Shown here: one piece after another, positions 1 to 64,000 of the stretch
How positions within the stretch are numbered: position 1 is the stretch's first letter
Layout of the letters: each line of letters starts with the position of its first letter
Assembly: GCA_031459385.1 (NCBI GenBank)
Contig: JAVKIP010000005.1
Coordinates: forward strand, 1-64,000
Reading direction: 5' to 3'
Origin: Candidatus Fervidifonticultor secundus
GTDB taxonomy: Bacteria > Sysuimicrobiota > Sysuimicrobiia > Sysuimicrobiales > Humicultoraceae
DNA length: 64,000 bases
Notes under the pieces: generated by a model
Seen by the model: only the letters and a program-made list of their open reading frames with translations
Database searches by the model: none
What the model was told of the DNA's origin: nothing
Made by a program: the position numbers and the translations under genes

Positions 1-2318
1 TTCCGCGGGGTGAACGGCATATCGAGGTGGGCGATCCCCAGCGGGGCCAGCGCGTCGGCCACGGCGTTGGCCACCGCGGCCGTGGCGGCAATGGTGCCTG
101 TCTCGCCCACGCCCTTGATCCCCAGCGGCTGGTGGGGCGACGGCGTCACCGTCCGGTCGGTCTCGTAGCGCGGCACCTGGAACGCTTTCGGGACGGTGTA
201 GTCGCTCATGGACGCGCTGAGGAGCTGCCCGCTGGAGTCGTAGACCGCGGTCTCGTAGAGCGCCTGAGCGATCCCCTGGGTGATGCCACCGTGGACCTGC
301 CCGTCGACGATCAGGGGGTTGATGACGTTCCCGCAGTCGTCCACCGCTACGTAGCGCACCACGCGGATCTCGCCGGTCTCGGGATCGACCTCCACGGTGC
401 AGACGTGGGCGCCGAACGGATAGGTGAAGTCAGACGGGGCGAAGAACGCCGTGGCCTCCATGCCCGGCTCGACCCCAGCCGGCAGGTTCCACGCCAGGGT
501 CGCGGCCAGGGTGACCTCCTGGATGGTCTTGACCCTGTCCGGCGCGCCCCGAACAAAAAAGCGGCCGCCCTCGAAGACGATATCGCTCTCGGCGGCCTCC
601 AGCAGGTGCGCGGCGATCTTCTTCCCCTTCTCGATGAGGCGATCGCAGGCCCGGACGATGGCACCGGTGCCTACCACCGTCGTGCGGCTCCCGTAGGTGC
701 CCCACCCCATGGGCGTGATGGTGGTGTCGCCGTGGACGACCTCCACGTCCTCCAGCGGCACACCCAACCGGTCGGCTGTGACCTGGGCGAAGGTGGTCTC
801 CTCCCCCTGGCCGTGAGGCGACTCACCGATGAACACCCACACCTTGCCTGTGGGTGCCAGCCGCACCACGGCGCTCCCGTAACCGCCGATCTGGAAGCCC
901 ACCGCGCCCATGACCGGCGGCGGGCCGGCGCCGCAGATCTCCACGTAGGTCGACAGCCCAACCCCGAGGTAGCGCCCCTGGCGACGGGCTTCGGCCTGCT
1001 GGCCGCGGAGTGCGTCGTAGTCGATCATCCGCAGGGCGCGCTCCATGGCCCCCTCGTAGTCGCCGCTGTCGTAGGCGATGCCAGAGGCCACCGTGTAGGG
1101 GAACTTGTCTTTGGGGATGAAGTTGCGGCGCCGCACCTCCGCCGGGTCGCGCCCGACCTCCCGCGCCACCAGGTCCACCGCCCGCTCCACCAGGTAGGTG
1201 GCCTCGGGCCGGCCCGCGCCGCGGTAGGCATCCACCGGGGTGGTCGTGGTGAACACCCCGTGCACGGTGTAGTCCAGGGCGCCGACCGTGTAGCACCCCG
1301 AGAGCATCAGCCCATGCAAGATCGTGGGGATCCCCGGGGCCGCCGTCGAGAGGTAGGCGCCCATGTTGGCCCATGTGGTGCCCCGGATGGCGCGAATGGT
1401 GCCGTCCCTCCTCGCGGCGATCTCCAGGTCGGTGACGTGGTCGCGGCCGTGGATGGTGGCCACGTAGTTCTCCCGACGGTCTTCGGTCCACTTCACCGGC
1501 CGACCCAGCTCTCGGGCCAGGTAGGGGATCAGGGCGTCTTCCGGGTAGACGTGGATCTTGGACCCAAACCCCCCGCCCACCTCGGGCGCGATCACGCGGA
1601 CCTTGTGCTCGGGCAGGCCCAGGATCCCGCAGATGATGGACCGGTGGATGTGCGGGTTTTGGGAGGTGAGCCAGACGGTGACTTCGCCGGTGGCCGGGTG
1701 GGGCTGCGCAGCGACCGCCCGCGTCTCCATCGCGTTGGGGATCAGCCGGTGGTTGACGAAGCGCTGGCGGACGACCACCTCGGCCTGCCGGAACGCGGCC
1801 TCGACGTCGCCGCCGGCGACCTTCCAGGTGAACGCCAGGTTGCCCGGCACGTCGTCGTGCAGCTGCGGCGCGCCGGCCTGAGCGGCCTTCTCCTGGTCGA
1901 CCACCGCCGGCAGCGGCTCGTAGGCCACCTCGACCAGATCGGCGGCGTCGCGGGCGGCGTAACGGCTCTCGGCCAACACCACCGCCACGCCTTCGCCCAC
2001 GTAGCGCACCCGGTCGACCGCCAGCACCGGCCGGCGGGGGACCTTGAGGTTGGCGTTGGGGATGAGCCAGGCGCACGGCACCGGCCCCAGCCGCCCCTCC
2101 AGGTCACGGCCCGTGTACACCGCCACGACGCCGGGGTGGGCGCGGGCCCGGGCCGTCTCGATGCGGACGATGCGCGCGTGGGCGTGGGGGCTGCGCACGA
2201 CCGTCGCGTAGACCGCGCCGGCCAGGCGCACGTCGTCAGTGTAGGTGGCGCGGCCGGTGATCAGCTGCGGGTCGTCACGGCGCTTCACGCTGGCTCCGAA
2301 CAGTCTGGTCACCGCCAC
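1..2318 (-). CDS. Xanthine dehydrogenase family molybdopterin-binding large subunit (form II CoxL-like); 3' end runs off the window
   Basis: Not in the ORF track because it is open at the window edge. GTG start after a GGAGG SD reads [30 protein letters not shown]. Active-site loop [11 protein letters not shown] lies near 1200-1232, and the C-terminal ...[12 protein letters not shown] is at the edge. Confidence 0.92.
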
Positions 2319-2821
2319 GGTGCCTCACCTCCCCCGCCCGCGGCCGCCTGCGCCGCCGGCTGGCCCATCTTGCGCGCGGCGCTCAAGATCGCGTTGACGA
2401 TGTGCTGGTAGCCCGTGCAGCGGCAGAGGTTGCCCTCCAGGCCGACCCGGACCTGCTCCTCGGTGGGGTTGGGGTAGCGCTCGAGGATCTGGAGGGCCGT
2501 CATGATCATGCCCGGCGTGCAGAAGCCGCACTGCAGCCCGTGCTCTTCCCAGAAGGCCTCCTGGATCGGGTGCAGCTGCCCGTCCTTGGCCAGGCCCTCG
2601 ACGGTCTGGATCGTCCCGCCGTCGGCCTGCACGGCGAGGACCGTGCACGACTTGACCGCCTGCCCGTTGAGGAGGATGGTGCATGCGCCGCAGCTGGTGG
2701 TGTCGCAGCCGATGTGGGTGCCTGTGAGGCCCAGCACATCGCGGATGTAGTGCACCAGCAGCAGCCGTGGCTCGACGTCGTGGGTGGCGGTGACCCCGTT
2801 GGTCGTGATGGTCACCTTCAC
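2309..2821 (-). CDS. 2Fe-2S small subunit (CoxS/CutS-like)
   Basis: Motifs [19 protein letters not shown] and [11 protein letters not shown] start after AGGAGGTG; overlaps the large-subunit start. Confidence 0.93.
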
Positions 2822-3081
2822 GCTCTCACCTCCTGTCGAGCTGTACAGGATGGGTCTGCTCTGGGGCGCAGGGAGGACGTTCGGCACCCTCCCGGATCTT
2901 CCCTGCGCCGCCGTGCCGCCCGCGGGCAACTGGGCAGCCAGGGCCACGCGGGGCGCATGTGCCACGGAGCGCGCGTGGCCGACGGCAGCCACCCGACCTG
3001 GAGGCGCCCCGGGCCAGCACGTCGAACTGCTCTCCTCAAACATCGGCACGTCGGATGTCCGCGGAGGAGCTGCCGACGAGT

Positions 3082-5064
<1,983 letters not shown>

Positions 5065-5122
5065 GACCCACTGCGCGCGCAGTGACCGCCACCGGCAGGC
5101 GCTGCGGTCGGGCCGGGGGGCC

Positions 5123-7243
<2,121 letters not shown>

Positions 7244-7274
7244 GCCCCTGGCGGCGCGCCGCGGTAGGTGGCGA

Positions 7275-9143
7275 TCACGGGGCCACCTCCACCAGGCCGG
7301 CCGCCGCGCGGGGAAACGTCACGCACTCCGGCGCCACCCGGGGCGGAACCGGCGCTGCCGTGTACTGCGACTGCTCGGTATCCCAGGCCCACCGGCCCGG
7401 CGGCCGCGGCAGCACCAGGCCGTCGCGCAGCGCGACCACCAGCGCCCAGCGCCCGCGCCGCACGACGAGTCCGCCGTCTGCGGGGCTCGTCGCGCTCTCC
7501 TCGCACTCCGCCGCAGGGGTCCCATGCGCACGGCGCGACCGGTGCGCCGCCGCACCCCCGCCGCGCCCCGGGTCGCCCGCCGCGCCCGTCGTCTGCCGCA
7601 GCGCGAGCAGGTCGCGGTACAGCTGCAGCACCCGGCGGTGCGGGGCGCGCGCGGGTTCGGTCCAATCCAGGCGGCTGCGCGCGAACGTCTGCGGATCCTG
7701 CGGGTCGGGGATCGCGCCGGCGAATCCCGCGAACCGGCGAAACTCCCGACGCCGCCCCTCGCGGACCAACTCCCCCAGCGGCGGCGCGTGGTCGGTGAAG
7801 AAGCAGAACGGCGTGCTGGCAGCCCACTCCTGGCCCATAAACAGCAGCGGCAGCGCCGGCCCGAGGAGCAGCAGCGCCGAGGCCGCGCGGTAGACGGCGG
7901 GTGCCACCGTGGCGGTCAGCCGCTCGCCCTGCGGGCGGTTGCCCACCTGGTCGTGGTTCTGGAGGAAGTGCACGAAGCGGCACAGCGGCACGCCATCCGG
8001 CGAGGTGCCGCGCGGCGCGCCGAAGTAGCTCGAGTACTGGCCGGTGAACAGCCAGCCCTGGCGGACGATCGTGGCCAGATCGCGCCAGGACGGTGCGAAA
8101 TCGGCGAAGTAGCCGTCGGTGTCGCCGGCCAGCAGGCGGCGCACCTGGTGATGGTAGTCGTCGCTCCAGACCCCGTCGAGTTCGTACCCGCCGTCCTGCG
8201 CCGGCCGGACGAGCCGCGCCAGGTTGCGGTGATCCTCGGCGATCAGGTACCGGCGCGGGCCCGGCAGGGCCGCGACGGCCCGGCGCAGCTCCAGCAGGAA
8301 GTGCGTCGGGCTCTCATCGACGATGGCGTGGGTGGCGTCCAGGCGCAGGCCGTCCAGGTGGTACTCTGCCAGCCAGTGCAGGGCGCTGTCGATGAAGAAC
8401 GCCCGGACCCCGTCGGCACCCTCCCCGTCGAAGTTGATCGCCGGTCCCCACGGCGTCCGGTGCGTGCGCGAGAAGAACCGTGGATCGAACGCCGGGGCGT
8501 AGGCGCCGTCGGGCCCCAGGTGGTTGCAGACGACGTCGAGGAAGACGGCCAGGCCCAGGCGGTGCGCCTCGTCGACCAGGGCCCGGAGGTCGTCAGGGCG
8601 GCCGTAGGCTGCCGCGGGCGCGAACAGGGCCGCGCCGTCGTATCCCCAGTTCCAGCGGCCGGGAAAGTCCGCCACGGGCATCAGCTCCACCGCCGTCACG
8701 CCCAGGTCGCGCAGGTAAGGCAGGCGGCGCCGGAGGCCGGCAAACGTGCCCTCCGGCGAGAACGCCCCGACGTGCAGCTCGTAGAACACCAGGCGCTCCT
8801 GCGCCACCCCCTGCCAGCCCCCATCCGCCCAGCGGTATGCGCCGGGCTCGATGACCTCCGACGGTCCGTGCACACCGTGCGGCTGGAACCGGCTGGCCGG
8901 ATCAGGGTAGGTGGACCCGCCGTCGGGGCGGTAGCGGTAGAGCGCGCCGGGCGCCACACCGGCGACCACGCCCTCGAACCAGCCGCCGCGCCGGTGGAGG
9001 GGGTGCGCGTCGCCGTCGGGCTCGAGGATCACCTCGACCCGCGTGGCCGCGGGCGCCCACACCGCGAAGCGCACGCCGCCGGGCACGGGATGCGCGCCCC
9101 GCCGCAGCGGCCCCGGCCAGGGGAGCGTGCACGCCCCCGCCAT
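7275..9143 (-). CDS. treZ: Malto-oligosyltrehalose trehalohydrolase
   Basis: PDPASRFQPHGVHGPS, NWGYDG, DGLRLDATHAI, QNHDQVGNR and LFMGQEW. Start re-called at ATG 9143. Confidence 0.92.
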   Translation of the reverse strand: MAGACTLPWPGPLRRGAHPVPGGVRFAVWAPAATRVEVILEPDGDAHPLHRRGGWFEGVVAGVAPGALYRYRPDGGSTYPDPASRFQPHGVHGPSEVIEPGAYRWADGGWQGVAQERLVFYELHVGAFSPEGTFAGLRRRLPYLRDLGVTAVELMPVADFPGRWNWGYDGAALFAPAAAYGRPDDLRALVDEAHRLGLAVFLDVVCNHLGPDGAYAPAFDPRFFSRTHRTPWGPAINFDGEGADGVRAFFIDSALHWLAEYHLDGLRLDATHAIVDESPTHFLLELRRAVAALPGPRRYLIAEDHRNLARLVRPAQDGGYELDGVWSDDYHHQVRRLLAGDTDGYFADFAPSWRDLATIVRQGWLFTGQYSSYFGAPRGTSPDGVPLCRFVHFLQNHDQVGNRPQGERLTATVAPAVYRAASALLLLGPALPLLFMGQEWAASTPFCFFTDHAPPLGELVREGRRREFRRFAGFAGAIPDPQDPQTFARSRLDWTEPARAPHRRVLQLYRDLLALRQTTGAAGDPGRGGGAAAHRSRRAHGTPAAECEESATSPADGGLVVRRGRWALVVALRDGLVLPRPPGRWAWDTEQSQYTAAPVPPRVAPECVTFPRAAAGLVEVAP

Positions 9144-9160
9144 GCCGCCCCAGCCCGGCG

Positions 9161-11058
9161 CTAGGCGGGCGGCGCGCCGGTCGCAGGCGCCAGGAACAGC
9201 GCGGCCAGCGGCGGGAGCGTCAGCACCACCGAGTACGGCTGCCCGTGCCAGGGGACCGGACTGGCCTCGACGCCGCCCAGGTTGCCCCACCCCGTGCCCC
9301 CGTACTCGACGGCATCGCCGTTGAGGAGCTCGCGCCACCGCCCGGGCGCCGGCACGCCCAGCCGGTACTGGTGGCGCGGGACGGGCGTGAAGTTGCACAC
9401 GACCACCACGACGGCGCCGGGCGACCGCCCGCGGCGCATGAAGCTCAGCACGCTCTGGTCCGCGTCATGCGGGTCGATCCACGCGAAGCCCGCGGGCTCG
9501 CAGTCCAGCTCGTGCAGCGCCGGCTGCTCGCGGTAGACGCGGTTGAGATCGGCCACCCACCGCTGCACGCCCGCATGGCGCGGGTCGGCCAGCAGGTGCC
9601 AGTCGAGGCTGGCGTCGTGGTCCCACTCCCGCCACTGCCCGAACTCGCCGCCCATGAACAGCAGCTTCTTCCCCGGCTGCGCGTACTGGTAGCCGAGGAG
9701 CAGGCGCAGGTGCGCCAGCCGCTGTCCGTCGTCTCCCGGCATCCGGCCGGCCAGCGACCCCTTCCCGTGGACGACCTCGTCATGCGAGAGGGGCAGCACG
9801 AAGTTCTCCGTGAAGGCGTAGAGCTGGCGGAACGTCAACCGGTGGTGGTGGTACTTCCGGTAGATCGGGTCCAGGCGCAGGTAGGCCAGCGTGTCGTGCA
9901 TCCACCCCATGTCCCACTTGAGCCCGAACCCCAGCCCGCCCACGTAGGTGGGCCGGGAGACCATGGGCCAGGCCGTCGACTCCTCGGCGATCGTCAGCGC
10001 GTCGGGGAAGGCCCGGTAGACCTCCTCGTTGAGCCGTCGCAGGAAGGCGATAGCCTCCAGGTTCTCGCGCCCGCCGTAGACGTTGGGCACCCACTGGCCC
10101 GCGGGCCGCGAGTAGTCCAGGTAGAGCATCGACGCCACGGCGTCGACCCGCAGGCCGTCGGCGTGATAACGCTCCAGCCAGAAGAGCGCGCTGCTGAGCA
10201 GGAAGCTGCGGACCTCGTGGCGGCCGTAGTTGAAGATGTAGCTCTGCCAGTCGGGATGCAGGCCTTGGCGCGGGTCGGCGTGCTCGTAGAGGTGGGTGCC
10301 GTCGAAGACGCCCAGGCCGTGGTCGTCGGTGGCGAAGTGCGAAGGCACCCAGTCCACGATGACGCCGATACCGTGCTGGTGGAGGTGGTCGATGAGGAAC
10401 ATGAAGTCCTGGGGCGTCCCGTAGCGCGCCGTCGGCGCGAAGTACCCGGTGAGCTGGTAGCCCCAGGAGCCGTAGAACGGATGCTCCATCACTGGCAGGA
10501 ACTCCACGTGCGAAAACCCCATCTGCCGCACGTAGTCGGCCAGCCGGGGCGCCAGCTCGCGATAGGTGAGCGGCCGGTTGCCGTCCTCGGGCACGCGGCG
10601 CCACGACCCCAGGTGGACCTCGTAGATGGCTATCGGCGCGTCGAGCCGCTGCTGGCGCGCACGGCCGGCCATCCAGGCCGCGTCGCCCCAGGCGTAGGTG
10701 AGGTCCGCGATCACCGAGGCCACACCCGGCGGGGGCGTGGTCTGGAAGGCCAGCGGGTCGGCCTTGTCCACGCGGTACGTGCCGCCGCGGGCGGTCACAT
10801 GATACAGGTACCGGTGGCCGGGCCGCGCCTCGGGTACCACCCCTTCCCAGACGCCGGAGGTCCCCCGCGGGGCCAGCGGATGCCGGGTCCGGTCCCACGC
10901 GTTGAAGTCGCCGCATACCGTGACCCGCTCGGCGTTGGGAGCCCAGACGGCGAAGGCCGTGCCCTGACCATCGGGCAGCGGGTGCGCGCCGAGGTGGTCG
11001 AAGAGCCGCAGGTGCGAGCCCTCGTTGAAGAGGTAGAGATCGTCGTCGCTCAACAGCG

Positions 11059-11062
<4 letters not shown>
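9161..11062 (-). CDS. glgB: 1,4-alpha-glucan branching enzyme
   Basis: [49 protein letters not shown] and [16 protein letters not shown] overlap with the treS stop. Confidence 0.95.
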
Positions 11063-14403
<3,341 letters not shown>

Positions 14404-14413
14404 GCCCCACCCC

Positions 14414-14520
14414 TCAGAGGTACTATCTCCACGTCGCGCCCGGTCCGCACCCGCCGGCGGACGAGGGTGATGTGGGCCGGCAGCACGTCCGGGCGCAGTT
14501 CGACGGCGTTCCGCGCTCCC
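14414..14520 (-). pseudogene. Decayed 3' remnant of glgE (maltosyltransferase)
   Basis: The minus strand reads GARNAVELRPDVLPAHITLVRRRVRTGRDVE, then TAC CTC TGA in a shifted frame. This resembles the GlgE C-terminus as I recall it and sits in the usual glgE position directly upstream of treS. No upstream GlgE body is present. Confidence 0.6.
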
Positions 14521-14646
14521 GCGGCCGTGGCTTCCGGCAGGTTAGCGACTTTCGCGTGCGAGGGGCGCGGTCCTGTGCGTGCCGCGGCGGGCGGTCTCCG
14601 GGGCCGGGGAGACGGCGCGGGGGCCTCGACTCAGCGCGCTACGCGC

Positions 14647-15153
14647 TCACGGCTGGGTGAAAGGATGCTCCAGCTGCACGTCGCTCTGCAGCGCCCCACT
14701 GTTGGCCGTGCGGGGCACCGTGACGACCAGACGCTCCGGCTCCGGCCGCACGACGACCTGCACTACACGCACGGTGTCGACAGGAATCACCACGGCACTG
14801 ACGGGAATCGGCACCAGGTAGAACAGCCGGCCCTTGACCTTGGCGCCGGCCGGTGTGCCCAGCCGCACGAGCTGTCCTGGGGGAATCATCGGCGGTCCCG
14901 GCGGGCCGAAGCCGAGAAACGCGCCCGCGGCGGTGCGGACCACGTAGAACGTGTAGCACCGCCCGCCGGCGATCACGATGCCGCCCAGGCGCACGACGTT
15001 GTCGAAGCACCAGGCGTCCCGGTCCTGCTTGACCTTGACCGTCACCACCTTCACGTGGGCGCCAGGCAGCTTGCCTGCCGGGGCCGCCTGGACGGCGCCC
15101 AGTGCCACCTGCGTCAGGAGCGGGAGAGCCAGCAACCAGGACCATCGTCTCAT
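14647..15153 (-). CDS. Hypothetical secreted protein, paralog A
   Basis: Sec-like signal (MRRWSWLLALPLLTQVALGAVQA), GGAGG SD, and a C-x16-CYTFY motif shared with the adjacent gene. Confidence 0.75.
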   Translation of the reverse strand: MRRWSWLLALPLLTQVALGAVQAAPAGKLPGAHVKVVTVKVKQDRDAWCFDNVVRLGGIVIAGGRCYTFYVVRTAAGAFLGFGPPGPPMIPPGQLVRLGTPAGAKVKGRLFYLVPIPVSAVVIPVDTVRVVQVVVRPEPERLVVTVPRTANSGALQSDVQLEHPFTQP

Positions 15154-15192
15154 CGATTCGCCCTCCTTGCCGTTGCGCCCCGGGGGGCGTGT

Positions 15193-15633
15193 TCACAGGT
15201 ACGACACGGGCAGTTCCACCGTGCCTGCGGGCGGCCCGGCGATGCGCACCTGCAGCCGCCCGGCCGGCAGGAGCCGCACCGTCACGGCCTGGACCGTGCG
15301 CGGCGGCGCCAGCGGCGCGGCTGCCGGCATCGGCACGCGGTACTGCAGCCCCACCAGTACCTCCAGCGCGGCCGGCGCGTCCATGGCGACGACCTGGCCC
15401 GGCTGGAGCCGTGGCCGGCCCGCCGGCCCTACCCCCAGCAGCGCGCCCTCGGCCAGACGCACCAGGTAGAACGTGTAGCATCGGTTGCCCGGGAGCACGA
15501 TGTAGCCGATCTGGATCGTGTGGGGGAGGCAGCCGGCGCCGATCCCGCCAGAACTCTCCGGTTCGGCGCGCGCCGGCCGCCCCGCTCCCCCCGCCAGGGT
15601 CAGCAGCACGCCCGCCAGCACCAGAGCCCGCAC
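15193..15633 (-). CDS. Hypothetical secreted protein, paralog B
   Basis: C-terminal part of the 15193..16638 ORF. Signal-like VRALVLAGVLLTLAGGAGRPARA; aligns without gaps to paralog A. Start uncertain. Confidence 0.7.
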   Translation of the reverse strand: MRALVLAGVLLTLAGGAGRPARAEPESSGGIGAGCLPHTIQIGYIVLPGNRCYTFYLVRLAEGALLGVGPAGRPRLQPGQVVAMDAPAALEVLVGLQYRVPMPAAAPLAPPRTVQAVTVRLLPAGRLQVRIAGPPAGTVELPVSYL

Positions 15634-15648
15634 GATCGCCCGCCGCAG

Positions 15649-15654
15649 AGTATA
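15649..15654 (-). promoter_or_regulatory. Putative -10 element (TATACT) upstream of the paralog pair
   Basis: TATACT on the minus strand in a locally AT-richer patch 15 nt upstream of the proposed GTG start. Confidence 0.35.
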
Positions 15655-15794
15655 TGCCCTCTCTCTATGGTACGCAGTCACCGCGCCGGCGGTTCCCTGC
15701 CAGGCGCCGGAGCCAGCACGCGGGACGCCGGCGCCGACGTCATTGCCGACGGCATCGCGCCGTTGTTCAAGGTGCCAGGCCCTCGGACCGGGAC

Positions 15795-16607
15795 TCACGA
15801 CGTGGGAGGCTCCGTGGGCCGGGCTGCCTGCGCGGCCCGGCCCACGATCCGGTCCACCAGCCCGGGGGCCAGGGTGTTGACGGCGATCATCGCCCGGTAG
15901 ATGCCCGGCAGTACGCGCCGCGGCTGCGGTCTGTCCGCGAGCTGCACGATCGCGGCCGCGACGCGGTCCGCGTCGGTGCGCAGCCAGCGCAGCTGCCGCC
16001 ACCGGCCCCGCACGGCCCGCAGGCCCCTGCCGGTGGCACCGTGAGCGCCGAACTCGGTGCCCTCCACCGGCCCGGGCGTGATGACACAGATGTGGACGCC
16101 TTGCGGCCCGACCTCGCGGCGCAGCGCCTCGCTGAACCCGTCGAGGCCGAACTTCGCCGCGTTGTAGATCGACATGGTGGGGGTGGCGATGCGGCCCGCG
16201 ACGGACCCCACGTTGACGATCACCCCGCGCCGCTGCGCCAGCATCACCGGGAGCACCGCGCGGGACAGGAGGATCGGAGCCAGCAGGTTCACCTGGAGCT
16301 GAGACTCGATCTCCGCCACGGGGAGGTGCTCGAGCCAGTCGTAGCGGCCCAGCCCGGCGTTGTTCACCAGCACGTCGATGCGGCCGTAGCGCTCGCGCGT
16401 GGCGCTTGCCACGCGCTCGACGTCGCCGGCGCGCGTCAGGTCTGCTGGGACGACCAGGGCGTCGGGCAGGCCGGCGGCCAGCTGCTGCAGCCGGTCGGCG
16501 CGCCGCGCCACCAGCACCACGCGGTCCCCGGCGCGGCCGAACGCCCGGGCCGTCGCCTCGCCGATGCCGCTGGACGCGCCTGTGACGATGACGACCCGAC
16601 CGCCCAT
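15795..16607 (-). CDS. Short-chain dehydrogenase/reductase
   Basis: TGASSGIG, NNAG and catalytic YNAAK. Confidence 0.92.
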   Translation of the reverse strand: MGGRVVIVTGASSGIGEATARAFGRAGDRVVLVARRADRLQQLAAGLPDALVVPADLTRAGDVERVASATRERYGRIDVLVNNAGLGRYDWLEHLPVAEIESQLQVNLLAPILLSRAVLPVMLAQRRGVIVNVGSVAGRIATPTMSIYNAAKFGLDGFSEALRREVGPQGVHICVITPGPVEGTEFGAHGATGRGLRAVRGRWRQLRWLRTDADRVAAAIVQLADRPQPRRVLPGIYRAMIAVNTLAPGLVDRIVGRAAQAARPTEPPTS

Positions 16608-16749
16608 GGGCGCCGCCCCCCTCGCCGCGATGGCTCATCCTCTCTCCGCTGTTCGCAGGCGCCCGGGCAAACCCCTGGCGGCGCCGGGAGGACGCCGCGA
16701 GACGCCTGCAGAACTAGCGCGCGATCCTGCCGTTGCCCGGGGAGGTCCC

Positions 16750-17220
16750 ATGGCGGACGTCGTCCACCTCTCGAAGATCCGCGTCTACCAGGAGAAGCGC
16801 CCGCGGCGCCGCGCCTACATCGCCGACTTCCCCACGCCCGTCTACTTCGGCGTGCACGCCGGGGTCGCGGCCTTCTACAAGATGACGCCGGAGGAACCGC
16901 TGCCGTCCACACTCGACTACCTAGTGGCGGCCGCGGCCGGCTGACTCACGGGCACACTGGCCGGCGCGCTGGAGGCGCGCGGGATCCCCAGTTACCCCGA
17001 CCGGCTGTGGACCGAGGCCGAGGGCACGATCGCGGCGCCGGAGGGCGTCATGAGAGTCACGCACATCCGGGTCACCTACCACCTGACGATTCCGTCCGGC
17101 ACGCGCGCCAACGCCGACCGGGCGCTGGCGGTCTTCGCGGCGCGTTGCCCCGTGGCGCAGACCCTCAAGGGTTGCGTGGAGATCGAGCACCATGCCGTCA
17201 TCGAGGAAGCCCCTGCCTAG
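16750..17220 (+). CDS. OsmC-family protein with in-frame UGA at codon 65 (probable selenocysteine)
   Basis: GGAGG SD and ATG 16750. Reads ...STLDYLVAAAAG-UGA(16942-16944)-LTGTLAGALEARGI...ARCPVAQTLKG...TAG 17220. The UGA sits at the first conserved OsmC Cys and the second Cys motif (CPV) is downstream in frame. Confidence 0.85.
16945..16985 (+). promoter_or_regulatory. Candidate bacterial SECIS hairpin
   Basis: GCGCGC(16964-16969)-TGGAG loop-GCGCGC(16975-16980). The apical loop starts 25 nt after the UGA and has G at its second position. Confidence 0.6.
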
Positions 17221-17280
17221 CGGTGGGTCGCACCACGGCTTCCCGGGCATCGCGCGGGAGGTCGTGGCCGGGATCGCGGC

Positions 17281-18138
17281 GTGGATCGCGCAGAGGTAGC
17301 CCCTCCGGGCACCCCCCAGCCCCACGGTCCCGGGCCCGCGGAGGACGCCGTCACCTTCCGGAGGGTGAGCAAGCGCTTCACCTCGCCAGACGGCCGCAGT
17401 TACCCGGCCGTCGAGGCGATCAGCATCGCGGTGCGCCGCGGGGAGTTCGTCTCCATCGTGGGCCCCACCGGCTGCGGGAAGAGCACGCTGCTCAACCTGG
17501 CCGCCGGGCTGCTGGCGCCCGACCGGGGCGCGGTGGAGGTCTTCGGCGTGCCGCTGCAGGGCCTCAACCGTCACGCCACCTACCTCTTCCAGCAGGACGT
17601 CCTGCTGCCGTGGAAGACCGCCGAGGAGAACGTGATGCTGGGCCTGCTCTTCCGCCGGGCCGACCCCGCCCAGGCGCGGGCCCAGGCACGGCAGTGGCTG
17701 GCGCGCGTCGGCCTGGGGGGCTTCGAGCGGCACTACCCCCATCAGCTCTCCGGCGGGATGCGCAAGCGCGTGGCGCTCGCCCAAAACCTCATCGTGAACC
17801 CCGCGATTCTCCTGATGGACGAGCCGTTCTCGGCGCTGGACATTCAGACGCGTCAGATCATGGAGAACGACCTGCTGCGCATCTGGGCCGAGTTCCGCAA
17901 GACCGTGCTGTTCGTCACCCACGACCTCGAGGAGGCGATCGCGCTGGCCGACCGGGTCGTGGTGCTCTCGTCGGGCCCGGCGGCCCGCGTCATCGGCGAC
18001 TACCCCGTGGCGCTCCCGCGCCCCCGGGACGTGGCCGACGTCCGCCTCGACCGGGCGTTCCTGGAGATCTACCGCGCCATCTGGGAGCACCTCTCAGGTG
18101 AAGTCCGCAAGGCCTATGCGCACGCGCATCCAGCCTAG
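17281..18138 (+). CDS. ABC transporter ATP-binding protein (NitT/TauT family)
   Basis: GPTGCGKST, LSGGMRKR, LLMDEPFSALD and VTHD. Confidence 0.93.
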   Translation: MDRAEVAPPGTPQPHGPGPAEDAVTFRRVSKRFTSPDGRSYPAVEAISIAVRRGEFVSIVGPTGCGKSTLLNLAAGLLAPDRGAVEVFGVPLQGLNRHATYLFQQDVLLPWKTAEENVMLGLLFRRADPAQARAQARQWLARVGLGGFERHYPHQLSGGMRKRVALAQNLIVNPAILLMDEPFSALDIQTRQIMENDLLRIWAEFRKTVLFVTHDLEEAIALADRVVVLSSGPAARVIGDYPVALPRPRDVADVRLDRAFLEIYRAIWEHLSGEVRKAYAHAHPA

Positions 18139-18898
18139 GCTTGCGGCCTGGCAGACGGCGGTCCTCGTCGGCGGCCTGCTGCTGTGGGAGGGGCTGGTGG
18201 CGCGCGGGGTGCTGGACCCCTTCTTCTTCAGCCGCCCGACCCACGTGGCCGCCCGCATCGCCCAGTGGGTGCAGAGCGGCAGCATCTACCGCCACACCTG
18301 GGTCACGACCCAGGAGACGCTGCTGGCGTTCGTGATCGGGACGCTGCTGGGCGTGGTCGCCGGGTTTGCGTTCGCGCGCGCGCCGGGGCTGTCGCAGGTG
18401 TTCGAGCCCTACGTGAAGATCGCCAACGCCATGCCGCGCATCGTGCTGGCGCCCATTTTCACCCTGTGGTTCGGGCTGGGCATCCTCTCCAAGGTCGCGT
18501 TCGGCGTCACGCTGGTCTTCTTCATCGTGTTCTTCAACACGTACCAGGGCGTCAAGGACGTGGACCGCAACATCCTCAACAGCGCCCGGATGCTGGGCGC
18601 CTCGGAGCGCGACCTGGTGCGGCACGTGCTGCTCCCGTCGGCCATGACGTGGATCCTGGCGAGCCTGCACACGAGCGTGGGCCTGGCGCTGGTGGGCGCC
18701 GTCGTGGGCGAGTACCTGGGGTCGGCGCGCGGGCTGGGCTACCTGATCGCCCAGGCCGAGGGGCTCCTGGACACCACCGGTGTCATCGCAGGCATCGTGG
18801 TGCTGTCGGGGTTCGTGCTGGTCGTGGACCTGGTGGTCACGCTGGTCGAGCGCCGGCTGCTGGTGTGGAAGCCGGGGACGGCCGCCGAGTCGCGATGA
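18116..18898 (+). CDS. ABC transporter permease (NitT/TauT family)
   Basis: Hydrophobic helices, PRIVLAPIFTLWFGLG, an EAA-like loop and GAVVGEYLG. Confidence 0.9.
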   Translation: MRTRIQPRLAAWQTAVLVGGLLLWEGLVARGVLDPFFFSRPTHVAARIAQWVQSGSIYRHTWVTTQETLLAFVIGTLLGVVAGFAFARAPGLSQVFEPYVKIANAMPRIVLAPIFTLWFGLGILSKVAFGVTLVFFIVFFNTYQGVKDVDRNILNSARMLGASERDLVRHVLLPSAMTWILASLHTSVGLALVGAVVGEYLGSARGLGYLIAQAEGLLDTTGVIAGIVVLSGFVLVVDLVVTLVERRLLVWKPGTAAESR

Positions 18899-19009
18899 GC
18901 GCGGCGGGGCCGCTCGCGCCGTGCGGCGAGGCGGAAGTCTGCGGGCAGGGGTCTGCCGCGCGGCGCGCGTAATGGATCCGTAACGCGACCGACGATGGGA
19001 GGGAAGGTC

Positions 19010-20059
19010 ATGCGACGTCACCTGGTCCGGCGGTGGGCCATGGGGCTCCTGGTGGTCGCGGTGCTGGCCGGGGCGGTGGCGCCCGGCCTGGCGCAGGCCG
19101 CCAGACCCGAGAAGCCCCGCTTCGTCATGGCCATCGGCGGGAAGGAGGCCCTGGTCTACCTGCCCCTGACCGTGGCCGAGCGGCTGGGGTACTTCAAAGA
19201 CGCCGGGCTGGACCCTGACCTGCAGAACTTTGCCGGCGGCGGCCAGGCGCTGCGCGCGCTCATCGGCGGCAGCGCCGACGCGGTCAGCGGGTTCTACGAC
19301 CACACGATCCAGATGCAGGCGCAGGGCCGGAAGATCAGGGCCGTGGTCATGCAGCAGCGCTACCCCGGGCTCGTGCTGGCCATCGCGAAGCACGCCGCCG
19401 ACGCCGGAGTTCGCGACCTGGCGGCGCTGCGGGGCAAGAAGATCGGCGTGACGGCGCCCGGGTCGTCCACCCACTTCTTCGTGAACTACCTGATGGCCAA
19501 GGTTGGCGTGGGCCTGGACGAGTTCAGCATCGTGGGCGTCGGGCCCGGCGCTACGGCCGTGGCGGCGGTGCGGGCCCGGCAGATCGACGCCATCAGCAAC
19601 GTCGACCCGACGATCACCACGCTCTCGGCCAGCGGCGACCTCCCGGTGATCCTGGCCGACACGCGCACCACCACCGGGACGCTGCGCGTCTTCGGCGGGC
19701 CGTACCCGGCGGCGTGCATCTACGTGCGCGAGGAGTTCCTCCAGCAGCATCCCAACACCGTGCAGGCTATCGTTACCGCCATGGTGCGGGCGCTGCGGTG
19801 GATCAAGGCGCACAAGGTCGAGGAGATCGTGGCCCTCATGCCGCCCGAGTACTACCAGGGGAACCGGGACCTCTACACGCAGGCGGTGCGGGCGATGCTG
19901 GAGTCGTACTCGCTCGACGGTCGCATCTCGCCTGCCGGGGCCTCCAACGTGCTGGGCGTGCTGGGCACCTTCGACGCGGCGGTCCGGCGTGCCACGATCA
20001 ACGTCGCCGAGACCTACGAGATGCGGTTCGTGGACGCCTACTGGAAGGCGCCGAAGTAG
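19010..20059 (+). CDS. ABC transporter substrate-binding protein (NMT1/SsuA-like)
   Basis: Signal peptide, YLPLTVAERLGYFKDAGL and GKKIGVTAPGSST. Confidence 0.9.
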   Translation: MRRHLVRRWAMGLLVVAVLAGAVAPGLAQAARPEKPRFVMAIGGKEALVYLPLTVAERLGYFKDAGLDPDLQNFAGGGQALRALIGGSADAVSGFYDHTIQMQAQGRKIRAVVMQQRYPGLVLAIAKHAADAGVRDLAALRGKKIGVTAPGSSTHFFVNYLMAKVGVGLDEFSIVGVGPGATAVAAVRARQIDAISNVDPTITTLSASGDLPVILADTRTTTGTLRVFGGPYPAACIYVREEFLQQHPNTVQAIVTAMVRALRWIKAHKVEEIVALMPPEYYQGNRDLYTQAVRAMLESYSLDGRISPAGASNVLGVLGTFDAAVRRATINVAETYEMRFVDAYWKAPK

Positions 20060-20182
20060 CCTCCCTGCCGCACCCCGGGCAGGCGGCCGTGAGGCCGTGG
20101 CAGCGCGCCACCGCCTGCCCGCGCGTGGCGTTCCGCGCCTGACAGGGCGGCGACGTCCCCCCGCGCGGCCGCCGGGACGCGC

Positions 20183-21037
20183 TCAGTCCCCTTTGCCCGG
20201 GCTCGGCGCCGGGGGCCGGTAGGGCGCCGGGATGAACTCCACCCCGGGCCGGCGCTGCCGGGTCTGCGGGTAGAGCTCCATCAGCTCGTACACCTCGCGC
20301 GGCATCTCGTCGCTCACGCGCAGCCCGAGCTGGCGGGCCTCATCGTAGTTGATGGGGTAGTCGTGGGTCCACCGCCCGTCGCTGAGCGCCCGCGCGATCT
20401 CGTCGGCCTGCTGGGGCGGATGGTGCTCCAGGAGCAGTTGGGAGACGGTCTGGTGGACCTGCTGCAGCGCCTTGCGGGCGATGTCGCCCAGGATGAGCGT
20501 CTGGTCGTCGCGGTTGGGGTTCGGGGTCTCCAGGGCCTTGAGCACCGAGGCCGCGGGGAAGTAGCCGGTCTGCGGACCGCCGAGCTGCGGGTCTACCGGC
20601 CCCAGTACGGCGTCGGGATCCATGACGATCTGGTCCGCGGCCAGCGCGACGAGCGTCCCGCCGGACATGGCGTAGTGCGGGATGAAGACCGTGACGTGCC
20701 CCTTGTGTCGCTTCAGAGCCCACGCGATCTGCTCGGCGGCCAGCACCAGCCCGCCCGGCGTGTGGACGATCAGGTCGATGGGCATCTCGGGCGGGGTCAG
20801 CCGGATGGCGCGGAGCACCTGCTCGGAGTCCTCGATGTCGATGTAGCGGGCGATCGGCAGCCCCAGCAGGCTCATCGTCTCCTGCCGGTGGATCATGGTG
20901 ATGACCCGCGACCGCCGGCGGGTCTCGATGGCCCGGATGGCCATCAGGCGGCGGGCCGCCTGCATGCGCTGCTGAATCAGGGGGATGAAGATCTGCAGCA
21001 GGACCAGGATCCAGATCAGGTTCAGCAGGTCGCCCAT
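20183..21037 (-). CDS. SDH-family Clp-fold serine proteinase (membrane-anchored)
   Basis: N-terminal TM helix; IHRQETMS, HTPGG, HYAMSGGTL, LGPVDPQ and WTHDYPI. Confidence 0.88.
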   Translation of the reverse strand: MGDLLNLIWILVLLQIFIPLIQQRMQAARRLMAIRAIETRRRSRVITMIHRQETMSLLGLPIARYIDIEDSEQVLRAIRLTPPEMPIDLIVHTPGGLVLAAEQIAWALKRHKGHVTVFIPHYAMSGGTLVALAADQIVMDPDAVLGPVDPQLGGPQTGYFPAASVLKALETPNPNRDDQTLILGDIARKALQQVHQTVSQLLLEHHPPQQADEIARALSDGRWTHDYPINYDEARQLGLRVSDEMPREVYELMELYPQTRQRRPGVEFIPAPYRPPAPSPGKGD

Positions 21038-21071
21038 GAGGACTCCTCGAGCCCGGGCGGCGCCCCCGCGC

Positions 21072-22277
21072 CTACGGGTCGGTCTTCGTGAGCGCCGGGG
21101 CCACCTCGTGCCAGGCGGCGGCCACCGCATCCGCGATCGCGTCTACCTCGGGCTCGGCGTGCGCCGCGGTGATGGTGATGCGCAGCCGGCTGGTCCGCGG
21201 CGGAACCGCTGGCGAGAGGATCGGCAGCGCGAAGATCTCGCGGTCGAAGAGGTAGCGCGCCATGCGCACGGTCCGCTCGTCGTCGCCGGCGATGACCGGC
21301 ACGATCGGCGTGGGATCGTCGCGCACCGGCAGCCCCGCCGCCCGCAGGCGCGCCCGCAGGCGGCGGGCGTTGCCCTGCAGGCGGGCGACGCGGTCCGGCT
21401 CCGCCTCCATCACGTCCAGGGCGGCCATGGTCGCGGCCGCGCTGGCCGGCGGCATCGCCGCCGAGAAGACGAAGGCCCGCGAGGCGTGCTTGAGGTGCAG
21501 CACGAGGTCCTCGGAGCCGGCGATCACGCCGCCGGCCGACGGCACGCTCTTGGACAGCGAGCTCATCTTCACCTGGATGGCCCCGCGGAGGCCGAAGTGC
21601 TCCTCGATGCCCGCCCCGCTGGCGCCCAGCACGCCCAGCGAGTGCGACTCGTCCACCATCAGCCAGGCCCCGTGCCGGCGGCAGACCTCGACCAGCGCCG
21701 GCAGGTTGTAGACGTCGCCGTCCATGCTGAACACCGCATCCACGACCACCAGCGCTCCGGCCCCGGCCGTCACCCGGCTCAGCTCGCGGTCGACGGCCGT
21801 CACGTCGTTGTGGGGCACGCGGACGAAGCGCGCGCCCGACAGCAGGCAGCCGTCGACGATGCTGGCGTGGTTGAGCTTGTCGCAGATGACGACATCGCCG
21901 CGCCCGACCAGTGCCGAGATCGCCGCGAAGTTGGCCAGGTAGCCGCTGGAGTAGGCCACGGCACCCTCAGCGCCCAGGAAGGCGGCGAGCCGGTCCTCGA
22001 GGCGGTCGTGGAGGTCTGTGTTCCCCGCCAGCAGGCGCACGCCGTGCGTGCCGGTGCCGTAGCGCTCGAGCGCGGCAGCCGCCGCGGCCTGGATCGCGGG
22101 GTGGCCGAGGAGCCCCAGGTACGAGTACGACGACGCCAGCAACATCCGGCGCCCGCGGATCGTGACGTAGGCGCCGTCGATGGCCGCCACAGGCTCCAGG
22201 TAGAAGTACAGCCGGCGATCCCGGTAGCCCCGGACCCGGTCAGCGATGTCGCGGACGCGGCGCTCGATGGGGCCCAA
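21072..22277 (-). CDS. PLP-dependent alpha-oxoamine synthase (BioF/Kbl/serine palmitoyltransferase family)
   Basis: SYSYLGL, YGTGTHGVRLLAG, NHASIVDG, FSMDGD, VDESHSLG and PLP lysine in SSLSKS. TTG start after GGAGAGGAG. Confidence 0.88.
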   Translation of the reverse strand: MGPIERRVRDIADRVRGYRDRRLYFYLEPVAAIDGAYVTIRGRRMLLASSYSYLGLLGHPAIQAAAAAALERYGTGTHGVRLLAGNTDLHDRLEDRLAAFLGAEGAVAYSSGYLANFAAISALVGRGDVVICDKLNHASIVDGCLLSGARFVRVPHNDVTAVDRELSRVTAGAGALVVVDAVFSMDGDVYNLPALVEVCRRHGAWLMVDESHSLGVLGASGAGIEEHFGLRGAIQVKMSSLSKSVPSAGGVIAGSEDLVLHLKHASRAFVFSAAMPPASAAATMAALDVMEAEPDRVARLQGNARRLRARLRAAGLPVRDDPTPIVPVIAGDDERTVRMARYLFDREIFALPILSPAVPPRTSRLRITITAAHAEPEVDAIADAVAAAWHEVAPALTKTDP

Positions 22278-22350
22278 ACTACTCCTCTCCTCCTGCGGCG
22301 TTGGTGTAACCAGTTGGCGATGCCGGCGGCGGCTTCCTGCCCGCGCCGGC

Positions 22351-23673
22351 TCATGGGCCGCGCATCACGCGGGCGACGGCCGCCGCCGCGTCGTCGAGCG
22401 CGCCGCGCAGGCTCTCGCGACGGCGCAACGCTCGCTGCAGGAACGGGCTGACCAGGGCCTCCACGCGCTCGCGTCCCGGGCGGCCGAACCGCCGCACCGG
22501 GTGGCGCATCGCCTCGGCGGCCACGGCGAGCAGCGGGCCCGCGACCGCATCCGCCCGGAGCTCGCGGTCGTCATAGAGGCGCGCGGCCGTCGGCAGGTAG
22601 CCGCGGTGCTTCAGCGCCACGATCTGCACCGGCACCGACGCCATGTGCTCCAAGAGGCCCCAGGCCGCATCGCCCACGCCGCGCCGCAGGGCGCTGGCCG
22701 TGATCCCGTAGCCGTCCGCCTCATAGACAGTGGCGGTCCGGGGCAGGCCGGGCCCCAGGCCGGGCAGCACGGCGATACCCACCCTGCCGCCCAGCGCGCC
22801 GCGGCGCGTGGCTCCCAGCGCGTCCAGCCAGACCGGCGTCGTCGCCGCCATCATGGCCGCGCGCCCGGCCAGGAACAGCTGCCGGGCGCCCGCGGGCGTC
22901 AGGGCCAGCGCCCCCGGATCCAGGCACTGGTGCTCGTGGATCAGGGCATCCATGGCGGCGAGGGCGCGCAGGCCGCGGGCGTCGTTGAAGGCGGGCTCGC
23001 CCCGCGCATCTGCCACCGCGCCGCCCGCCCGGTAGAGCCACCGCTCGAACGCGGTGAAGAGCGGTGCGCCCGCATCCAGGCTCTCGACGTACCCCCACTG
23101 GTCGATGTACCCGTCGCCGTCGCGGTCACGGGTGAGCCGCCGACACGCTGCCGCGAATTCGGCGAACGTGCGCGGCGGCCGCGCGGGGTCCAGCCCGGAT
23201 TCTGCGAACAGGCGCGCGTTCCACAGCAGCACCCAGAGAGTGAAGTGGCGCGGGAGGCCGTACGGCTGCCCCCGGGCGGTCACCGCTGGCAGCGCCGCCG
23301 GCAGCACGCCCTCGCGGTCTGTGGGGGCCCACCGGTCTGCGACGGGCGCGAGCAGCGCCGAGAACTCGGCAGCCCAGGCGTTGGTGAGCCGCACCAGGTC
23401 GGCGCCCACATCGCCGCTGGCAGAGGCGGCCGCCAGCCGGGCGCGAATCGTGGCCCGCGAGGCGGGCACCCACTCGACCTGCACCCGGCCGCCGCTTGCC
23501 CGCGCGTACGCGATCGCGGCCTGGTACCACGGGTTGCCCGCCGGGCCCTCGTCGAGGACCCGGAGCGTCACGCCCGCGGCGGGCGCGCCGCCGGGCCACG
23601 ACGCCAGCGCGACCGCCAGGACGCCGCACACCGCGGCGATCGCGGGGGGACGATGCACGACCACGCCGCCCAC
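22351..23673 (-). CDS. Carbohydrate-type ABC substrate-binding protein (stand-alone)
   Basis: Signal-like N-terminus, YGLP...LLWNARLFAESGLD..PPRTFAEF and a DRDGDGYIDQWG loop. Start uncertain. Confidence 0.75.
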   Translation of the reverse strand: MGGVVVHRPPAIAAVCGVLAVALASWPGGAPAAGVTLRVLDEGPAGNPWYQAAIAYARASGGRVQVEWVPASRATIRARLAAASASGDVGADLVRLTNAWAAEFSALLAPVADRWAPTDREGVLPAALPAVTARGQPYGLPRHFTLWVLLWNARLFAESGLDPARPPRTFAEFAAACRRLTRDRDGDGYIDQWGYVESLDAGAPLFTAFERWLYRAGGAVADARGEPAFNDARGLRALAAMDALIHEHQCLDPGALALTPAGARQLFLAGRAAMMAATTPVWLDALGATRRGALGGRVGIAVLPGLGPGLPRTATVYEADGYGITASALRRGVGDAAWGLLEHMASVPVQIVALKHRGYLPTAARLYDDRELRADAVAGPLLAVAAEAMRHPVRRFGRPGRERVEALVSPFLQRALRRRESLRGALDDAAAAVARVMRGP

Positions 23674-23858
23674 AGTTCCCCGCGACGTGGGGCTCCTCCT
23701 GGTCGCCTCCCTGGCGGCCGACCACAGCCGTAGGCGCGATTGCATCGTTACCGTCAGGTGACAGTCGCGCGCTACGGTGTGCGACGATACCGAGCACCGG
23801 GGTCGCGCCGGCCGTCGGCGCCCGCTGGTGTCGAGCGCAGAGCGCAGAGGAGGTTCCG

Positions 23859-24347
23859 ATGAAACGAGCAGGTCTGCTCATGCTCCTGCTGGTGCTGGTA
23901 GTCGTCCCCGCGAGCCTCGTCCGGGCGCAGGCACCGCAGACCCACTACAGCGCCATCCTCACGGGCGACGAGCAGGTGCCCCGGGTTGCCACCCGGGCCT
24001 TTGGCACCGCGGTCTTCGAGGTGCAGCCCGGAGGCAACGCGATCCGGTACTGGCTCACGGTGGTCGACCTGGCCAATGTGCAGATGGCCCACATCCACAT
24101 CGCCCCGGCCGGCCAGAACGGCCCGGTGGCGGTGTGGCTCTATCCGGCCGCGCCGCCGCCCCGGCCGATTCCCGGCGTGACCAGCGCCCAGCTGGCCGAG
24201 GGGACGTTCACCGCGGCGACCTTCGTGGGGCCGCTGGCCCGGCAGCCCATGAGCGCGCTGCTCACCGCCATCGCCCAGGGCAACGCCTACGTGAACGTGC
24301 ACACGGCGGCGAACCCCGGCGGGGAGATCCGGGGGCAGATCAGGTAG
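23859..24347 (+). CDS. Secreted CHRD-domain protein
   Basis: GGAGG SD, signal peptide, LTGDEQVP, AHIH, GPV and YVNVHTAANPGGEIRGQI. Confidence 0.9.
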   Translation: MKRAGLLMLLLVLVVVPASLVRAQAPQTHYSAILTGDEQVPRVATRAFGTAVFEVQPGGNAIRYWLTVVDLANVQMAHIHIAPAGQNGPVAVWLYPAAPPPRPIPGVTSAQLAEGTFTAATFVGPLARQPMSALLTAIAQGNAYVNVHTAANPGGEIRGQIR

Positions 24348-25920
24348 CGCGCCGGCTCTTCGCCTCAAACTGGCGCTCGTACAAAACCCGGAGGTGCGCC
24401 AGCGGTGTGGCATCCTCGGGCCGCTTGTCGTCCCGAATGCGTACGACGCGGGCGAAGCGGAGGGCGAACCCCGAGGAGTACTGCGGGCTGTGCTGGATCT
24501 CGTTGTAGGCCACTTCGACGACCACCGCGGGCCGCACGCTGACGGTGACGCCGTCGTCGGCAACCGCCAGCGCCTGCAGCCGTGCCGTCATGGCCCGGAA
24601 CTCGTCGTCGGTAAGGCCCTTGAACGTCTTGCCCACCGGCGCCCAGCCGCCGCTGTCGTCGCGCACCGCCAGGTGGTAGTTCGACAGCCACCCGCGCCGC
24701 CGGCCGGAGCCCCAATCTGCCGCCACCACGACGCAGTCCACGGTCTCCGCCGGCTTCACCTTGAGCCAGCGCTTGCCCCGACTGCCCGGCATGTAGGGGC
24801 TGTCGAGCGCCTTGGCCATCAGGCCCTCGGTGCCGGCTGCCAGCGCCTCGGCTAGGAACGCGCGGGCCTCGTCGAGCGTCGCCGGCACGATCCGGCGCGC
24901 TAGGTGCCCTCCGCCGCTCGTGCGCTCCAGCAGCGCCCACCGCGCCTCGTACGGCTCGTCGATCAACGCCCGGCCATCGAGCCACAGCAGGTCGAAGAGG
25001 TGCAGCACGAGGGGGATCGCCCGCGCCGCCTCGTCGACGGCACGCACACGGCGGAACCGGCGCATCAGGTCCTGGAAGGGGAGCGGCCGCCCCTCGGGGC
25101 CGACCGCCACCACCTCACCGTCAGCGATCACCTCGCGGGCGTGCAGCTCGCGCTGCGCGAGCGTCACGACCTCGGGCAGGCTCGAAGTCACCTCGCTCTG
25201 CCGTCGGCTCCAGATCCGCACCACGTCACCCCGCCTGTGGATCTGCACGCGTGCGCCGTCGTACTTGTACTCCAGCGCGGTGCGGCCGCCGTGGGCCGCG
25301 AAGACCTCGGTCAGGTCGTCGGCGACCTCGGCCAGCATGGGGAGCAGCGGCACGAACACCTGCACGCCCACGCCTTCCAGCCCGGCAGGACCCTGGGTCA
25401 GCGCGATGCGGGCCACCGCAGCGAGATCGGCGCGGACCAGCGCCGCGCGGCGCACGAGCGCCGGGCTCGCGCCGGTGGCCTGGGCGAGGGCATCCTGCAG
25501 CAGGCCCTCGTCGAGCCCGATGCGCATCTCGCCCAGGAGGATTCGCTGCAGCACGCGCCGCTCCTCGTCCGTCGCCTGCGCCAGCAGGGCGCGCAGGCGC
25601 TCGACCTTCGCGCGCCGCGAGCCCGGGCCCGAGAGGGCGGCCACGTCGGAGAAGGCGCCGGCGACGTCCAGCAGCCCGAGGGTGGGCGTCGCCGGCGGCG
25701 GGCCGGCAGCCCTCTGGGCCTCGGCCAGTGCCGCCCAGCTCACCTCGAGCGCGCGCGGGTCGGACGCCGGCAGCGCCCGCCCGGCCAGGAACGCCGCTGC
25801 CGCCGGGATCTCCTCCGGAGCCAGGCGGCGGAGGAACGCGGCGGTGCGCGCGGTCTTGGCGAGCCGGCTGCGGGTCGCCTCCAGATCGCGACAGAGGTCG
25901 CAGAACTCTTCGAAGCGCAT
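24340..25920 (-). CDS. ATP-dependent DNA ligase (LigB/archaeal-type)
   Basis: Motif I EYKYDGARVQIH, DGEVV, FDLLWLDG, EGLMAK, WLKVKP and ALRFARVVRIRDDK. Confidence 0.93.
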   Translation of the reverse strand: MRFEEFCDLCRDLEATRSRLAKTARTAAFLRRLAPEEIPAAAAFLAGRALPASDPRALEVSWAALAEAQRAAGPPPATPTLGLLDVAGAFSDVAALSGPGSRRAKVERLRALLAQATDEERRVLQRILLGEMRIGLDEGLLQDALAQATGASPALVRRAALVRADLAAVARIALTQGPAGLEGVGVQVFVPLLPMLAEVADDLTEVFAAHGGRTALEYKYDGARVQIHRRGDVVRIWSRRQSEVTSSLPEVVTLAQRELHAREVIADGEVVAVGPEGRPLPFQDLMRRFRRVRAVDEAARAIPLVLHLFDLLWLDGRALIDEPYEARWALLERTSGGGHLARRIVPATLDEARAFLAEALAAGTEGLMAKALDSPYMPGSRGKRWLKVKPAETVDCVVVAADWGSGRRRGWLSNYHLAVRDDSGGWAPVGKTFKGLTDDEFRAMTARLQALAVADDGVTVSVRPAVVVEVAYNEIQHSPQYSSGFALRFARVVRIRDDKRPEDATPLAHLRVLYERQFEAKSRRAT

Positions 25921-25993
25921 ACGCCTCCAGCGTAGCGGGTTTGCCGCGTGGCGCGAAGGGATCGCCCGCGGCCGCGGCCAACTACCCGCAGGG

Positions 25994-26554
25994 ATGCGCA
26001 TCCTCGCCTGCGCCGACCTCCACGGCCGCCCGGACCGCATCGCGCGGGTCCGGGCACTGGCGGCCGAGCACGCGCCCGACGTGGTGCTGCTCCCCGGCGA
26101 CCTGACCCATGCGGGCTACGGCGAGGACGCGCTGGCGCTGCTGCAGGAGCTGTCGGTGCCGGTGCTGGCCGTGCCCGGCAACATGGACGGGGCCGCGGCC
26201 GTGGCGGCCATCGCGCAGCGAGGCCGCCTGGCCGGGGCGCAGCCCGTGGTCATCGGCGGCGTTGCGTTCGGGGGCCCGCAGGTGCGCGCGCCCTGCGACG
26301 TCCTGGTCACCCACGAGCCGCCCTACGGCACACTCGACGCACCGGTGCCGGGTCGCCACGTGGGCTCACGCGGTGTGCTGGACTTGCTCCGCCGCTACCG
26401 TCCCCGGGTGCTGACCTGCGGGCACATCCACGAGTCGCCCGGCATCGCACGGGTGGAGGAAACGCTCGTAGTCAACTGCACCATGGGCGATGGAAAGACC
26501 GGCGGCGCGCTGATCGCGCTGACCGCCGACGGCGCGACGGCCAGGCTGCTCTGA
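25994..26554 (+). CDS. Calcineurin-like metallophosphoesterase
   Basis: DLHG, GDLT, PGNMD, THEPP and GHIHE. Confidence 0.88.
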   Translation: MRILACADLHGRPDRIARVRALAAEHAPDVVLLPGDLTHAGYGEDALALLQELSVPVLAVPGNMDGAAAVAAIAQRGRLAGAQPVVIGGVAFGGPQVRAPCDVLVTHEPPYGTLDAPVPGRHVGSRGVLDLLRRYRPRVLTCGHIHESPGIARVEETLVVNCTMGDGKTGGALIALTADGATARLL

Positions 26555-26572
26555 TCGACCGCGGTCCGCCGA

Positions 26573-26612
26573 TTCTCCGGGGCACTTCCCCCTGGGGGTT
26601 TCTCCGGGGCAC
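26573..26612. repeat. 13-bp direct repeat TTCTCCGGGGCAC flanking a CCCCC-T-GGGGG palindrome
   Basis: Copies at 26573-26585 and 26600-26612, between two convergent genes. Confidence 0.5.
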
Positions 26613-26651
26613 CGATCGCCACAAGCAGTGGGCGGTCCGAGCCCTTCGACA

Positions 26652-27995
26652 TCACCCGGGCAGCCGGCGGAACTCTTCCAGTGCCCGGTCGATGAACGCG
26701 TCGGTACTCCCCAGGTAGTGCTCGACCGCCAGCGCGCGCACGAGCTGATCGGCCGGCAGCGCGGCCCGGATCTCCTCGTCTGCTGCGGCCGCGCGCTCCA
26801 GCGGCAGGCCCGCCCGTGTGGCAGTGTCGCAGACGCGCTGCACGACGCGGTAGGCCACCTCGCGCCCGAGCACCCCGGCCAGGGCCATCGTGAGGGCTTC
26901 GGCCATGATCTGGCCTCCGCCTGCAGCCAGGTTGGCCCGCATGCGCCCGGCATCCACGACGAGCCCGTCCAGTGCCCGGCGCACCCAGTCCACGGCTGCC
27001 GCCGTGCGCTCGAACAGTTCGGGCACCGCGGCCCACTCGGCCTGCCAGCCACCTGCCGCCCGCTCGTGCTCCTGCGCCGGCCAGGCCGCCAGCACCGTGG
27101 AGGCCATCCCCAGCGCCAGACGCGCGTTGGCCAGGGCGAACGTGGGCTCCACCGGGTTGCGCTTCTGCGGCATCGTAGACGACCGCGCCGCGCCGGCCTG
27201 GGCGCCGGTCGAGATCTCGCCGACCTCGGTCTGACTGAGCAGCGCCAGGTCGCCCGCGACCTTCGCGGCAGCGCCGGCGACGAGACCCAGCGCCGCGCCG
27301 ACCTCGCCCACGCGGTCGCGCTCGGCATGCCAGGGCAGGTCGGGCACGCCCAGGCCGAGCGCGCGGGCCACGAGTTCCATCACCCGCGGACCGTCGGGGC
27401 CGAGCGCGGCCAGGGTGCCGGCGGCGCCGCCCAGCTGCACCACCAGGACCCGCCCACGCGCCTCGCGCAGGCGCCCCACCAGCCGCACCACCAGCGCGAG
27501 CCACCGCGCCGCCTTCAGGCCAAAGGTGATGGGCACGGCGTGCTGGAGCAGCGTGCGGCCGGCCATGACTGTGCGCCGGTGCTCGTGCGCGAGCCCGGCG
27601 CAGACCTGGCCGACCGCGCGCAGCCCGCGCTCCAGCACATCGAGGCCCTCGCGCACCTGCAGGACCATGGCCGTATCCAGGACGTCCTGGCTCGTGGCGC
27701 CCCAGTGCACGAACCCCCGCGCGCTCGGCTCGACCAGCCCACCGAGCACGCGCACGAGTGGCACCGCCAGCGTCCCCGACGCGGCGGCTTCCTCGACGAG
27801 GGCCGGCACGTCGAAGAGGTCGGCGCGGCAGCGGGCGGCGATCGCCTCCGCGGCGCCTGCCGGGATCACGCCGACTGCGGCCTGGGCCCGGGCCAGCGCC
27901 GCCTCGAAGTCGAGCGCCCGCTGCACCAGCGCTGGCGCCGCGAAGACCGCCGCCATGGCGGGGGCGCGGAAGTACGCGAGGTCGCCGGCGGTCAC
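26652..27995 (-). CDS. pcaB: 3-carboxy-cis,cis-muconate cycloisomerase
   Basis: Fumarate-lyase superfamily motifs VHWGATSQD, GRTLLQHAVP, QLGGAAGTLA, SSTMPQKRNP and EHERAAGGWQAEW, in pca context. Confidence 0.92.
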   Translation of the reverse strand: MTAGDLAYFRAPAMAAVFAAPALVQRALDFEAALARAQAAVGVIPAGAAEAIAARCRADLFDVPALVEEAAASGTLAVPLVRVLGGLVEPSARGFVHWGATSQDVLDTAMVLQVREGLDVLERGLRAVGQVCAGLAHEHRRTVMAGRTLLQHAVPITFGLKAARWLALVVRLVGRLREARGRVLVVQLGGAAGTLAALGPDGPRVMELVARALGLGVPDLPWHAERDRVGEVGAALGLVAGAAAKVAGDLALLSQTEVGEISTGAQAGAARSSTMPQKRNPVEPTFALANARLALGMASTVLAAWPAQEHERAAGGWQAEWAAVPELFERTAAAVDWVRRALDGLVVDAGRMRANLAAGGGQIMAEALTMALAGVLGREVAYRVVQRVCDTATRAGLPLERAAAADEEIRAALPADQLVRALAVEHYLGSTDAFIDRALEEFRRLPG

Positions 27996-28759
27996 GTCGC
28001 CTGGGCCCCGGGCGCGGAGCGCGCGACGAGGTCGCGCAGCACGGCCAGTTCGTGCGGCTGCGGCGGGGGGGTCTCCTCCACCGTCGGGGCAAAGCGGACC
28101 GGCCACCCCGTGCGCTCGATGATCTGCTCCCGCGTCACCGCGGGATGCATCGACGTCACCACCAGCTCCCGGGTCCCGGGGTCCGGCCGCAGCAGGCAGA
28201 GGTCGGTGACGACGAGCGTCGGGCCCCGAGTCCGAAGCCCCAGCCGCGCCCGGGCATCGCCGCCCGCACCGTGGCCGACCGACGTGACGAAGTCTACCCG
28301 CGGCACGAACGCCCGGCGCGTGTGCGGCGTGATCACGAACACCTCATGGCAGTGGCTCGCGATCTCCGGCGCACCGCCGGCGCCGGGCAGGCGTACCTGC
28401 GGGTGGCTGTACGAGCCGATGACGGTGGTGTTGATGTTCCCGAAGCGGTCGATCTGCGCCGCGCCGAGGAAGCCGACAGTGATGCGGCCGCCCTGGAGCC
28501 AGTAGGCGAACATCTCCGGCACGGAGACCGTGGTCAGCGCGGTCTCGCACAGCTCGGGATCGCCGATCGACAGCGGCAGCACGGTGGGTCTGGTGGCGAT
28601 CGTACCGGACTCGTAGATCAGCACGATGTTGGGCGCGTGGGTCAGCCGGGCCAGGTTGCAGGCGGCCGAGGGCAGCCCGATGCCGACGAAGCAGATGTCG
28701 TCGTCGGCCAGCGCTCGCGCGGCGGCCACGGTCATCATCTCGGTGGGGGTGCAGTCCAT
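27992..28759 (-). CDS. CoA-transferase beta subunit (GctB/CatJ type; probable 3-oxoadipate CoA-transferase)
   Basis: EMMTVAAARAL, FVGIGLP, LIYESG, GFLGAAQIDRFGNINTT and LPGAGGAPEIA. Confidence 0.88.
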   Translation of the reverse strand: MDCTPTEMMTVAAARALADDDICFVGIGLPSAACNLARLTHAPNIVLIYESGTIATRPTVLPLSIGDPELCETALTTVSVPEMFAYWLQGGRITVGFLGAAQIDRFGNINTTVIGSYSHPQVRLPGAGGAPEIASHCHEVFVITPHTRRAFVPRVDFVTSVGHGAGGDARARLGLRTRGPTLVVTDLCLLRPDPGTRELVVTSMHPAVTREQIIERTGWPVRFAPTVEETPPPQPHELAVLRDLVARSAPGAQAT

Positions 28760-28762
28760 AGT

Positions 28763-29635
28763 CTACGCCGTGCCCGCCCCCCCTGCGCCCCGGCCCTGCG
28801 GTGCCGTAGCCTCCAGCACGTGCGCGCGCATCCAGGCCAGGAAGGTCTCCCGGTCCCGGGAGATGGCGTCCCAGGCGGCGTAGAACGCGTTGTCGCGGCG
28901 GTAGTAGCCGTGCGCGTACGACGGCCGCGCGCCGCCCGGGGCCACGGCGATGGCGTCGATCGTCCAGGCCGGCAGCACCACGGCGTTGGGGCCGCCCGCG
29001 CGCAGGTCGTCCACGACCTCCTCGACGGTGACCACGGCGCGCGCGGCGGCCAGAACCACTTCCTTCTGCACGCCGACGATGCCCTCCAGCAGGACGTTGC
29101 CCGCGCGGTCGGCGCGCTGGGCGTGCACGATGGCCACATCGGGCCGGATCGAGGGCACAGCCGCCAGAAGCTCGCCAGTGAACGGGCAGGTGATGAACCG
29201 GATCTGGGGGTTGACGCGTGCCAGGTCGGTGCCCGCATACGCCCGCAGCACCGCGCAGGGCAAGCCCGCCGCGCCGGCCGCGTAGGCCGCGGCCATGCCC
29301 GCATGGCTGTGCTCCTCCAGCGCCAGCGGGCGCGGCCAGCCGTGCTCGACGGCGTCGCGGAACCGGTGCAACGATCCCACTCCCGGATTCCCGCCCCACG
29401 AGAAGACCAGCCGGCGCGCGCAGCCCATGCCGATCAGCTGGTCGTAGAGCAGGTCGGGCGTCATGCGGTACAGGGTGAGGTCCCGCCGGCCCTGCCGGAT
29501 TACCTCGTGGCCGGCCGCGAAGGGGATCAGGTGCGTGAAGCCTTCCATCGCCACCGCGTCGCCGTCCCGGACGTACTCGGCGATCGCCTCCGGAAGGGGC
29601 AGGAAGCGGGCCCGGCGCCGGCGGCAGTGCTCCAT
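28763..29635 (-). CDS. CoA-transferase alpha subunit (GctA/CatI type; probable 3-oxoadipate CoA-transferase)
   Basis: EGFTHLIPFAAGHEVIRQ, RMTPDLLYDQLIG, FSWGGNPGVGSLHRFRDAVE and HAQRADRAGN. Confidence 0.88.
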   Translation of the reverse strand: MEHCRRRRARFLPLPEAIAEYVRDGDAVAMEGFTHLIPFAAGHEVIRQGRRDLTLYRMTPDLLYDQLIGMGCARRLVFSWGGNPGVGSLHRFRDAVEHGWPRPLALEEHSHAGMAAAYAAGAAGLPCAVLRAYAGTDLARVNPQIRFITCPFTGELLAAVPSIRPDVAIVHAQRADRAGNVLLEGIVGVQKEVVLAAARAVVTVEEVVDDLRAGGPNAVVLPAWTIDAIAVAPGGARPSYAHGYYRRDNAFYAAWDAISRDRETFLAWMRAHVLEATAPQGRGAGGAGTA

Positions 29636-30213
29636 CAGAACTCGAACGCAAAGAAGGCGGTCTCGCCGTCTCCCTGCAGCACGATGTCGAAGCGGTAGAC
29701 CGGTGGCACCCCGCCCGGCTGGCGGCGCGCGAGCAGCGTTTCGCGGCGCTGCGGGGGCACGAGGCGCAGGACGGGATCCGTGGCCGTCGCCGGGTCGTCA
29801 TCGAAGTACAGGCGCGTCCACAGGCAGTCCAGCAGGCCGCGCGCCGCGACCGCCACGTTGATGTGCGGCGCCTGCAGCACCTCGCCCCGGAACGGGACGG
29901 GGCCCGGCTTGATCGTCTCGAACCAGAAGAAGCCCGCCTCGTCGGTCCCCGCGCGCCCGAAGCCGACGAAGGCCGGGTCCAGCGGCACCGGGCGCTGATC
30001 CAGGGGGTGGCGGTACCGCCCGAAGGCGTTCGCCTGCCAGATCTCCACCATGGCATCGTGCACCGGCGCCCGGTCGCCGTCGTAGACATAGCCCTCCAGG
30101 CGGATGCGCTGCCCCTGGGTGTCCGGGCGCACCAGCACGTTCAGCCCCTCTCGCAGCAGACCGCCGTGGAAGAACGGTCCGACGGTCTGCGAGGGGGTCA
30201 GCCCGCGGCGCAT
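29635..30213 (-). CDS. pcaG: Protocatechuate 3,4-dioxygenase alpha subunit
   Basis: TPSQTVGPFF, EIWQANAFG, APHINV, ARGLL, TRLYF and YRFDIVLQGDGET. Confidence 0.93.
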   Translation of the reverse strand: MRRGLTPSQTVGPFFHGGLLREGLNVLVRPDTQGQRIRLEGYVYDGDRAPVHDAMVEIWQANAFGRYRHPLDQRPVPLDPAFVGFGRAGTDEAGFFWFETIKPGPVPFRGEVLQAPHINVAVAARGLLDCLWTRLYFDDDPATATDPVLRLVPPQRRETLLARRQPGGVPPVYRFDIVLQGDGETAFFAFEF

Positions 30214-30226
30214 GGCAGCCCGCGGC

Positions 30227-30949
30227 TCATGACGGCCGCGCGATAGCCTCGAAGGGCTCGAAGGGCGTCACCATCGGCCCGCGCAGCACGATGTCGAACC
30301 GGTAGCCCAGCGCGTACTCGGGCTGGGTCACGTCGTGCGCGTAGCGGGCGATGAGGCGGTCGCGGGCGCCGGCCGGCACCGCGTTGAAGATCGGATCCAG
30401 CGCCAGCAGCGGATCGCCAGGGAAGAACATCTGGGTGATCAGCCGCGATGTCCACGTGGGCCCGAACAGCGAGAAGTGGATGTGCGGCGGGCGCCAGGCG
30501 TTGGGATGGTTGAGCCACGGGTAGGCGCCCGGCCGGATGCTCACGAACCGGTAGACGCCGTCGGCATCGGTGAGGAACCGTCCCCACCCCAGGAAGTTCG
30601 GATCCAGCGGTGCGTGGTGCTGGTCGGCGCGGTGGCGGTAGCGGCCCGCGGCATTGGCCTGCCAGATCTCCACCAGCGTGCCGGGCATGGGCGCGCCGCG
30701 CTCGTCCAGCACCCGCCCGGTCACGATGATCCGCTCGCCGATGGCCTCCTGGCCGGTGCCCATGTTGCGCGTCAGATCGGCGTCGTCGACGTGGACGACG
30801 CTCAGCTCGGGTCCCGGGCCGGTGAGCTCGGAGAGCGTGGGCGGCAGCGGCACCAGCGGCTGGCGCGGCGACCGCTTGATCGTGGCGCGGTAGGCTTCAT
30901 AGTAATACGGCGGAAAGACGTCAGGATCTCGCCGCGAGACCGTGCTCAT
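30227..30949 (-). CDS. pcaH: Protocatechuate 3,4-dioxygenase beta subunit
   Basis: IGERIIVTGRV, EIWQANAAGRYRH, PGAYPW.NHPNAWRPPHIHFS (Fe ligands) and GDPL. Confidence 0.94.
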   Translation of the reverse strand: MSTVSRRDPDVFPPYYYEAYRATIKRSPRQPLVPLPPTLSELTGPGPELSVVHVDDADLTRNMGTGQEAIGERIIVTGRVLDERGAPMPGTLVEIWQANAAGRYRHRADQHHAPLDPNFLGWGRFLTDADGVYRFVSIRPGAYPWLNHPNAWRPPHIHFSLFGPTWTSRLITQMFFPGDPLLALDPIFNAVPAGARDRLIARYAHDVTQPEYALGYRFDIVLRGPMVTPFEPFEAIARPS

Positions 30950-31365
30950 CGTCCGCTCCCCTCGGGCGCTGCCGCGCCACCTCCCCCCGGCCCGGGCGGT
31001 GCCGCCTCCGCCAGTTCCGCCCTGGCCAGCCCGAAGGCCCAGTTCGCCGCCGGCACCCCGGCGTAGACCGCCACGTGCAGCAGCGCCTCGGCGATCTCCC
31101 GGGGATCGACGCCGGTGTTCCGGCTGGCCCGCAAGTGCAGCGCCAGTTCCTCGCGGCCCAGCGCCGCCAGGATCGCGATCGTCACCAGGCTGCGCGTCCG
31201 TCGGTCCAGGCCGGGCCGCGCCCACACGCTGCCCCAGGCGGTCTCGGTGATGAACCGCTGGAAGTCGGCGTCGAACGGCGTCTGCCGGGCCTCGGCCCGC
31301 GCCACGTGCTCGGCGCCCAGCACCTCGATGCGCACTTTGCGCCCGATCTCGTACCGGGACTCCAT
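30946..31365 (-). CDS. pcaC: 4-carboxymuconolactone decarboxylase
   Basis: FQRFITETAWGSVWARPGLDRRTRSLVTIAIL and HVAVYAGVPAAN. Confidence 0.92.
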   Translation of the reverse strand: MESRYEIGRKVRIEVLGAEHVARAEARQTPFDADFQRFITETAWGSVWARPGLDRRTRSLVTIAILAALGREELALHLRASRNTGVDPREIAEALLHVAVYAGVPAANWAFGLARAELAEAAPPGPGGGGAAAPEGSGR

Positions 31366-31438
31366 CCCTGCCCCCCACGCGCGACGGCGCGACGGCGTGC
31401 AGTCTGTTTCGCGGGACCGCCTCGCGCCTCCTGGCCGC

Positions 31439-32152
31439 TCACGATCCCCCGGACGCGCCGGCCCGCCGCGCCAGGTACGCCCACGCCTGGTGCACCTGCG
31501 CCGGGGAGTAGCAGTGTGCCCGCTTGGCCAGCGCCTCGCCGTCGCTGGACCACGTGCGCAGCTCGCCCGCGGAGGCGGCCAGCAGCTGTTTCCAGCACGC
31601 CCGCTCCAGCAGCACGGCGCTCATCACGGCCGTCTCCAGGTCCTCGCCCGCGGTCACGATGCCGTGGTGCACCATGAGCGCGGCGTTCCGTGTCCCCACG
31701 GTCGCGGCCAGCGCCCGTCCCAGCTCGCGGGTGAGGATCAGGTCGCCGGTCAGCGTGAAGCGCGCGATATCGGGCGGCACGAAGAACGTCCCCTCGTGCG
31801 AGATCGGCCGCAGGGGCTGCGCCAGGGCCGCGAACGCCACCGCGTACGGCGCATGGGTGTGGCAGACCGCCTGCACGTCGGGGCGCGCGCGCATGAGCTC
31901 GGTGTGGATGGGGTACTCGCTGTGCCGCGTGCCCTCGCCTGCCAGCACCTCGCCGTTCCACCCCACGAGCAGGACGCGGGCGGGCGTGACCTCCTCGAAC
32001 GCCCACCCCGACGCCTTCATCCACACGCCGCGCCCGCCCGGATCCCGCAGCGACACGTGGCCCCAGATCAGGTCCCCGTGATCCTCCAGGGCGAGGATGC
32101 GGGACGCCAGGGCCACGCGCTCGCGCATCTCGTCGTCGCGAATGCGACTCAC
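31439..32152 (-). CDS. Class II aldolase/adducin-family protein (possible aromatic decarboxylase)
   Basis: GHVSLR, SEYPIHTELMRARPDV, VCHTH and MVHHG metal motifs. GTG start after CAGGAG. Confidence 0.85.
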   Translation of the reverse strand: MSRIRDDEMRERVALASRILALEDHGDLIWGHVSLRDPGGRGVWMKASGWAFEEVTPARVLLVGWNGEVLAGEGTRHSEYPIHTELMRARPDVQAVCHTHAPYAVAFAALAQPLRPISHEGTFFVPPDIARFTLTGDLILTRELGRALAATVGTRNAALMVHHGIVTAGEDLETAVMSAVLLERACWKQLLAASAGELRTWSSDGEALAKRAHCYSPAQVHQAWAYLARRAGASGGS

Positions 32153-32183
32153 CTCCTGTGGACGCGGGCCCTGCCGGCCCGCA

Positions 32184-32882
32184 TCATCGCCCGCCTCCGA
32201 CCAGCAGCAGTCCCGCGGCCAGGCTCGCCGCGCCCGCCGCCTGCTGCACGAGCCGCCGCGCGCCGGCCGCGCGCGACGAGGCCCGGAGCGCCGGCCACAG
32301 GGCCAGGGCACCGACCGCGACCATACCGGCCAGGCTCCCGGTCGCGAACAGCCCCAGGGATGCGGCGGCGCGCGGCGACGGCGCCGCCACGGCCACCGCC
32401 GCCACCGCGGCCCCGCTGCCCGCCAGCCCGTGGAGGCTCCCCACCAGGTACGCGGCCAGCGGCGCGTGCATCCAGCGCGGCGCCGTCGGATGGGCGTGCC
32501 CGGGGCCGTGGCGGTGCACGTGGAAGTGCGTGTGCACCATACCCGGGGCGTGCGCGTGCGTGTGCACGTGCAGGCGCTCGCGTCGCGCCCGCGCCAGGGT
32601 GAGCGCGCCCAGCAGGATCATCACAGCACCGGCGGCAACGTCGGCGCGGGCCGCGAGCCAGCCGGGCAGGCTCCGGCCCGATGCCGCCAGGAGCACGCCG
32701 GCTGCGGCCACCACCGTGGCATGCCCGGCGCCCCAGGCCACGGCCACACGCAGGACCTCGCCGCGGCTGCGGCCGTGGGCCGCCATCGTCGACACCGCGG
32801 CGAGGTGGTCCGGCTCCAGCGCATGCCGGGCGCCCAGCAGCAGCCCGTACGTCAGCACCAGCACGTCGTCGACGGGCATCAC
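32184..32882 (-). CDS. Nickel/cobalt transporter-like membrane protein (UreH/HoxN/RcnA-like)
   Basis: GARHALEPDHLAAV signature, WGAGH, His-rich loop HVHTHAH...HTHFHVH and GSLHGLAGS. Confidence 0.82.
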   Translation of the reverse strand: MMPVDDVLVLTYGLLLGARHALEPDHLAAVSTMAAHGRSRGEVLRVAVAWGAGHATVVAAAGVLLAASGRSLPGWLAARADVAAGAVMILLGALTLARARRERLHVHTHAHAPGMVHTHFHVHRHGPGHAHPTAPRWMHAPLAAYLVGSLHGLAGSGAAVAAVAVAAPSPRAAASLGLFATGSLAGMVAVGALALWPALRASSRAAGARRLVQQAAGAASLAAGLLLVGGGR

Positions 32883-34102
32883 GGGCGCCGTCCCTGGGGG
32901 AGATCTGCGGGCACAGGCCGGCGGTAGAAGTCGTCGTCCATCCGGCTCGCCCCGCCCTCCTGGCGCAGCATCGCCTCCCAGTCCTGCCGGATGAACGGGT
33001 CCTCCTCCCAGTAGGGAATCGCGCTGCCGCCCTCATCGAGGTGCATCGCGTTCCTGTCGAGCACCTCTTCCCCGGGCCGGCCGGGCTCGCGGCCGGTGCC
33101 GCGGCCGAACGGCCCGAACCAGGCCATCAGGCGCAGCGGCTCCCGGCCGACGCCGAAGTGCTGGTGGAACCACTGGCCGCCCATAGGCGCTGCGCTCACC
33201 ATGCCCACAGGCTCGTAGTCCTGGCGCACTACGCGGCTGGCCTGCCCCGTGGTCCAGGGCCGCGGGCCCACCTCGCGGGGCCACGCGTACGTGTACCCTT
33301 TCCCCTTGATGCAGATCAGCACCGCCGCCGACTCGTGGGCGTGTGCCTTCGAGTACCGGCCGGTCTCGTGCTGGCCGATCCACAGGTAGAAGACGTTTCG
33401 GTCCAGGTGGGGCTCCAGGCGTCGGAACCCGGGCGAGCGGCGGTTGTCGAGCGGCAGCGGGCAGTTGACCGCATCGGGAACGATGTTGGTGCGCACCATG
33501 GCCAGCCCGCGGAACGGGTCGGGCTCGATCTCCTGGAGGTTCGCCCGGTAGTAACCAGCGCCGCCGTCGTAGCGGTCGCGGAACGCATACGGGCAGTTGA
33601 AGACGAAGTCGGCGTTGCCGAACAGGTTCATGACGGCCGGCGCAGTGGTGCCCACCAGCAGCAGCGCCGGTCCCGACGCCATGCTGTTGATCAGGCGATG
33701 CGAGGTGTTCAAGGGGATCGTGAACAGCGACCCGGGCTGCCACTCGACGACCTCGCGGCTGCCGCCGTCGTCGGTCCACACCTCGGCGGCGCCGCGGCCC
33801 TCGACGACGAAGATCACTTCCTCATAGAGGTGGCGCTCGGGCTGCAGGGCCTCCGCGGGCGGGATCTCCACCACGTAGCATCCCCACAGGCCCTCGGTGC
33901 CGTAGAGCTGGATGAACGCGCCCCGTCCGCCCAGGCGGCGCCAGGCCCCCAGCGGCAGCTCCTGCACCCGCCGCACGCCGATGCCGCGGTGCACCGGGAT
34001 GCCTTCGGCTTCCATGAACAGGTCGTAGGGCGCGGGCGGGCGCTTCCATCGCCCCCAGCCGGCCCGCTGGTCTCCTGAGGGCTCCCGCCAGGGTCCGGTC
34101 AT
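32879..34102 (-). CDS. Bicupin protein 1 (function unknown)
   Basis: Two cupin units: ERHLYEE...PLNTSHRL and KAHAHES...WFHQHF. ATG after GAGGAG. Confidence 0.85.
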   Translation of the reverse strand: MTGPWREPSGDQRAGWGRWKRPPAPYDLFMEAEGIPVHRGIGVRRVQELPLGAWRRLGGRGAFIQLYGTEGLWGCYVVEIPPAEALQPERHLYEEVIFVVEGRGAAEVWTDDGGSREVVEWQPGSLFTIPLNTSHRLINSMASGPALLLVGTTAPAVMNLFGNADFVFNCPYAFRDRYDGGAGYYRANLQEIEPDPFRGLAMVRTNIVPDAVNCPLPLDNRRSPGFRRLEPHLDRNVFYLWIGQHETGRYSKAHAHESAAVLICIKGKGYTYAWPREVGPRPWTTGQASRVVRQDYEPVGMVSAAPMGGQWFHQHFGVGREPLRLMAWFGPFGRGTGREPGRPGEEVLDRNAMHLDEGGSAIPYWEEDPFIRQDWEAMLRQEGGASRMDDDFYRRPVPADLPQGRRP

Positions 34103-34173
34103 CGGTCTCCTCGCCACGTCAGCGCGTCAGAGGATCGCCGCAGCATCGCGATGCTTCGACCCCCTGTGCCCGC

Positions 34174-34653
34174 TTACCGGAGCAGCGCCCCCCACAGCCA
34201 TCCGTCGGCGAACGGCAGGTGGAGCAGCCGCACGAACAGCAACCAGAACCCCAGCCAGGCCAGGACCGGCATCGCCAGCGAAACCGCCCACCCTTCCCGG
34301 GCCTGGCCGCGCAGGTAGGCGAAGACGAACAGCGGCACCGCCCGCGGGAACCCCACCAGCGCGATGGCCAGGAAGAACCCGCCCATCCAGGCCACCATGG
34401 TCAGGGTGCGGCGCAGTGCCACCGCTGGAGGCACATCTCGAGAGAGCTCGACGTCCATCGCCTCCCGTGGATGGGCGTCGTCCTGGCGGCGCAGGCACAG
34501 CACGGCCTCGGCGGCGGCCAGCGCCAGGAGGGGGACGCCGATGACGCGCGGGTACAGCGCGGTCTTGATGGGCCACGACGCCGTCTCCGCCAGCGCCCAG
34601 GCCGCCAGCAGCGCCACCGCCGTGGCGAAGACCGCGTGGCCGCTAGGTCGCAT
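34174..34653 (-). CDS. Tripartite tricarboxylate transporter small membrane subunit (TctB family)
   Basis: Four TM helices, early YP motif, C-terminal LF..LLHLPF.DG, adjacent to TctA. Confidence 0.8.
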   Translation of the reverse strand: MRPSGHAVFATAVALLAAWALAETASWPIKTALYPRVIGVPLLALAAAEAVLCLRRQDDAHPREAMDVELSRDVPPAVALRRTLTMVAWMGGFFLAIALVGFPRAVPLFVFAYLRGQAREGWAVSLAMPVLAWLGFWLLFVRLLHLPFADGWLWGALLR

Positions 34654-36163
34654 GGACGGCCTCCGCCGCGGTCCGGCGGTGCCCCCGGCGCTGCTGGAGC
34701 AACGTGGACAGCACGACGCCCGCCACCAGCACCATCAGCGCCACGACGACCGGGCGTCCCAGCCACGCCGCGCCATAGCGCGCCACCGAGATCCACAGGT
34801 AGCGCTCCGCCACGTCGCCCAGCACGAGACCCAGCACCAGCGGCGCCCGGGGCCACTGGTAGCGGACCATCAGGTACCCGAGCGCTCCGAAGGCGAGCAT
34901 CACGACCACATCGCCCAGGCTGTTGTTGGCCGTGTAGGCGCCGACGAACGTCAGCAGCACCAGCACCGGGATCAGCAGCGTCCCGCGGATGGTCGTCAGA
35001 CGGGCCAGGTGATGCAGGAACACCAGGCAGACGGCGACGGTGACGATGTTGGCCAGCACGATCGTCCAGACCATCGAGAGGGTGACGTTGAGGTGCCGGG
35101 TGAGCATATCGGGCCCCGGCGTCAGGCCCACCAGGAAGAACCCGCCGAGCAGGATGGCCATCGCCGAGCTGCCCGGCACTCCGAACGCCACCGTCGGGAT
35201 CAGCGCGCCGCCCTCCTTGGAGTTGTTGGCGGCGCCAGGCCCCAGCACGCCGCGCACGTCGCCCGTGCCGAAGGCCGCCCGCTCGTGTGGCGAGCGGACG
35301 CTCTGGGCGGCGTGCGCGTAGGCCAGCCACTGGGCGACACCGCCGCCCAGCCCCGGGATGATGCCGATGTACGTGCCGATCAGGCTGCAGCGGATGGTGA
35401 GCCAGAAGTGCCGGAACACATCGCGCACTCCGGCGGCCACGCCCGCCAGCCGTCCGGCCGGTGCCTGGCCGGCGATCGCCGTGCCCCGCACGGCCAGGTC
35501 GATGATCTCGGGGATCGCAAAGAAACCCACCAGCACTGGCACCAGGTCCAGGCCGTCCCACAGGTAGAGCGTGCCCAGCGTGTACCGGTGGTTGCCCGCC
35601 TGGGGATCCGAGCCGACGGCGGCGATCATCAGCCCCAGCGCGCCTGCCAGGAACCCCCGCAGCATCGCCCGGGGGCTGCGGCCGCTGAGGGACGCGATGA
35701 ACGCGATCCCCAGCACCGCCAGCATGAACAGTTCGGGCGAGCCGAACGTCAGCACCAGGGGCCGCACCACCGGGATCGCCGCCGCCAGCGCCGCGGCGCC
35801 GACCACCGCACCCACCAGCGAGGATCCCAGCGCGGCGCCCAGCGCGCGGCCCGCCTCGCCCCGCTTGGCCATGGCGTGGCCGTCGAGGACCGTGGCGGCC
35901 GTGGTCCCCTCGCCGGGGATGCCGAAGAGGATCGAGGTGATGTCCCCGGTGGTGGCCACCACGGCGTGCATTCCCAGCAGGAACGCGAAGGCCGCCACCG
36001 GCTCCATGCGGTAGACGAAGGGCAGCATCAGGGCCAGCGTGGTGCCCCCGCCCAGGCCAGGGAGGAGCCCGACCCAGAAGCCCACGGCGATGCCGATGAG
36101 CATGAAGCGCAGGGCCTGCCACTGGAGGACCTCGACGAGCGCCTGCAGCAGGGCTTCAAGCAT
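34643..36163 (-). CDS. Tripartite tricarboxylate transporter large membrane subunit (TctA family)
   Basis: GLLPGLGG, SILFGIPG, DGHAMAKRGEAGRAL and ANNSKEGGALIPTVAFGVPGS. Confidence 0.92.
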   Translation of the reverse strand: MLEALLQALVEVLQWQALRFMLIGIAVGFWVGLLPGLGGGTTLALMLPFVYRMEPVAAFAFLLGMHAVVATTGDITSILFGIPGEGTTAATVLDGHAMAKRGEAGRALGAALGSSLVGAVVGAAALAAAIPVVRPLVLTFGSPELFMLAVLGIAFIASLSGRSPRAMLRGFLAGALGLMIAAVGSDPQAGNHRYTLGTLYLWDGLDLVPVLVGFFAIPEIIDLAVRGTAIAGQAPAGRLAGVAAGVRDVFRHFWLTIRCSLIGTYIGIIPGLGGGVAQWLAYAHAAQSVRSPHERAAFGTGDVRGVLGPGAANNSKEGGALIPTVAFGVPGSSAMAILLGGFFLVGLTPGPDMLTRHLNVTLSMVWTIVLANIVTVAVCLVFLHHLARLTTIRGTLLIPVLVLLTFVGAYTANNSLGDVVVMLAFGALGYLMVRYQWPRAPLVLGLVLGDVAERYLWISVARYGAAWLGRPVVVALMVLVAGVVLSTLLQQRRGHRRTAAEAVHAT

Positions 36164-36188
36164 GCCCGGTGCGCGCCCCGACGCGCGC

Positions 36189-37190
36189 CTACTCGAACCG
36201 GAAGAACTGGCTGAAGATCCGCACCACGTCGGCCGGCGCGCCCAGGACCTCCCGGATGACCCGCAGCGCCTGGTCACCGGGCACGAAGTCGATCTCGAAA
36301 CCCGCCCGCTCAGCTTCGGCCAGGAAGTCGCGGTCTTCGCTCACCCGCTTGAACGCCTCGCGGAAGAGCCTGACGCTCTCCTCCGGCGTGCCGGGCGGCA
36401 TGACGAAGGGACGCCCGATCTCCTCGGGCGTCGAGCGCAGGCGCATCACCGCCTTGGCCCGGGGCTCGGTCACCAGGTCCTCGTCCACCGGCAGCGCCCG
36501 GATAGCCGGGACCGTGGCCCGGGCGCGCACCACGGCCCGCACGAGCCCGCGGTCGATGAACGGCTTCAGCGACGAGTACGAGCCGGCGCGCCCGTCCACT
36601 TCCCGGCGTTCCACCGCCAGCATGATGTCCGCGCTCGAGGGGTACCCGCTGATGATCCGGAGGTTGAACCCTGCCAGGGCCTTGAGGAGCAGTGGGAAGT
36701 CGTAGGTGTTGGCGCCCGGGCCGGTGGCGCCGATGATGACGGCGGGGTCGGCCCGCCGGAGGTCGATCGCCTGCCGGTACGGCAGGTCGGCACGGATGGC
36801 CAGCACCGTGGTCTCGCTGGCGATGCTGCCCACCCACCCGAACCGCAGCATGTCGAACCGCATCCCTTCCACCTTCATGAGCTGGCCCACGACCAGGTTG
36901 CGGTTGAACAGCCCCAGCGTCAGCCCGTCGGGCCGGGCCACGGAGTAGACGTGATTGGCCGCCACGATGCTGTTGGCGCCGGGCATGTTCTGCACGATGG
37001 TCGTGGGGTTGCCCGGGAGGTACTTGGGCAGGTGGCGCGCCACCATGCGCGCGATGCGATCGTACCCTCCGCCGGCGGCGTAGCCGACGACGATCGTCAC
37101 GGTCTTGCCCGCCAGGCTGGGCTGTGGCTGCGCACCCGCCGTCGCGCTTGCCAGGAGCACGAGCACCGCCAGGACCGCGATGACCCTCAT
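36189..37190 (-). CDS. Tripartite tricarboxylate transporter substrate-binding protein (TctC/Bug family)
   Basis: Signal peptide, IVVGYAAGGGYD, VQNMPGA, PDGLTL and GYPSS...LAVERREVDG. Confidence 0.9.
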   Translation of the reverse strand: MRVIAVLAVLVLLASATAGAQPQPSLAGKTVTIVVGYAAGGGYDRIARMVARHLPKYLPGNPTTIVQNMPGANSIVAANHVYSVARPDGLTLGLFNRNLVVGQLMKVEGMRFDMLRFGWVGSIASETTVLAIRADLPYRQAIDLRRADPAVIIGATGPGANTYDFPLLLKALAGFNLRIISGYPSSADIMLAVERREVDGRAGSYSSLKPFIDRGLVRAVVRARATVPAIRALPVDEDLVTEPRAKAVMRLRSTPEEIGRPFVMPPGTPEESVRLFREAFKRVSEDRDFLAEAERAGFEIDFVPGDQALRVIREVLGAPADVVRIFSQFFRFE

Positions 37191-37398
37191 CTCGATCCCC
37201 CCTGCCGCCGTCACGGCATCCCGCGTGGACCACCTCGGGGCCCTCCTCTTCCACCTCCGGCGCTGTGGCTCCTGCGCTGGGACCGTGTCCGCAGCGCGGC
37301 GCCCGGCGGCGCCCGGGGGCCGCCACAAGGGCTCGGCCCCGCGGCCCGCGTATTACCTCGGTGGGCCGCCCGAGGGCAGGCGGCGAAGGGGGCGTTTT

Positions 37399-38505
37399 AT
37401 GGAGCGGATGATGACACGGCTTCCCGACGACTGGGGACAGATGGCATACCGCCGGTTCCTCGAGGCCGAGGGCATTCCCCTCGTCACAGGGCTGGCCGTG
37501 GACGACCTGCACGCCGTGGAGGTGGCGCCCTGGCCGCGCCTGGACGCCCGCGGCGCTTACATCCAGCTGACCGGCGCCGAGGACACCGACAGCGGCCACA
37601 TCCTCGAGATCCCGCCAGGACGGTCCACGGCCCCCGACCGACACCTCTACGAGGAAGTGTTCCTGGCCCTGGCCGGGCGCGGGACGTGCGAGGTCTGGAA
37701 CCAGGCCGGCGCGCACCAGACGTTCGAATGGCAGCGGGGCAGCGTGTTCGCCATCCCCCTCAACACGTCCCACCGCCTGCACAACGGCTCGGGCCGGGAG
37801 CCGGCCCGCCTGCTGGGCGTCACCACCGCCCCGTTGATGATCAACCTGCTGCGCAACCTCGACTTCATCTTCCGCTGCCCGTTCGACTTCACCGACCGCT
37901 TCCAGGGCCAGGCCGACTACTTCACCGGCGAGGGCACCCTCTACACCCGCCCGGATACTACCCAGAAGATCTGGGAGACCAACTTCGTGGCCGACGTCTA
38001 CCGGCTGGGGCTCTACGACTGGGTCGAGCGTGGGGCCGGCGGCAAGCACGTGAAGTTCGAGCTGGCCAACAACGCGCTGATCGCCCACGTCTCCGAGTTC
38101 CCGGTGGGCACCTACAAGAAGGCGCACCGGCATGGGCCCGGCGCCCACGTGGTGATCCTGGAGGGCGAGGGCTTCAGCCTGATGTGGACTGACCAGCACG
38201 AGACGTTCGAGGACATCCGGTGGAAGCCCGGGGCGATGTTCGTGCCGCCGGGGATGTGGTGGCACCAGCACTTCAACACCGGGCGGACGCCGGCGCGCTA
38301 CCTGGCCATCCGGTGGGGCAGCACGCGGTGGAAGATCACTCGCTACCTCGACTACCAGGGCGTGGACAAGAGCGCGAAGGCCGGCGGCAATCAGATCGAG
38401 TACGCCGACCAGGACCCGCGCGTCCACCAGCTCTTCGTCGAGCGCTGCCGGGCCAACGGCGTTGAAGTCAGGATGGACCAGTTCTTTGCGCCCGCGGCGC
38501 GCTAG
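37399..38505 (+). CDS. Bicupin protein 2 (function unknown)
   Basis: DRHLYEE...PLNTSHRLHN and YKKAHRHGPGAHV...WWHQHFN. Clearly paralogous to bicupin 1. Start could be 37399, 37408 or 37411. Confidence 0.87.
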   Translation: MERMMTRLPDDWGQMAYRRFLEAEGIPLVTGLAVDDLHAVEVAPWPRLDARGAYIQLTGAEDTDSGHILEIPPGRSTAPDRHLYEEVFLALAGRGTCEVWNQAGAHQTFEWQRGSVFAIPLNTSHRLHNGSGREPARLLGVTTAPLMINLLRNLDFIFRCPFDFTDRFQGQADYFTGEGTLYTRPDTTQKIWETNFVADVYRLGLYDWVERGAGGKHVKFELANNALIAHVSEFPVGTYKKAHRHGPGAHVVILEGEGFSLMWTDQHETFEDIRWKPGAMFVPPGMWWHQHFNTGRTPARYLAIRWGSTRWKITRYLDYQGVDKSAKAGGNQIEYADQDPRVHQLFVERCRANGVEVRMDQFFAPAAR

Positions 38506-38509
38506 CGCG

Positions 38510-39979
38510 ATGCACGAGTTCGACGAGGACCACATCCACCTCGCCGGCGACGACGGCGCGGCCGTCTACGTCGGCGACCGCGTGGTCCTGCGCAGCGTGG
38601 GCGTCGATATCGGCTCGTCGACCTCGCACATGATCTTCTCGCGGCTCACCCTCGAGCGGCAGGGCCAGCGGCTCTCCAGCCGCTTCGTCGTCACCGCGCG
38701 GGAGGTTCTGTTCCGCTCGCCGGTGATCTTCACGCCCTTCGAGCCCTCAGGCCGGCTCGATGCCCCGGCGCTGGCCCGCTTCATCAACGCCGCCTACAAC
38801 GACGCCGGCGCCCTGCCCGAGCAGGTCGATGCGGGTGCGGTCATCACCACGGGCGAGGCGGCGCGCCGCGAGAACGCCCGGGCCGTGGGCGAGCTCTTTG
38901 CCCGGCACGCCGGCAGGTTCGTCACCGCCACCGCCGGCCCCAACCTCGAGAGCCTGCTGGCCGCGCACGGGTCGGGCGCCGTGGAGTTCTCGAAGAATAC
39001 CACCGACCCGCTGCTCAACGTGGACATCGGCGGCGGCACCACCAAGTTCGCGATCTGCCAGGCCGGGCGCGCAGAGCACACCGGCGCCATCCACCTGGGC
39101 GCACGCCTGCTGGCCTGGGACCCGGCGGGCACCCTGGTCCGGGTCGAGGCCGCCGGCCAGCGGCTCGCGGCGGCCGCGGGCCTGGCCCGGCTCCCCGCAG
39201 TGGGCGACCGGCCCGCGCCCGAGGCGCTGGACCGGCTGGCCGACCACATGGCCGAGGTCGTGCTGCGCATCGTTCAGGGCGCCCGCGACACCGACCTCTG
39301 GATCACCGACCCGCTGCCGCCGGCACCCGCGTGCCGGCACGTCGTCGTCTCGGGCGGGGTGGCCGAGTACGTCTACGGTCGCGAGGCGCGCGAGTTCGGC
39401 GACCTGGGCCCGCGGCTCGCCGCTGCCGTGCGACGCCGCGCCGCGGCGGCGGGCCTGGCACTCTTGGACCCGCGGGAGGGCATCCGCGCCACCTGCATCG
39501 GAGCGTCGCAGTACACGGTGCAGCTGAGCGGCGACACGATCTTCCTCACCGATCCCGGGGTGCTGCCGCTGCACAGCGTGCCGGTGGTGCGCCTGCGGCG
39601 CGCCGGGCCGTCGGCAGACGTGGTGGCCGAGGCGCTGCGCCAGGGCATGGCCCGCCTCGACCTCACGCCCGACGACGCGCCGTTCGCGGTCGCGGTGCAC
39701 TGGCACCACGGCGCCGACTACGCGTCGCTCAGGGAACTGTGCGCCGGCATCACCGCCGCCCTGCCGCGCGGGGGGAACGGCCATCCCCTGCTGGTGGTCA
39801 TCGACGCCGACGTGGCCGGCCTGGTGGGGGCCCTGCTGCGGCAGGAGTTCGGGGTGCCGGGCGAGATCGTCTGCATCGACCAGGTGCTCCTGCGCGAGTT
39901 CGACTACATCGACGTGGGCCGGCCGCTCCCCGACCAGGGCGTGGTGCCGGTAGTGGTCAAGAGCCTGGTCTTCCGCTGA
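38510..39979 (+). CDS. EutA-like (ethanolamine ammonia-lyase reactivase family) ASKHA ATPase
   Basis: SVGVDIGSSTSHMIFSRL, GAVITTGEAARRENA, FVTATAGPNLESLLAAHGSGA, NVDIGGGTTK, IRATCIGASQYTVQLSG and C-terminal DYIDVG...VPVVVKSLVF. Confidence 0.88.
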   Translation: MHEFDEDHIHLAGDDGAAVYVGDRVVLRSVGVDIGSSTSHMIFSRLTLERQGQRLSSRFVVTAREVLFRSPVIFTPFEPSGRLDAPALARFINAAYNDAGALPEQVDAGAVITTGEAARRENARAVGELFARHAGRFVTATAGPNLESLLAAHGSGAVEFSKNTTDPLLNVDIGGGTTKFAICQAGRAEHTGAIHLGARLLAWDPAGTLVRVEAAGQRLAAAAGLARLPAVGDRPAPEALDRLADHMAEVVLRIVQGARDTDLWITDPLPPAPACRHVVVSGGVAEYVYGREAREFGDLGPRLAAAVRRRAAAAGLALLDPREGIRATCIGASQYTVQLSGDTIFLTDPGVLPLHSVPVVRLRRAGPSADVVAEALRQGMARLDLTPDDAPFAVAVHWHHGADYASLRELCAGITAALPRGGNGHPLLVVIDADVAGLVGALLRQEFGVPGEIVCIDQVLLREFDYIDVGRPLPDQGVVPVVVKSLVFR

Positions 39980-40177
39980 GCTCGGTCCACGTCAGAGTGG
40001 TCGCGCAGGCTTGTGCGCCCCGACGCCGGATCTCCACGCGTGGGAAGCCTGGGGCGGCGCGGTTCGTCGGCGTCCACCGATGCACAGGATGTTGCGATCC
40101 TGACTGCCCTGCGCCGAGCAGTAGACGACGTGGAACATCAGTTCCGGGAGCGCGAGGAAGCCGGAGGCGACTTGACG

Positions 40178-41449
40178 CTATGAGCCCGCCCGGCGGTACG
40201 CCGCCCGGGCTCCTCCCGCGCCATTCGGCCGGCACAGGTCGGGCACCGCCGCCACCGCCGCGTTGGCCACCAGCACGGTCGCCGCGATGGCGTAGAAGAC
40301 GGAGGGGAGCCCGTACCGGTCGGCGATGACCCCGCCGGCCAGCGGCGCGAGCGTCGCGCAGGCTGCCTGCGCCGTGAACAGCGCGCCCACGGTGGTCCCC
40401 TCGTACGCCCGCGGCACCACCCCCAGCGCCCAGCGGAAGATCGCCGGCCGCATCGAGTAGACGAAGAACCCCAGCAGCGCCAGCACGGCCACGAACAGCG
40501 GGCCCGAGCCCAGGGCCGCCACCGCCAGCACCACCAGGCTCGTGGTGAGCATCCCCGCCGTGGCCACGCGCTTGGGGCCGAGGCGGTCGGCAAGCGTCCC
40601 CGCCAGCGGGGTGGCCACCATGCCGGAGACCTGCACGAGGGTCATGTACAGGCCCAGCAGCGCCGCAGGCACGTGCAGCGTGTACACCAGGTACAGCGGC
40701 AGGAAGGTGCTCAGGCCCTGCTGGGTCAGAGACCGGATGCCCGAGATGCCGGCCAGGGCCATGAAGCGGGCGTTGCGCACCAGCGCCGCCAGCCCGCCGG
40801 CGTACTCCCGCGCCGTGCGGGCCGGACGGTCGCCGGAGGCACCCACCTGCGTCCGACGCAGCACCTCCAGCAGGGCCAGCGCCAGCGGCAGCCCGAGCGC
40901 CACCGTTGCCGAGAGCACGCCGCGCCACGCCAGCATGCCGACCAGCAGCCCGGCGGCCAGCGGCGCCACCACTTCGCCCACGTTGGCCCCGAGCTCGTGC
41001 AGGGCCAACCCGTAGCCGCGGCGGTCCGGATAGCGCGCCGACAGCGCCGTGATGGCGGCGGGGTGCCAGAGGAACATCGCCACGCCGACCACCGCCATGG
41101 CCGCGACCATCACGGGGAAGCTGCGGCTGAACACGATCGCCAGGTACGGCACCAACGTCAGTAGCAGCGATGCGGTCATGAGGAGGTCGCGCCGCCCCAG
41201 GACGTCTGCGACCGCGCCGGCCGGCAGGTTGACCACGATGCTCATCACCTGGCGCGCGCTGAGCAGCAGCCCCACCTGGCTGAACGACAGGCCCAGGTCG
41301 CGGGCGATGTAGGGCAGCAGCAGTCCGAAGCTGGCGGTCGCGGCGTGGTTCAGGGCGTGGCCGGCCGCGACCGCCCAGAGACCGACATTGCTGCGGTCCG
41401 GCCGCGGCAGCGCAGAGCGCAGGAGGTGCGGCGCAGTGCGCAGCGCCAC
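40178..41449 (-). CDS. MFS transporter
   Basis: About 12 TM helices, GHALNH, GAVADVLGRR, WHPAA and GTLADRLGPK. This is the C-terminal part of the 960-aa ORF in the track. Confidence 0.88.
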   Translation of the reverse strand: MALRTAPHLLRSALPRPDRSNVGLWAVAAGHALNHAATASFGLLLPYIARDLGLSFSQVGLLLSARQVMSIVVNLPAGAVADVLGRRDLLMTASLLLTLVPYLAIVFSRSFPVMVAAMAVVGVAMFLWHPAAITALSARYPDRRGYGLALHELGANVGEVVAPLAAGLLVGMLAWRGVLSATVALGLPLALALLEVLRRTQVGASGDRPARTAREYAGGLAALVRNARFMALAGISGIRSLTQQGLSTFLPLYLVYTLHVPAALLGLYMTLVQVSGMVATPLAGTLADRLGPKRVATAGMLTTSLVVLAVAALGSGPLFVAVLALLGFFVYSMRPAIFRWALGVVPRAYEGTTVGALFTAQAACATLAPLAGGVIADRYGLPSVFYAIAATVLVANAAVAAVPDLCRPNGAGGARAAYRRAGS

Positions 41450-41451
41450 GC

Positions 41452-43296
41452 TCAGCGGTTCTGCATGACGACGTCGACCAGGGCGGGCCGCCGCTCGCGC
41501 GCCACCACCCGGGCCGCGCGCGCGAGCGTCGCGCGCAGCTGGCCGGGGTCCTCGACCGGCCCCCAGGCCTCGATGCCGAAGCTGCGGGCCAGGGCCGCGA
41601 AGTCCACCGGCGGGTCCTTCATCGCCTGCCCGATGTGCGCACGCTCCACCGGGCGGCCGCGCGCCCGCGCCATCAGGACCTGGTGCTCTTCGTCGTTGTA
41701 GTAGGTCCGGTTGTTGAACATCACCACGAGCAGGGGAATCCGGTGGTGGGCCGCGGTCCACAGGGCGCTGGGCGTGTACAGCAGGTCGCCGTCGGGCTGG
41801 ATGTCGATGCACAGGCGCTGCCCGCCGTACGCCAGCGCGGCCCCCACCGCGTGCCCGAGGCCGTAGCCGACGCCGCCACCTTTGTGCGCGCCCACGTACG
41901 GCACGCGGCCTGGCCGCAACGGCCAGTCCCACAGGCGGCGCGTCCAGCCGCGCAGGGTGCGGTTGACCAGCACCCAGTCCTCGCCCCCGACAACGTCGCC
42001 CAGGTCGAGCGCCAGCCGCGGCAGCGCGATCGGCCGCGCCTCGCGCGCGCGCTCGGCCGCGGCGCGCCACCGGGCGCGCAGCGCGTGATGGAGGCGCGCC
42101 AGGCGCGCCCGGCGCCGGTCCAGGCGGGCCCGCAGGGCGCTCTGCCCCCGCACCAGCCGCGCGCACCGCGCAGCGAGCGCCGGCAGCGCCAGCGCCGTGT
42201 CGGCGGTGATGGGCAGGTCCACCGGCTGCAGCCGCCCGTGCTCCTGGATCCAGCTGCGCACCACCAGGTCGTTGAGCGAGATGTGAATCACCCGGGCGCC
42301 GGCGCGCAGCCGCGTCCGGGCCCGGCGCGCGGTCCGGTCGGTGGTCGAGGTGGCCATCTCGAGGTCGAAGACGTCGAGCGCCAGGACCACGTCGGCCTGC
42401 GGCAGCAGGTCGTCCTCGGCCCCGGTCAGGTCCAGCGGGTGGGTGTTGGGGAAGTTGAAGCGGCTGCCCAGGTCGATCACCGGGAGCGCCATCGTCTCGG
42501 CCAGCCGGACCAGCGCGGCCACCGCGTCCGGCGTGCGCCCCACGTAGTCGGCCAGCACGACCGGCCGCGCGGCCCCGGCGAGCCAGCGCGCCGCGACCTC
42601 CAGGGCGGCAGGATCGGCCTGCGCGCGGGCGGGCGGGGCGTACCGGCGCAGGTCCGGCAGCGCTACGGGCCCATCCAGCGCCTGTTCCTGCAGGCCCGCG
42701 TCGAAGCACAGGTAGACGGGGCCCTGCGGCTCGGTGGTGGCGATGCGGTAGCCGCGGACGAACGACTCCACGAACCCCGTCAGGCTGGCCGGCTGGTCGT
42801 CCCACTTCACGTAGTCGCGCACGGCGTTGCCCTGCACCAGGGCGGTGTGGATCCAGTCGATCCAGGGCCGGCGGGTCTCCACGGGCATGGGCCCGGTCCC
42901 GCCCAGCACCAGCACCGGCGTGCGGTCGAGCCAGGCGGTGTAGATGGCCATGGCTGCGTGCAGCAGGCCCACGACGTCGTGGACGATCGCCGCCATCGGG
43001 CGCCCGCGGGCTTTGGCGTAGCCCTGGGCCACGGCCACCGCGATCTCCTCGTGGTTGCACAGGACGATCTGCGGGGCGCGGTTGCCCCCGTAGTTCACGA
43101 TGGAGTCGTGCAGCCCCCGGAAGGTGGCACCGGGATTCAGCGCGGCGTACTCGATCCCGTACGCCCGCATGAGGTCCACCAGGAGATCCGAGCCGTACGC
43201 CGCGCGCTGCGTCCCCCGCGCGCGCCGGCGCGGCCGGCCCCCTGCTGCGGCCTCCGGCGCGCCGGGCTCAGGGGCAGGTGCCGGCGAAGCGCGCAT
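41452..43296 (-). CDS. Thiamine diphosphate-dependent enzyme (acetolactate synthase/benzoylformate decarboxylase superfamily)
   Basis: YGSD, NPGATFRGLHDS, catalytic HEE, GPVY, and ThDP/Mg motif variant QPDGDLLY...FNNRTY. Start uncertain. Confidence 0.88.
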   Translation of the reverse strand: MRASPAPAPEPGAPEAAAGGRPRRRARGTQRAAYGSDLLVDLMRAYGIEYAALNPGATFRGLHDSIVNYGGNRAPQIVLCNHEEIAVAVAQGYAKARGRPMAAIVHDVVGLLHAAMAIYTAWLDRTPVLVLGGTGPMPVETRRPWIDWIHTALVQGNAVRDYVKWDDQPASLTGFVESFVRGYRIATTEPQGPVYLCFDAGLQEQALDGPVALPDLRRYAPPARAQADPAALEVAARWLAGAARPVVLADYVGRTPDAVAALVRLAETMALPVIDLGSRFNFPNTHPLDLTGAEDDLLPQADVVLALDVFDLEMATSTTDRTARRARTRLRAGARVIHISLNDLVVRSWIQEHGRLQPVDLPITADTALALPALAARCARLVRGQSALRARLDRRRARLARLHHALRARWRAAAERAREARPIALPRLALDLGDVVGGEDWVLVNRTLRGWTRRLWDWPLRPGRVPYVGAHKGGGVGYGLGHAVGAALAYGGQRLCIDIQPDGDLLYTPSALWTAAHHRIPLLVVMFNNRTYYNDEEHQVLMARARGRPVERAHIGQAMKDPPVDFAALARSFGIEAWGPVEDPGQLRATLARAARVVARERRPALVDVVMQNR

Positions 43297-44311
43297 CCGC
43301 GAACTCCTCGAAGGTAATCGCCTGCCGGACGAGCTGGAACTCCACGGCCACGTCCATCTCCGCCTGGAAGCCCCGCCGGCTGAGGCACCCGTCTCCGAAC
43401 CCGCCCTTGATCCGTTCCACCATCTTGAGGATCAGCGCCGGATCGACGCCCTTGTACTGCTCGGCGCCCCGCGGCGTGGCCAGCACGGCCTCGACGACCT
43501 CGCGGCTCGGGCGCGCGCGGATGAAGGCCAGGGCCTTCCGGTGGGCGGCGACGACCCGCCGCACCAGGCCCGGGTTGCGGGCGATCACGTCCTCCCGCGT
43601 GACCAGCACGTTGGCCAGCGCCTTCTCCCCGAACCACTTGCGGTGCTCCGCGGGCTCCCAGATCGGCACCAGCGGCACCGCCACACCGTCTTCCAGCACG
43701 CGCGTCGTCGTGGGCTCCCAGGTGGGGAAGGCGTCCACGCGGCCGGTCCGCAGCGCCGTGTAGATCACCCCGGCGTCGGCGCCCAGGGGCAGGAACTGCA
43801 CATCCCGCTGGGGATCGAGGCCGCTCTTCTTCAAGTAGAGGCTGGCCGCGGCCCAGGCGCCGGCCCCGGGCGCAGAGAACCCGACCCGCCGGCCCCGGAG
43901 GTCGGCCACGGTGCGGACGCTGTCGCGCAGCTCGGACCGGACCACCAGGCTGAAGATCTCGCGGTCGTGCAGCGCTGTCACCGCGCGCCAGGGCGACCCC
44001 GCGATGCGCGCGATGGGCACGTGCACGAAGGCGAAGAGGCCGAAGTCGAACTCGCGGGCGATCATGGCGGCCCGGAGCGTGCCGCCCGAGCCCAGCACGA
44101 ACTCGGCCAGCTCTATGCCCTCCTCCTGGAAGAACCCCCGCGCGTCCGCGACCAGCGCGGGCAGGTTCTGCTCGGCCGACAACGCGCCGGGCAAGCGCAG
44201 CCGGTAGAGGACGCCGGGTCCGGCCGCAGCGGTGGCGGTCACCGCCAGCAGCAGCGCGCCCTGCAGCGCCAGGCCCCACCACGCGTGCGCGACGCGTGCG
44301 GACGATCTCAT
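43268..44311 (-). CDS. ABC substrate-binding protein (NMT1/SsuA-like)
   Basis: Signal peptide, VADARGFFQEEGIE and DLRGRRVGFSAPGA. Confidence 0.87.
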   Translation of the reverse strand: MRSSARVAHAWWGLALQGALLLAVTATAAAGPGVLYRLRLPGALSAEQNLPALVADARGFFQEEGIELAEFVLGSGGTLRAAMIAREFDFGLFAFVHVPIARIAGSPWRAVTALHDREIFSLVVRSELRDSVRTVADLRGRRVGFSAPGAGAWAAASLYLKKSGLDPQRDVQFLPLGADAGVIYTALRTGRVDAFPTWEPTTTRVLEDGVAVPLVPIWEPAEHRKWFGEKALANVLVTREDVIARNPGLVRRVVAAHRKALAFIRARPSREVVEAVLATPRGAEQYKGVDPALILKMVERIKGGFGDGCLSRRGFQAEMDVAVEFQLVRQAITFEEFADARFAGTCP

Positions 44312-44321
44312 CGGCCACCCC

Positions 44322-45173
44322 CTATCCCATGTCGACGGCGCCGGGCCGCCACCGGAGCATGTAGACCTCTACCCGACGGGAAAGCTCCACCAGCGCTACG
44401 GCCACGACCATGAGGAAGATCATGATGGCGAAGACGCGCTCGGTGTGCAGCAACCCGGCGGCCAGGAGCATCCGGTAGCCGAGGCCGCCGGTCGCGCCGA
44501 CGAACTCCCCGACCACCGCGCCGGAGAGCGCGAAGCTCACGCTGGTTCGGAGCGCCGCGAAGACCCAGCTGGCGACGGTAGGGACGACCACCATCCGCAC
44601 CACGTGGCGCGGCCCCCCGCCCATGACGCGCACAGCCTTCACCAGCTCCGGGTCCACGGTGCGGACGCCCAGGAACGTGTTGAAGAAGACGACGAAGAAG
44701 ACCGTGAACAGACTCAGGGCCACCTTGGACGTCAGGCCGAGGCCGAACCACAGGATCAGAATCGGCGCCACCGTAATGCGCGGAAGGGAGTTCAGGGCCA
44801 CCATGATGGGCTCGAAGACCGCCGCGAGCGTCCGCTGGTAGCCGAACAGCAGCCCCACAGCGATCCCCCCGGCCGTGCCCAGCGCGAGCCCCAGGAACGC
44901 TTCCCCCAGCGTCGTCTGGAGGTCGCGCCCCAGCAGCCCCGAGCGCGCGTAGTCCACGATGTCGGCAGCGATCCGCGAGGGCCGGGCCAGGATGGCGGTC
45001 TCGAACGCCCTCCACCCCAGGCCCAGGCCGCCCGTGGCCGCTTCCCACGCCAGCACGACGGCCACCACAAGCAGCAGGCGCAGGCCGACGATCGCGGCGC
45101 CGCTGCCGGCCCCCGCGCGCGGGCGGTGTCGCCGGACCCGCATCGCCCCCACCTGCTGTGCGCTCGCGCCCAT
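44322..45173 (-). CDS. ABC permease (NitT/TauT family)
   Basis: LPRITVAPILILWFGLG and GAVVGEFVG. Confidence 0.9.
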   Translation of the reverse strand: MGASAQQVGAMRVRRHRPRAGAGSGAAIVGLRLLLVVAVVLAWEAATGGLGLGWRAFETAILARPSRIAADIVDYARSGLLGRDLQTTLGEAFLGLALGTAGGIAVGLLFGYQRTLAAVFEPIMVALNSLPRITVAPILILWFGLGLTSKVALSLFTVFFVVFFNTFLGVRTVDPELVKAVRVMGGGPRHVVRMVVVPTVASWVFAALRTSVSFALSGAVVGEFVGATGGLGYRMLLAAGLLHTERVFAIMIFLMVVAVALVELSRRVEVYMLRWRPGAVDMG

Positions 45174-45178
45174 CGGGC

Positions 45179-45991
45179 CTACACCGCGTCCGCGGCCGCC
45201 GGCTCAGGCGCCAGGGCGGTGCGGAACTCCTCGGCCAGCGTGCGCCAGATGTACGCGTGGAGCTCGGCGAACTCGGTGGCGCCGCGCAGGGCGATCGGGT
45301 CCCGCGGCTGCGGGAACGGCACGTCGTAGATCTGCGCCACCCTGCCCGGCCGCCGCGAGAACAAGATCACCCGCTCGCCCAGCGTGATCGCCTCGGCCAG
45401 GTCGTGCGTCACGAAGACGACGGTCGTGCCGCTGCCGAACCAGATACGCAGCAGCTCCCCCTGCAGGAGCATCCGGGTCTGAGCATCCAGGGCTCCAAAC
45501 GGCTCGTCCATCAGGATAAGCCGGGGGCCGTACGCCAGCGTGCGGATCAGGGCTGCGCGCTGCCGCATGCCGCCCGAGATCTGGTGCGGGTAGTAGTGCT
45601 CGAACCCGTCGAGCCCGACCAGCGCCACCAGCGCCCGCGCCCGCCGCTCCCGCTCCTGCCGGGGCACCCCTCGAATCTCAAGGCCGACCTCGACGTTCTG
45701 CAGCACGGTGCGCCAGGGGAAGAGCGCGTCGCGCTGGAAGACGTAGCCCAGCCCTGCTGGCGGCCGGTCGCCGGGACGCACGGGTGTGCCCGCGATGACG
45801 ATCTCGCCCCGCACCTCGGCTTCCTCGGGCGGGATCAGCGCCGCGATGGCGCTGAGCATCGTGGACTTCCCGCAGCCGCTGGGGCCCACGACCGCCACCA
45901 GCTCGCCCGGGCGCACCGAAAAGCTCACGTCCCGCAGGGCTTCCGCGCCCCGGTGGAAGCGCACTCCCAACCCTGTCACGGTGAGCTCCAA
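45179..45991 (-). CDS. ABC ATP-binding protein (NitT/TauT family)
   Basis: GPSGCGKST, ISGGMRQR and LMDEPFGALD. Confidence 0.92.
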   Translation of the reverse strand: MELTVTGLGVRFHRGAEALRDVSFSVRPGELVAVVGPSGCGKSTMLSAIAALIPPEEAEVRGEIVIAGTPVRPGDRPPAGLGYVFQRDALFPWRTVLQNVEVGLEIRGVPRQERERRARALVALVGLDGFEHYYPHQISGGMRQRAALIRTLAYGPRLILMDEPFGALDAQTRMLLQGELLRIWFGSGTTVVFVTHDLAEAITLGERVILFSRRPGRVAQIYDVPFPQPRDPIALRGATEFAELHAYIWRTLAEEFRTALAPEPAAADAV

Positions 45992-46085
45992 CGCGGTCCA
46001 CCTCGGTCAGCACCCCCGCGACCGGCGCCGTGCGGAATCATCTACCACGGCGGCCGGCACCGCCCCTGCTCGGGCGCGCCCGCCG

Positions 46086-47183
<1,098 letters not shown>

Positions 47184-47230
47184 CGTCGGCCCTCCACCGC
47201 GAGCGCCATCAGCGTTTTCCCCCAGCGCCG

Positions 47231-48973
47231 TCAGCGCTCCAGCAGCGCGCGGCGGTGGCTGAGGCGCCGCGAGACCACGGCCAGCACGAACAGCCCGGCC
47301 ACCAGCATCAGGCCCAGCGCCGACAGCTCCTGGGGGTGGCCCGTGTTCCAGAGGTCGAAGATGTAGACCGACAGCACCTCCGACCCCGGCCCCCACAGCA
47401 GGATGCTGCTGGAGAGCTCGCGGATGGAGACGATCACCACGTAGATCCACCCCGCCAGCAGCCCCGGCCGCAGCAGTGGCGCCACCACGGCGGTGAAGGT
47501 GCGCCACCACGACGCGCCGCTGGTCTCGGCGGCTTCCTCCAGCTCGCGGTGGATCTGCAACAGCGCCGCAGACGACGCGCGCATCCCGTAGGGCAGGTAG
47601 CGGGTGACGTAGGCGATCAGCAGGATCCAGACCGTGCCGTAGATCGGCACCGGCAGCGTCAGGTAGACCCAGATCAGCGCCACGCCCATGACCACGCCTG
47701 GGAAGATCAGCGGCAGGGAGGCCATCTGGTCCAGCAGCCAGCGTCCCGGCACCCGCGACCGGACCACGAGCCAGGCGACCACGGCGGTCAGCACCGTCAC
47801 GATCGTCGCGCTGCCCAGCGAGAGCCCGACGCTGTTGGTCAAGGCGCGGGCGGTCTTGGGCAGGCGCAGCACAAACGCGTAGTTCTCGGCGGTGAGCATC
47901 GAAAGGGCCGCACCCGACGGCTTCATGTAGAACGGCAGCAGCGAGTTCCACAGCAGCACGAAGAGCGGCAGGCCCACCATCACCACCAGGTAGCCGAGCA
48001 TCAGCGCGGCCGTCGCGTAGCGCCACCGTCCCAGGTCGATGACCCGCGGGCGAAACCCCTTGCCCGTGACGGTGGCGAACCGCGTCGTCTCCCGAGTGAT
48101 GCGCGCGTACCCGTAGGTACCCGCCAGGGTCAGCAGCAGCAGGATCGTGGAGTAGGCGCCCGCCAGCCCGAAGTCGGACGGGTAGCGCTTGATGGCCAGG
48201 TAGATCTGCGAGGTGAAGACGTGGATGCCGGCGGGCAGGCCGATGATCGCCGGCACCTCGAACGTCTCCAGCCCGCGCAGGAACAGCACCAGCCAGACCC
48301 CGAGGACGGTGGGGAGGTTCAATCGGAGGGTGATCTGGGCGAAGGTGCGCCCCAGGCTGGCCCCCGCCGTCAGCGCCGCCTCTTCCAGCGCGGGATCCAT
48401 GGAGCGAAAGGCCGCGGACATCATCAGGTAGACGATCGGGGACCAGTGCAGGCCCTCGACCCAGATCATCCCGCCCATGGAATAGACGTCGAATGGGGCC
48501 GCCCGCAGCCCCAGCGCCCGCTGCAGCCAGTCGTTGACCAGCCCGATCCGCGGGCTCAGCAGGAAGATCCAGCTCAGGGTGAACAGGATGCCCGGGATGA
48601 TCAGCGGGATCAGGCTCACGGCGAAGAACAGGCCGCGCAGCGGCGTGTTGGTGCGCTCGGTGATCCAGGCCAGCCCGGTGCCGATGACGAACGCCACCAG
48701 CATCGTGCCCGCCGAGAACACCACCGAGTTGCGGAGGATCGCCAGTGACGCGCGGTCGGTGTAGGCGCGGACGTAGTTCTGCAGGGTGAACTGTCCCACC
48801 TCGCCCGCGCCGGTGGGCGTGAAGAAGCTGCCGTAGAGGAGGAAGGCCAGCGGCAGGACCGTCAGGTAGGCCAGGACCGCCGCGGCCCCCAGCGGTAGCA
48901 GCCACTGGGTCCACGCCCGGCCCCGCCACCACGTGGAAACCAGCGCCGTCCCCGCCGGTACCGCCCCCGCCAT
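47231..48973 (-). CDS. ABC permease (FbpB-like, duplicated)
   Basis: Two EAA loops (MDPALEEAA and IHRELEEAA) and ATVTGKGFRP. Confidence 0.9.
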   Translation of the reverse strand: MAGAVPAGTALVSTWWRGRAWTQWLLPLGAAAVLAYLTVLPLAFLLYGSFFTPTGAGEVGQFTLQNYVRAYTDRASLAILRNSVVFSAGTMLVAFVIGTGLAWITERTNTPLRGLFFAVSLIPLIIPGILFTLSWIFLLSPRIGLVNDWLQRALGLRAAPFDVYSMGGMIWVEGLHWSPIVYLMMSAAFRSMDPALEEAALTAGASLGRTFAQITLRLNLPTVLGVWLVLFLRGLETFEVPAIIGLPAGIHVFTSQIYLAIKRYPSDFGLAGAYSTILLLLTLAGTYGYARITRETTRFATVTGKGFRPRVIDLGRWRYATAALMLGYLVVMVGLPLFVLLWNSLLPFYMKPSGAALSMLTAENYAFVLRLPKTARALTNSVGLSLGSATIVTVLTAVVAWLVVRSRVPGRWLLDQMASLPLIFPGVVMGVALIWVYLTLPVPIYGTVWILLIAYVTRYLPYGMRASSAALLQIHRELEEAAETSGASWWRTFTAVVAPLLRPGLLAGWIYVVIVSIRELSSSILLWGPGSEVLSVYIFDLWNTGHPQELSALGLMLVAGLFVLAVVSRRLSHRRALLER

Positions 48974-49006
48974 GGCGCCTGCTCCCGCGCGACGCGCCAG
49001 AGGCCG

Positions 49007-50092
49007 CTACCGGCGCCGGATGAACAGCTCCTGCCAGAGCTGGTCGTACCGCGCGTACCGCTCCAGGAACAGGCCCGGGTCCATGGCCCGGTACACGAAG
49101 CCCTGGTTCAGCGTCGGCGGGTTGGCCTGCACGAACGGGTGCGCCGGGATGCGCCCCACCTTGACCAGTTCCTGCTGTCCCTCGGGCGACAGGAAGAAGT
49201 CGATGAACAGCAGTGCCGCGTGGGGGTGCGGGGCGTACTTGGGGAGGGAGATGACGTGGGGCACGGCCACCACCGGCTCCAGCGGCCGCCACTCGATCGG
49301 CGCGCGGCGCCGCTTCAGGCGCTCGGGCCGGTGGTTGTAGATCGTCGGCGACATGTGCACCTCGCCGGCCACGATCAGCTCGGCCAGGAGGGTGTGTCCC
49401 TTCCGGATCAGGGGCTGCTGCTCGCTGAGCCGGCGGAAGAACTCGAGCCCCCTGGCCTCGCCCCAGTGCTCCAGCAGGGTCGCGAGCCACACCTGGTCTT
49501 CGGCCTCGATCCCGATCCGGCCGCGCCACCGAGGGTCCAGGAGGTCCTCGTAGCGCCGCGGTGCGGTGGCGTCGGCCACCAGGGTGGTGTTCCACGCCGC
49601 CACCAGCATGTTGTAGCGCGTGGCCACCCAGTAGCCCCTGGCGTCCTTGGCCTGGCGGGGGAACCCGCCGGCGCGGGGGGTGAAGAACGGCTGGCCGTAG
49701 CCGTCCTTGAGCATCTTGGCCACGTCGATGCCCGTACCCTCGAAGAGGTCGGCGACGTACTTGCGGCCCCGATACTCGGTGATGATCTTCTGCGCCACGT
49801 CCTCGCCCGAGGCGCGGTAGATCTCGCCGCGGATGAACGGGTACTTCCGCATGAACGCCTCCAGGACGGGCTGGGACTCGTCCAGGTCCATGGACGTGTA
49901 GATCATCAGGGCGCCCTCGGCCCGGGCGCCGGCTTCGAGCCGCGCCTGGCGGTCGGGGCCGCGGTAGTTCGCGACCTCCGCCACCGTGCCCGATCCCGCG
50001 CCCGACGGAGCGGCCGCCACCATCCCCGAGGACGCCAGGGAACCCAGCAGTACCGCGATCGATCCCCACCACCAGGTGCGCCGCGCGATCAT
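49007..50092 (-). CDS. ABC substrate-binding protein (FbpA/AfuA-like fold)
   Basis: Signal peptide, AEGALMIYTS, PRRYEDLLDPRWRGRI and APHPHAALLFIDFFLSPEGQ. Confidence 0.88.
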   Translation of the reverse strand: MIARRTWWWGSIAVLLGSLASSGMVAAAPSGAGSGTVAEVANYRGPDRQARLEAGARAEGALMIYTSMDLDESQPVLEAFMRKYPFIRGEIYRASGEDVAQKIITEYRGRKYVADLFEGTGIDVAKMLKDGYGQPFFTPRAGGFPRQAKDARGYWVATRYNMLVAAWNTTLVADATAPRRYEDLLDPRWRGRIGIEAEDQVWLATLLEHWGEARGLEFFRRLSEQQPLIRKGHTLLAELIVAGEVHMSPTIYNHRPERLKRRRAPIEWRPLEPVVAVPHVISLPKYAPHPHAALLFIDFFLSPEGQQELVKVGRIPAHPFVQANPPTLNQGFVYRAMDPGLFLERYARYDQLWQELFIRRR

Positions 50093-50300
50093 CGTCCTCC
50101 ACCCCCGATGGACAGCCCGTGCGTCCGCGGCGCCGCCGCGCCGCGGCGTGCGGTCGCGCCCTGTCTACTCCAGCCGCTCCTCGGGCACCTGCTGTGGCAG
50201 CGCCGCGGCCGGGGCAGCCGCCCGGAGGGATGCTCGCGCGCCGCGCCGTAGTCTCAGGGCAGCCGCGCGCGCCGACAGGCGGCGTGGCCGGGAGGTGCTC

Positions 50301-51335
50301 GTGGTGGGCAGCGACGGCGAGGGACGCGTCTTCCTGCGGGGCATCACGTCGGAGAGCTACGGCCTGGGCGAGCTGCGGCGGCGGCAGCGCGAGGCGCCGC
50401 GGGTGCGGCCGGCGGGCACGGTCGTGGACGACGCGTCGGTGGGCCACTCGGGCGACTCCAGCCAGTCGCGCACCTGGTGGATCCTGGGCCCGGGTGACGA
50501 CCCGTTCCTGACCCAGACGATCCAGATGCACTTCGTCGAGCTCTTCCCCGGCGGCGCCAACCGCGGCCACGGCCACCAGAACGAGGCGACCTTCTACATC
50601 CTGGAAGGCCGCGGCTACGAGATCCACGACGGCCAGCGGTACGACTGGGAGGAGGGCGACTTCGTCGTGGTGCACAACGACTCCGTGCACCGCCACTTCA
50701 ACGCCGACCCTGCGCGCCGCGCGGTCGCCATCGTCATCAAGGCCAAGGCGGCCTGGATGTACCTGGGCCTCTGGCAGCAGGGCCGCGGCGGGCCGGTCGT
50801 GGACGGCGACCGGTACGGGCCCCCCGAGGACTGGTCGCGGCTGTGGACCCCGGGAGTGACCGCCCGCAAGAAGGTCGTCAAGCCGTCGGATGCGCCCTGG
50901 GAGGTGACGCGGGACGGCCGGGTCCGGGTGCTGTGCTCGCCCGCGCGCACCGACGTCCGCGTTTTCAGCGTCGACGTCTACCAGCAGGAGATCCCTGGCG
51001 GGAGCCGCTCGGCCAGGCACTGGCACATGGCGGACGAGGCGCTGTACGTGATGGCCGGGCGGGGTTACAGCCTCCACTGGGACGTCGAAGCCGAGATCGC
51101 CGACCGCTACTACGCGCGCGTCGCGCGGGAGCCGTCGCGCTGGGAGTTCGGGCCGGGCGACCTGCTCTACGTGCCCCACAACACCGTGCACCAGCACGTC
51201 AACGCCGACCCGCACGACTCGCTGGTGCTGCTGTCGGCGCAGAACCGGCTGTTCAAGCTCCTGGGCTACGATGCGGTGATCTACCTGGAGGACGCGCCCG
51301 AGTACGCCCGGGCCCAGGCCGCGCCGGCGCGCTGA
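50301..51335 (+). CDS. Bicupin protein 3 (function unknown)
   Basis: GHGHQNEA...VHRHFN and RHWHMADE...VHQHVN; GGAGG SD before GTG. Confidence 0.85.
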   Translation: MVGSDGEGRVFLRGITSESYGLGELRRRQREAPRVRPAGTVVDDASVGHSGDSSQSRTWWILGPGDDPFLTQTIQMHFVELFPGGANRGHGHQNEATFYILEGRGYEIHDGQRYDWEEGDFVVVHNDSVHRHFNADPARRAVAIVIKAKAAWMYLGLWQQGRGGPVVDGDRYGPPEDWSRLWTPGVTARKKVVKPSDAPWEVTRDGRVRVLCSPARTDVRVFSVDVYQQEIPGGSRSARHWHMADEALYVMAGRGYSLHWDVEAEIADRYYARVAREPSRWEFGPGDLLYVPHNTVHQHVNADPHDSLVLLSAQNRLFKLLGYDAVIYLEDAPEYARAQAAPAR

Positions 51336-52587
51336 CCCGCTCCAGCGTCTCGCGCGCCCCGAACGCCAACGCCAGCGCCGTCCCCGTCAGCAGCGGCACG
51401 TAGGCCAGGAACGCGCACTGCGCGCCGCAGGCGTGGACCAGCAGGCCGCCGCTCACCGGTCCGGCCAGGCTCCCCAGGTCGCCCACGATGCGCCGCTGGG
51501 CCTGCAGCGTGCCCCGCGCGTGCGCCGGGATGACATCATAGCTGTACGTCGACAGCGAGCCCAGCGAGACCCCGTTGGCCACGCCGAGCGCCACCGCCAG
51601 CAGCGAGAGCTGCGGGCCGCTGCGCGCCAGCGGCATGAGGGTGAACGCCAGCGCGGGCAGCGCCGCGGCCGGCACCGCAGCCCACTTGCGGCCCAGCCGG
51701 TCCAGCACGAGCCCTGCGGGTACGATCATCACCAGCACGCCCAGGCTCATCAGGCCGAAGAGCGCGCCGACCTGCGCCGCCGAGAATCCCAGCCCCGCGC
51801 CCGCGTAGAGCGGCAGCAGCGTGTTGAGGCTCGACCGGTAGAGGCTCATCGTCCACGTGGTCGCGACGATGATCGCGAACGTGGTCAGGTACCCCGGCGC
51901 GATCGCCCGCCAGCCGCCCAGGCCCCACGCCGGCGCGCGTAGGGCCACCCCCACGCCGGAGGGCCCGGCGCGCGTGCGGTCGGATGGCCCGGCGGGAAGG
52001 TGGTCGGACGGGGGGGCGGGAGCGGATGCGGCCTGCGCGGCGGGGACCGCCGCAGGCAGCGCGAGCAGCAGTGTCATCGCCAGCACCAGGCCGCCCAGCG
52101 CGCCCAGGGCGGCGAAGAGCGCAACGAGGCCGGCGGCGTCCACGAGGAGCCCGCCGCCGACCGGCCCCGCCGCCTGCCCTACCATCTGGAGCCCGAAGAA
52201 CCCGCTCATCAGGCGGCCGCGCTGGTCCGCGCGGACCAGATGCAAGCCGCTCAACTCCCGCCCGGCGACCCACAGGCCGGCGCCGGCACCCATCACGAAC
52301 TGGCCGGCCACGACCGCCCAGAACGCGGGCAGGAGCATGAGCACCGGCCCCGCCAGCGCGCACGCCGAACCGACGAGGAGCACCGCCTGCGGCCCGCGGC
52401 GGTCGGCCAGCACCCCTGCGGGCAGCATGGCCACCATGCGGCCCGCGAACTGCGCGCTCACCACCTGCGCGGCGAGGCCCGGCGAGACGTGGAAGCGCGC
52501 GGCCAGGGCCACCACCGCGGGAAAGATCATGCCCTGCCCAAAGCTGAGCACCAGCGTCGGCAGGTACAACCCGAGGAGCCCGTGCAT
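51253..52587 (-). CDS. MFS transporter
   Basis: GVLADRRG and GLVLDRLGRK motifs, about 12 TM helices. Its 3' end overlaps bicupin 3 convergently. Confidence 0.85.
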   Translation of the reverse strand: MHGLLGLYLPTLVLSFGQGMIFPAVVALAARFHVSPGLAAQVVSAQFAGRMVAMLPAGVLADRRGPQAVLLVGSACALAGPVLMLLPAFWAVVAGQFVMGAGAGLWVAGRELSGLHLVRADQRGRLMSGFFGLQMVGQAAGPVGGGLLVDAAGLVALFAALGALGGLVLAMTLLLALPAAVPAAQAASAPAPPSDHLPAGPSDRTRAGPSGVGVALRAPAWGLGGWRAIAPGYLTTFAIIVATTWTMSLYRSSLNTLLPLYAGAGLGFSAAQVGALFGLMSLGVLVMIVPAGLVLDRLGRKWAAVPAAALPALAFTLMPLARSGPQLSLLAVALGVANGVSLGSLSTYSYDVIPAHARGTLQAQRRIVGDLGSLAGPVSGGLLVHACGAQCAFLAYVPLLTGTALALAFGARETLERVSAPARPGPGRTRARPPGRSPHRSPGA

Positions 52588-52606
52588 CCGCCGCCCCGCC
52601 CGCCGG

Positions 52607-53719
52607 TCAGGGCGTGAGGGCGATGTGGATCGCCGAGGGATCGACGCGCTCGCCGAGCACGCGGAGGGCCTGGTCCGCCTCGGCGAGCGCAAACGCATGG
52701 GTGCGCAGCCGCTCCAGCGGGTAGCGCCGCGAGGCAATGATGCGCAGCGCCTCCTCCGCCGACGCGAAGTCGCGGCCGCGCACGCCCTTGACGGTCAGCG
52801 CGTGCCGCACAACCAAGTCGTGCGGGAAGTCGCCCGCCCGCCCGTGCTTGGCGGCCGCCAGGATCACCGTCCCGCCCGTGCGCGCCATCCGCACCGCCGC
52901 CGCCGTCGTCTCCGCGGCGTCGGGCGCCAGGTCGACGACCACGTCGGCCATGGCGCCGCCGGTGATCTCCCGCACCGCCTCCACCGGATCGGTGGTGGCT
53001 GCCTCGACCGCCACCGCGCCCAGGGCCTCTGCAGCCTGCAGCCGTGCCCCGCGCGTGCGGCCCACAGCGACCACGCACGCTGCGCCGCCGTCGCGGGCCG
53101 CCACCACGCACCCCAGCCCGTGGGCACCCGGGCCGATGACGACCGCCACGCCGCCGCGCGGCATCTGCCCCTCCTTGAGCACCCACCGGATGCCGTTGGA
53201 GACCGGCACGAAGAGCGTCGCCAGGTCGGCCGGCAGGTCCGGCGGCACCCGGTGCACCAGGGCGCGGGGATGCAGGTAGAGGAGCTCGCTGAAGCCGCCC
53301 CACAGCGCCGGCGGCACGTCTACCGACGTCGCGCCGTAGCGCAAAAACGGCCGCTCGGACCGCGAGTCGGTGGCGTCGCACAGCGCCGGCCGGCCGGTGA
53401 AGCAGAACTGGCAGTGCCCGCACGGCAGGAACTCCTCTACGGCGACGCGGTCGCCGGCGGCCACGCGCCAGCGCGCGGCCGCGCGCGCGCCCACCGCCAC
53501 CACGCGGCCCACGATCTCGTGCCCGAGGATCAGCGGCCCCAGGTGCGCGCCCCGCCGGCGGATGTAGAACTCCCAATCGGTCCCGCACAGGCCGCACGCC
53601 TCCACGGCCAGCACCCCGTCGTCGGGTCCGACGGCGGGCGCGGGGAACGTGCGCAGTTCGGTGACGCCCGGGGCCGGCGTCACCGCAGCGCGGACGGGCG
53701 CGCGAGGGTCCATGGCCAC
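52607..53719 (-). CDS. Zinc-dependent medium-chain dehydrogenase
   Basis: CGLCGTD, GHE, structural CGHCQFC...C and the GPGAHG nucleotide-binding loop. Confidence 0.9.
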   Translation of the reverse strand: MAMDPRAPVRAAVTPAPGVTELRTFPAPAVGPDDGVLAVEACGLCGTDWEFYIRRRGAHLGPLILGHEIVGRVVAVGARAAARWRVAAGDRVAVEEFLPCGHCQFCFTGRPALCDATDSRSERPFLRYGATSVDVPPALWGGFSELLYLHPRALVHRVPPDLPADLATLFVPVSNGIRWVLKEGQMPRGGVAVVIGPGAHGLGCVVAARDGGAACVVAVGRTRGARLQAAEALGAVAVEAATTDPVEAVREITGGAMADVVVDLAPDAAETTAAAVRMARTGGTVILAAAKHGRAGDFPHDLVVRHALTVKGVRGRDFASAEEALRIIASRRYPLERLRTHAFALAEADQALRVLGERVDPSAIHIALTP

Positions 53720-53722
53720 GGA

Positions 53723-54199
53723 TCAGCCCTCGTCGATGTCGGGCTCGGGGAGCGCCACCAGGTCGCTGGTGTCCACCAGGGGCGCGAAGTCCATGTGGCG
53801 CGCGCGCAGCAGCGCCTCCAGCTCCTGCGCGCTCAGCAGGATCCCGAGCCCCGCGTTCATGTCCCGCACGAACAGGGCCTCCGCGGCCTCCGCGCGCGCT
53901 ATGGCCACGCCCACCAGCGCGAACTCGTTCTGCAGGCGCTCCAGCGGCGCGCCCGCCGCCGCGCGCAGGAGGGCCTCGTCGGGCGGCGCGTGCGGGCCCG
54001 GCAGCAGCGCCCAGGGCAGATGACGGGCGCGCGTCAACCCCTCCAGCTCGAGGGGGTCAAGCCAGGCCTCGGCAGGCTCGCGGGTCAGCCGGCGCAGGCG
54101 CAGCCGGGGCCCGGTGGGCGTTTCGAACCGGCTGACCTCGACGTCGCCCAGCCGGGCCAGGGTGACGTCGCGCACGTCGAAGCCCCGGGAAGATGGCAT
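53723..54199 (-). CDS. Hypothetical oxygenase-associated protein with two internal repeats
   Basis: Repeat 1 DVEVSRFETPTGPRLRLRR...AWLDPLELEGLTRARH; repeat 2 NEFALVGVAIARAEAAEALFVRD...ILLSAQELEALLRARH. Starts 2 nt after the beta-subunit stop. Confidence 0.72.
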   Translation of the reverse strand: MPSSRGFDVRDVTLARLGDVEVSRFETPTGPRLRLRRLTREPAEAWLDPLELEGLTRARHLPWALLPGPHAPPDEALLRAAAGAPLERLQNEFALVGVAIARAEAAEALFVRDMNAGLGILLSAQELEALLRARHMDFAPLVDTSDLVALPEPDIDEG

Positions 54200-54201
54200 C
54201 G

Positions 54202-54705
54202 CTACGGGATGAACGAGAGGTTGTACTGCGGCTGGTCGGACGTCAGCAGCACAACCTTTTTGAGCGCGATCTTCCACGCGCCGTCCACCGGCCGCAGCCG
54301 GTACTCGCAGCGCGCCGCAAACAGCCGCGGGGCGTTGAGCCCCTCCTGGCCGGGCCCACCCGGCCGGATCTCCGCGATCAGCTGGCGGCAGTGGACGACC
54401 GCCTCGCCGCTGCTGCCGTCGGCGCGGACCTCGACGTTCGAGACGAACCGCAGCGTGCGCGACGGGGGGTTCTGGTCCAGCACCGGCGTGCGCGTCAGCC
54501 GGTAGACCCGTTCGTGCAGCCGCCGCCGGTCGTCGTAGATGATGGCCACTGCCGCGGCCGGCTCCTTCTCGGGGTCGATCGGCAGCCAGTACACCGCATC
54601 GTCCGTGAAGAGCGCCTCCCACTCCTCGAACCGCCGCTCGTCCAGCAGCCGGGCCTCGGCGAACAGGAACCGCTCGGCCTCCGGGACCGTAAGCGCGGGG
54701 GCCAC
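54202..54705 (-). CDS. Aromatic ring-hydroxylating dioxygenase beta subunit
   Basis: FLFAEARLLDERRFEEWEALFTDDAVYWLP, PSRTLRFVSNV and WKIALKKVVL. GTG after GGAGG. Confidence 0.92.
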   Translation of the reverse strand: MAPALTVPEAERFLFAEARLLDERRFEEWEALFTDDAVYWLPIDPEKEPAAAVAIIYDDRRRLHERVYRLTRTPVLDQNPPSRTLRFVSNVEVRADGSSGEAVVHCRQLIAEIRPGGPGQEGLNAPRLFAARCEYRLRPVDGAWKIALKKVVLLTSDQPQYNLSFIP

Positions 54706-54710
54706 CGGTG

Positions 54711-55985
54711 CTACCTCCGGGCCATCAGACGCTGCCACTGGCGGTAGAGCGCGCGCTGGGGCGCCTCATCGGTCGTGTGCCCGATCCACTCGCCCGCGTC
54801 GTACCGCTCGCGGTGCTGGCCGCGGTTGAGCAGGTTCCACGGCTCGCCCCGCGCCCGGACGCCGCTCTGCACCTCGGTGAACACCTCGATGTCATCGGGT
54901 GAGCCGAACCCGGCCGGGCCGAAGAAGCGCTCGTGGCCGCGGAACCGGCCCTGGTTGATGGCGTCGGGCACGCCCTCCAGGGCGTAGACGTAGAGCTGGA
55001 CCTCGGTCCGGTCCACGGCCTTGGGAACGATCACCCGCAGGTGCGTCTCGAACAGATAGAGGTTGGGGAAGACGAAGATGTTCCGGCGCGCCGAGATCTC
55101 CAGCAGCTGATCGTCGCCGTAGCGGGCGCGCATCGCCTCTGCGTACTCCGGGTACCGGTGCATCATGCGCGCGGTCCAGCTCGAGTTGGGGTTCAGGCTG
55201 CCGGGCCGCTCCAGCACGCCATGGCCGCCCGCCAGGCCCCGGGTGCAGCCGGCCTGCCGGTACTGCTGGGTCTCCTCCACCGACGACTCCTTCGAGAGGG
55301 CCAGCACGCGCTGCCAGGAGAGGTGCACGTAGTTGCCGTGGTAGCCATCGGCGCCGTTCTCGGCCTGCAGCTTCCAGTTGCCCGGGTACTCGTAGCGGTG
55401 CGGCGGCAACGAAACGACGATCGCCTCGACCGGCGAGCGGCCGAACCACCAGTCGATGTAGCGCCGCACCGGGGCCAGGTGCTCGGCCAGGCTGGCGCCC
55501 TCACTGGAGAGGTTCACGAAGAGCAGCCCGCGGTAGCTCTCCAGCCGGCCGACGGGGACGAGCCCGTAGCGGCTGCGGTCGAAGTCGTCAGGGTACCCGG
55601 TGCTCTGCGCCATGCCGATCAGCGCGCCGTTGTTGGCGTAGACCCAGTTGTGGTAGCGGCAGCGGAAGAAGTTGGAGTGGCCCCGCTCCTGGCGGCAGAC
55701 GACCGCGCCCCGGTGCCGGCAGCGGTTGTAGAGAGCGTAGATCCGGCCGTCCTCGTGGCGGGAGAGGATCACGGGCTGGGTGCCGACGACCACGGTCTTG
55801 TAGTCGCCCGGCGCCGCCAGCTCCGAGGAGTGCCCGACGTAGACCCAGCTGCGCTCGAAGATGCGGTCCATCTCCGCCGCGAACACGTCGGGATCGGTGA
55901 AGACGGCGCCGTGGACCCGGAACGCGCCAGGATCGTCCCGTACCAGGTCCGCGTACGCCCCTACCCGGTCTTCCGTCACCGCCAT
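54711..55985 (-). CDS. Rieske aromatic ring-hydroxylating oxygenase alpha subunit (benzoate/anthranilate-like clade by motif)
   Basis: Rieske motif CRHRG...CRYHNW, mononuclear Fe motif NWKLQAENGADGYH...VH, and PDDIEVF. Confidence 0.93.
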   Translation of the reverse strand: MAVTEDRVGAYADLVRDDPGAFRVHGAVFTDPDVFAAEMDRIFERSWVYVGHSSELAAPGDYKTVVVGTQPVILSRHEDGRIYALYNRCRHRGAVVCRQERGHSNFFRCRYHNWVYANNGALIGMAQSTGYPDDFDRSRYGLVPVGRLESYRGLLFVNLSSEGASLAEHLAPVRRYIDWWFGRSPVEAIVVSLPPHRYEYPGNWKLQAENGADGYHGNYVHLSWQRVLALSKESSVEETQQYRQAGCTRGLAGGHGVLERPGSLNPNSSWTARMMHRYPEYAEAMRARYGDDQLLEISARRNIFVFPNLYLFETHLRVIVPKAVDRTEVQLYVYALEGVPDAINQGRFRGHERFFGPAGFGSPDDIEVFTEVQSGVRARGEPWNLLNRGQHRERYDAGEWIGHTTDEAPQRALYRQWQRLMARR

Positions 55986-56060
55986 CGCCGCGCGCGCCCC
56001 CCGGCGCCACCTGCAGCGGCAACGCCCTCCTGCCCGCTGCGCTGCGGCGGCGCCGGCACG

Positions 56061-56069
56061 AGTATAGCA
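56061..56069 (-). promoter_or_regulatory. Extended -10 promoter element (TGcTATACT) for the Rieske oxygenase operon
   Basis: The minus strand reads ATGCTATACT about 75 nt upstream of the alpha-subunit ATG, in the divergent intergenic region. Confidence 0.5.
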
Positions 56070-56131
56070 TGCAGGAAGCGCTGTCCCCTCCACGAACCCA
56101 GGCCAGAAAGCGGTCCCGGGGGGGTCCTGAG

Positions 56132-57157
56132 ATGCGGGGTGCAGGTGTTCTCCGGGCAGTTCTGGGTGGCCTGCTGCTCGGTGTGCTCGTGGGGGCGGCC
56201 GGGATGCCGGCGCCGGCCCAGGCCGACCTGGCGGGGGCAGCGCGGCGCGAGGGCAGGGTCGTCGTCTACGGCTCGATGGAGACCGACGTCTTCGAGGTGA
56301 TCAGGAAGATCTACGAGGGCCGCTACGGCGTCCAGGTGGACTACTGGCGGGCCGCCAGCAACCGCGTCATGGACCGCGTGCTCACCGAGACCCGCGCTGG
56401 CCGGCCGCTGTTCGACGTGGTGCTCACCAACCGGAGCCCCATGCTGATCCTCAAGCGCGCGGGCGCCTTCGCGCGGTTTGCGGCGCCGTCGTACGAGGCG
56501 TTCCCCGCCCCGACGCACGACCGCGACGGGATCCTGTCGCCGTCGTACCGCGTGGTCGTCGTCAGCGCCCTGTTCAACACGCGGCTGCTCCGGCCCGAGG
56601 ACGCGCCGCGGACGCTGCCCGACCTGCTCGACCCGAAGTGGAAGGGCCGGCTGGTCATGCCCGATCCCACCCAGCACACCACGACCGCGGTCTGGCTCGC
56701 CAACCTCCAGAAGATCCTGGGCGCGCAGCACAGGAGCTTCATCGAACGCCTGGCGGGCCAAGTGGGGCTGGTGGAGTCGTTCATCCCCGCGGTGCAGAAG
56801 GTCATCGCGGGCGAGTACCCGGTGGGCATCTCCTACGTGAAGTACGTCCACGTCTTCGGCCAGGACGGCGCGCCGCTGGACTACGCCCGGCTGAACCCCG
56901 TGCTGGCCGAGGCCCACCACGTGGCGCTGGGCGCCAGGGCGGCGCACCCGAACGCGGGCAAGCTGCTCATCGACACGCTCACCTCTCGGGCCGGGCTGCT
57001 GGCCCTGGCGCGGGCCGGCGAGTTCGTACTGGTCCCCGGCGTCTACCCGCCCATCAAGGACGCGGAGAAGCTGCGCGTCGTCCCTATGGACGACCTGGAC
57101 GAGGACGAGCTCAAGCAGTTCCGCGAGGAGTTCGGCCGCCTCTTCGTCAGGCGCTGA
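56132..57157 (+). CDS. ABC substrate-binding protein (FbpA/AfuA-like fold)
   Basis: Signal peptide, ARREGRVVVYGS, PDLLDPKWKG and AAHPNAGKLLID. Confidence 0.88.
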   Translation: MRGAGVLRAVLGGLLLGVLVGAAGMPAPAQADLAGAARREGRVVVYGSMETDVFEVIRKIYEGRYGVQVDYWRAASNRVMDRVLTETRAGRPLFDVVLTNRSPMLILKRAGAFARFAAPSYEAFPAPTHDRDGILSPSYRVVVVSALFNTRLLRPEDAPRTLPDLLDPKWKGRLVMPDPTQHTTTAVWLANLQKILGAQHRSFIERLAGQVGLVESFIPAVQKVIAGEYPVGISYVKYVHVFGQDGAPLDYARLNPVLAEAHHVALGARAAHPNAGKLLIDTLTSRAGLLALARAGEFVLVPGVYPPIKDAEKLRVVPMDDLDEDELKQFREEFGRLFVRR

Positions 57158-57161
57158 CCCC

Positions 57162-58886
57162 GTGGCCACCGGCGTCGCAGGGGGCCAGCGCCGCGCGGCG
57201 CCGGCCGCTTCCCTGGACCCCATCACGGGCCTCACCCTGGCGGTCGGGGTGGTGCTGGGGTTCCTGGCGCTCTACCCGACCGTCATGCTGTTCGTCGGCA
57301 GCTTCAGTGACGCGCCCCTGGGCGAGCCCGGCCGGTTCACCCTGGCCCACTACGCCCGGGCCTACGGCGACCCCGCCACCTACCGCCTGATCGGCACCTC
57401 GATCGTCTTCGCCGCCGGCTCCGCGGCGCTGTCGCTACTCCTGGCCGGGCCGCTGGCGTGGATCACCGTGCGGACCAACGCGCCCGGCCGGGCCCTCTTC
57501 GAGCTGGTCGCCCTGGCCCCCAACGTCCTCCCGCCGCTGCTGATCGCGACGGCGTGGGTCCTGCTGCTGAGCCCGCGCATCGGCCTGCTCAACCTGGCCA
57601 TCGCGCGTCCGCTGGGGCTGCCGCCGTTCAACGTCTACTCGATGCCCGGCATGATCCTCGTCGAAGGCCTCATCCTCGCGCCGCTGGCGTTCCTCATCAT
57701 GGCCGCGGCGCTGCGCTCGATGGATCCGGCCCTGGAGGACGCCGCGCGCGTCGTCGGCGCAGGCACCCTGCAGGTGGCCAGGCGCGTCTCGGTGCCCCTC
57801 GTCCTGCCGGCTCTGCTGGCTGCGGGCATTCTGAACTTCGTGCGCGCCATCGAGAGCTTCGACACGCCCGCCATCATCGCGCTGCCCGCCCGGATCGAGG
57901 TGTTGACCACCAAGATCTTCCGGGAGGCCCTGGCCGACTATCCCCCTAACCACAACCTGGCGGCTACCTACGCCATGAGCCTGCTGGCCATCACCCTGGG
58001 GTTCGTCTACCTCTACCGGCGCCTGACGGGTCGCACGGAGCGGTTCGCCACCGTCACCGGCCGCGGCTACCGGCCCCAGCCCATCGACCTGGGTCCCTGG
58101 CGGTATGCGGCCTCCACGGCGGCGCTGCTGCTGCTGGCCCTGATGGTGCTGTTGCCGTTCGCGGTCCTGGCGTTCACCTCGCTGATGCCGTTCTACGAGG
58201 TGCCCACGCGCGCCACCCTGCGCCTCGTAACGCTGAAGCACTACGCCTACCTGCTGGACAGCCAGCGGGTGGCGCGCGCGCTGCAGATCAGCGTCACCCT
58301 GGCCGTGGTGGGCGCCACGCTGGCGATGCTCCTGGCGGCGGTCGTCGCCTACCTGACCGTCCGCGCCCGGGTTCCCGGGCGTGGCCTGCTGGAGGTACTG
58401 GCGTTCATCCCCTGGGCGTTCCCGGGCGGCGCGCTGGCCATCGGGCTGCTGTGGGGCTACGTGCGGTTCCCCGTCGCCATCTACGCCACCATCTGGATCC
58501 TGTTGATCGCCTACGTGACCCGCTTCCTCCCCTACGGCCTGCGGGCCATGACCAGCACCATCGTCCAGGTGCACGGCGAGCTGGAGGAGATCTCGCGGGT
58601 CTGCGGCGCCGGGCTCGCCTATACCTTCCGGCGCATCCTCCTGCCGCTGCTGGGCCCAGGCTTCCTCGCGGGGTGGGTGATCCTGGCCACGATCTTCATG
58701 CGCGAGTTCAGCACCTCGCTGTTCCTCTACACGCCGCGCTCCGAGCCGCTGGGCCCGCTCCTCTACCACCTGTGGATCGACGGCCAGCAGGGCCGCATGG
58801 CGGCCCTGGGCGTGGTGGTCAGCCTGATCTCCCTGGCGCTGGTGGCGGTGGTGCGGCGGGTGACGCGGACGGCGCAGGCGGGCTGA
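57162..58886 (+). CDS. ABC permease (FbpB-like, duplicated)
   Basis: MDPALEDAA, VHGELEE and ATVTGRGYRP. Paralog of 47231..48973. Confidence 0.9.
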   Translation: MATGVAGGQRRAAPAASLDPITGLTLAVGVVLGFLALYPTVMLFVGSFSDAPLGEPGRFTLAHYARAYGDPATYRLIGTSIVFAAGSAALSLLLAGPLAWITVRTNAPGRALFELVALAPNVLPPLLIATAWVLLLSPRIGLLNLAIARPLGLPPFNVYSMPGMILVEGLILAPLAFLIMAAALRSMDPALEDAARVVGAGTLQVARRVSVPLVLPALLAAGILNFVRAIESFDTPAIIALPARIEVLTTKIFREALADYPPNHNLAATYAMSLLAITLGFVYLYRRLTGRTERFATVTGRGYRPQPIDLGPWRYAASTAALLLLALMVLLPFAVLAFTSLMPFYEVPTRATLRLVTLKHYAYLLDSQRVARALQISVTLAVVGATLAMLLAAVVAYLTVRARVPGRGLLEVLAFIPWAFPGGALAIGLLWGYVRFPVAIYATIWILLIAYVTRFLPYGLRAMTSTIVQVHGELEEISRVCGAGLAYTFRRILLPLLGPGFLAGWVILATIFMREFSTSLFLYTPRSEPLGPLLYHLWIDGQQGRMAALGVVVSLISLALVAVVRRVTRTAQAG

Positions 58887-59985
58887 CCTCCGACGGGAGC
58901 GCGGGGAGCACGATGAGCCGTGCGGGATCGATCAGGCCCCAGACGCGATCGCCGGGCGCGAATCCCACGGGCCCGTAGGCCAGCAGCGAGAGCGTCCCGG
59001 CAGCCAGACGGTACTTCACGCGGGTCCCCTCGAACAGCGCGGAGACCACCTCGCCTTCCACCGCGTTGGGTAGCCCGTCCGGCGGGCGCTGGCGGGCGAG
59101 GTGCACGTGTTCGGGCCGGACGCCCACCACCACCGGGATCCCGGGTGCCACGCGGCCCGGGGCCGCGCACCGCAACGGCCCCGCAGCCGTGAGCACCGCC
59201 ACGTCGTCGGCGCCAGCGCCCACCACCCGGCCGCTGAGGTAGCTGATCTCCCCGAGGAAGGTGGCGGTGAACCGGTGCTGCGGGCGGGCGTAGAGCTCGT
59301 GGGGCGTCCCGACCTCCACCACCCGGCCGGCCTCCATCACGGCCACGACGTCGGAGAGGGCCAGGGCCTCCAGCTGGTCGTGGGTGACGTAGATGGTGGT
59401 AATACCGAGCCGTCGCTGGAGCGCGCGGAGGTCCTCCCGCACCACTTCGCGGATCTTGGCGTCCAGGTTGGACAGCGGCTCGTCCAGCAGCAGGACCTCC
59501 GGCTCGTACACCAGCGCCCGCGCCAGCGCCACGCGCTGCTGCTGGCCGCCGCTCAAAAACGGCGCCGGCCGCTCCTCCAGCCCCTCCAGCCCTACCAGCG
59601 CCAGGACCGCGCGGACGCGCTCGGCCACCTGGCGGCGCGGCAGCCGGCGCACCTCCATGGGGTAGGCGACGTTCTCGAAGACCGACAGGTGCGGCCAGAT
59701 CGCGTACGACTGGAAGACCATCCCGACGTTGCGGCGCTCCGGCGGGGTGAAGATGCGCCGGGCGCGGCTGAAGATGACGCGGTCGTCGAAGAGGATCTCG
59801 CCCTCGTCGGGCCGCTCCAGCCCGGCGATGCAACGCAGCGTGGTCGACTTCCCGCATCCGCTGGGACCCAGGAGCGTCAGGATCTGCCCCTGGGGTGCCT
59901 CGAGCGAGACGCCGTCCACCGCCCGCACGACCTGCCGGGCGAGCCGGTGGAGCTTCACCAGGTCGATCAGGCGGACCGCGGGCAT
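58819..59985 (-). CDS. ABC ATP-binding protein (FbpC/PotA-like), convergent to its probable permease
   Basis: GPSGCGKST, FQSYAIWPHL, LSGGQQQR and LLLDEPLSNLD. Confidence 0.92.
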   Translation of the reverse strand: MPAVRLIDLVKLHRLARQVVRAVDGVSLEAPQGQILTLLGPSGCGKSTTLRCIAGLERPDEGEILFDDRVIFSRARRIFTPPERRNVGMVFQSYAIWPHLSVFENVAYPMEVRRLPRRQVAERVRAVLALVGLEGLEERPAPFLSGGQQQRVALARALVYEPEVLLLDEPLSNLDAKIREVVREDLRALQRRLGITTIYVTHDQLEALALSDVVAVMEAGRVVEVGTPHELYARPQHRFTATFLGEISYLSGRVVGAGADDVAVLTAAGPLRCAAPGRVAPGIPVVVGVRPEHVHLARQRPPDGLPNAVEGEVVSALFEGTRVKYRLAAGTLSLLAYGPVGFAPGDRVWGLIDPARLIVLPALPSEVSPPAPSASPAAPPPPAPGRSG

Positions 59986-60002
59986 GCGATAATGCCCCTG
60001 GT

Positions 60003-60470
60003 ATGAGCCCGGACCTGCGCGCGCAGGTGCTGCGCTACCTGGAGACCCACAACACCCTCACCCTGGCCACGGTGGGCCCGCAGGGCCCCTGGGCGGCCGC
60101 GCTCTTCTACGTCAACGACGGCCTGGTGCTCTACTGGCTCTCCGATCCCCACGCCCGCCACTCGCAAAACCTCGCCTCCTGCCCGCAGGTGGCCGTCGCC
60201 ATCCACGAGGACTACCGGGACTGGCAGCGCATTCAGGGCCTGCAAATGGAAGGAACCGCTACGCCGGTCGGCCGGCCGACCGACGCCGAGGGCCCCATGC
60301 GCCGGTACGCCGCCAAGTACCCCTTCCTCGGCGACTGGCGCGCGCCCCCCGCCGCGCTGGCCCGGGCCCTCGAGATCGTGCACGTCTACCGGTTCGTCCC
60401 CGCGCGGGTGCTGTTCATCGACAACACCCGCGGATTCGGGCACCGCGAGGAGCTCCAGCCCCTGGCCTAG
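60003..60470 (+). CDS. Pyridoxamine 5'-phosphate oxidase-like FMN-binding split-barrel protein
   Basis: TLTLAT..GPWAAALFY, SDPHARHSQNL, IQGLQMEG and FIDNTRGFGHREE. Confidence 0.82.
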   Translation: MSPDLRAQVLRYLETHNTLTLATVGPQGPWAAALFYVNDGLVLYWLSDPHARHSQNLASCPQVAVAIHEDYRDWQRIQGLQMEGTATPVGRPTDAEGPMRRYAAKYPFLGDWRAPPAALARALEIVHVYRFVPARVLFIDNTRGFGHREELQPLA

Positions 60471-60501
60471 CGGTCCCGCCCCGGCACCGCGCGCGGCCTC
60501 C

Positions 60502-62064
60502 TCACCGGCCCGTCCGCGCCAGCAGCTCCACCCATCCGCGCATCAGGGACTTCCCCTTGGCGATCTGGTCCGGCGCGAAGAACCGCTCCAGCGCCACCCG
60601 CTGGATGGGGTACACCGGCCGCTGGAAGTCCTTTTCGTACCCGAACGGCACCGTGGCGTCGATAGCCATCCCGCCCTCGAACCGGGTGTTCATCGCCGTC
60701 CACTGGCGGTCGCCGGCCGTCAGCCGCTCCTCCGGGATGAACGTCTGGCCCGCGCCGCCCGGTACCGGGTTCAGGATGTCGGTGCGCGGGTTCACGCGGG
60801 TCGTGAGGCACCAGATGATCTCGTCCATGTTGTAGATGTCCACGTCGTGGTCCACCGCGATGGCCAGGCGCATCCCCTGGCTGCACGCCATGGCCGCCAC
60901 CAGGAAGTTGCGCACGTGGCCGTCGTCGGTCTTCAGCCGCTTCTTGACCTGGATGATGCACCCGCCCCAGTCGGTCATGGGAAAGGGAATGTTCACGTCC
61001 TGCACAATCCCGGGCTGGAGCCGCTCGCACAGCTCGTAGATGGCCGACTCGCGCACCGTGGTGTCGATGTTGTGGCAGTCCAGCATGTGGACACCCAAAA
61101 CGTAGAAGATCAGCCGGGGATCGGGTCGGCGCATGGTGATCCCGGTGACGTGGAAGGTGGGCGCCCGGTACGCCTTGCCCATGTACCCTGCCCACTCGGG
61201 ATGGAAGGGGAACTTGCCCTGCAGGCCGGCCGCCTCGGCTTCGGCGGTCTCGTAGCGCTTGTCGCGCGGGTAGAGGTGCCCTTCCAGCACCAGGTCGCAG
61301 TCGGCCACCGCCCACGCGTCCACGGTGCGGGCCTTGACGATCCGGATGGGGAACCCCTGGACCGCGCCGGCGGCACCCAGCTCATCGGAGCCCCGCGGCA
61401 GCACCACGTAGTCGAAGCCGCTGCCGGCGATCAGGGTCGCGGCCGGCGGGAGGCCGAAGCACATGGTGAGCGGGATGGGCCGGTCGTCGTGGTAGTGCTC
61501 CGAGATGACCTGCCACATGTGGGACCCCGGCGCCGACTGGAACGTGCAGACGTTGCCCCACCGGGCGTTCATCCGGTTGTAGCCGATGTGGCTCCCCCCG
61601 TGGAAGTACGGGCCCACCACCACGCTGTTGCCGCTGCCGATGGTCCGCTCCGATTCCAGCTCGGTGTGCCGAACCGCCACCACCCACTTGTTGACCTCCA
61701 GATCGTCGGTGATGACCACCTGCTGGCAGGGCGCCTCGTCCTGGGGCACCTCCACCGGCGGAATGGGATGGGTAATGGCGTAGGCGAGCTTGCGGGTGCG
61801 GGCGACCGGGCTCTCCCAGCCGAACATCCGGTCCACGATCCCCATGTTGGCGAACAGGTTGGTCACGACCTGCGCGTGGGGGTAGCCCTTGACGTTCTTG
61901 AACAGAATGGGATAGCTGCCGTCCAGATGCTTCTGGACGCCCATGATCTCCAGGTCAGGGTCCACCGGCACCTCGGTCTCCAGGAGCAGACCCTCCTCCC
62001 GGAGCCAGTCCACTGTCCCCTCCAGCGTGGCAATCTTGCTCGCGACCTGCACGGGTACTGCCAT
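60502..62064 (-). CDS. UbiD-family prFMN-dependent decarboxylase, phthaloyl-CoA decarboxylase-like
   Basis: UbiD architecture. The segments GGSHIGYNRM, PGSHMWQV, FHPEWAGYMGKAY, TDWGGCIIQVKKR, CSQGMRLAIAV, FEGGMAIDATVPFGYE and terminal LARTGR match, from recall, the phthaloyl-CoA decarboxylase clade. Confidence 0.85.
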   Translation of the reverse strand: MAVPVQVASKIATLEGTVDWLREEGLLLETEVPVDPDLEIMGVQKHLDGSYPILFKNVKGYPHAQVVTNLFANMGIVDRMFGWESPVARTRKLAYAITHPIPPVEVPQDEAPCQQVVITDDLEVNKWVVAVRHTELESERTIGSGNSVVVGPYFHGGSHIGYNRMNARWGNVCTFQSAPGSHMWQVISEHYHDDRPIPLTMCFGLPPAATLIAGSGFDYVVLPRGSDELGAAGAVQGFPIRIVKARTVDAWAVADCDLVLEGHLYPRDKRYETAEAEAAGLQGKFPFHPEWAGYMGKAYRAPTFHVTGITMRRPDPRLIFYVLGVHMLDCHNIDTTVRESAIYELCERLQPGIVQDVNIPFPMTDWGGCIIQVKKRLKTDDGHVRNFLVAAMACSQGMRLAIAVDHDVDIYNMDEIIWCLTTRVNPRTDILNPVPGGAGQTFIPEERLTAGDRQWTAMNTRFEGGMAIDATVPFGYEKDFQRPVYPIQRVALERFFAPDQIAKGKSLMRGWVELLARTGR

Positions 62065-62173
62065 GCCACTGTCCCTCCTCCCTTTGGGTGCAGCGGGCCG
62101 GCGCGACCGACGCGGGGCGGCATCACGGTCCCGCCGGGCTCGCCCCGCACCTGCGCCCTGTGCCGTCCTACGG

Positions 62174-63451
62174 CTACTCGATCACCCCTTCCGCCGCCAG
62201 CCGCGCGAACTCCTGCGCCGACAGCCCCAAAATCTCGCGGTAGACCAGCGCGTTGTGCTCCCCCAACAGCGGGCTGGGACGCAGCACCGCCGGGGTCGCC
62301 GACAGCGCGAACGGCGGCCCTTCGTAGTGGAACCGCTCCAGCACGGCGTGGGACAGTTCCCGCCAGATGTGCCGGTGCGCGAGCTGGGGATCGCTGAACA
62401 GATCAGAGAGCCGGTTGACGACGCCGGCCCGGACGCCCGCCGCCTGCAGGACCGCCACCACCTCTTCCGGCGTGCGCTCAGCGGTCCACCCGGCCACCAG
62501 CGCGTCCAGGTCGTCCTCGTGCGCCTTGCGGGCTGCCAGGGTGGCAAAGCGCGCATCGTTGGCCCAGGCCGGATGCCCCACCGCCCGGCAGAACGCCTGC
62601 CACTCGTCGTCGCTGCACACGGCCACGACACACCAGCGGTCCTCGCCCCGGCAGGGGTAGGCGCCGTGCGGCGCGGCCTCAGGGCTGCGGTTGCCCATCC
62701 GGGTGGGGACGCGCCCGTTGACCCCGTACTCCAGTAGCGCCGGTGCCACGAACTGCAGGCCCGCCTCGTACTGCGCCAGGTCGATGTAGAGGCCCCGGCC
62801 GGTCCGCGCGCGGTGGTCCAACGCCGCCAGCACCGCGATCAGCCCGAAGCCCACGGCGACGAAGTCGATGTAGGGACCGAACAGCAGCATGGGCTCGCCG
62901 CCGGGATAGCCCGTCAGGTGCGTGAAGCCGGCCTGAGAGGTCAGCTGCGACCCAAAGCCGCGCTGTGACGCCTTGGGGCCGCTCTGGCCCATGTTGCACG
63001 TGCTCAGGTAGACGATCTGCGGGTTGATGTGGCTCACAGCAGCGTAGTCCAGGCCGTGGCGCGCCATCACGCCCGGCACGAAGTTCTCGATGAGGACATC
63101 CGCCCACGCCACGAGGCGCCGGGCCAGGGCCACCCCCTCCGGGTGCTTGAGGTTGAGCGTGACGCCCAGCTTGCTGTCGTTGAAGAGGGCGAACGATCCG
63201 GTCCGGTCGAGTCCGGGCCGGTTGTCCTTGTAGGGCGGATAGTGGACGCGGAACCCGTCGGGCCGGCTGCGCGACTCGACGTGGATCACCGTGGCTCCGT
63301 GCTCGCCCAGGTGCTTGCCCACCATGGGGCCCGCTGCGAACATGGCGAACTCGACGACCTTGAGCCCCTCCAGGGCTGCAGGGGCTGCACCGCCCGCCGC
63401 CGCGTCCGCCCTGGTGCCCCCGCGCAGGGGCCCGCCGTCCGGGATGGCCAC
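62174..63451 (-). CDS. Family III (CaiB/BaiF) CoA-transferase subunit
   Basis: ALEGLKVVEF..FAAGP, GATVIHVES, ADVLIENFVPG, probable catalytic Asp in GPYIDF, PHGAYPCRGED and PLLGEHN. Confidence 0.9.
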   Translation of the reverse strand: MAIPDGGPLRGGTRADAAAGGAAPAALEGLKVVEFAMFAAGPMVGKHLGEHGATVIHVESRSRPDGFRVHYPPYKDNRPGLDRTGSFALFNDSKLGVTLNLKHPEGVALARRLVAWADVLIENFVPGVMARHGLDYAAVSHINPQIVYLSTCNMGQSGPKASQRGFGSQLTSQAGFTHLTGYPGGEPMLLFGPYIDFVAVGFGLIAVLAALDHRARTGRGLYIDLAQYEAGLQFVAPALLEYGVNGRVPTRMGNRSPEAAPHGAYPCRGEDRWCVVAVCSDDEWQAFCRAVGHPAWANDARFATLAARKAHEDDLDALVAGWTAERTPEEVVAVLQAAGVRAGVVNRLSDLFSDPQLAHRHIWRELSHAVLERFHYEGPPFALSATPAVLRPSPLLGEHNALVYREILGLSAQEFARLAAEGVIE

Positions 63452-63453
63452 GC

Positions 63454-64000
63454 TCAGATGACCCCTTCCTCGCGCAGGAGGCGCAGGTCGTCCCGTCCCA
63501 ACCCCAGCTCGGCGTAGATCTCGTCGTTGTGCTCGCCGATCCCCGGCGCGCGCCGCCGGATGCGGCACGATCCTCCAGAGAACCTGGCGAACGGTCCCGG
63601 GTAGGTCACGGCGACGCCCAGCTCGGGATGGTCCACGGCCTGCCAGAACGCCCGCGCCGCCAGCTGCGGGTCCTCATGGATGTCCCGAGCATCGGCCACG
63701 GGATACCCGAGGATGCCGCGCCGGAGGGATTCCACCGCGAACTCCGCCTTCGTGCGCGTGGCCAGGAAGGCCGCGATGGGTTCCTCGATGGCGTCGATCT
63801 CCGCCTGGGTACTGGTCGCCACGTTGAACGCCGTCCAGTCCAGACGCTGGAGCCAGTCGGGTGCGGCGCCTGCGTCGGCCATCCACTGCACCATCGCCTC
63901 GTTGGACCGGCGCCCCGCGTCGCCGCCGTACAGGATGAAGTTGATGTGCCCGTCCCGGCACGGGTAGAGAGCCCGCATGCGGGCGCCGGTGACGCTACGG
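63454..64000 (-). CDS. Family III CoA-transferase subunit, 5' part outside the window
   Basis: The frame is open to the window edge and reads LYPCRDG, DPQLAARAFW and RRAPGIGEHNDEIY..LGL...LREEGVI. Confidence 0.85.
   Translation of the reverse strand, partial: RSVTGARMRALYPCRDGHINFILYGGDAGRRSNEAMVQWMADAGAAPDWLQRLDWTAFNVATSTQAEIDAIEEPIAAFLATRTKAEFAVESLRRGILGYPVADARDIHEDPQLAARAFWQAVDHPELGVAVTYPGPFARFSGGSCRIRRRAPGIGEHNDEIYAELGLGRDDLRLLREEGVI

Follow-up and report, generated by a model that had tools for sequence, protein, structure and literature searches.

The window, that is, the whole stretch of 64,000 nt that was analysed, was annotated with Pfam, NCBIfam and third-position GC frames. Two divergent units were recovered, and all genes that an earlier note on this DNA had named are present. 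The minus-strand unit runs in the order tctC-tctA-tctB-bicupin1-NicO-like-class II aldolase-pcaC-pcaH-pcaG-two CoA-transferase subunits-pcaB, and the plus-strand unit, divergent from the tctC side, comprises bicupin2 followed by an EutA-family ATPase. The range first assigned to this arrangement, 32184-39979, spans only the NicO-like to EutA-like genes, whereas the minus-strand unit extends to 26652. The locus and its flank contain the following features.

26652-27995, minus strand: pcaB-like 3-carboxy-cis,cis-muconate cycloisomerase (Lyase_1 and NCBIfam)
27992-28759 and 28763-29635, minus strand: two CoA-transferase subunits (CoA_trans, PF01144)
29635-30213, minus strand: pcaG, protocatechuate 3,4-dioxygenase alpha subunit (TIGR02423, 220.2 bits, cut-off 126.25)
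30227-30949, minus strand: pcaH, protocatechuate 3,4-dioxygenase beta subunit (TIGR02422, 317.1 bits, cut-off 296.4; Pfam)
30946-31365, minus strand: pcaC-like carboxymuconolactone decarboxylase, CMD (PF02627, 88.5 bits)
31439-32152, minus strand: class II aldolase/adducin family protein (PF00596, 140.6 bits)
32184-32882, minus strand: NicO/RcnA-like Ni/Co transporter family membrane protein, 232 aa (PF03824, 34.6 bits)
32879-34102, minus strand: bicupin1, 407 aa (Cupin_2)
34174-34653, minus strand: tctB, small membrane subunit (PF07331, 44.8 bits)
34643-36163, minus strand: tctA, large membrane subunit (PF01970, 408.8 bits)
36189-37190, minus strand: tctC, tripartite tricarboxylate transporter solute-binding protein (PF03401, 41.8 bits)
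37191-37398, no strand: divergent tctC/bicupin2 intergenic region, 208 bp, bounded by start codons
37399-38505, plus strand: bicupin2, 368 aa (Pfam Cupin_2)
38510-39979, plus strand: EutA-like ASKHA ATPase, 489 aa (PF06277, 402.5 bits)
40178-41449, minus strand: MFS transporter (PF07690, 161 bits; frame analysis)
41452-43296, minus strand: thiamine-diphosphate enzyme (TPP_enzyme_N/M/C; NF006203, 277 bits)

Overlaps of 4 nt occur at the bicupin1/NicO, pcaC/pcaH and CoA-transferase B/pcaB junctions, of 1 nt at pcaG/CoA-transferase A and of 11 nt at tctA/tctB. The two CoA-transferase subunits are 3 nt apart, and 4 nt separate the bicupin2 stop codon from the EutA-like start. The 208-bp intergenic region is presumably the site of both promoters. 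TctC carries a signal peptide (N-terminus MRVIAVLAVLVLL), and its gene is divergent from bicupin2 in relatives too. The pcaB-like product scores below both NCBIfam cut-offs (NF006554, 462.8 against 595 bits; TIGR02426, 336.9 against 355.75), and the CoA-transferase pair is only weakly PcaI/PcaJ-like (31 and 42 bits against cut-offs of 128 and 243). The next gene past the ATPase, encoding the MFS transporter, is convergent on it in the window and lies on the same strand directly 3' of the pair in loci L038-L041. The thiamine-diphosphate enzyme also adjoins the pair in L006, L014, L032, L034, L035, L043, L044 and L066.

The conserved core of this arrangement is the bicupin and EutA-like pair. 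In the host phylum, a bicupin lies directly upstream of the EutA-like gene at 27 of 29 loci, the remaining two being contig ends with no upstream DNA. On other genome contigs, a bicupin was located within 3 kb at 58 of 67 loci, and 55 of these 58 are directly upstream on the same strand. The 67 loci belong to Binatia, Chloroflexota, Alpha- and Betaproteobacteria, Acidobacteriota and Thermodesulfobacteriota, and the pair spans at least six phyla; its co-occurrence in unrelated lineages supports the earlier note's reading. Five of the 67 loci, all Chloroflexota, showed no bicupin within 10 kb. Across 94 genomes of the host phylum, all 35 with a strong EutA-like match also carry a full-length bicupin, and four carry a bicupin without an EutA-like gene (three of them at most 83% complete). 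Subtypes are matched as well: among 49 directly adjacent pairs, which are not 49 independent events since relatives share subtype labels, ATPases of the MH[DE] type stand beside a bicupin2-type partner (15/15) and those of the GFTG/GGR[IV]FF type beside a bicupin1-type partner (33/33). Longer proteins yielded no fusion of a bicupin with an EutA-like domain, which counts weakly against the pairing. Literature searches returned no description of the pair.

The ATPase is colinear with E. coli EutA over its full length (37% identity, E 2e-77). Its score against the NCBIfam EutA models falls under every EutA cut-off (311 against 598). The DxG..T, DxGGGTxK and SGG motifs are invariant in the family alignment, which revealed no invariant Cys. 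In a quick maximum-likelihood tree of 76 rows, the five EutBC-linked EutAs sampled as a reference set split from all 71 rows of the pair set (SH-aLRT 99). EutB was not found in the host genome, which is 97.6% complete. The earlier note had treated this ATPase as an orphan EutA relative, and both the separate branch and the missing EutB agree with that description.

The AF2 model of bicupin2 (pLDDT 92.2) has its best structural match by VIA-align in salicylate 1,2-dioxygenase (2phd; Z 22.2, rmsd 3.2, 257 aligned), followed by gentisate 1,2-dioxygenase (3bu7; Z 21.7, rmsd 3.7, 272 aligned), with oxalate decarboxylase and MncA nearly as close (Z 20-21). By a narrow margin, the predicted fold is nearest to the gentisate and salicylate 1,2-dioxygenases. 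These dioxygenases use their N-terminal barrel, and the family alignment places an invariant H243/H245/H291 site in the C-terminal cupin of bicupin2. This placement, together with ring-cleaver Z-scores barely above those of oxalate decarboxylase and MncA, runs counter to a dioxygenase likeness. Bicupin1 and bicupin2 are paralogues (35% identity, E 1e-66). Bicupin1 shares 59-63% identity with ATPase-partnered bicupins elsewhere, and bicupins of its subtype are accompanied by an EutA-like protein of their own in Binatia, Xanthobacteraceae and other lineages; in the host genome, no ATPase of that subtype is adjacent to bicupin1. Neither bicupin1 nor bicupin2 showed significant similarity to the ARD model. 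The window also encodes a third bicupin, unrelated to these two, with a weak Pfam ARD match.

A modelled complex of bicupin2 with the ATPase, a pairing that the earlier note had proposed to model, passes its controls. It scores 0.73 (runs 0.73, 0.71 and 0.73), a value that is the model's own confidence and no measurement, against 0.00 for the best of three controls. Among solved complexes, 116 of 157 attain this mark, as do 2 of 215 mismatched pairs; these figures hold only roughly because custom alignments were used. At least 90% of the contacts recur between runs, with a partner pLDDT of 89 or more. In the model, the C-terminal domain of the ATPase, not its nucleotide cleft, docks on the N-terminal cupin of bicupin2, and the interface includes the family-invariant residues G95 and E110 of the bicupin and G341, T343 and D434 of the ATPase. 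The prediction supports binding of bicupin2 by the EutA-like ATPase.

Metal handling is suggested by the N-terminus of the ATPase. Family members carry an N-terminal extension of 20-35 residues, often MH[DE]...HxH (MHEFDEDHIH in the window), which was not found in the five sampled EutBC-linked EutAs. The M-H-[DE]...HxH pattern is shared by 24 of the 42 ATPases aligned and by 26 of 26 host-phylum loci, and four Rhodospirillales ATPases bear poly-His C-terminal tails. In HypA, the MHE motif is a Ni(II) site according to PMC7055735, and the host genome's own HypA begins MHE. On a Phyllobacterium plasmid (P. zundukense), one independent locus, genes for a NiCoT permease and nikR adjoin the pair. 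The NicO-like gene of the window, the only NicO-family gene of the host genome, exceeds its PF03824 cut-off (34.6 against 27.7 bits); its GC by codon position (0.85/0.60/0.92) marks it as a real coding sequence, and its product has a HALEPDH motif plus a His-rich loop. It is not syntenic, being absent from the same position in relatives, and a Ni/Co transporter gene stands beside the pair only in the window and on the Phyllobacterium plasmid. A NiFe hydrogenase and HypA, encoded elsewhere in the host genome, could be the client of this transporter. Taken together, the nickel proposal receives modest support. The earlier note's Ni/Co reading of the bicupins draws weakly on the N-terminal motif, the poly-His tails and the Phyllobacterium genes; the lack of synteny, the alternative client and the 18 of 42 ATPases without an MH[DE] start, including the Phyllobacterium one beside the NiCoT gene, weigh against it.

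The aromatic-catabolism context of the pair recurs beyond Fervidifonticultor. Near it lie homologues of Rieske oxygenase alpha (11 loci) and of the class II aldolase (nine loci: L034-37, L039, L040, L091, L113 and L114), along with genes for UbiD decarboxylase, FAD aromatic hydroxylase, IclR/PcaR-type regulators and Amidohydro_2 proteins. The class II aldolase protein of the window has NF004855 as its best NCBIfam match, reaches 79 bits with the PhtC model (cut-off 200) and is possibly a hydroxy-aromatic-acid decarboxylase. The proposed link to protocatechuate does not generalise, as L034, L035 and L037, all Fervidifonticultor loci, are the only ones with pca genes next to the pair. Since ring cleavage by PcaHG comes later, a bicupin that itself cleaves the ring cannot simply be placed "upstream of protocatechuate" if its substrate has a single ring.

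Gene content, adjacency, the separate EutA branch, intact ATPase motifs and a control-passing complex model constitute the observed basis onto which we place an inferred ATP-driven activation role, metal, substrate and reaction. With moderate confidence, the EutA-like ATPase may be viewed as an ATP-driven activase, metal chaperone or reactivase of a bicupin metalloenzyme. EutA performs an ATP-driven exchange of damaged cofactor on ethanolamine ammonia-lyase, and the metal-centre role is drawn by analogy with that exchange. The bicupin has an invariant His-x-His...His site in its C-terminal barrel; its dedicated ATPase would dock on the N-terminal barrel via its own C-terminal domain and would load, exchange or repair the cupin metal centre at the cost of ATP. 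The client is probably a 3-His bicupin oxygenase. In the host genome, the pair is wired into an aromatic-acid operon providing TctCAB uptake, the second bicupin, the decarboxylase-like class II aldolase, pcaHG, pcaB, pcaC and the CoA-transferase. Against a helper role, cupins usually get their metal unaided; the five Chloroflexota loci with no bicupin within 10 kb and the 18 of 42 ATPases that lack the MH[DE] start also weigh against it. An EutA relative as a fixed cupin partner in many unrelated bacteria points to an undescribed ATP-driven enzyme helper.

It is also conceivable, if unlikely, that the ATPase is a catalytic subunit that spends ATP on the substrate, e.g., by phosphorylating a hydroxyl or carboxylate, and that the two proteins form one ATP-consuming enzyme, perhaps a carboxylase, decarboxylase or isomerase of an aromatic or sugar-like acid. 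Many kinases and Ppx/GppA share the ASKHA fold, and the best structural match, 3cer_A (Z 17.0, rmsd 4.1, 254 aligned), heads a list with many kinases; strict one-to-one pairing, a predicted stable complex and a recurrent class II aldolase neighbour, from a family often acting on phosphorylated substrates, would fit as well. However, the full-length colinearity is with EutA, a known client-enzyme remodeller, the predicted interface is away from the nucleotide cleft, and His-rich tails suit metal handling over substrate handling. Distinctly less probable is that the bicupins are ordinary gentisate/salicylate-type Fe(II) dioxygenases, able to cleave rings with no partner, with an EutA-like accessory unrelated to their activity. 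Their closest structures, the aromatic context and a bicupin1 lacking an adjacent ATPase of its own subtype are in line with this scenario, but next to nothing in their sequences resembles gentisate dioxygenase (21.7 bits with TIGR02272, cut-off 442; phmmer E 0.0056 to 3bu7), and adjacency, matched subtypes and the complex model imply a functional tie. Scarcely credible is a genuine reactivase of a cobalamin enzyme encoded elsewhere, incidentally adjacent to a bicupin: PF06277 membership, two B12-binding-domain proteins on other host contigs and a methylmalonyl-CoA-mutase-family (B12 enzyme family) gene adjoining the Dehalococcoidia homologue L096, one of the five bicupin-less Chloroflexota loci, are outweighed by the multi-phylum pairing, the separate branch, the missing EutB, the sub-cut-off EutA scores and L059, the one scanned of L096's closest relatives (L059 and L074), where no mutase was seen next door.

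The reading of the ATPase as a helper of a bicupin metalloenzyme can be set beside several known systems. The nickel cupins ARD and QueD illustrate that a cupin metal site, the feature they have in common with the pair's bicupins, is able to use Ni; to our knowledge, they need no ATPase. Gentisate and salicylate 1,2-dioxygenases are bicupins with a 3-His Fe(II) site and share the site type and the aromatic-catabolism context, but identity is 12-16%, the pair's bicupins have the His triad in the C-terminal barrel, and we know of no ATPase partner for these dioxygenases. Nickel-insertion NTPases known to us are P-loop proteins, whereas the ATPase has an ASKHA fold and 18 of 42 members are without the MH[DE] start. 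Poly-His tails on some members nevertheless recall the nickel metallochaperones HypA/HypB, UreE and SlyD, and the M-H-E start matches the Ni(II)-binding MHE of HypA (PMC7055735). The diol and glycerol dehydratase reactivases DdrAB, PduGH and GdrAB are likewise ATP-driven actin-fold helpers dedicated to one enzyme, but they belong to another family, are heteromeric and serve a B12 enzyme; DdrA (2d0o_A) matches the ATPase no better than many unrelated ASKHA proteins (Z 11.0, rmsd 4.0, 239 aligned). EutA itself (E. coli b2451, PF06277), which reactivates adenosylcobalamin-dependent EutBC, has the same family and ASKHA nucleotide motifs and is also encoded beside its client. The ATPase differs in the 20-35-residue N-terminal extension missing in the five sampled EutBC-linked EutAs and in its presumed client, a bicupin instead of EutBC.

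Since the window has about 72% G+C, genes were picked by third-position GC and then confirmed with Pfam and NCBIfam. This procedure resolved a long minus-strand unit, a divergent unit of two genes and a transporter gene convergent on the latter.

Genes of the two divergent units and the adjoining transporter, with profile scores against cut-offs

26652–27995, minus strand, pcaB
27992–28759, minus strand, CoA-transferase subunit B
28763–29635, minus strand, CoA-transferase subunit A
29635–30213, minus strand, pcaG (TIGR02423, 220.2 bits against 126.25)
30227–30949, minus strand, pcaH (TIGR02422, 317.1 bits against 296.4)
30946–31365, minus strand, pcaC
31439–32152, minus strand, class II aldolase-family protein (PF00596, 140.6 bits)
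32184–32882, minus strand, NicO-like membrane protein (PF03824, 34.6 bits against 27.7)
32879–34102, minus strand, bicupin1
34174–34653, minus strand, tctB (Pfam, 44.8 bits against 29.1)
34643–36163, minus strand, tctA (Pfam, 408.8 bits against 28.9)
36189–37190, minus strand, tctC (PF03401, 41.8 bits against 27)
37399–38505, plus strand, bicupin2
38510–39979, plus strand, EutA-family ATPase
40178–41449, minus strand, MFS transporter, convergent on the ATPase (codon-position GC)

A spacer of 208 bp separates the minus-strand unit from bicupin2 and the ATPase. The tight gene junctions described in the earlier note are borne out. Overlaps of 4 nt join bicupin1 to the NicO-like gene, pcaC to pcaH, and CoA-transferase B to pcaB; pcaG and CoA-transferase A overlap by 1 nt, the two CoA-transferase subunits stand 3 nt apart, and 4 nt separate bicupin2 from the ATPase. 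The minus-strand unit proposed there is likewise real, but the coordinates stated there span only part of it. All three components of a tripartite tricarboxylate transporter (TctC, TctA, and TctB) are present and exceed their Pfam cut-offs, and both subunits of protocatechuate 3,4-dioxygenase PcaHG reach their equivalog cut-offs. The two bicupins share 35% identity. The class II aldolase protein is assigned at family level only, as it scored 79.4 bits against a cut-off of 200 with the model for the 3,4-dihydroxyphthalate decarboxylase PhtC (NF053537).

The surroundings of these units hold several further genes. A reading frame called at 39957–40928 on the minus strand (orf323) was discarded as a wrong frame, as codon-position GC gives the MFS transporter instead; in the compared loci L038–L041, an orthologue of this transporter comes after the ATPase gene and is read in the same direction. 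Beyond it, 41452–45991 (minus strand) encodes an NMT1-type ABC importer and an enzyme of the thiamine-diphosphate type, which resembles NF006203 and, more weakly, benzoylformate decarboxylase. Other loci of the phylum also have this enzyme next to the bicupin-ATPase pair, as does L066 from Burkholderiales at 33% identity. A third bicupin at 49968–51335 (plus strand) belongs to a different family, with two Cupin_2 stretches and weak matches to ARD and ChrR-type cupins, and adjoins an ABC transporter (substrate-binding protein 49007–50164, permease 47231–48973); a similar bicupin lies near the pair in L039 (12461–13501). Directly past pcaB, an ATP-dependent DNA ligase gene (DNA_ligase_A_N/M/C) occupies 24340–26040 on the minus strand. 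That L045, a locus from Chloroflexota, also has a related ligase gene close to the pair is probably a coincidence.

The pairing of bicupin and ATPase, which the earlier note had proposed from this single locus, is conserved well beyond it. The genome itself is a 3.3-Mb assembly of 59 contigs, estimated to be 97.6% complete. Strong ATPase matches occur in 35 of the 94 genomes of the phylum, two unpublished genomes on which no conclusion rests (G016 and G024) included and a 36th match (E 1e-4) left out, and all 35 also encode a full-length bicupin. A bicupin without the ATPase was found in four of the 94, three of them 59–83% complete and one 94% complete. Of 29 loci from other genomes of the phylum, 27 have a bicupin2 orthologue as the co-directional gene immediately before the ATPase, and the contig stops at the ATPase in the remaining two. 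A scan of one genome per species yielded 67 loci. A bicupin lies within 3 kb of the ATPase in 58 of these, directly upstream on the same strand in 55; two further loci carry it at 3.05 kb or 8.2 kb, and two are cut by contig ends. In five loci, all from Chloroflexota, no bicupin was present within 10 kb.

The hosts include Binatia, Dehalococcoidia/SAR202, Chloroflexia, Xanthobacteraceae, Rhodospirillaceae, Micropepsaceae, Burkholderiales, Bryobacteraceae, and Thermodesulfobacteriota. Among cultured bacteria, the pair occurs on a plasmid of Phyllobacterium zundukense and on Sinorhizobium replicons (S. mexicanum, S. terangae, and S. chiapasense). On the plasmid, NZ_CP104971.1, the cupin is WP_262291220.1 and the neighboring protein annotated as EutA is WP_262291219.1. 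Clustering at 50% identity divides the bicupin family as a whole into 742 clusters (E up to 1e-30). Partner subtypes agree as well. Among 49 directly adjacent pairs, all 15 ATPases with an MH[DE] start adjoin bicupin2-type partners (motif HRH), and all 33 with a GFTG or GGR[IV]FF N-terminal motif adjoin bicupin1-type partners (motif HAH); because relatives share labels, this match denotes consistency and not 49 independent events. A search of longer proteins for bicupin-EutA fusions gave three matches, none with a cupin domain; in one, a EutA-like domain is fused to an MFS_3 transporter (P0127, 898 aa), and another is fused to a methyltransferase. Apparent 900-aa bicupin-EutA frames in five Binatia-type loci were rejected after translation and DNA both placed a stop codon between the genes. 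In a Micropepsaceae locus (L081, 3436–11515), the gene order runs from Haem_oxygenase_2 (iron redox enzyme) through three bicupins in tandem, an unassigned 391-aa gene, and an NMT1-like gene to the EutA-like gene, and tctC is present several times nearby.

The modelled fold of bicupin2 (AF2, pLDDT 92.2) is that of a bicupin, with the closest dioxygenases, MncA, and oxalate decarboxylase all within 1.5 Z of one another. VIA-align ranked salicylate 1,2-dioxygenase (2phd; Z 22.2, rmsd 3.2, 257 aligned residues) and gentisate 1,2-dioxygenase (3bu7, Z 21.7) first, narrowly ahead of MncA (Z 20.9) and oxalate decarboxylase (Z 20.8), and Foldseek placed oxalate decarboxylase and vicilins on top at a TM of about 0.5. 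Sequence searches returned only marginal cupin matches among solved structures and only "cupin domain protein" clusters in the ESM Atlas. Across 46 aligned bicupins, Y239, K241, H243, H245, and H291 are invariant and H289 nearly so, all within the C-terminal barrel. The N-terminal barrel holds no invariant histidine in this alignment; its surface carries invariant G93, G95, and E110 and nearly invariant F109 and W111. Solved gentisate and salicylate 1,2-dioxygenases have their catalytic three-histidine Fe(II) site in the N-terminal barrel, whereas the invariant H243, H245, and H291 of the window bicupin lie in the C-terminal one.

The N-terminal barrel is also where the ATPase is predicted to dock. 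Complex modelling of bicupin2 with the ATPase, suggested in the earlier note, gave a score of 0.73 (runs of 0.73, 0.71, and 0.73), against 0.00 for the best of three controls. Of 157 solved complexes, 116 attain this mark, as do 2 of 215 mismatched pairs; these counts apply only roughly, since the alignments were our own. At least 90% of contacts agreed between runs, with a pLDDT of at least 89 for the partner. The predicted interface joins the C-terminal domain of the ATPase (341–343, 401–407, 433–446, 457–458, and 475–477) to the N-terminal barrel of the bicupin (74–76, 94–98, 108–115, 128–133, 175–176, and 198–204), and family-invariant residues occur in it on both partners. The model supports binding of the two proteins without showing it. 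We know of no solved complex of a bicupin with a EutA-type ATPase.

By analogy with EutA, which swaps the cofactor on its client, we see about an even chance that the ATPase is an activase that uses ATP to act on the bicupin. Docked on the non-catalytic barrel, it would supply the metal of the catalytic one, exchange it, or repair it. The predicted contact could also be that of a catalytic subunit which itself spends ATP, an arrangement we regard as unlikely. Still less probable is a scenario in which the bicupins are self-sufficient Fe(II) dioxygenases and the ATPase is an unrelated accessory protein. The fold comparison lists such dioxygenases first; scores with the sequence models stay far below cut-off (gentisate dioxygenase TIGR02272, 21.7 bits against 442.1; 5-aminosalicylate dioxygenase, 32.4 against 650), and the ATPase accompanies the bicupin across phyla.

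The ATPase belongs to the EutA family (PF06277, 402.5 bits against a cut-off of 27, model positions 3–474 of 475) and is colinear with E. coli EutA at 37% identity. It nevertheless scores below all four NCBIfam EutA equivalog cut-offs (311/598, 299/769, 235/799, and 210/952 bits). In a tree of 76 rows, an SH-aLRT of 99 separates the 71 rows of the bicupin set from five EutAs linked to EutBC (E. coli, C. difficile, Listeria, Natronorubrum, and Halalkalicoccus); the tree comes from a quick maximum-likelihood search, has long branches, and is rooted at the midpoint only. EutB (PF06751) had no match in the 97.6% complete genome. The ATPase thus branches apart from the EutBC-linked EutAs sampled, and no EutB gene was found elsewhere in the genome; the earlier note had named the opposite among the outcomes that would refute it. 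EutA-family genes in genomes lacking EutB are common, because PF06277 matches occurred in five control species, four of them over the cut-off, and an EutB match in E. coli only.

Conserved positions place the protein among the ASKHA (actin-fold) ATPases. In 42 aligned sequences, D33/G35/T38, D172/G174–G176/T177/K179, and S281/G282/G283 are invariant, covering the phosphate-1, phosphate-2, and adenosine motifs of an actin-like fold. The best structural matches were Ppx/GppA-type, PilM/FtsA, and HgdC-type proteins (Z 14–17), a generic ASKHA result, and a sequence search of solved structures returned no relative (best matches E 0.3 or weaker and unrelated, such as antibody chains). An iron-sulfur activator of the BcrAD/HgdC [4Fe-4S] type was ruled out because no cysteine is invariant or nearly invariant among the 42 ATPases. 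A Dehalococcoidia locus (L096, 9908–13239) carries a EutA-like gene without a nearby bicupin, followed directly by a methylmalonyl-CoA-mutase-family gene (PF01642, 731.8 bits). Since this mutase family is a B12 enzyme family, some members of the branch may still serve cobalamin enzymes. That the window ATPase is a true B12 reactivase standing beside a bicupin by chance, for which this locus is the sole support, is highly improbable.

The metal concerned may be nickel, as the earlier note had suggested, and the indications divide. The window ATPase begins with MHEFDEDHIH, an M-H-E start of the HypA type that may mark a nickel site, judging from the motif. The N-terminal MHE motif is the Ni(II) site of HypA, with His2 essential, according to a review (PMC7055735). 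The HypA of this genome itself starts with MHE. An M-H-[DE]...HxH start is present in 24 of the 42 aligned ATPases and in all 26 same-phylum loci with the start aligned; an MH[DE] start is missing in 18 of the 42, including the Phyllobacterium protein. None of the five EutBC-linked EutAs has an N-terminal extension. Four Rhodospirillales ATPases (L071, L076, L079, and L094) carry poly-His C-terminal tails. These tails are long and His/Asp-rich, with 7 to 17 histidines, and resemble the metal-binding tails of nickel chaperones. In P. zundukense, a HoxN/NixA-type Ni/Co permease and nikR flank the pair, and a class II aldolase gene precedes.

The start motif, the tails, and the P. zundukense permease thus speak for the suggestion, but the transporter in the window and the whereabouts of a classical nickel enzyme do not. 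The NicO-like protein, the only NicO-family member of the genome, contains HALEPDH, matching H-x4-D-H, the signature of NicO/NiCoT transporters, and a His-rich loop; it scored only 19 bits against 333 with TIGR00802, so the assignment is at family level and does not extend to subfamily or transport direction. Homologues occur in 19 of the 94 genomes of the phylum. Where positions are listed, none outside the window stands beside the pair: they lie on other contigs or, in genome G091, about 30 kb away. A Ni/Co transporter adjoins the pair in only 2 of about 70 loci. Moreover, a classical nickel client exists in the genome outside the window, a NiFe hydrogenase whose large subunit (786 bits) is preceded by hypA (contig C14, 44474–47710). 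The specific proposal that the ASKHA ATPase inserts or exchanges nickel in a Ni-dependent bicupin oxygenase of aromatic compounds is put forward tentatively, and we think it rather unlikely. The HypA-like M-H-E/HxH tail would capture Ni(II), a task that poly-His tails would take over in some lineages. The ATPase would then dock on the non-catalytic N-terminal barrel, and ATP would open and metallate the His-rich C-terminal site.

The gene neighborhoods indicate what the bicupins may act on. The link to protocatechuate drawn in the earlier note is present in the window and in the Fervidifonticultor loci; pca genes adjoin the module in L034, L035, and L037 only, and the link is not seen beyond them. 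L039 and L040 keep the same core (two tctC, tctA, tctB, bicupin1, and, divergently, bicupin2, the ATPase, and the MFS transporter); its surroundings hold transporters, a zinc-type dehydrogenase, another bicupin, and a class II aldolase. Elsewhere, 11 loci have LigXa-C-type Rieske oxygenase alpha subunits near the pair, nine have class II aldolase homologues, and TctABC occurs there in several phyla. Other neighbors include a UbiD decarboxylase, an FAD aromatic hydroxylase, BenC-like reductases, IclR/PcaR-like regulators, Amidohydro_2 proteins, a molybdenum hydroxylase, and, in Binatia, a PLP enzyme with a zinc-type dehydrogenase. What these neighborhoods share is the breakdown of carboxylates that are taken up and are aromatic or at least cyclic. 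Ring opening by PcaHG comes later in this operon, so the bicupins cannot simply cleave the ring of a single-ring protocatechuate precursor. They would act either on a larger or different substrate or by other oxygen chemistry.

These results tie a whole branch of the EutA family, in soil, marine, and hot-spring bacteria of several phyla, to another client class, a family of bicupin metalloenzymes. In the literature covered, which excludes most subscription journals, no account of this pairing was found. Should the ATPase load or repair the cupin metal, it would represent the first maturation or repair system for a cupin that depends on ATP and perhaps a nickel chaperone of a new type, and it could explain why such cupins are inactive when expressed alone. 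Were the nickel proposal true, the small set of nickel enzymes would gain a further family, matured by a system that is not related to HypB, UreG, and CooC, which are P-loop NTPases. A systematic mis-annotation would also be corrected, since the records examined give these genes the name "ethanolamine ammonia-lyase reactivating factor" although the genomes do not use ethanolamine in this way. The cultured Phyllobacterium and Sinorhizobium hosts make the question directly testable. To our knowledge, no role other than the repair of one vitamin-B12 enzyme has been known for EutA-family proteins. Here the ATPase sits beside a bicupin: an enzyme with a dedicated, ATP-dependent helper of the EutA type is a known theme, and the class of client would be new.

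Follow-up and report, generated by a model that had tools for sequence, protein, structure and literature searches.

The gene at positions 38510–39979 of the window, by which we mean the whole 64-kb stretch of DNA that was analyzed, encodes an ATPase that resembles the ethanolamine ammonia-lyase reactivase EutA and lies directly behind a cupin gene. Which enzyme this ATPase serves is the question that the locus raises. The initial annotation had proposed a client or an activity other than that of EutA, and had warned that standard annotation would mislabel the protein as belonging to ethanolamine utilization.

Organization of the bicupin–ATPase locus

The pair and the region in front of it comprise the following features:

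37329..37398, no strand: divergent intergenic region of 70 nt between tctC and bicupin2, a presumed shared control region
37399..38505, + strand: bicupin2, a 368-residue two-domain cupin, the predicted client or partner of the EutA-like ATPase
38510..39979, + strand: EutA-like ASKHA ATPase of 489 residues (PF06277, 402.7 bits)

The stop codon of bicupin2 (TAG) occupies positions 38503–38505 and the ATG of the ATPase gene is found at 38510, leaving the 4-nt gap that the initial annotation had given. Alignments of homologues begin from residue 1 of the ATPase as started at 38510, and the public gene call for bicupin2 places its start at 37408, three codons later than 37399. A promoter and terminator scan of positions 37200–40300 returned no signal exceeding that of shuffled sequence. 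No sigma-70-like site was found in 37329..37398, a negative result that weighs little because of the 72% G+C content. No RNA runs with the locus are listed, only four hot-spring DNA runs from one study.

Sequence and predicted structure of the EutA-like ATPase

The ATPase matches the Pfam EutA family over residues 27–488, corresponding to profile positions 3–474 of 475, with a score well above the cut-off (402.7 bits vs. 27; E 3.1e-120). Both ASKHA phosphate motifs are kept, as had been read at the outset: VGVDIGSSTS at residues 30–39 and NVDIGGGTTK at residues 170–179. In the EutA-like alignment (n = 30), the residues D33, G35 and T38, D172, G174–176, T177 and K179, and S281, G282, G283 and E286 are invariant, and the nucleotide-binding motifs align with those of EutBC-linked EutAs. 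Near the nucleotide site, the subfamily has fixed changes of its own: S37, S39 and H40 within the phosphate-1 loop, and K179, which replaces N.

The protein consists of an ASKHA core (approximately residues 24–335), a flexible, invariant loop with the sequence SGxT (336–347) and a C-terminal α/β domain (354–489); the AF2 model has a pLDDT of 82.8. Foldseek matches of the ATPase include Ppx/GppA, HgdC-type activators, MreB, ROK kinases and EutJ. No solved structure was matched by a single-sequence search, and a profile search gave only weak ASKHA matches. The alignment lacks a conserved His or Cys cluster of the metallochaperone type. The idea of an archerase, an HgdC-type activator with an Fe–S cluster, was dropped because the ATPase has zero conserved cysteines. 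Three longer homologues were inspected for fusions of the two proteins and none carries a cupin, an outcome that counts little for or against a partnership.

In NCBI and JGI records, close relatives bear the name "ethanolamine ammonia-lyase reactivating factor EutA" or "ethanolamine utilization protein EutA", yet the ATPase scores below the cut-offs of all four NCBIfam EutA equivalogs (NF007991–NF007994: 311.2 vs. 598, 299.3 vs. 769, 235.1 vs. 799 and 210.4 vs. 952). The anticipated mislabeling is thus borne out in the databases.

Absence of ethanolamine ammonia-lyase from the genome

Pfam scans of the 53 called ORFs detected no EutB, EutC, microcompartment-shell (BMC) or cobalamin family in the window, in agreement with the initial annotation. 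A genome-wide search for eutBC, set as a check beforehand, extends this result: EutB (PF06751), EutC (PF05985) and BMC (PF00936) have 0 matches each in the whole genome (3.3 Mb in 59 contigs, 97.6% complete, 5.5% contamination), with a positive control in E. coli. One true EutA-family gene is present, within 7 kb of both family bicupins described below. EutB is also absent from the other genomes examined that carry an EutA of the cupin-adjacent type (cupin type), in five of five and in two of two (G431 and G545), 7/7 together, several of these being single-chromosome assemblies.

The gene could nevertheless encode an ordinary EutA whose eutBC partners fall in the 2.4% of the genome that was not assembled, or were recently lost, leaving a relic. 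The full-length Pfam match and a completeness of 97.6% in 59 contigs are compatible with this explanation, and the absence of EutB from this genome and all seven other carriers argues against it. A relic does not fit, because the motifs are all intact and the cupin-type subfamily counts thousands of sequences from bacteria of soils, hot springs and the sea.

B12 enzymes do occur in this genome: adenosylcobalamin-type acyl-CoA mutases (two MM_CoA_mutase matches) and B12-binding domains (also two) are encoded on other contigs. A second alternative is that the ATPase services such a different adenosylcobalamin enzyme, for example the methylmalonyl-CoA-mutase-like proteins on contigs C12 and C23, and that the bicupin is an unrelated neighbor. 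A Dehalococcoidia relative (L066) does immediately precede a methylmalonyl-CoA mutase gene; such a neighbor occurs in only 1 of 12 scanned loci, however, the mutases of the present genome reside away from the locus, and methylmalonyl-CoA-type mutases employ G-protein chaperones of the MeaB type.

Conserved linkage, co-occurrence and phylogeny

The EutA-like gene directly follows a family bicupin in 53 of 67 related loci and directly precedes one in 3; a further 2 have one within 6 kb, and none is found in 9, three of which have less than 1150 nt of upstream sequence. Where both genes could be delimited, the gaps in directly adjacent upstream pairs range from −17 to 190 nt, most being 13 nt or shorter. 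The related loci belong to at least six phyla, comprising Sysuimicrobiota/Armatimonadota-labeled MAGs, Binatota, Chloroflexota, Pseudomonadota, Thermodesulfobacteriota and Acidobacteriota.

The two families also co-occur at the level of genomes. Among 301 sampled Chloroflexota genomes, 16 have an EutA-family match, 15 a bicupin-family match and 14 both (Fisher p 3.5e-23, kinship being ignored). The bicupin family is carried by all 14 genomes with a cupin-type EutA, and the two EutA-only genomes contain the high-scoring type (528–536 bits) with EutB directly adjacent. In 401 Pseudomonadota genomes, the bicupin family was found only in the single genome with a cupin-type EutA; in the four other EutA-positive genomes, EutA lies beside EutB/EutC. 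Pfam EutA matches seen at E 0.001 in Bacillus, Caulobacter, Thermus and Deinococcus were gone at E 1e-20 and are therefore regarded as other ASKHA proteins. Conservation of the neighbor, together with co-occurrence in 14 of 14 genomes, is further evidence against service to a mutase.

Adjacency is by no means general in genomes rich in paralogs: in the Chloroflexota sample, taken without bias, a bicupin is located within 1 kb of only 25 of the 53 cupin-type EutA-like genes, and within 2.2 kb of 4 more. Some orphan EutA-like genes adjoin genes for LigXa-like Rieske oxygenases or amidohydrolases.

A phylogeny of the EutA family annotated with neighbors, which the initial annotation had called for, splits the six EutBC-adjacent EutAs, each with EutB as the next gene, from 35 others, with the root unknown (UFboot 94, SH-aLRT 97; 96% of 200 bootstrap trees). 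The 35-row clade with bicupin1-type partners has a support of 100. Its position on the non-EutBC side of this split, in addition to scores below every equivalog cut-off, makes it extremely improbable that the ATPase is an ordinary EutA.

The bicupin family and its genomic surroundings

Bicupin2 contains two Cupin_2 stretches according to Pfam. Its AF2 model (pLDDT 88.4) has two β-barrel halves and superimposes on solved bicupins over residues 30–363 with Z scores of 19–21. Salicylate and gentisate 1,2-dioxygenases are the best structural matches (Z 21), and MncA and oxalate decarboxylase come within 1 Z of them, so that the fold leaves the chemistry of the bicupin unfixed. A search of the PDB with the family profile found gentisate dioxygenase 3bu7, matched in its C-terminal domain (E 9.3e-9). 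In the family alignment, H243, H245, H289 and H291, plus Y239 and K241, are invariant in the C-terminal cupin, and no HxH motif is conserved in the N-terminal cupin. The protein atlas offers no label for bicupin2 beyond clusters of "cupin domain-containing protein".

The profile has exactly two strong matches in the genome, bicupin2 and bicupin1, which are only 30–36% identical to each other. Bicupin1 shares about 60% identity with the bicupins next to EutA-like genes at 35 loci, and in Binatia, Xanthobacteraceae and others it is the bicupin1 subtype that immediately precedes the EutA-like gene. A third two-cupin protein (49986–51335) was left out of the module because it is only distantly related (22% identity). 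The surroundings of the pair are organized as follows:

36189..37328, − strand: TctC-family solute receptor (PF03401, E 1.2e-10), which heads the divergent operon
34643..36277, − strand: TctA large permease (PF01970, 408.8 bits)
34174..34653, − strand: TctB small permease (PF07331, E 1.8e-11)
32879..34117, − strand: bicupin1, the second bicupin-family member, found by profile search
32184..32882, − strand: NicO-like membrane protein (PF03824, 34.6 bits vs. cut-off 27.7) with hydrophobic segments and a histidine-rich loop
31439..32140, − strand: class II aldolase/adducin-family protein (PF00596, 139.8 bits); its ORF stays open as far as 32311
26652..31365, − strand: protocatechuate branch of the β-ketoadipate pathway, with pcaB-like, pcaIJ-like CoA transferase, pcaG/pcaH-like and pcaC genes (Pfam)
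40178..41449, − strand: MFS transporter (PF07690, 161 bits), convergent with the EutA-like gene
41452..43296, − strand: thiamine-diphosphate enzyme with TPP_enzyme N, M and C domains, which travels with the module

The TctC-family gene stays beside the pair in the lineage of the window. The thiamine-diphosphate enzyme is found downstream of the module at four other loci (L004, L005, L013 and L014), and is 46% identical to the one encoded in the second Phyllobacterium locus, two genes ahead of the bicupin. The type of class II aldolase found here recurs beside the pair in rhizobial loci; the window protein scores below the cut-off of all NCBIfam models, including that for 3,4-dihydroxyphthalate decarboxylase (80.5 vs. 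200). The protocatechuate genes lie downstream of bicupin1 on the same strand, and among their NCBIfam models PcaC is above its cut-off (162.9 vs. 155.7) and the PcaB models are below theirs. Taken together, the bicupins are best read as a 4-His family that is distantly related to gentisate dioxygenase and resides within organic/aromatic-acid catabolic clusters.

The NicO-like gene overlaps the stop of bicupin1 by 4 nt, and from its sequence the product is a possible Ni/Co (metal) transporter; tblastn gave no match to it in the other fetched loci. In Phyllobacterium, HoxN and NikR genes adjoin the pair and the second locus contains a YjbE metal-transport protein, and in Chloroflexota locus L109 genes for NicO and an ArsR-type regulator lie beside the EutA-like gene. 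Genes for Ni/Co or other metal transporters at four loci are a hint of metal exchange, and could equally serve the neighboring class II aldolase-type enzymes.

Predicted complex of the ATPase with bicupin2

Binding of the ATPase to bicupin2 was predicted with an ipSAE of 0.71 (runs of 0.73, 0.70 and 0.71), compared with 0.00 for the best of three controls. Of 157 solved complexes, 116 attain this value, as do 2 of 215 mismatched pairs, a calibration that is only rough here because the complex was folded from custom alignments that were unpaired and self-made. The runs have at least 91% of contacts in common, with a partner pLDDT of at least 87, and the complex is not recallable from a structure, because no solved EutA relative exists. 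The C-terminal domain of the ATPase (354–489) is predicted to dock on the bicupin. On the bicupin side, the interface is enriched in invariant columns (6 of 27 vs. 24 of 341, p 0.015); on the ATPase side, conservation is no better than in the rest of the protein (0.667 vs. 0.642). The predicted interface includes W398, E446 and F464 of the ATPase and E110 and W111 of the bicupin. Several ATPase interface residues are common to canonical EutA and therefore cannot alone explain the choice of client.

With this binding predicted against clean controls, we regard service to a different adenosylcobalamin enzyme as highly improbable. The different client that had been proposed for the ATPase is supported by a genome free of EutBC, a bicupin beside its relatives in 56 of 67 loci, genome-wise co-occurrence, a separate branch and the ipSAE of 0.71.

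Such a partnership might also take the form of a two-component, ATP-dependent enzyme. The ASKHA protein would then be a catalytic subunit that phosphorylates its substrate, or activates it in some other ATP-dependent way, in the manner of ASKHA proteins of the hydantoinase/acetone-carboxylase type, and the bicupin would carry out metal-dependent chemistry on the intermediate. Tight translational coupling, typical of stoichiometric complexes, and the confident predicted interface are consistent with this arrangement; ROK kinases and the phosphatases Ppx/GppA are among the nearest folds, and the fixed S37, S39, H40 and K179 near the nucleotide site could signal a changed chemistry. The copy numbers do not match it, with one ATPase per two bicupins here and one to six ATPases per many bicupin paralogs in genomes elsewhere, and for this reason a helper is favored over a fixed subunit. 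About half of the Chloroflexota copies are located away from any bicupin, and the sole EutA-family member of known activity is reportedly a chaperone-type reactivase, from the work of Mori and colleagues in 2004. We consider a two-component enzyme unlikely, if still a serious competitor.

Proposed function

The best reading of the sequence data is that 38510–39979 does not encode an ethanolamine ammonia-lyase reactivase and that its product belongs to a distinct, widespread EutA-family subfamily whose clients would be two-domain cupins. The ATPase and bicupin2 are very probably functional partners. The computed support consists of family membership, ATP motifs, operon coupling, linkage, co-occurrence, the separate branch and the predicted interface. 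Bicupin1 is probably a client as well. That the ATPase activates or repairs the bicupin, as EutA does with its own client, has an even chance of being correct.

For such a mechanism, we infer an ATP-driven remodeling with exchange of a cofactor or metal. The C-terminal domain and the invariant SGxT loop of the ATPase would dock on the N-terminal cupin, and the ASKHA core, on binding and hydrolyzing ATP, would induce a conformational change that opens the bicupin. At the 4-His site in the C-terminal cupin, a cofactor that is inactive or absent could then be released and replaced; it is most likely a metal ion, either oxidized iron or Ni/Co that needs insertion. The bicupin would thereby become an active enzyme in catabolism fed by the Tct transporter, with organic or aromatic acids as the presumed substrate class. 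More tentatively, this EutA subfamily as a whole may be a hitherto unrecognized ATP-driven maturation and repair chaperone for non-cobalamin metalloenzymes, loading or swapping Ni/Co or Fe in 4-His bicupins and perhaps serving LigXa-like Rieske enzymes too.

To our knowledge, nearly all known reactivases act on adenosylcobalamin enzymes. With a conserved ATPase of the reactivase family tied to a cupin metalloenzyme, ATP-driven repair or maturation would reach a new kind of client, and, if the chaperone reading is true, reactivase-type ASKHA chaperones would represent a general principle of enzyme repair and not a B12 speciality. The pair would also offer a way into a large bicupin family that has hardly been studied and that populates gene clusters for the breakdown of aromatic and organic acids in abundant uncultured lineages (Binatia, SAR202/Dehalococcoidia and CSP1-3). 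Its presence in culturable rhizobia, among them Phyllobacterium zundukense A18/3m (NZ_CP104971.1, two loci) and Sinorhizobium mexicanum ITTG R7, makes the partnership directly testable. Thousands of database entries for an "ethanolamine ammonia-lyase reactivating factor" would wrongly imply the use of ethanolamine in metabolic reconstructions.

In the part of the literature covered by our search, no paper describing the EutA-like/bicupin pairing and no ASKHA-type helper for a cupin was found; the matches concerned canonical eut genes, eut microcompartments and the EutA of ectoine metabolism. The main text of the paper on CSP1-3/Sysuimicrobiota (PMC11604079) contains none of the terms ethanolamine, cupin, protocatechuate, aromatic, EutA or tricarboxylate.

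Comparison with known systems

The EutA of Escherichia and Salmonella belongs to the same Pfam family (PF06277) over its full length, and shares with the ATPase the ASKHA phosphate-1, phosphate-2 and adenosine motifs, the invariant SGxT loop and a C-terminal DYIDxG motif. The EutA-like gene lies directly beside that of its presumed client, as eutA does beside eutB. By contrast, the ATPase is only 32–37% identical to EutBC-linked members, Pfam scores are 350–430 bits for the cupin type and 528–570 bits for the EutBC-linked type, and sixteen positions, including K179, W398 and F464, are fixed differently in the cupin type. Moreover, the latter adjoins a bicupin instead of EutB/EutC, in genomes without EutB.

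The diol and glycerol dehydratase reactivases DdrAB and GdrAB use an actin/Hsp70-type ATPase to free the dead cofactor from a specific client in an ATP-dependent manner, and the working model for the EutA-like ATPase is borrowed from them by analogy. They differ in that they possess an additional, small subunit and act on a client that depends on B12, and neither a sequence nor a fold match to them was present among the search results for the ATPase.

Gentisate and salicylate 1,2-dioxygenases are ring-cleaving Fe(II) dioxygenases of bicupin architecture. Bicupin2 aligns to 3bu7 and 2phd over 256–280 residues (Z 21.0, rmsd 3.5–4.8), the family profile match to 3bu7 covers the KAHRH-type motif of the C-terminal cupin, and the genomic context of the bicupins is likewise aromatic-acid catabolism. 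However, bicupin2 is only 13–14% identical to these enzymes and reaches 22.7 bits against the 442.1 of the gentisate 1,2-dioxygenase equivalog TIGR02272. Their catalytic iron is located in the N-terminal domain, whereas the conserved histidines of the bicupins sit in the C-terminal cupin, the N-terminal one being devoid of HxH.

Dedicated helpers of metalloenzymes include the XylT-type ferredoxins for catechol 2,3-dioxygenase and the nickel insertases UreG, HypB and CooC. As in these systems, a dedicated helper gene would lie beside that of a metal enzyme, and Ni/Co transporter and NikR genes are found at some bicupin loci. Those helpers are ferredoxins or P-loop NTPases, whereas the putative helper described here is of the ASKHA type.

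The Gene Pair and Its Family Assignment

Genes in the window (72% G+C) were called by third-position G+C. The reading frames place the following two genes next to each other:

37399–38505, plus strand: bicupin2, a 368-aa two-domain cupin
38510–39979, plus strand: EutA-like protein, a 489-aa ASKHA ATPase

Bicupin2 ends with a TAG at 38503–38505 and the next ATG, at 38510, follows 4 bases later, as stated in the initial annotation; both ASKHA phosphate motifs quoted there are present in the 489-aa product. The Pfam EutA family (PF06277) covers the whole protein (402.7 bits, E 3.1e-120), and the best score against the four EutA equivalog models of NCBI is 311.2 bits vs the 598 needed. Bicupin2 contains two Cupin_2 stretches in Pfam, and matches the gentisate and 5-aminosalicylate dioxygenase models only faintly. 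The expected mislabelling as ethanolamine utilisation does occur, since public records name the EutA-like proteins EutA; the bicupins are recorded as 'cupin domain-containing' or 'hypothetical'. No description of the pairing was found in the openly searchable full-text literature. On this reading the protein would be an ATPase of the reactivase family that acts on a client other than a cobalamin enzyme.

The window is contig C45 of a 3.3 Mb genome (59 contigs, 97.6% complete, 5.5% contamination). Neither EutB nor EutC nor a BMC shell domain turned up in whole-genome searches, in which E. coli matched as a control each time; this is the outcome of the eutBC search that had been proposed. The genome has one true EutA-family gene. 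It is highly improbable that eutBC was missed or has been lost from this genome. Pfam scans of the 53 called ORFs found no eut (eutB or eutC), shell or cobalamin gene, in agreement with the earlier reading of the 64 kb. B12 enzymes are present on other contigs (two methylmalonyl-CoA-mutase-type genes and two B12-binding domains); that the EutA-like protein services such a mutase is very unlikely.

Two Kinds of EutA

At a threshold of E 1e-20 or better, 5 of 401 sampled Pseudomonadota genomes are EutA-positive. Three of these score 555–570 bits and have classic eut clusters with EutH, EutG-like, EutJ-like, EutB, EutC and shell genes, and one has three copies at 387–420 bits, none of them beside EutBC. 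The fifth (locus L080, 6135–9840) encodes a very divergent EutA (229 bits; branch length about 6), followed by a single 740-aa EutB-EutC fusion protein. The family is found in 16 of 301 Chloroflexota genomes: two, at 528–536 bits, have EutB immediately adjacent, and the other 14 score lower and often carry 3–6 copies. Seven further genomes with the lower-scoring type were tested for EutB, and none has it.

The phylogeny annotated with neighbours separates the EutBC-adjacent sequences from the rest by a supported branch, in both a quick tree (71 sequences, SH-aLRT 96) and a careful one (41 sequences, UFboot 94 / SH-aLRT 97). On the other side, the 71-sequence tree contains a 35-row clade (support 100) with partners of the bicupin1 type (bicupin1 being the second family member in the window), and the rest have bicupin2-type partners. 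Sixteen alignment positions are fixed differently between the two kinds, including K179, W398 and F464; the position of K179 is N in the five EutBC-linked sequences.

Linkage with Bicupins

A one-genome-per-species scan yielded 67 loci with EutA-like relatives (40–77% identity), many of them near-identical Binatia, whose neighbours were assigned by tblastn and ORF delimitation. A family bicupin lies directly upstream on the same strand in 53 loci (two cut by a contig end), directly downstream in three and within 6 kb in two; nine have none, three of which have less than 1150 nt of upstream sequence. The intergenic gaps of the pairs are mostly 13 nt or shorter. When the set is thinned so that all rows are below 85% identity, the window and the other non-EutBC rows number 35, of which 26 are bicupin-adjacent, 3 have a bicupin nearby and 6 have none. 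The remaining neighbours differ between loci, and neither EutB nor EutC occurs in the 12 loci scanned.

The 301 Chloroflexota genomes were not chosen by similarity to the window. They encode 53 cupin-type EutA-like genes (the kind not beside EutBC), with 21 at 1 kb or less from a listed bicupin; fetching the other 32 regions added four within 1 kb and four at 1.2–2.2 kb. Bicupin adjacency thus applies to about half of these genes, in genomes whose many bicupin and Rieske paralogs make chance adjacency less unlikely. Some Chloroflexota (G431, G467, G545, G554 and others) have 4–6 EutA-like paralogs and first-look bicupin candidates by the dozen, 115 at most. Among 17 orphan EutA-like genes scanned, four (L089, L092, L096, L104) adjoin LigXa-like Rieske oxygenases, one adjoins two amidohydrolase_2 genes, and one (L109) shares a row with the genes of a methyltransferase and of a full-length NicO nickel transporter, the latter adjoining an ArsR-type regulator.

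With a cut-off of E 1e-30 or better, the bicupin profile matches 15 of the 301 genomes, and 14 of them are all 14 carriers of cupin-type EutA (Fisher p 3.5e-23, shared ancestry ignored). The fifteenth, the single sampled genome with a bicupin-family match and no EutA-like gene, has a weaker, partly diverged bicupin (locus L121, G437:C4, 1418–2425) with W111F, Y239F and K241N. Among the 401 Pseudomonadota genomes, the family occurs solely in the one carrier of cupin-type EutA, the genome chosen as the centre of the sample.

Predicted Structures and Complex

The model of the ATPase (pLDDT 82.8) consists of an ASKHA core, a disordered yet invariant loop (residues 336–347) and a separate alpha/beta domain, with generic ASKHA proteins as fold neighbours. 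The bicupin2 model (pLDDT 88.4) is nearest to salicylate and gentisate 1,2-dioxygenases (Z 21), with MncA and oxalate decarboxylase tying within 1 Z unit. In a profile comparison, the bicupin family matches gentisate dioxygenase 3bu7 at the C-terminal cupin of the latter. The invariant H243, H245, H289 and H291 of the bicupins are in their own C-terminal cupin, and their N-terminal cupin has no HxH.

The predicted complex of the two proteins has an ipSAE of 0.71 (runs 0.73, 0.70 and 0.71) vs 0.00 for the best of three controls. Of 157 solved complexes 116 score as high, and of 215 mismatched pairs 2 do; this calibration is rough because our own alignments were used. At least 91% of contacts are common to the runs, and partner pLDDT is at least 87. 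The predicted interface is formed by loop residues 341–343 and the C-terminal domain of the ATPase (401–407, 433–446, 457–458, 475, 477), and by the N-terminal cupin of bicupin2 (74–76, 94–98, 108–115, 128–133, 175–177, 198–204). Invariant bicupin columns are enriched in it (6/27 vs 24/341, p 0.015); the ATPase interface residues display no special conservation.

Genomic Neighbourhood and Cultured Carriers

A search of the whole genome with the bicupin family profile found bicupin1 and bicupin2 only. Divergent from the pair lie tctC, tctA, tctB, bicupin1, a NicO-like gene and a class II aldolase-family gene, and beyond the latter pcaC, pcaH/G-like, CoA-transferase and pcaB-like genes. An MFS transporter gene and a thiamine-diphosphate enzyme gene are located downstream, convergent with the pair. 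Features of the window are:

5123–14403: glycogen/trehalose enzyme cluster, one member of which is a TreS-Mak-like protein of 1114 aa, of the alpha-amylase family and with a fused maltokinase N-terminal cap domain
26652–31365, minus strand: compact protocatechuate/beta-ketoadipate set (pcaB-like, two CoA-transferase subunits, pcaG-/pcaH-like, pcaC)
32879–34117, minus strand: bicupin1
41452–43296, minus strand: thiamine-diphosphate enzyme, below all NCBIfam cut-offs, kept near the pair in the window's lineage
49986–51335, plus strand: a further two-cupin protein, the third, from a distant and separate family; its gene is flanked by ABC and MFS transporter genes
52607–55985, minus strand: alpha and beta subunits of a Rieske ring-hydroxylating oxygenase similar to benzoate/anthranilate dioxygenases (scores below cut-offs), accompanied by a zinc alcohol dehydrogenase and an MFS transporter
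60502–62064 and 62174–63999, minus strand: UbiD-family decarboxylase adjoining two family III CoA-transferase genes

The position of the protocatechuate set downstream of bicupin1, on the same strand, suggests that bicupin action supplies this route with an aromatic acid. The third two-cupin protein has only remote similarity to the family and keeps a canonical-looking N-terminal cupin, and the Rieske genes look like another aromatic-acid module.

Among plasmid and chromid records searched at the protein level, those of Phyllobacterium zundukense and of three Sinorhizobium species contain cupin-type EutA (43–44% identity), each species at two places. Loci from this search include:

First Phyllobacterium locus: Rieske oxygenase, ferredoxin, class II aldolase, cupin, 'EutA', HoxN/NixA nickel/cobalt transporter, NikR
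Second Phyllobacterium locus: TctABC, thiamine enzyme, oxidoreductase, family bicupin annotated 'hypothetical', 'EutA', LysR, YjbE-family metal-transport protein, second Tct set, class II aldolase
Sinorhizobium mexicanum locus: around the pair, a LigXa-like Rieske oxygenase with reductase and ferredoxin, class II aldolases, an FAD aromatic hydroxylase and an amidohydrolase_2

Judging from this gene content, the module keeps company with transporters and enzymes typical of pathways that degrade organic and aromatic acids. Because the thiamine-diphosphate enzyme is conserved near the pair and is 46% identical to the one beside the pair in the second Phyllobacterium locus, it may belong to the same pathway.

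A metal transporter lies near the module in four loci from three lineages:

Window, 32184–32882, minus strand: NicO-like membrane protein, rich in His, whose gene overlaps the bicupin1 stop
L122 (first Phyllobacterium locus), 10482–12084: HoxN/NixA and NikR
L109 (Chloroflexota), 576–1784: full NicO with ArsR-type regulator
L128 (second Phyllobacterium locus), 11687–12328: YjbE-family protein

True HoxN/NicO genes number only two in about 1.2 Mb of fetched loci. This company is a lead, short of proof, to a metal role for the pair; the transported metal might serve the aldolase-type enzyme instead.

Functional Interpretation

Five independent computational lines, namely conserved bicupin linkage, co-occurrence, a separate branch, predicted binding and a genome without EutBC, bear out the different client proposed at the outset: the EutA-like protein is very probably a partner of the family bicupins and no EAL reactivase. 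For its action, the main rival holds that the ATPase is the catalytic ATP-using subunit of a two-component enzyme, which we consider rather doubtful. We favour, at about even odds, an ATP-driven opening of the client that would allow loading or exchange of a metal or another cofactor, which fits family precedent, common machinery, the copy numbers (one ATPase to many bicupins) and the nearby metal transporters. The opening would be EutA-like, and both kinds of EutA have the ATP motifs, the SGxT loop and the DYIDxG motif in common.
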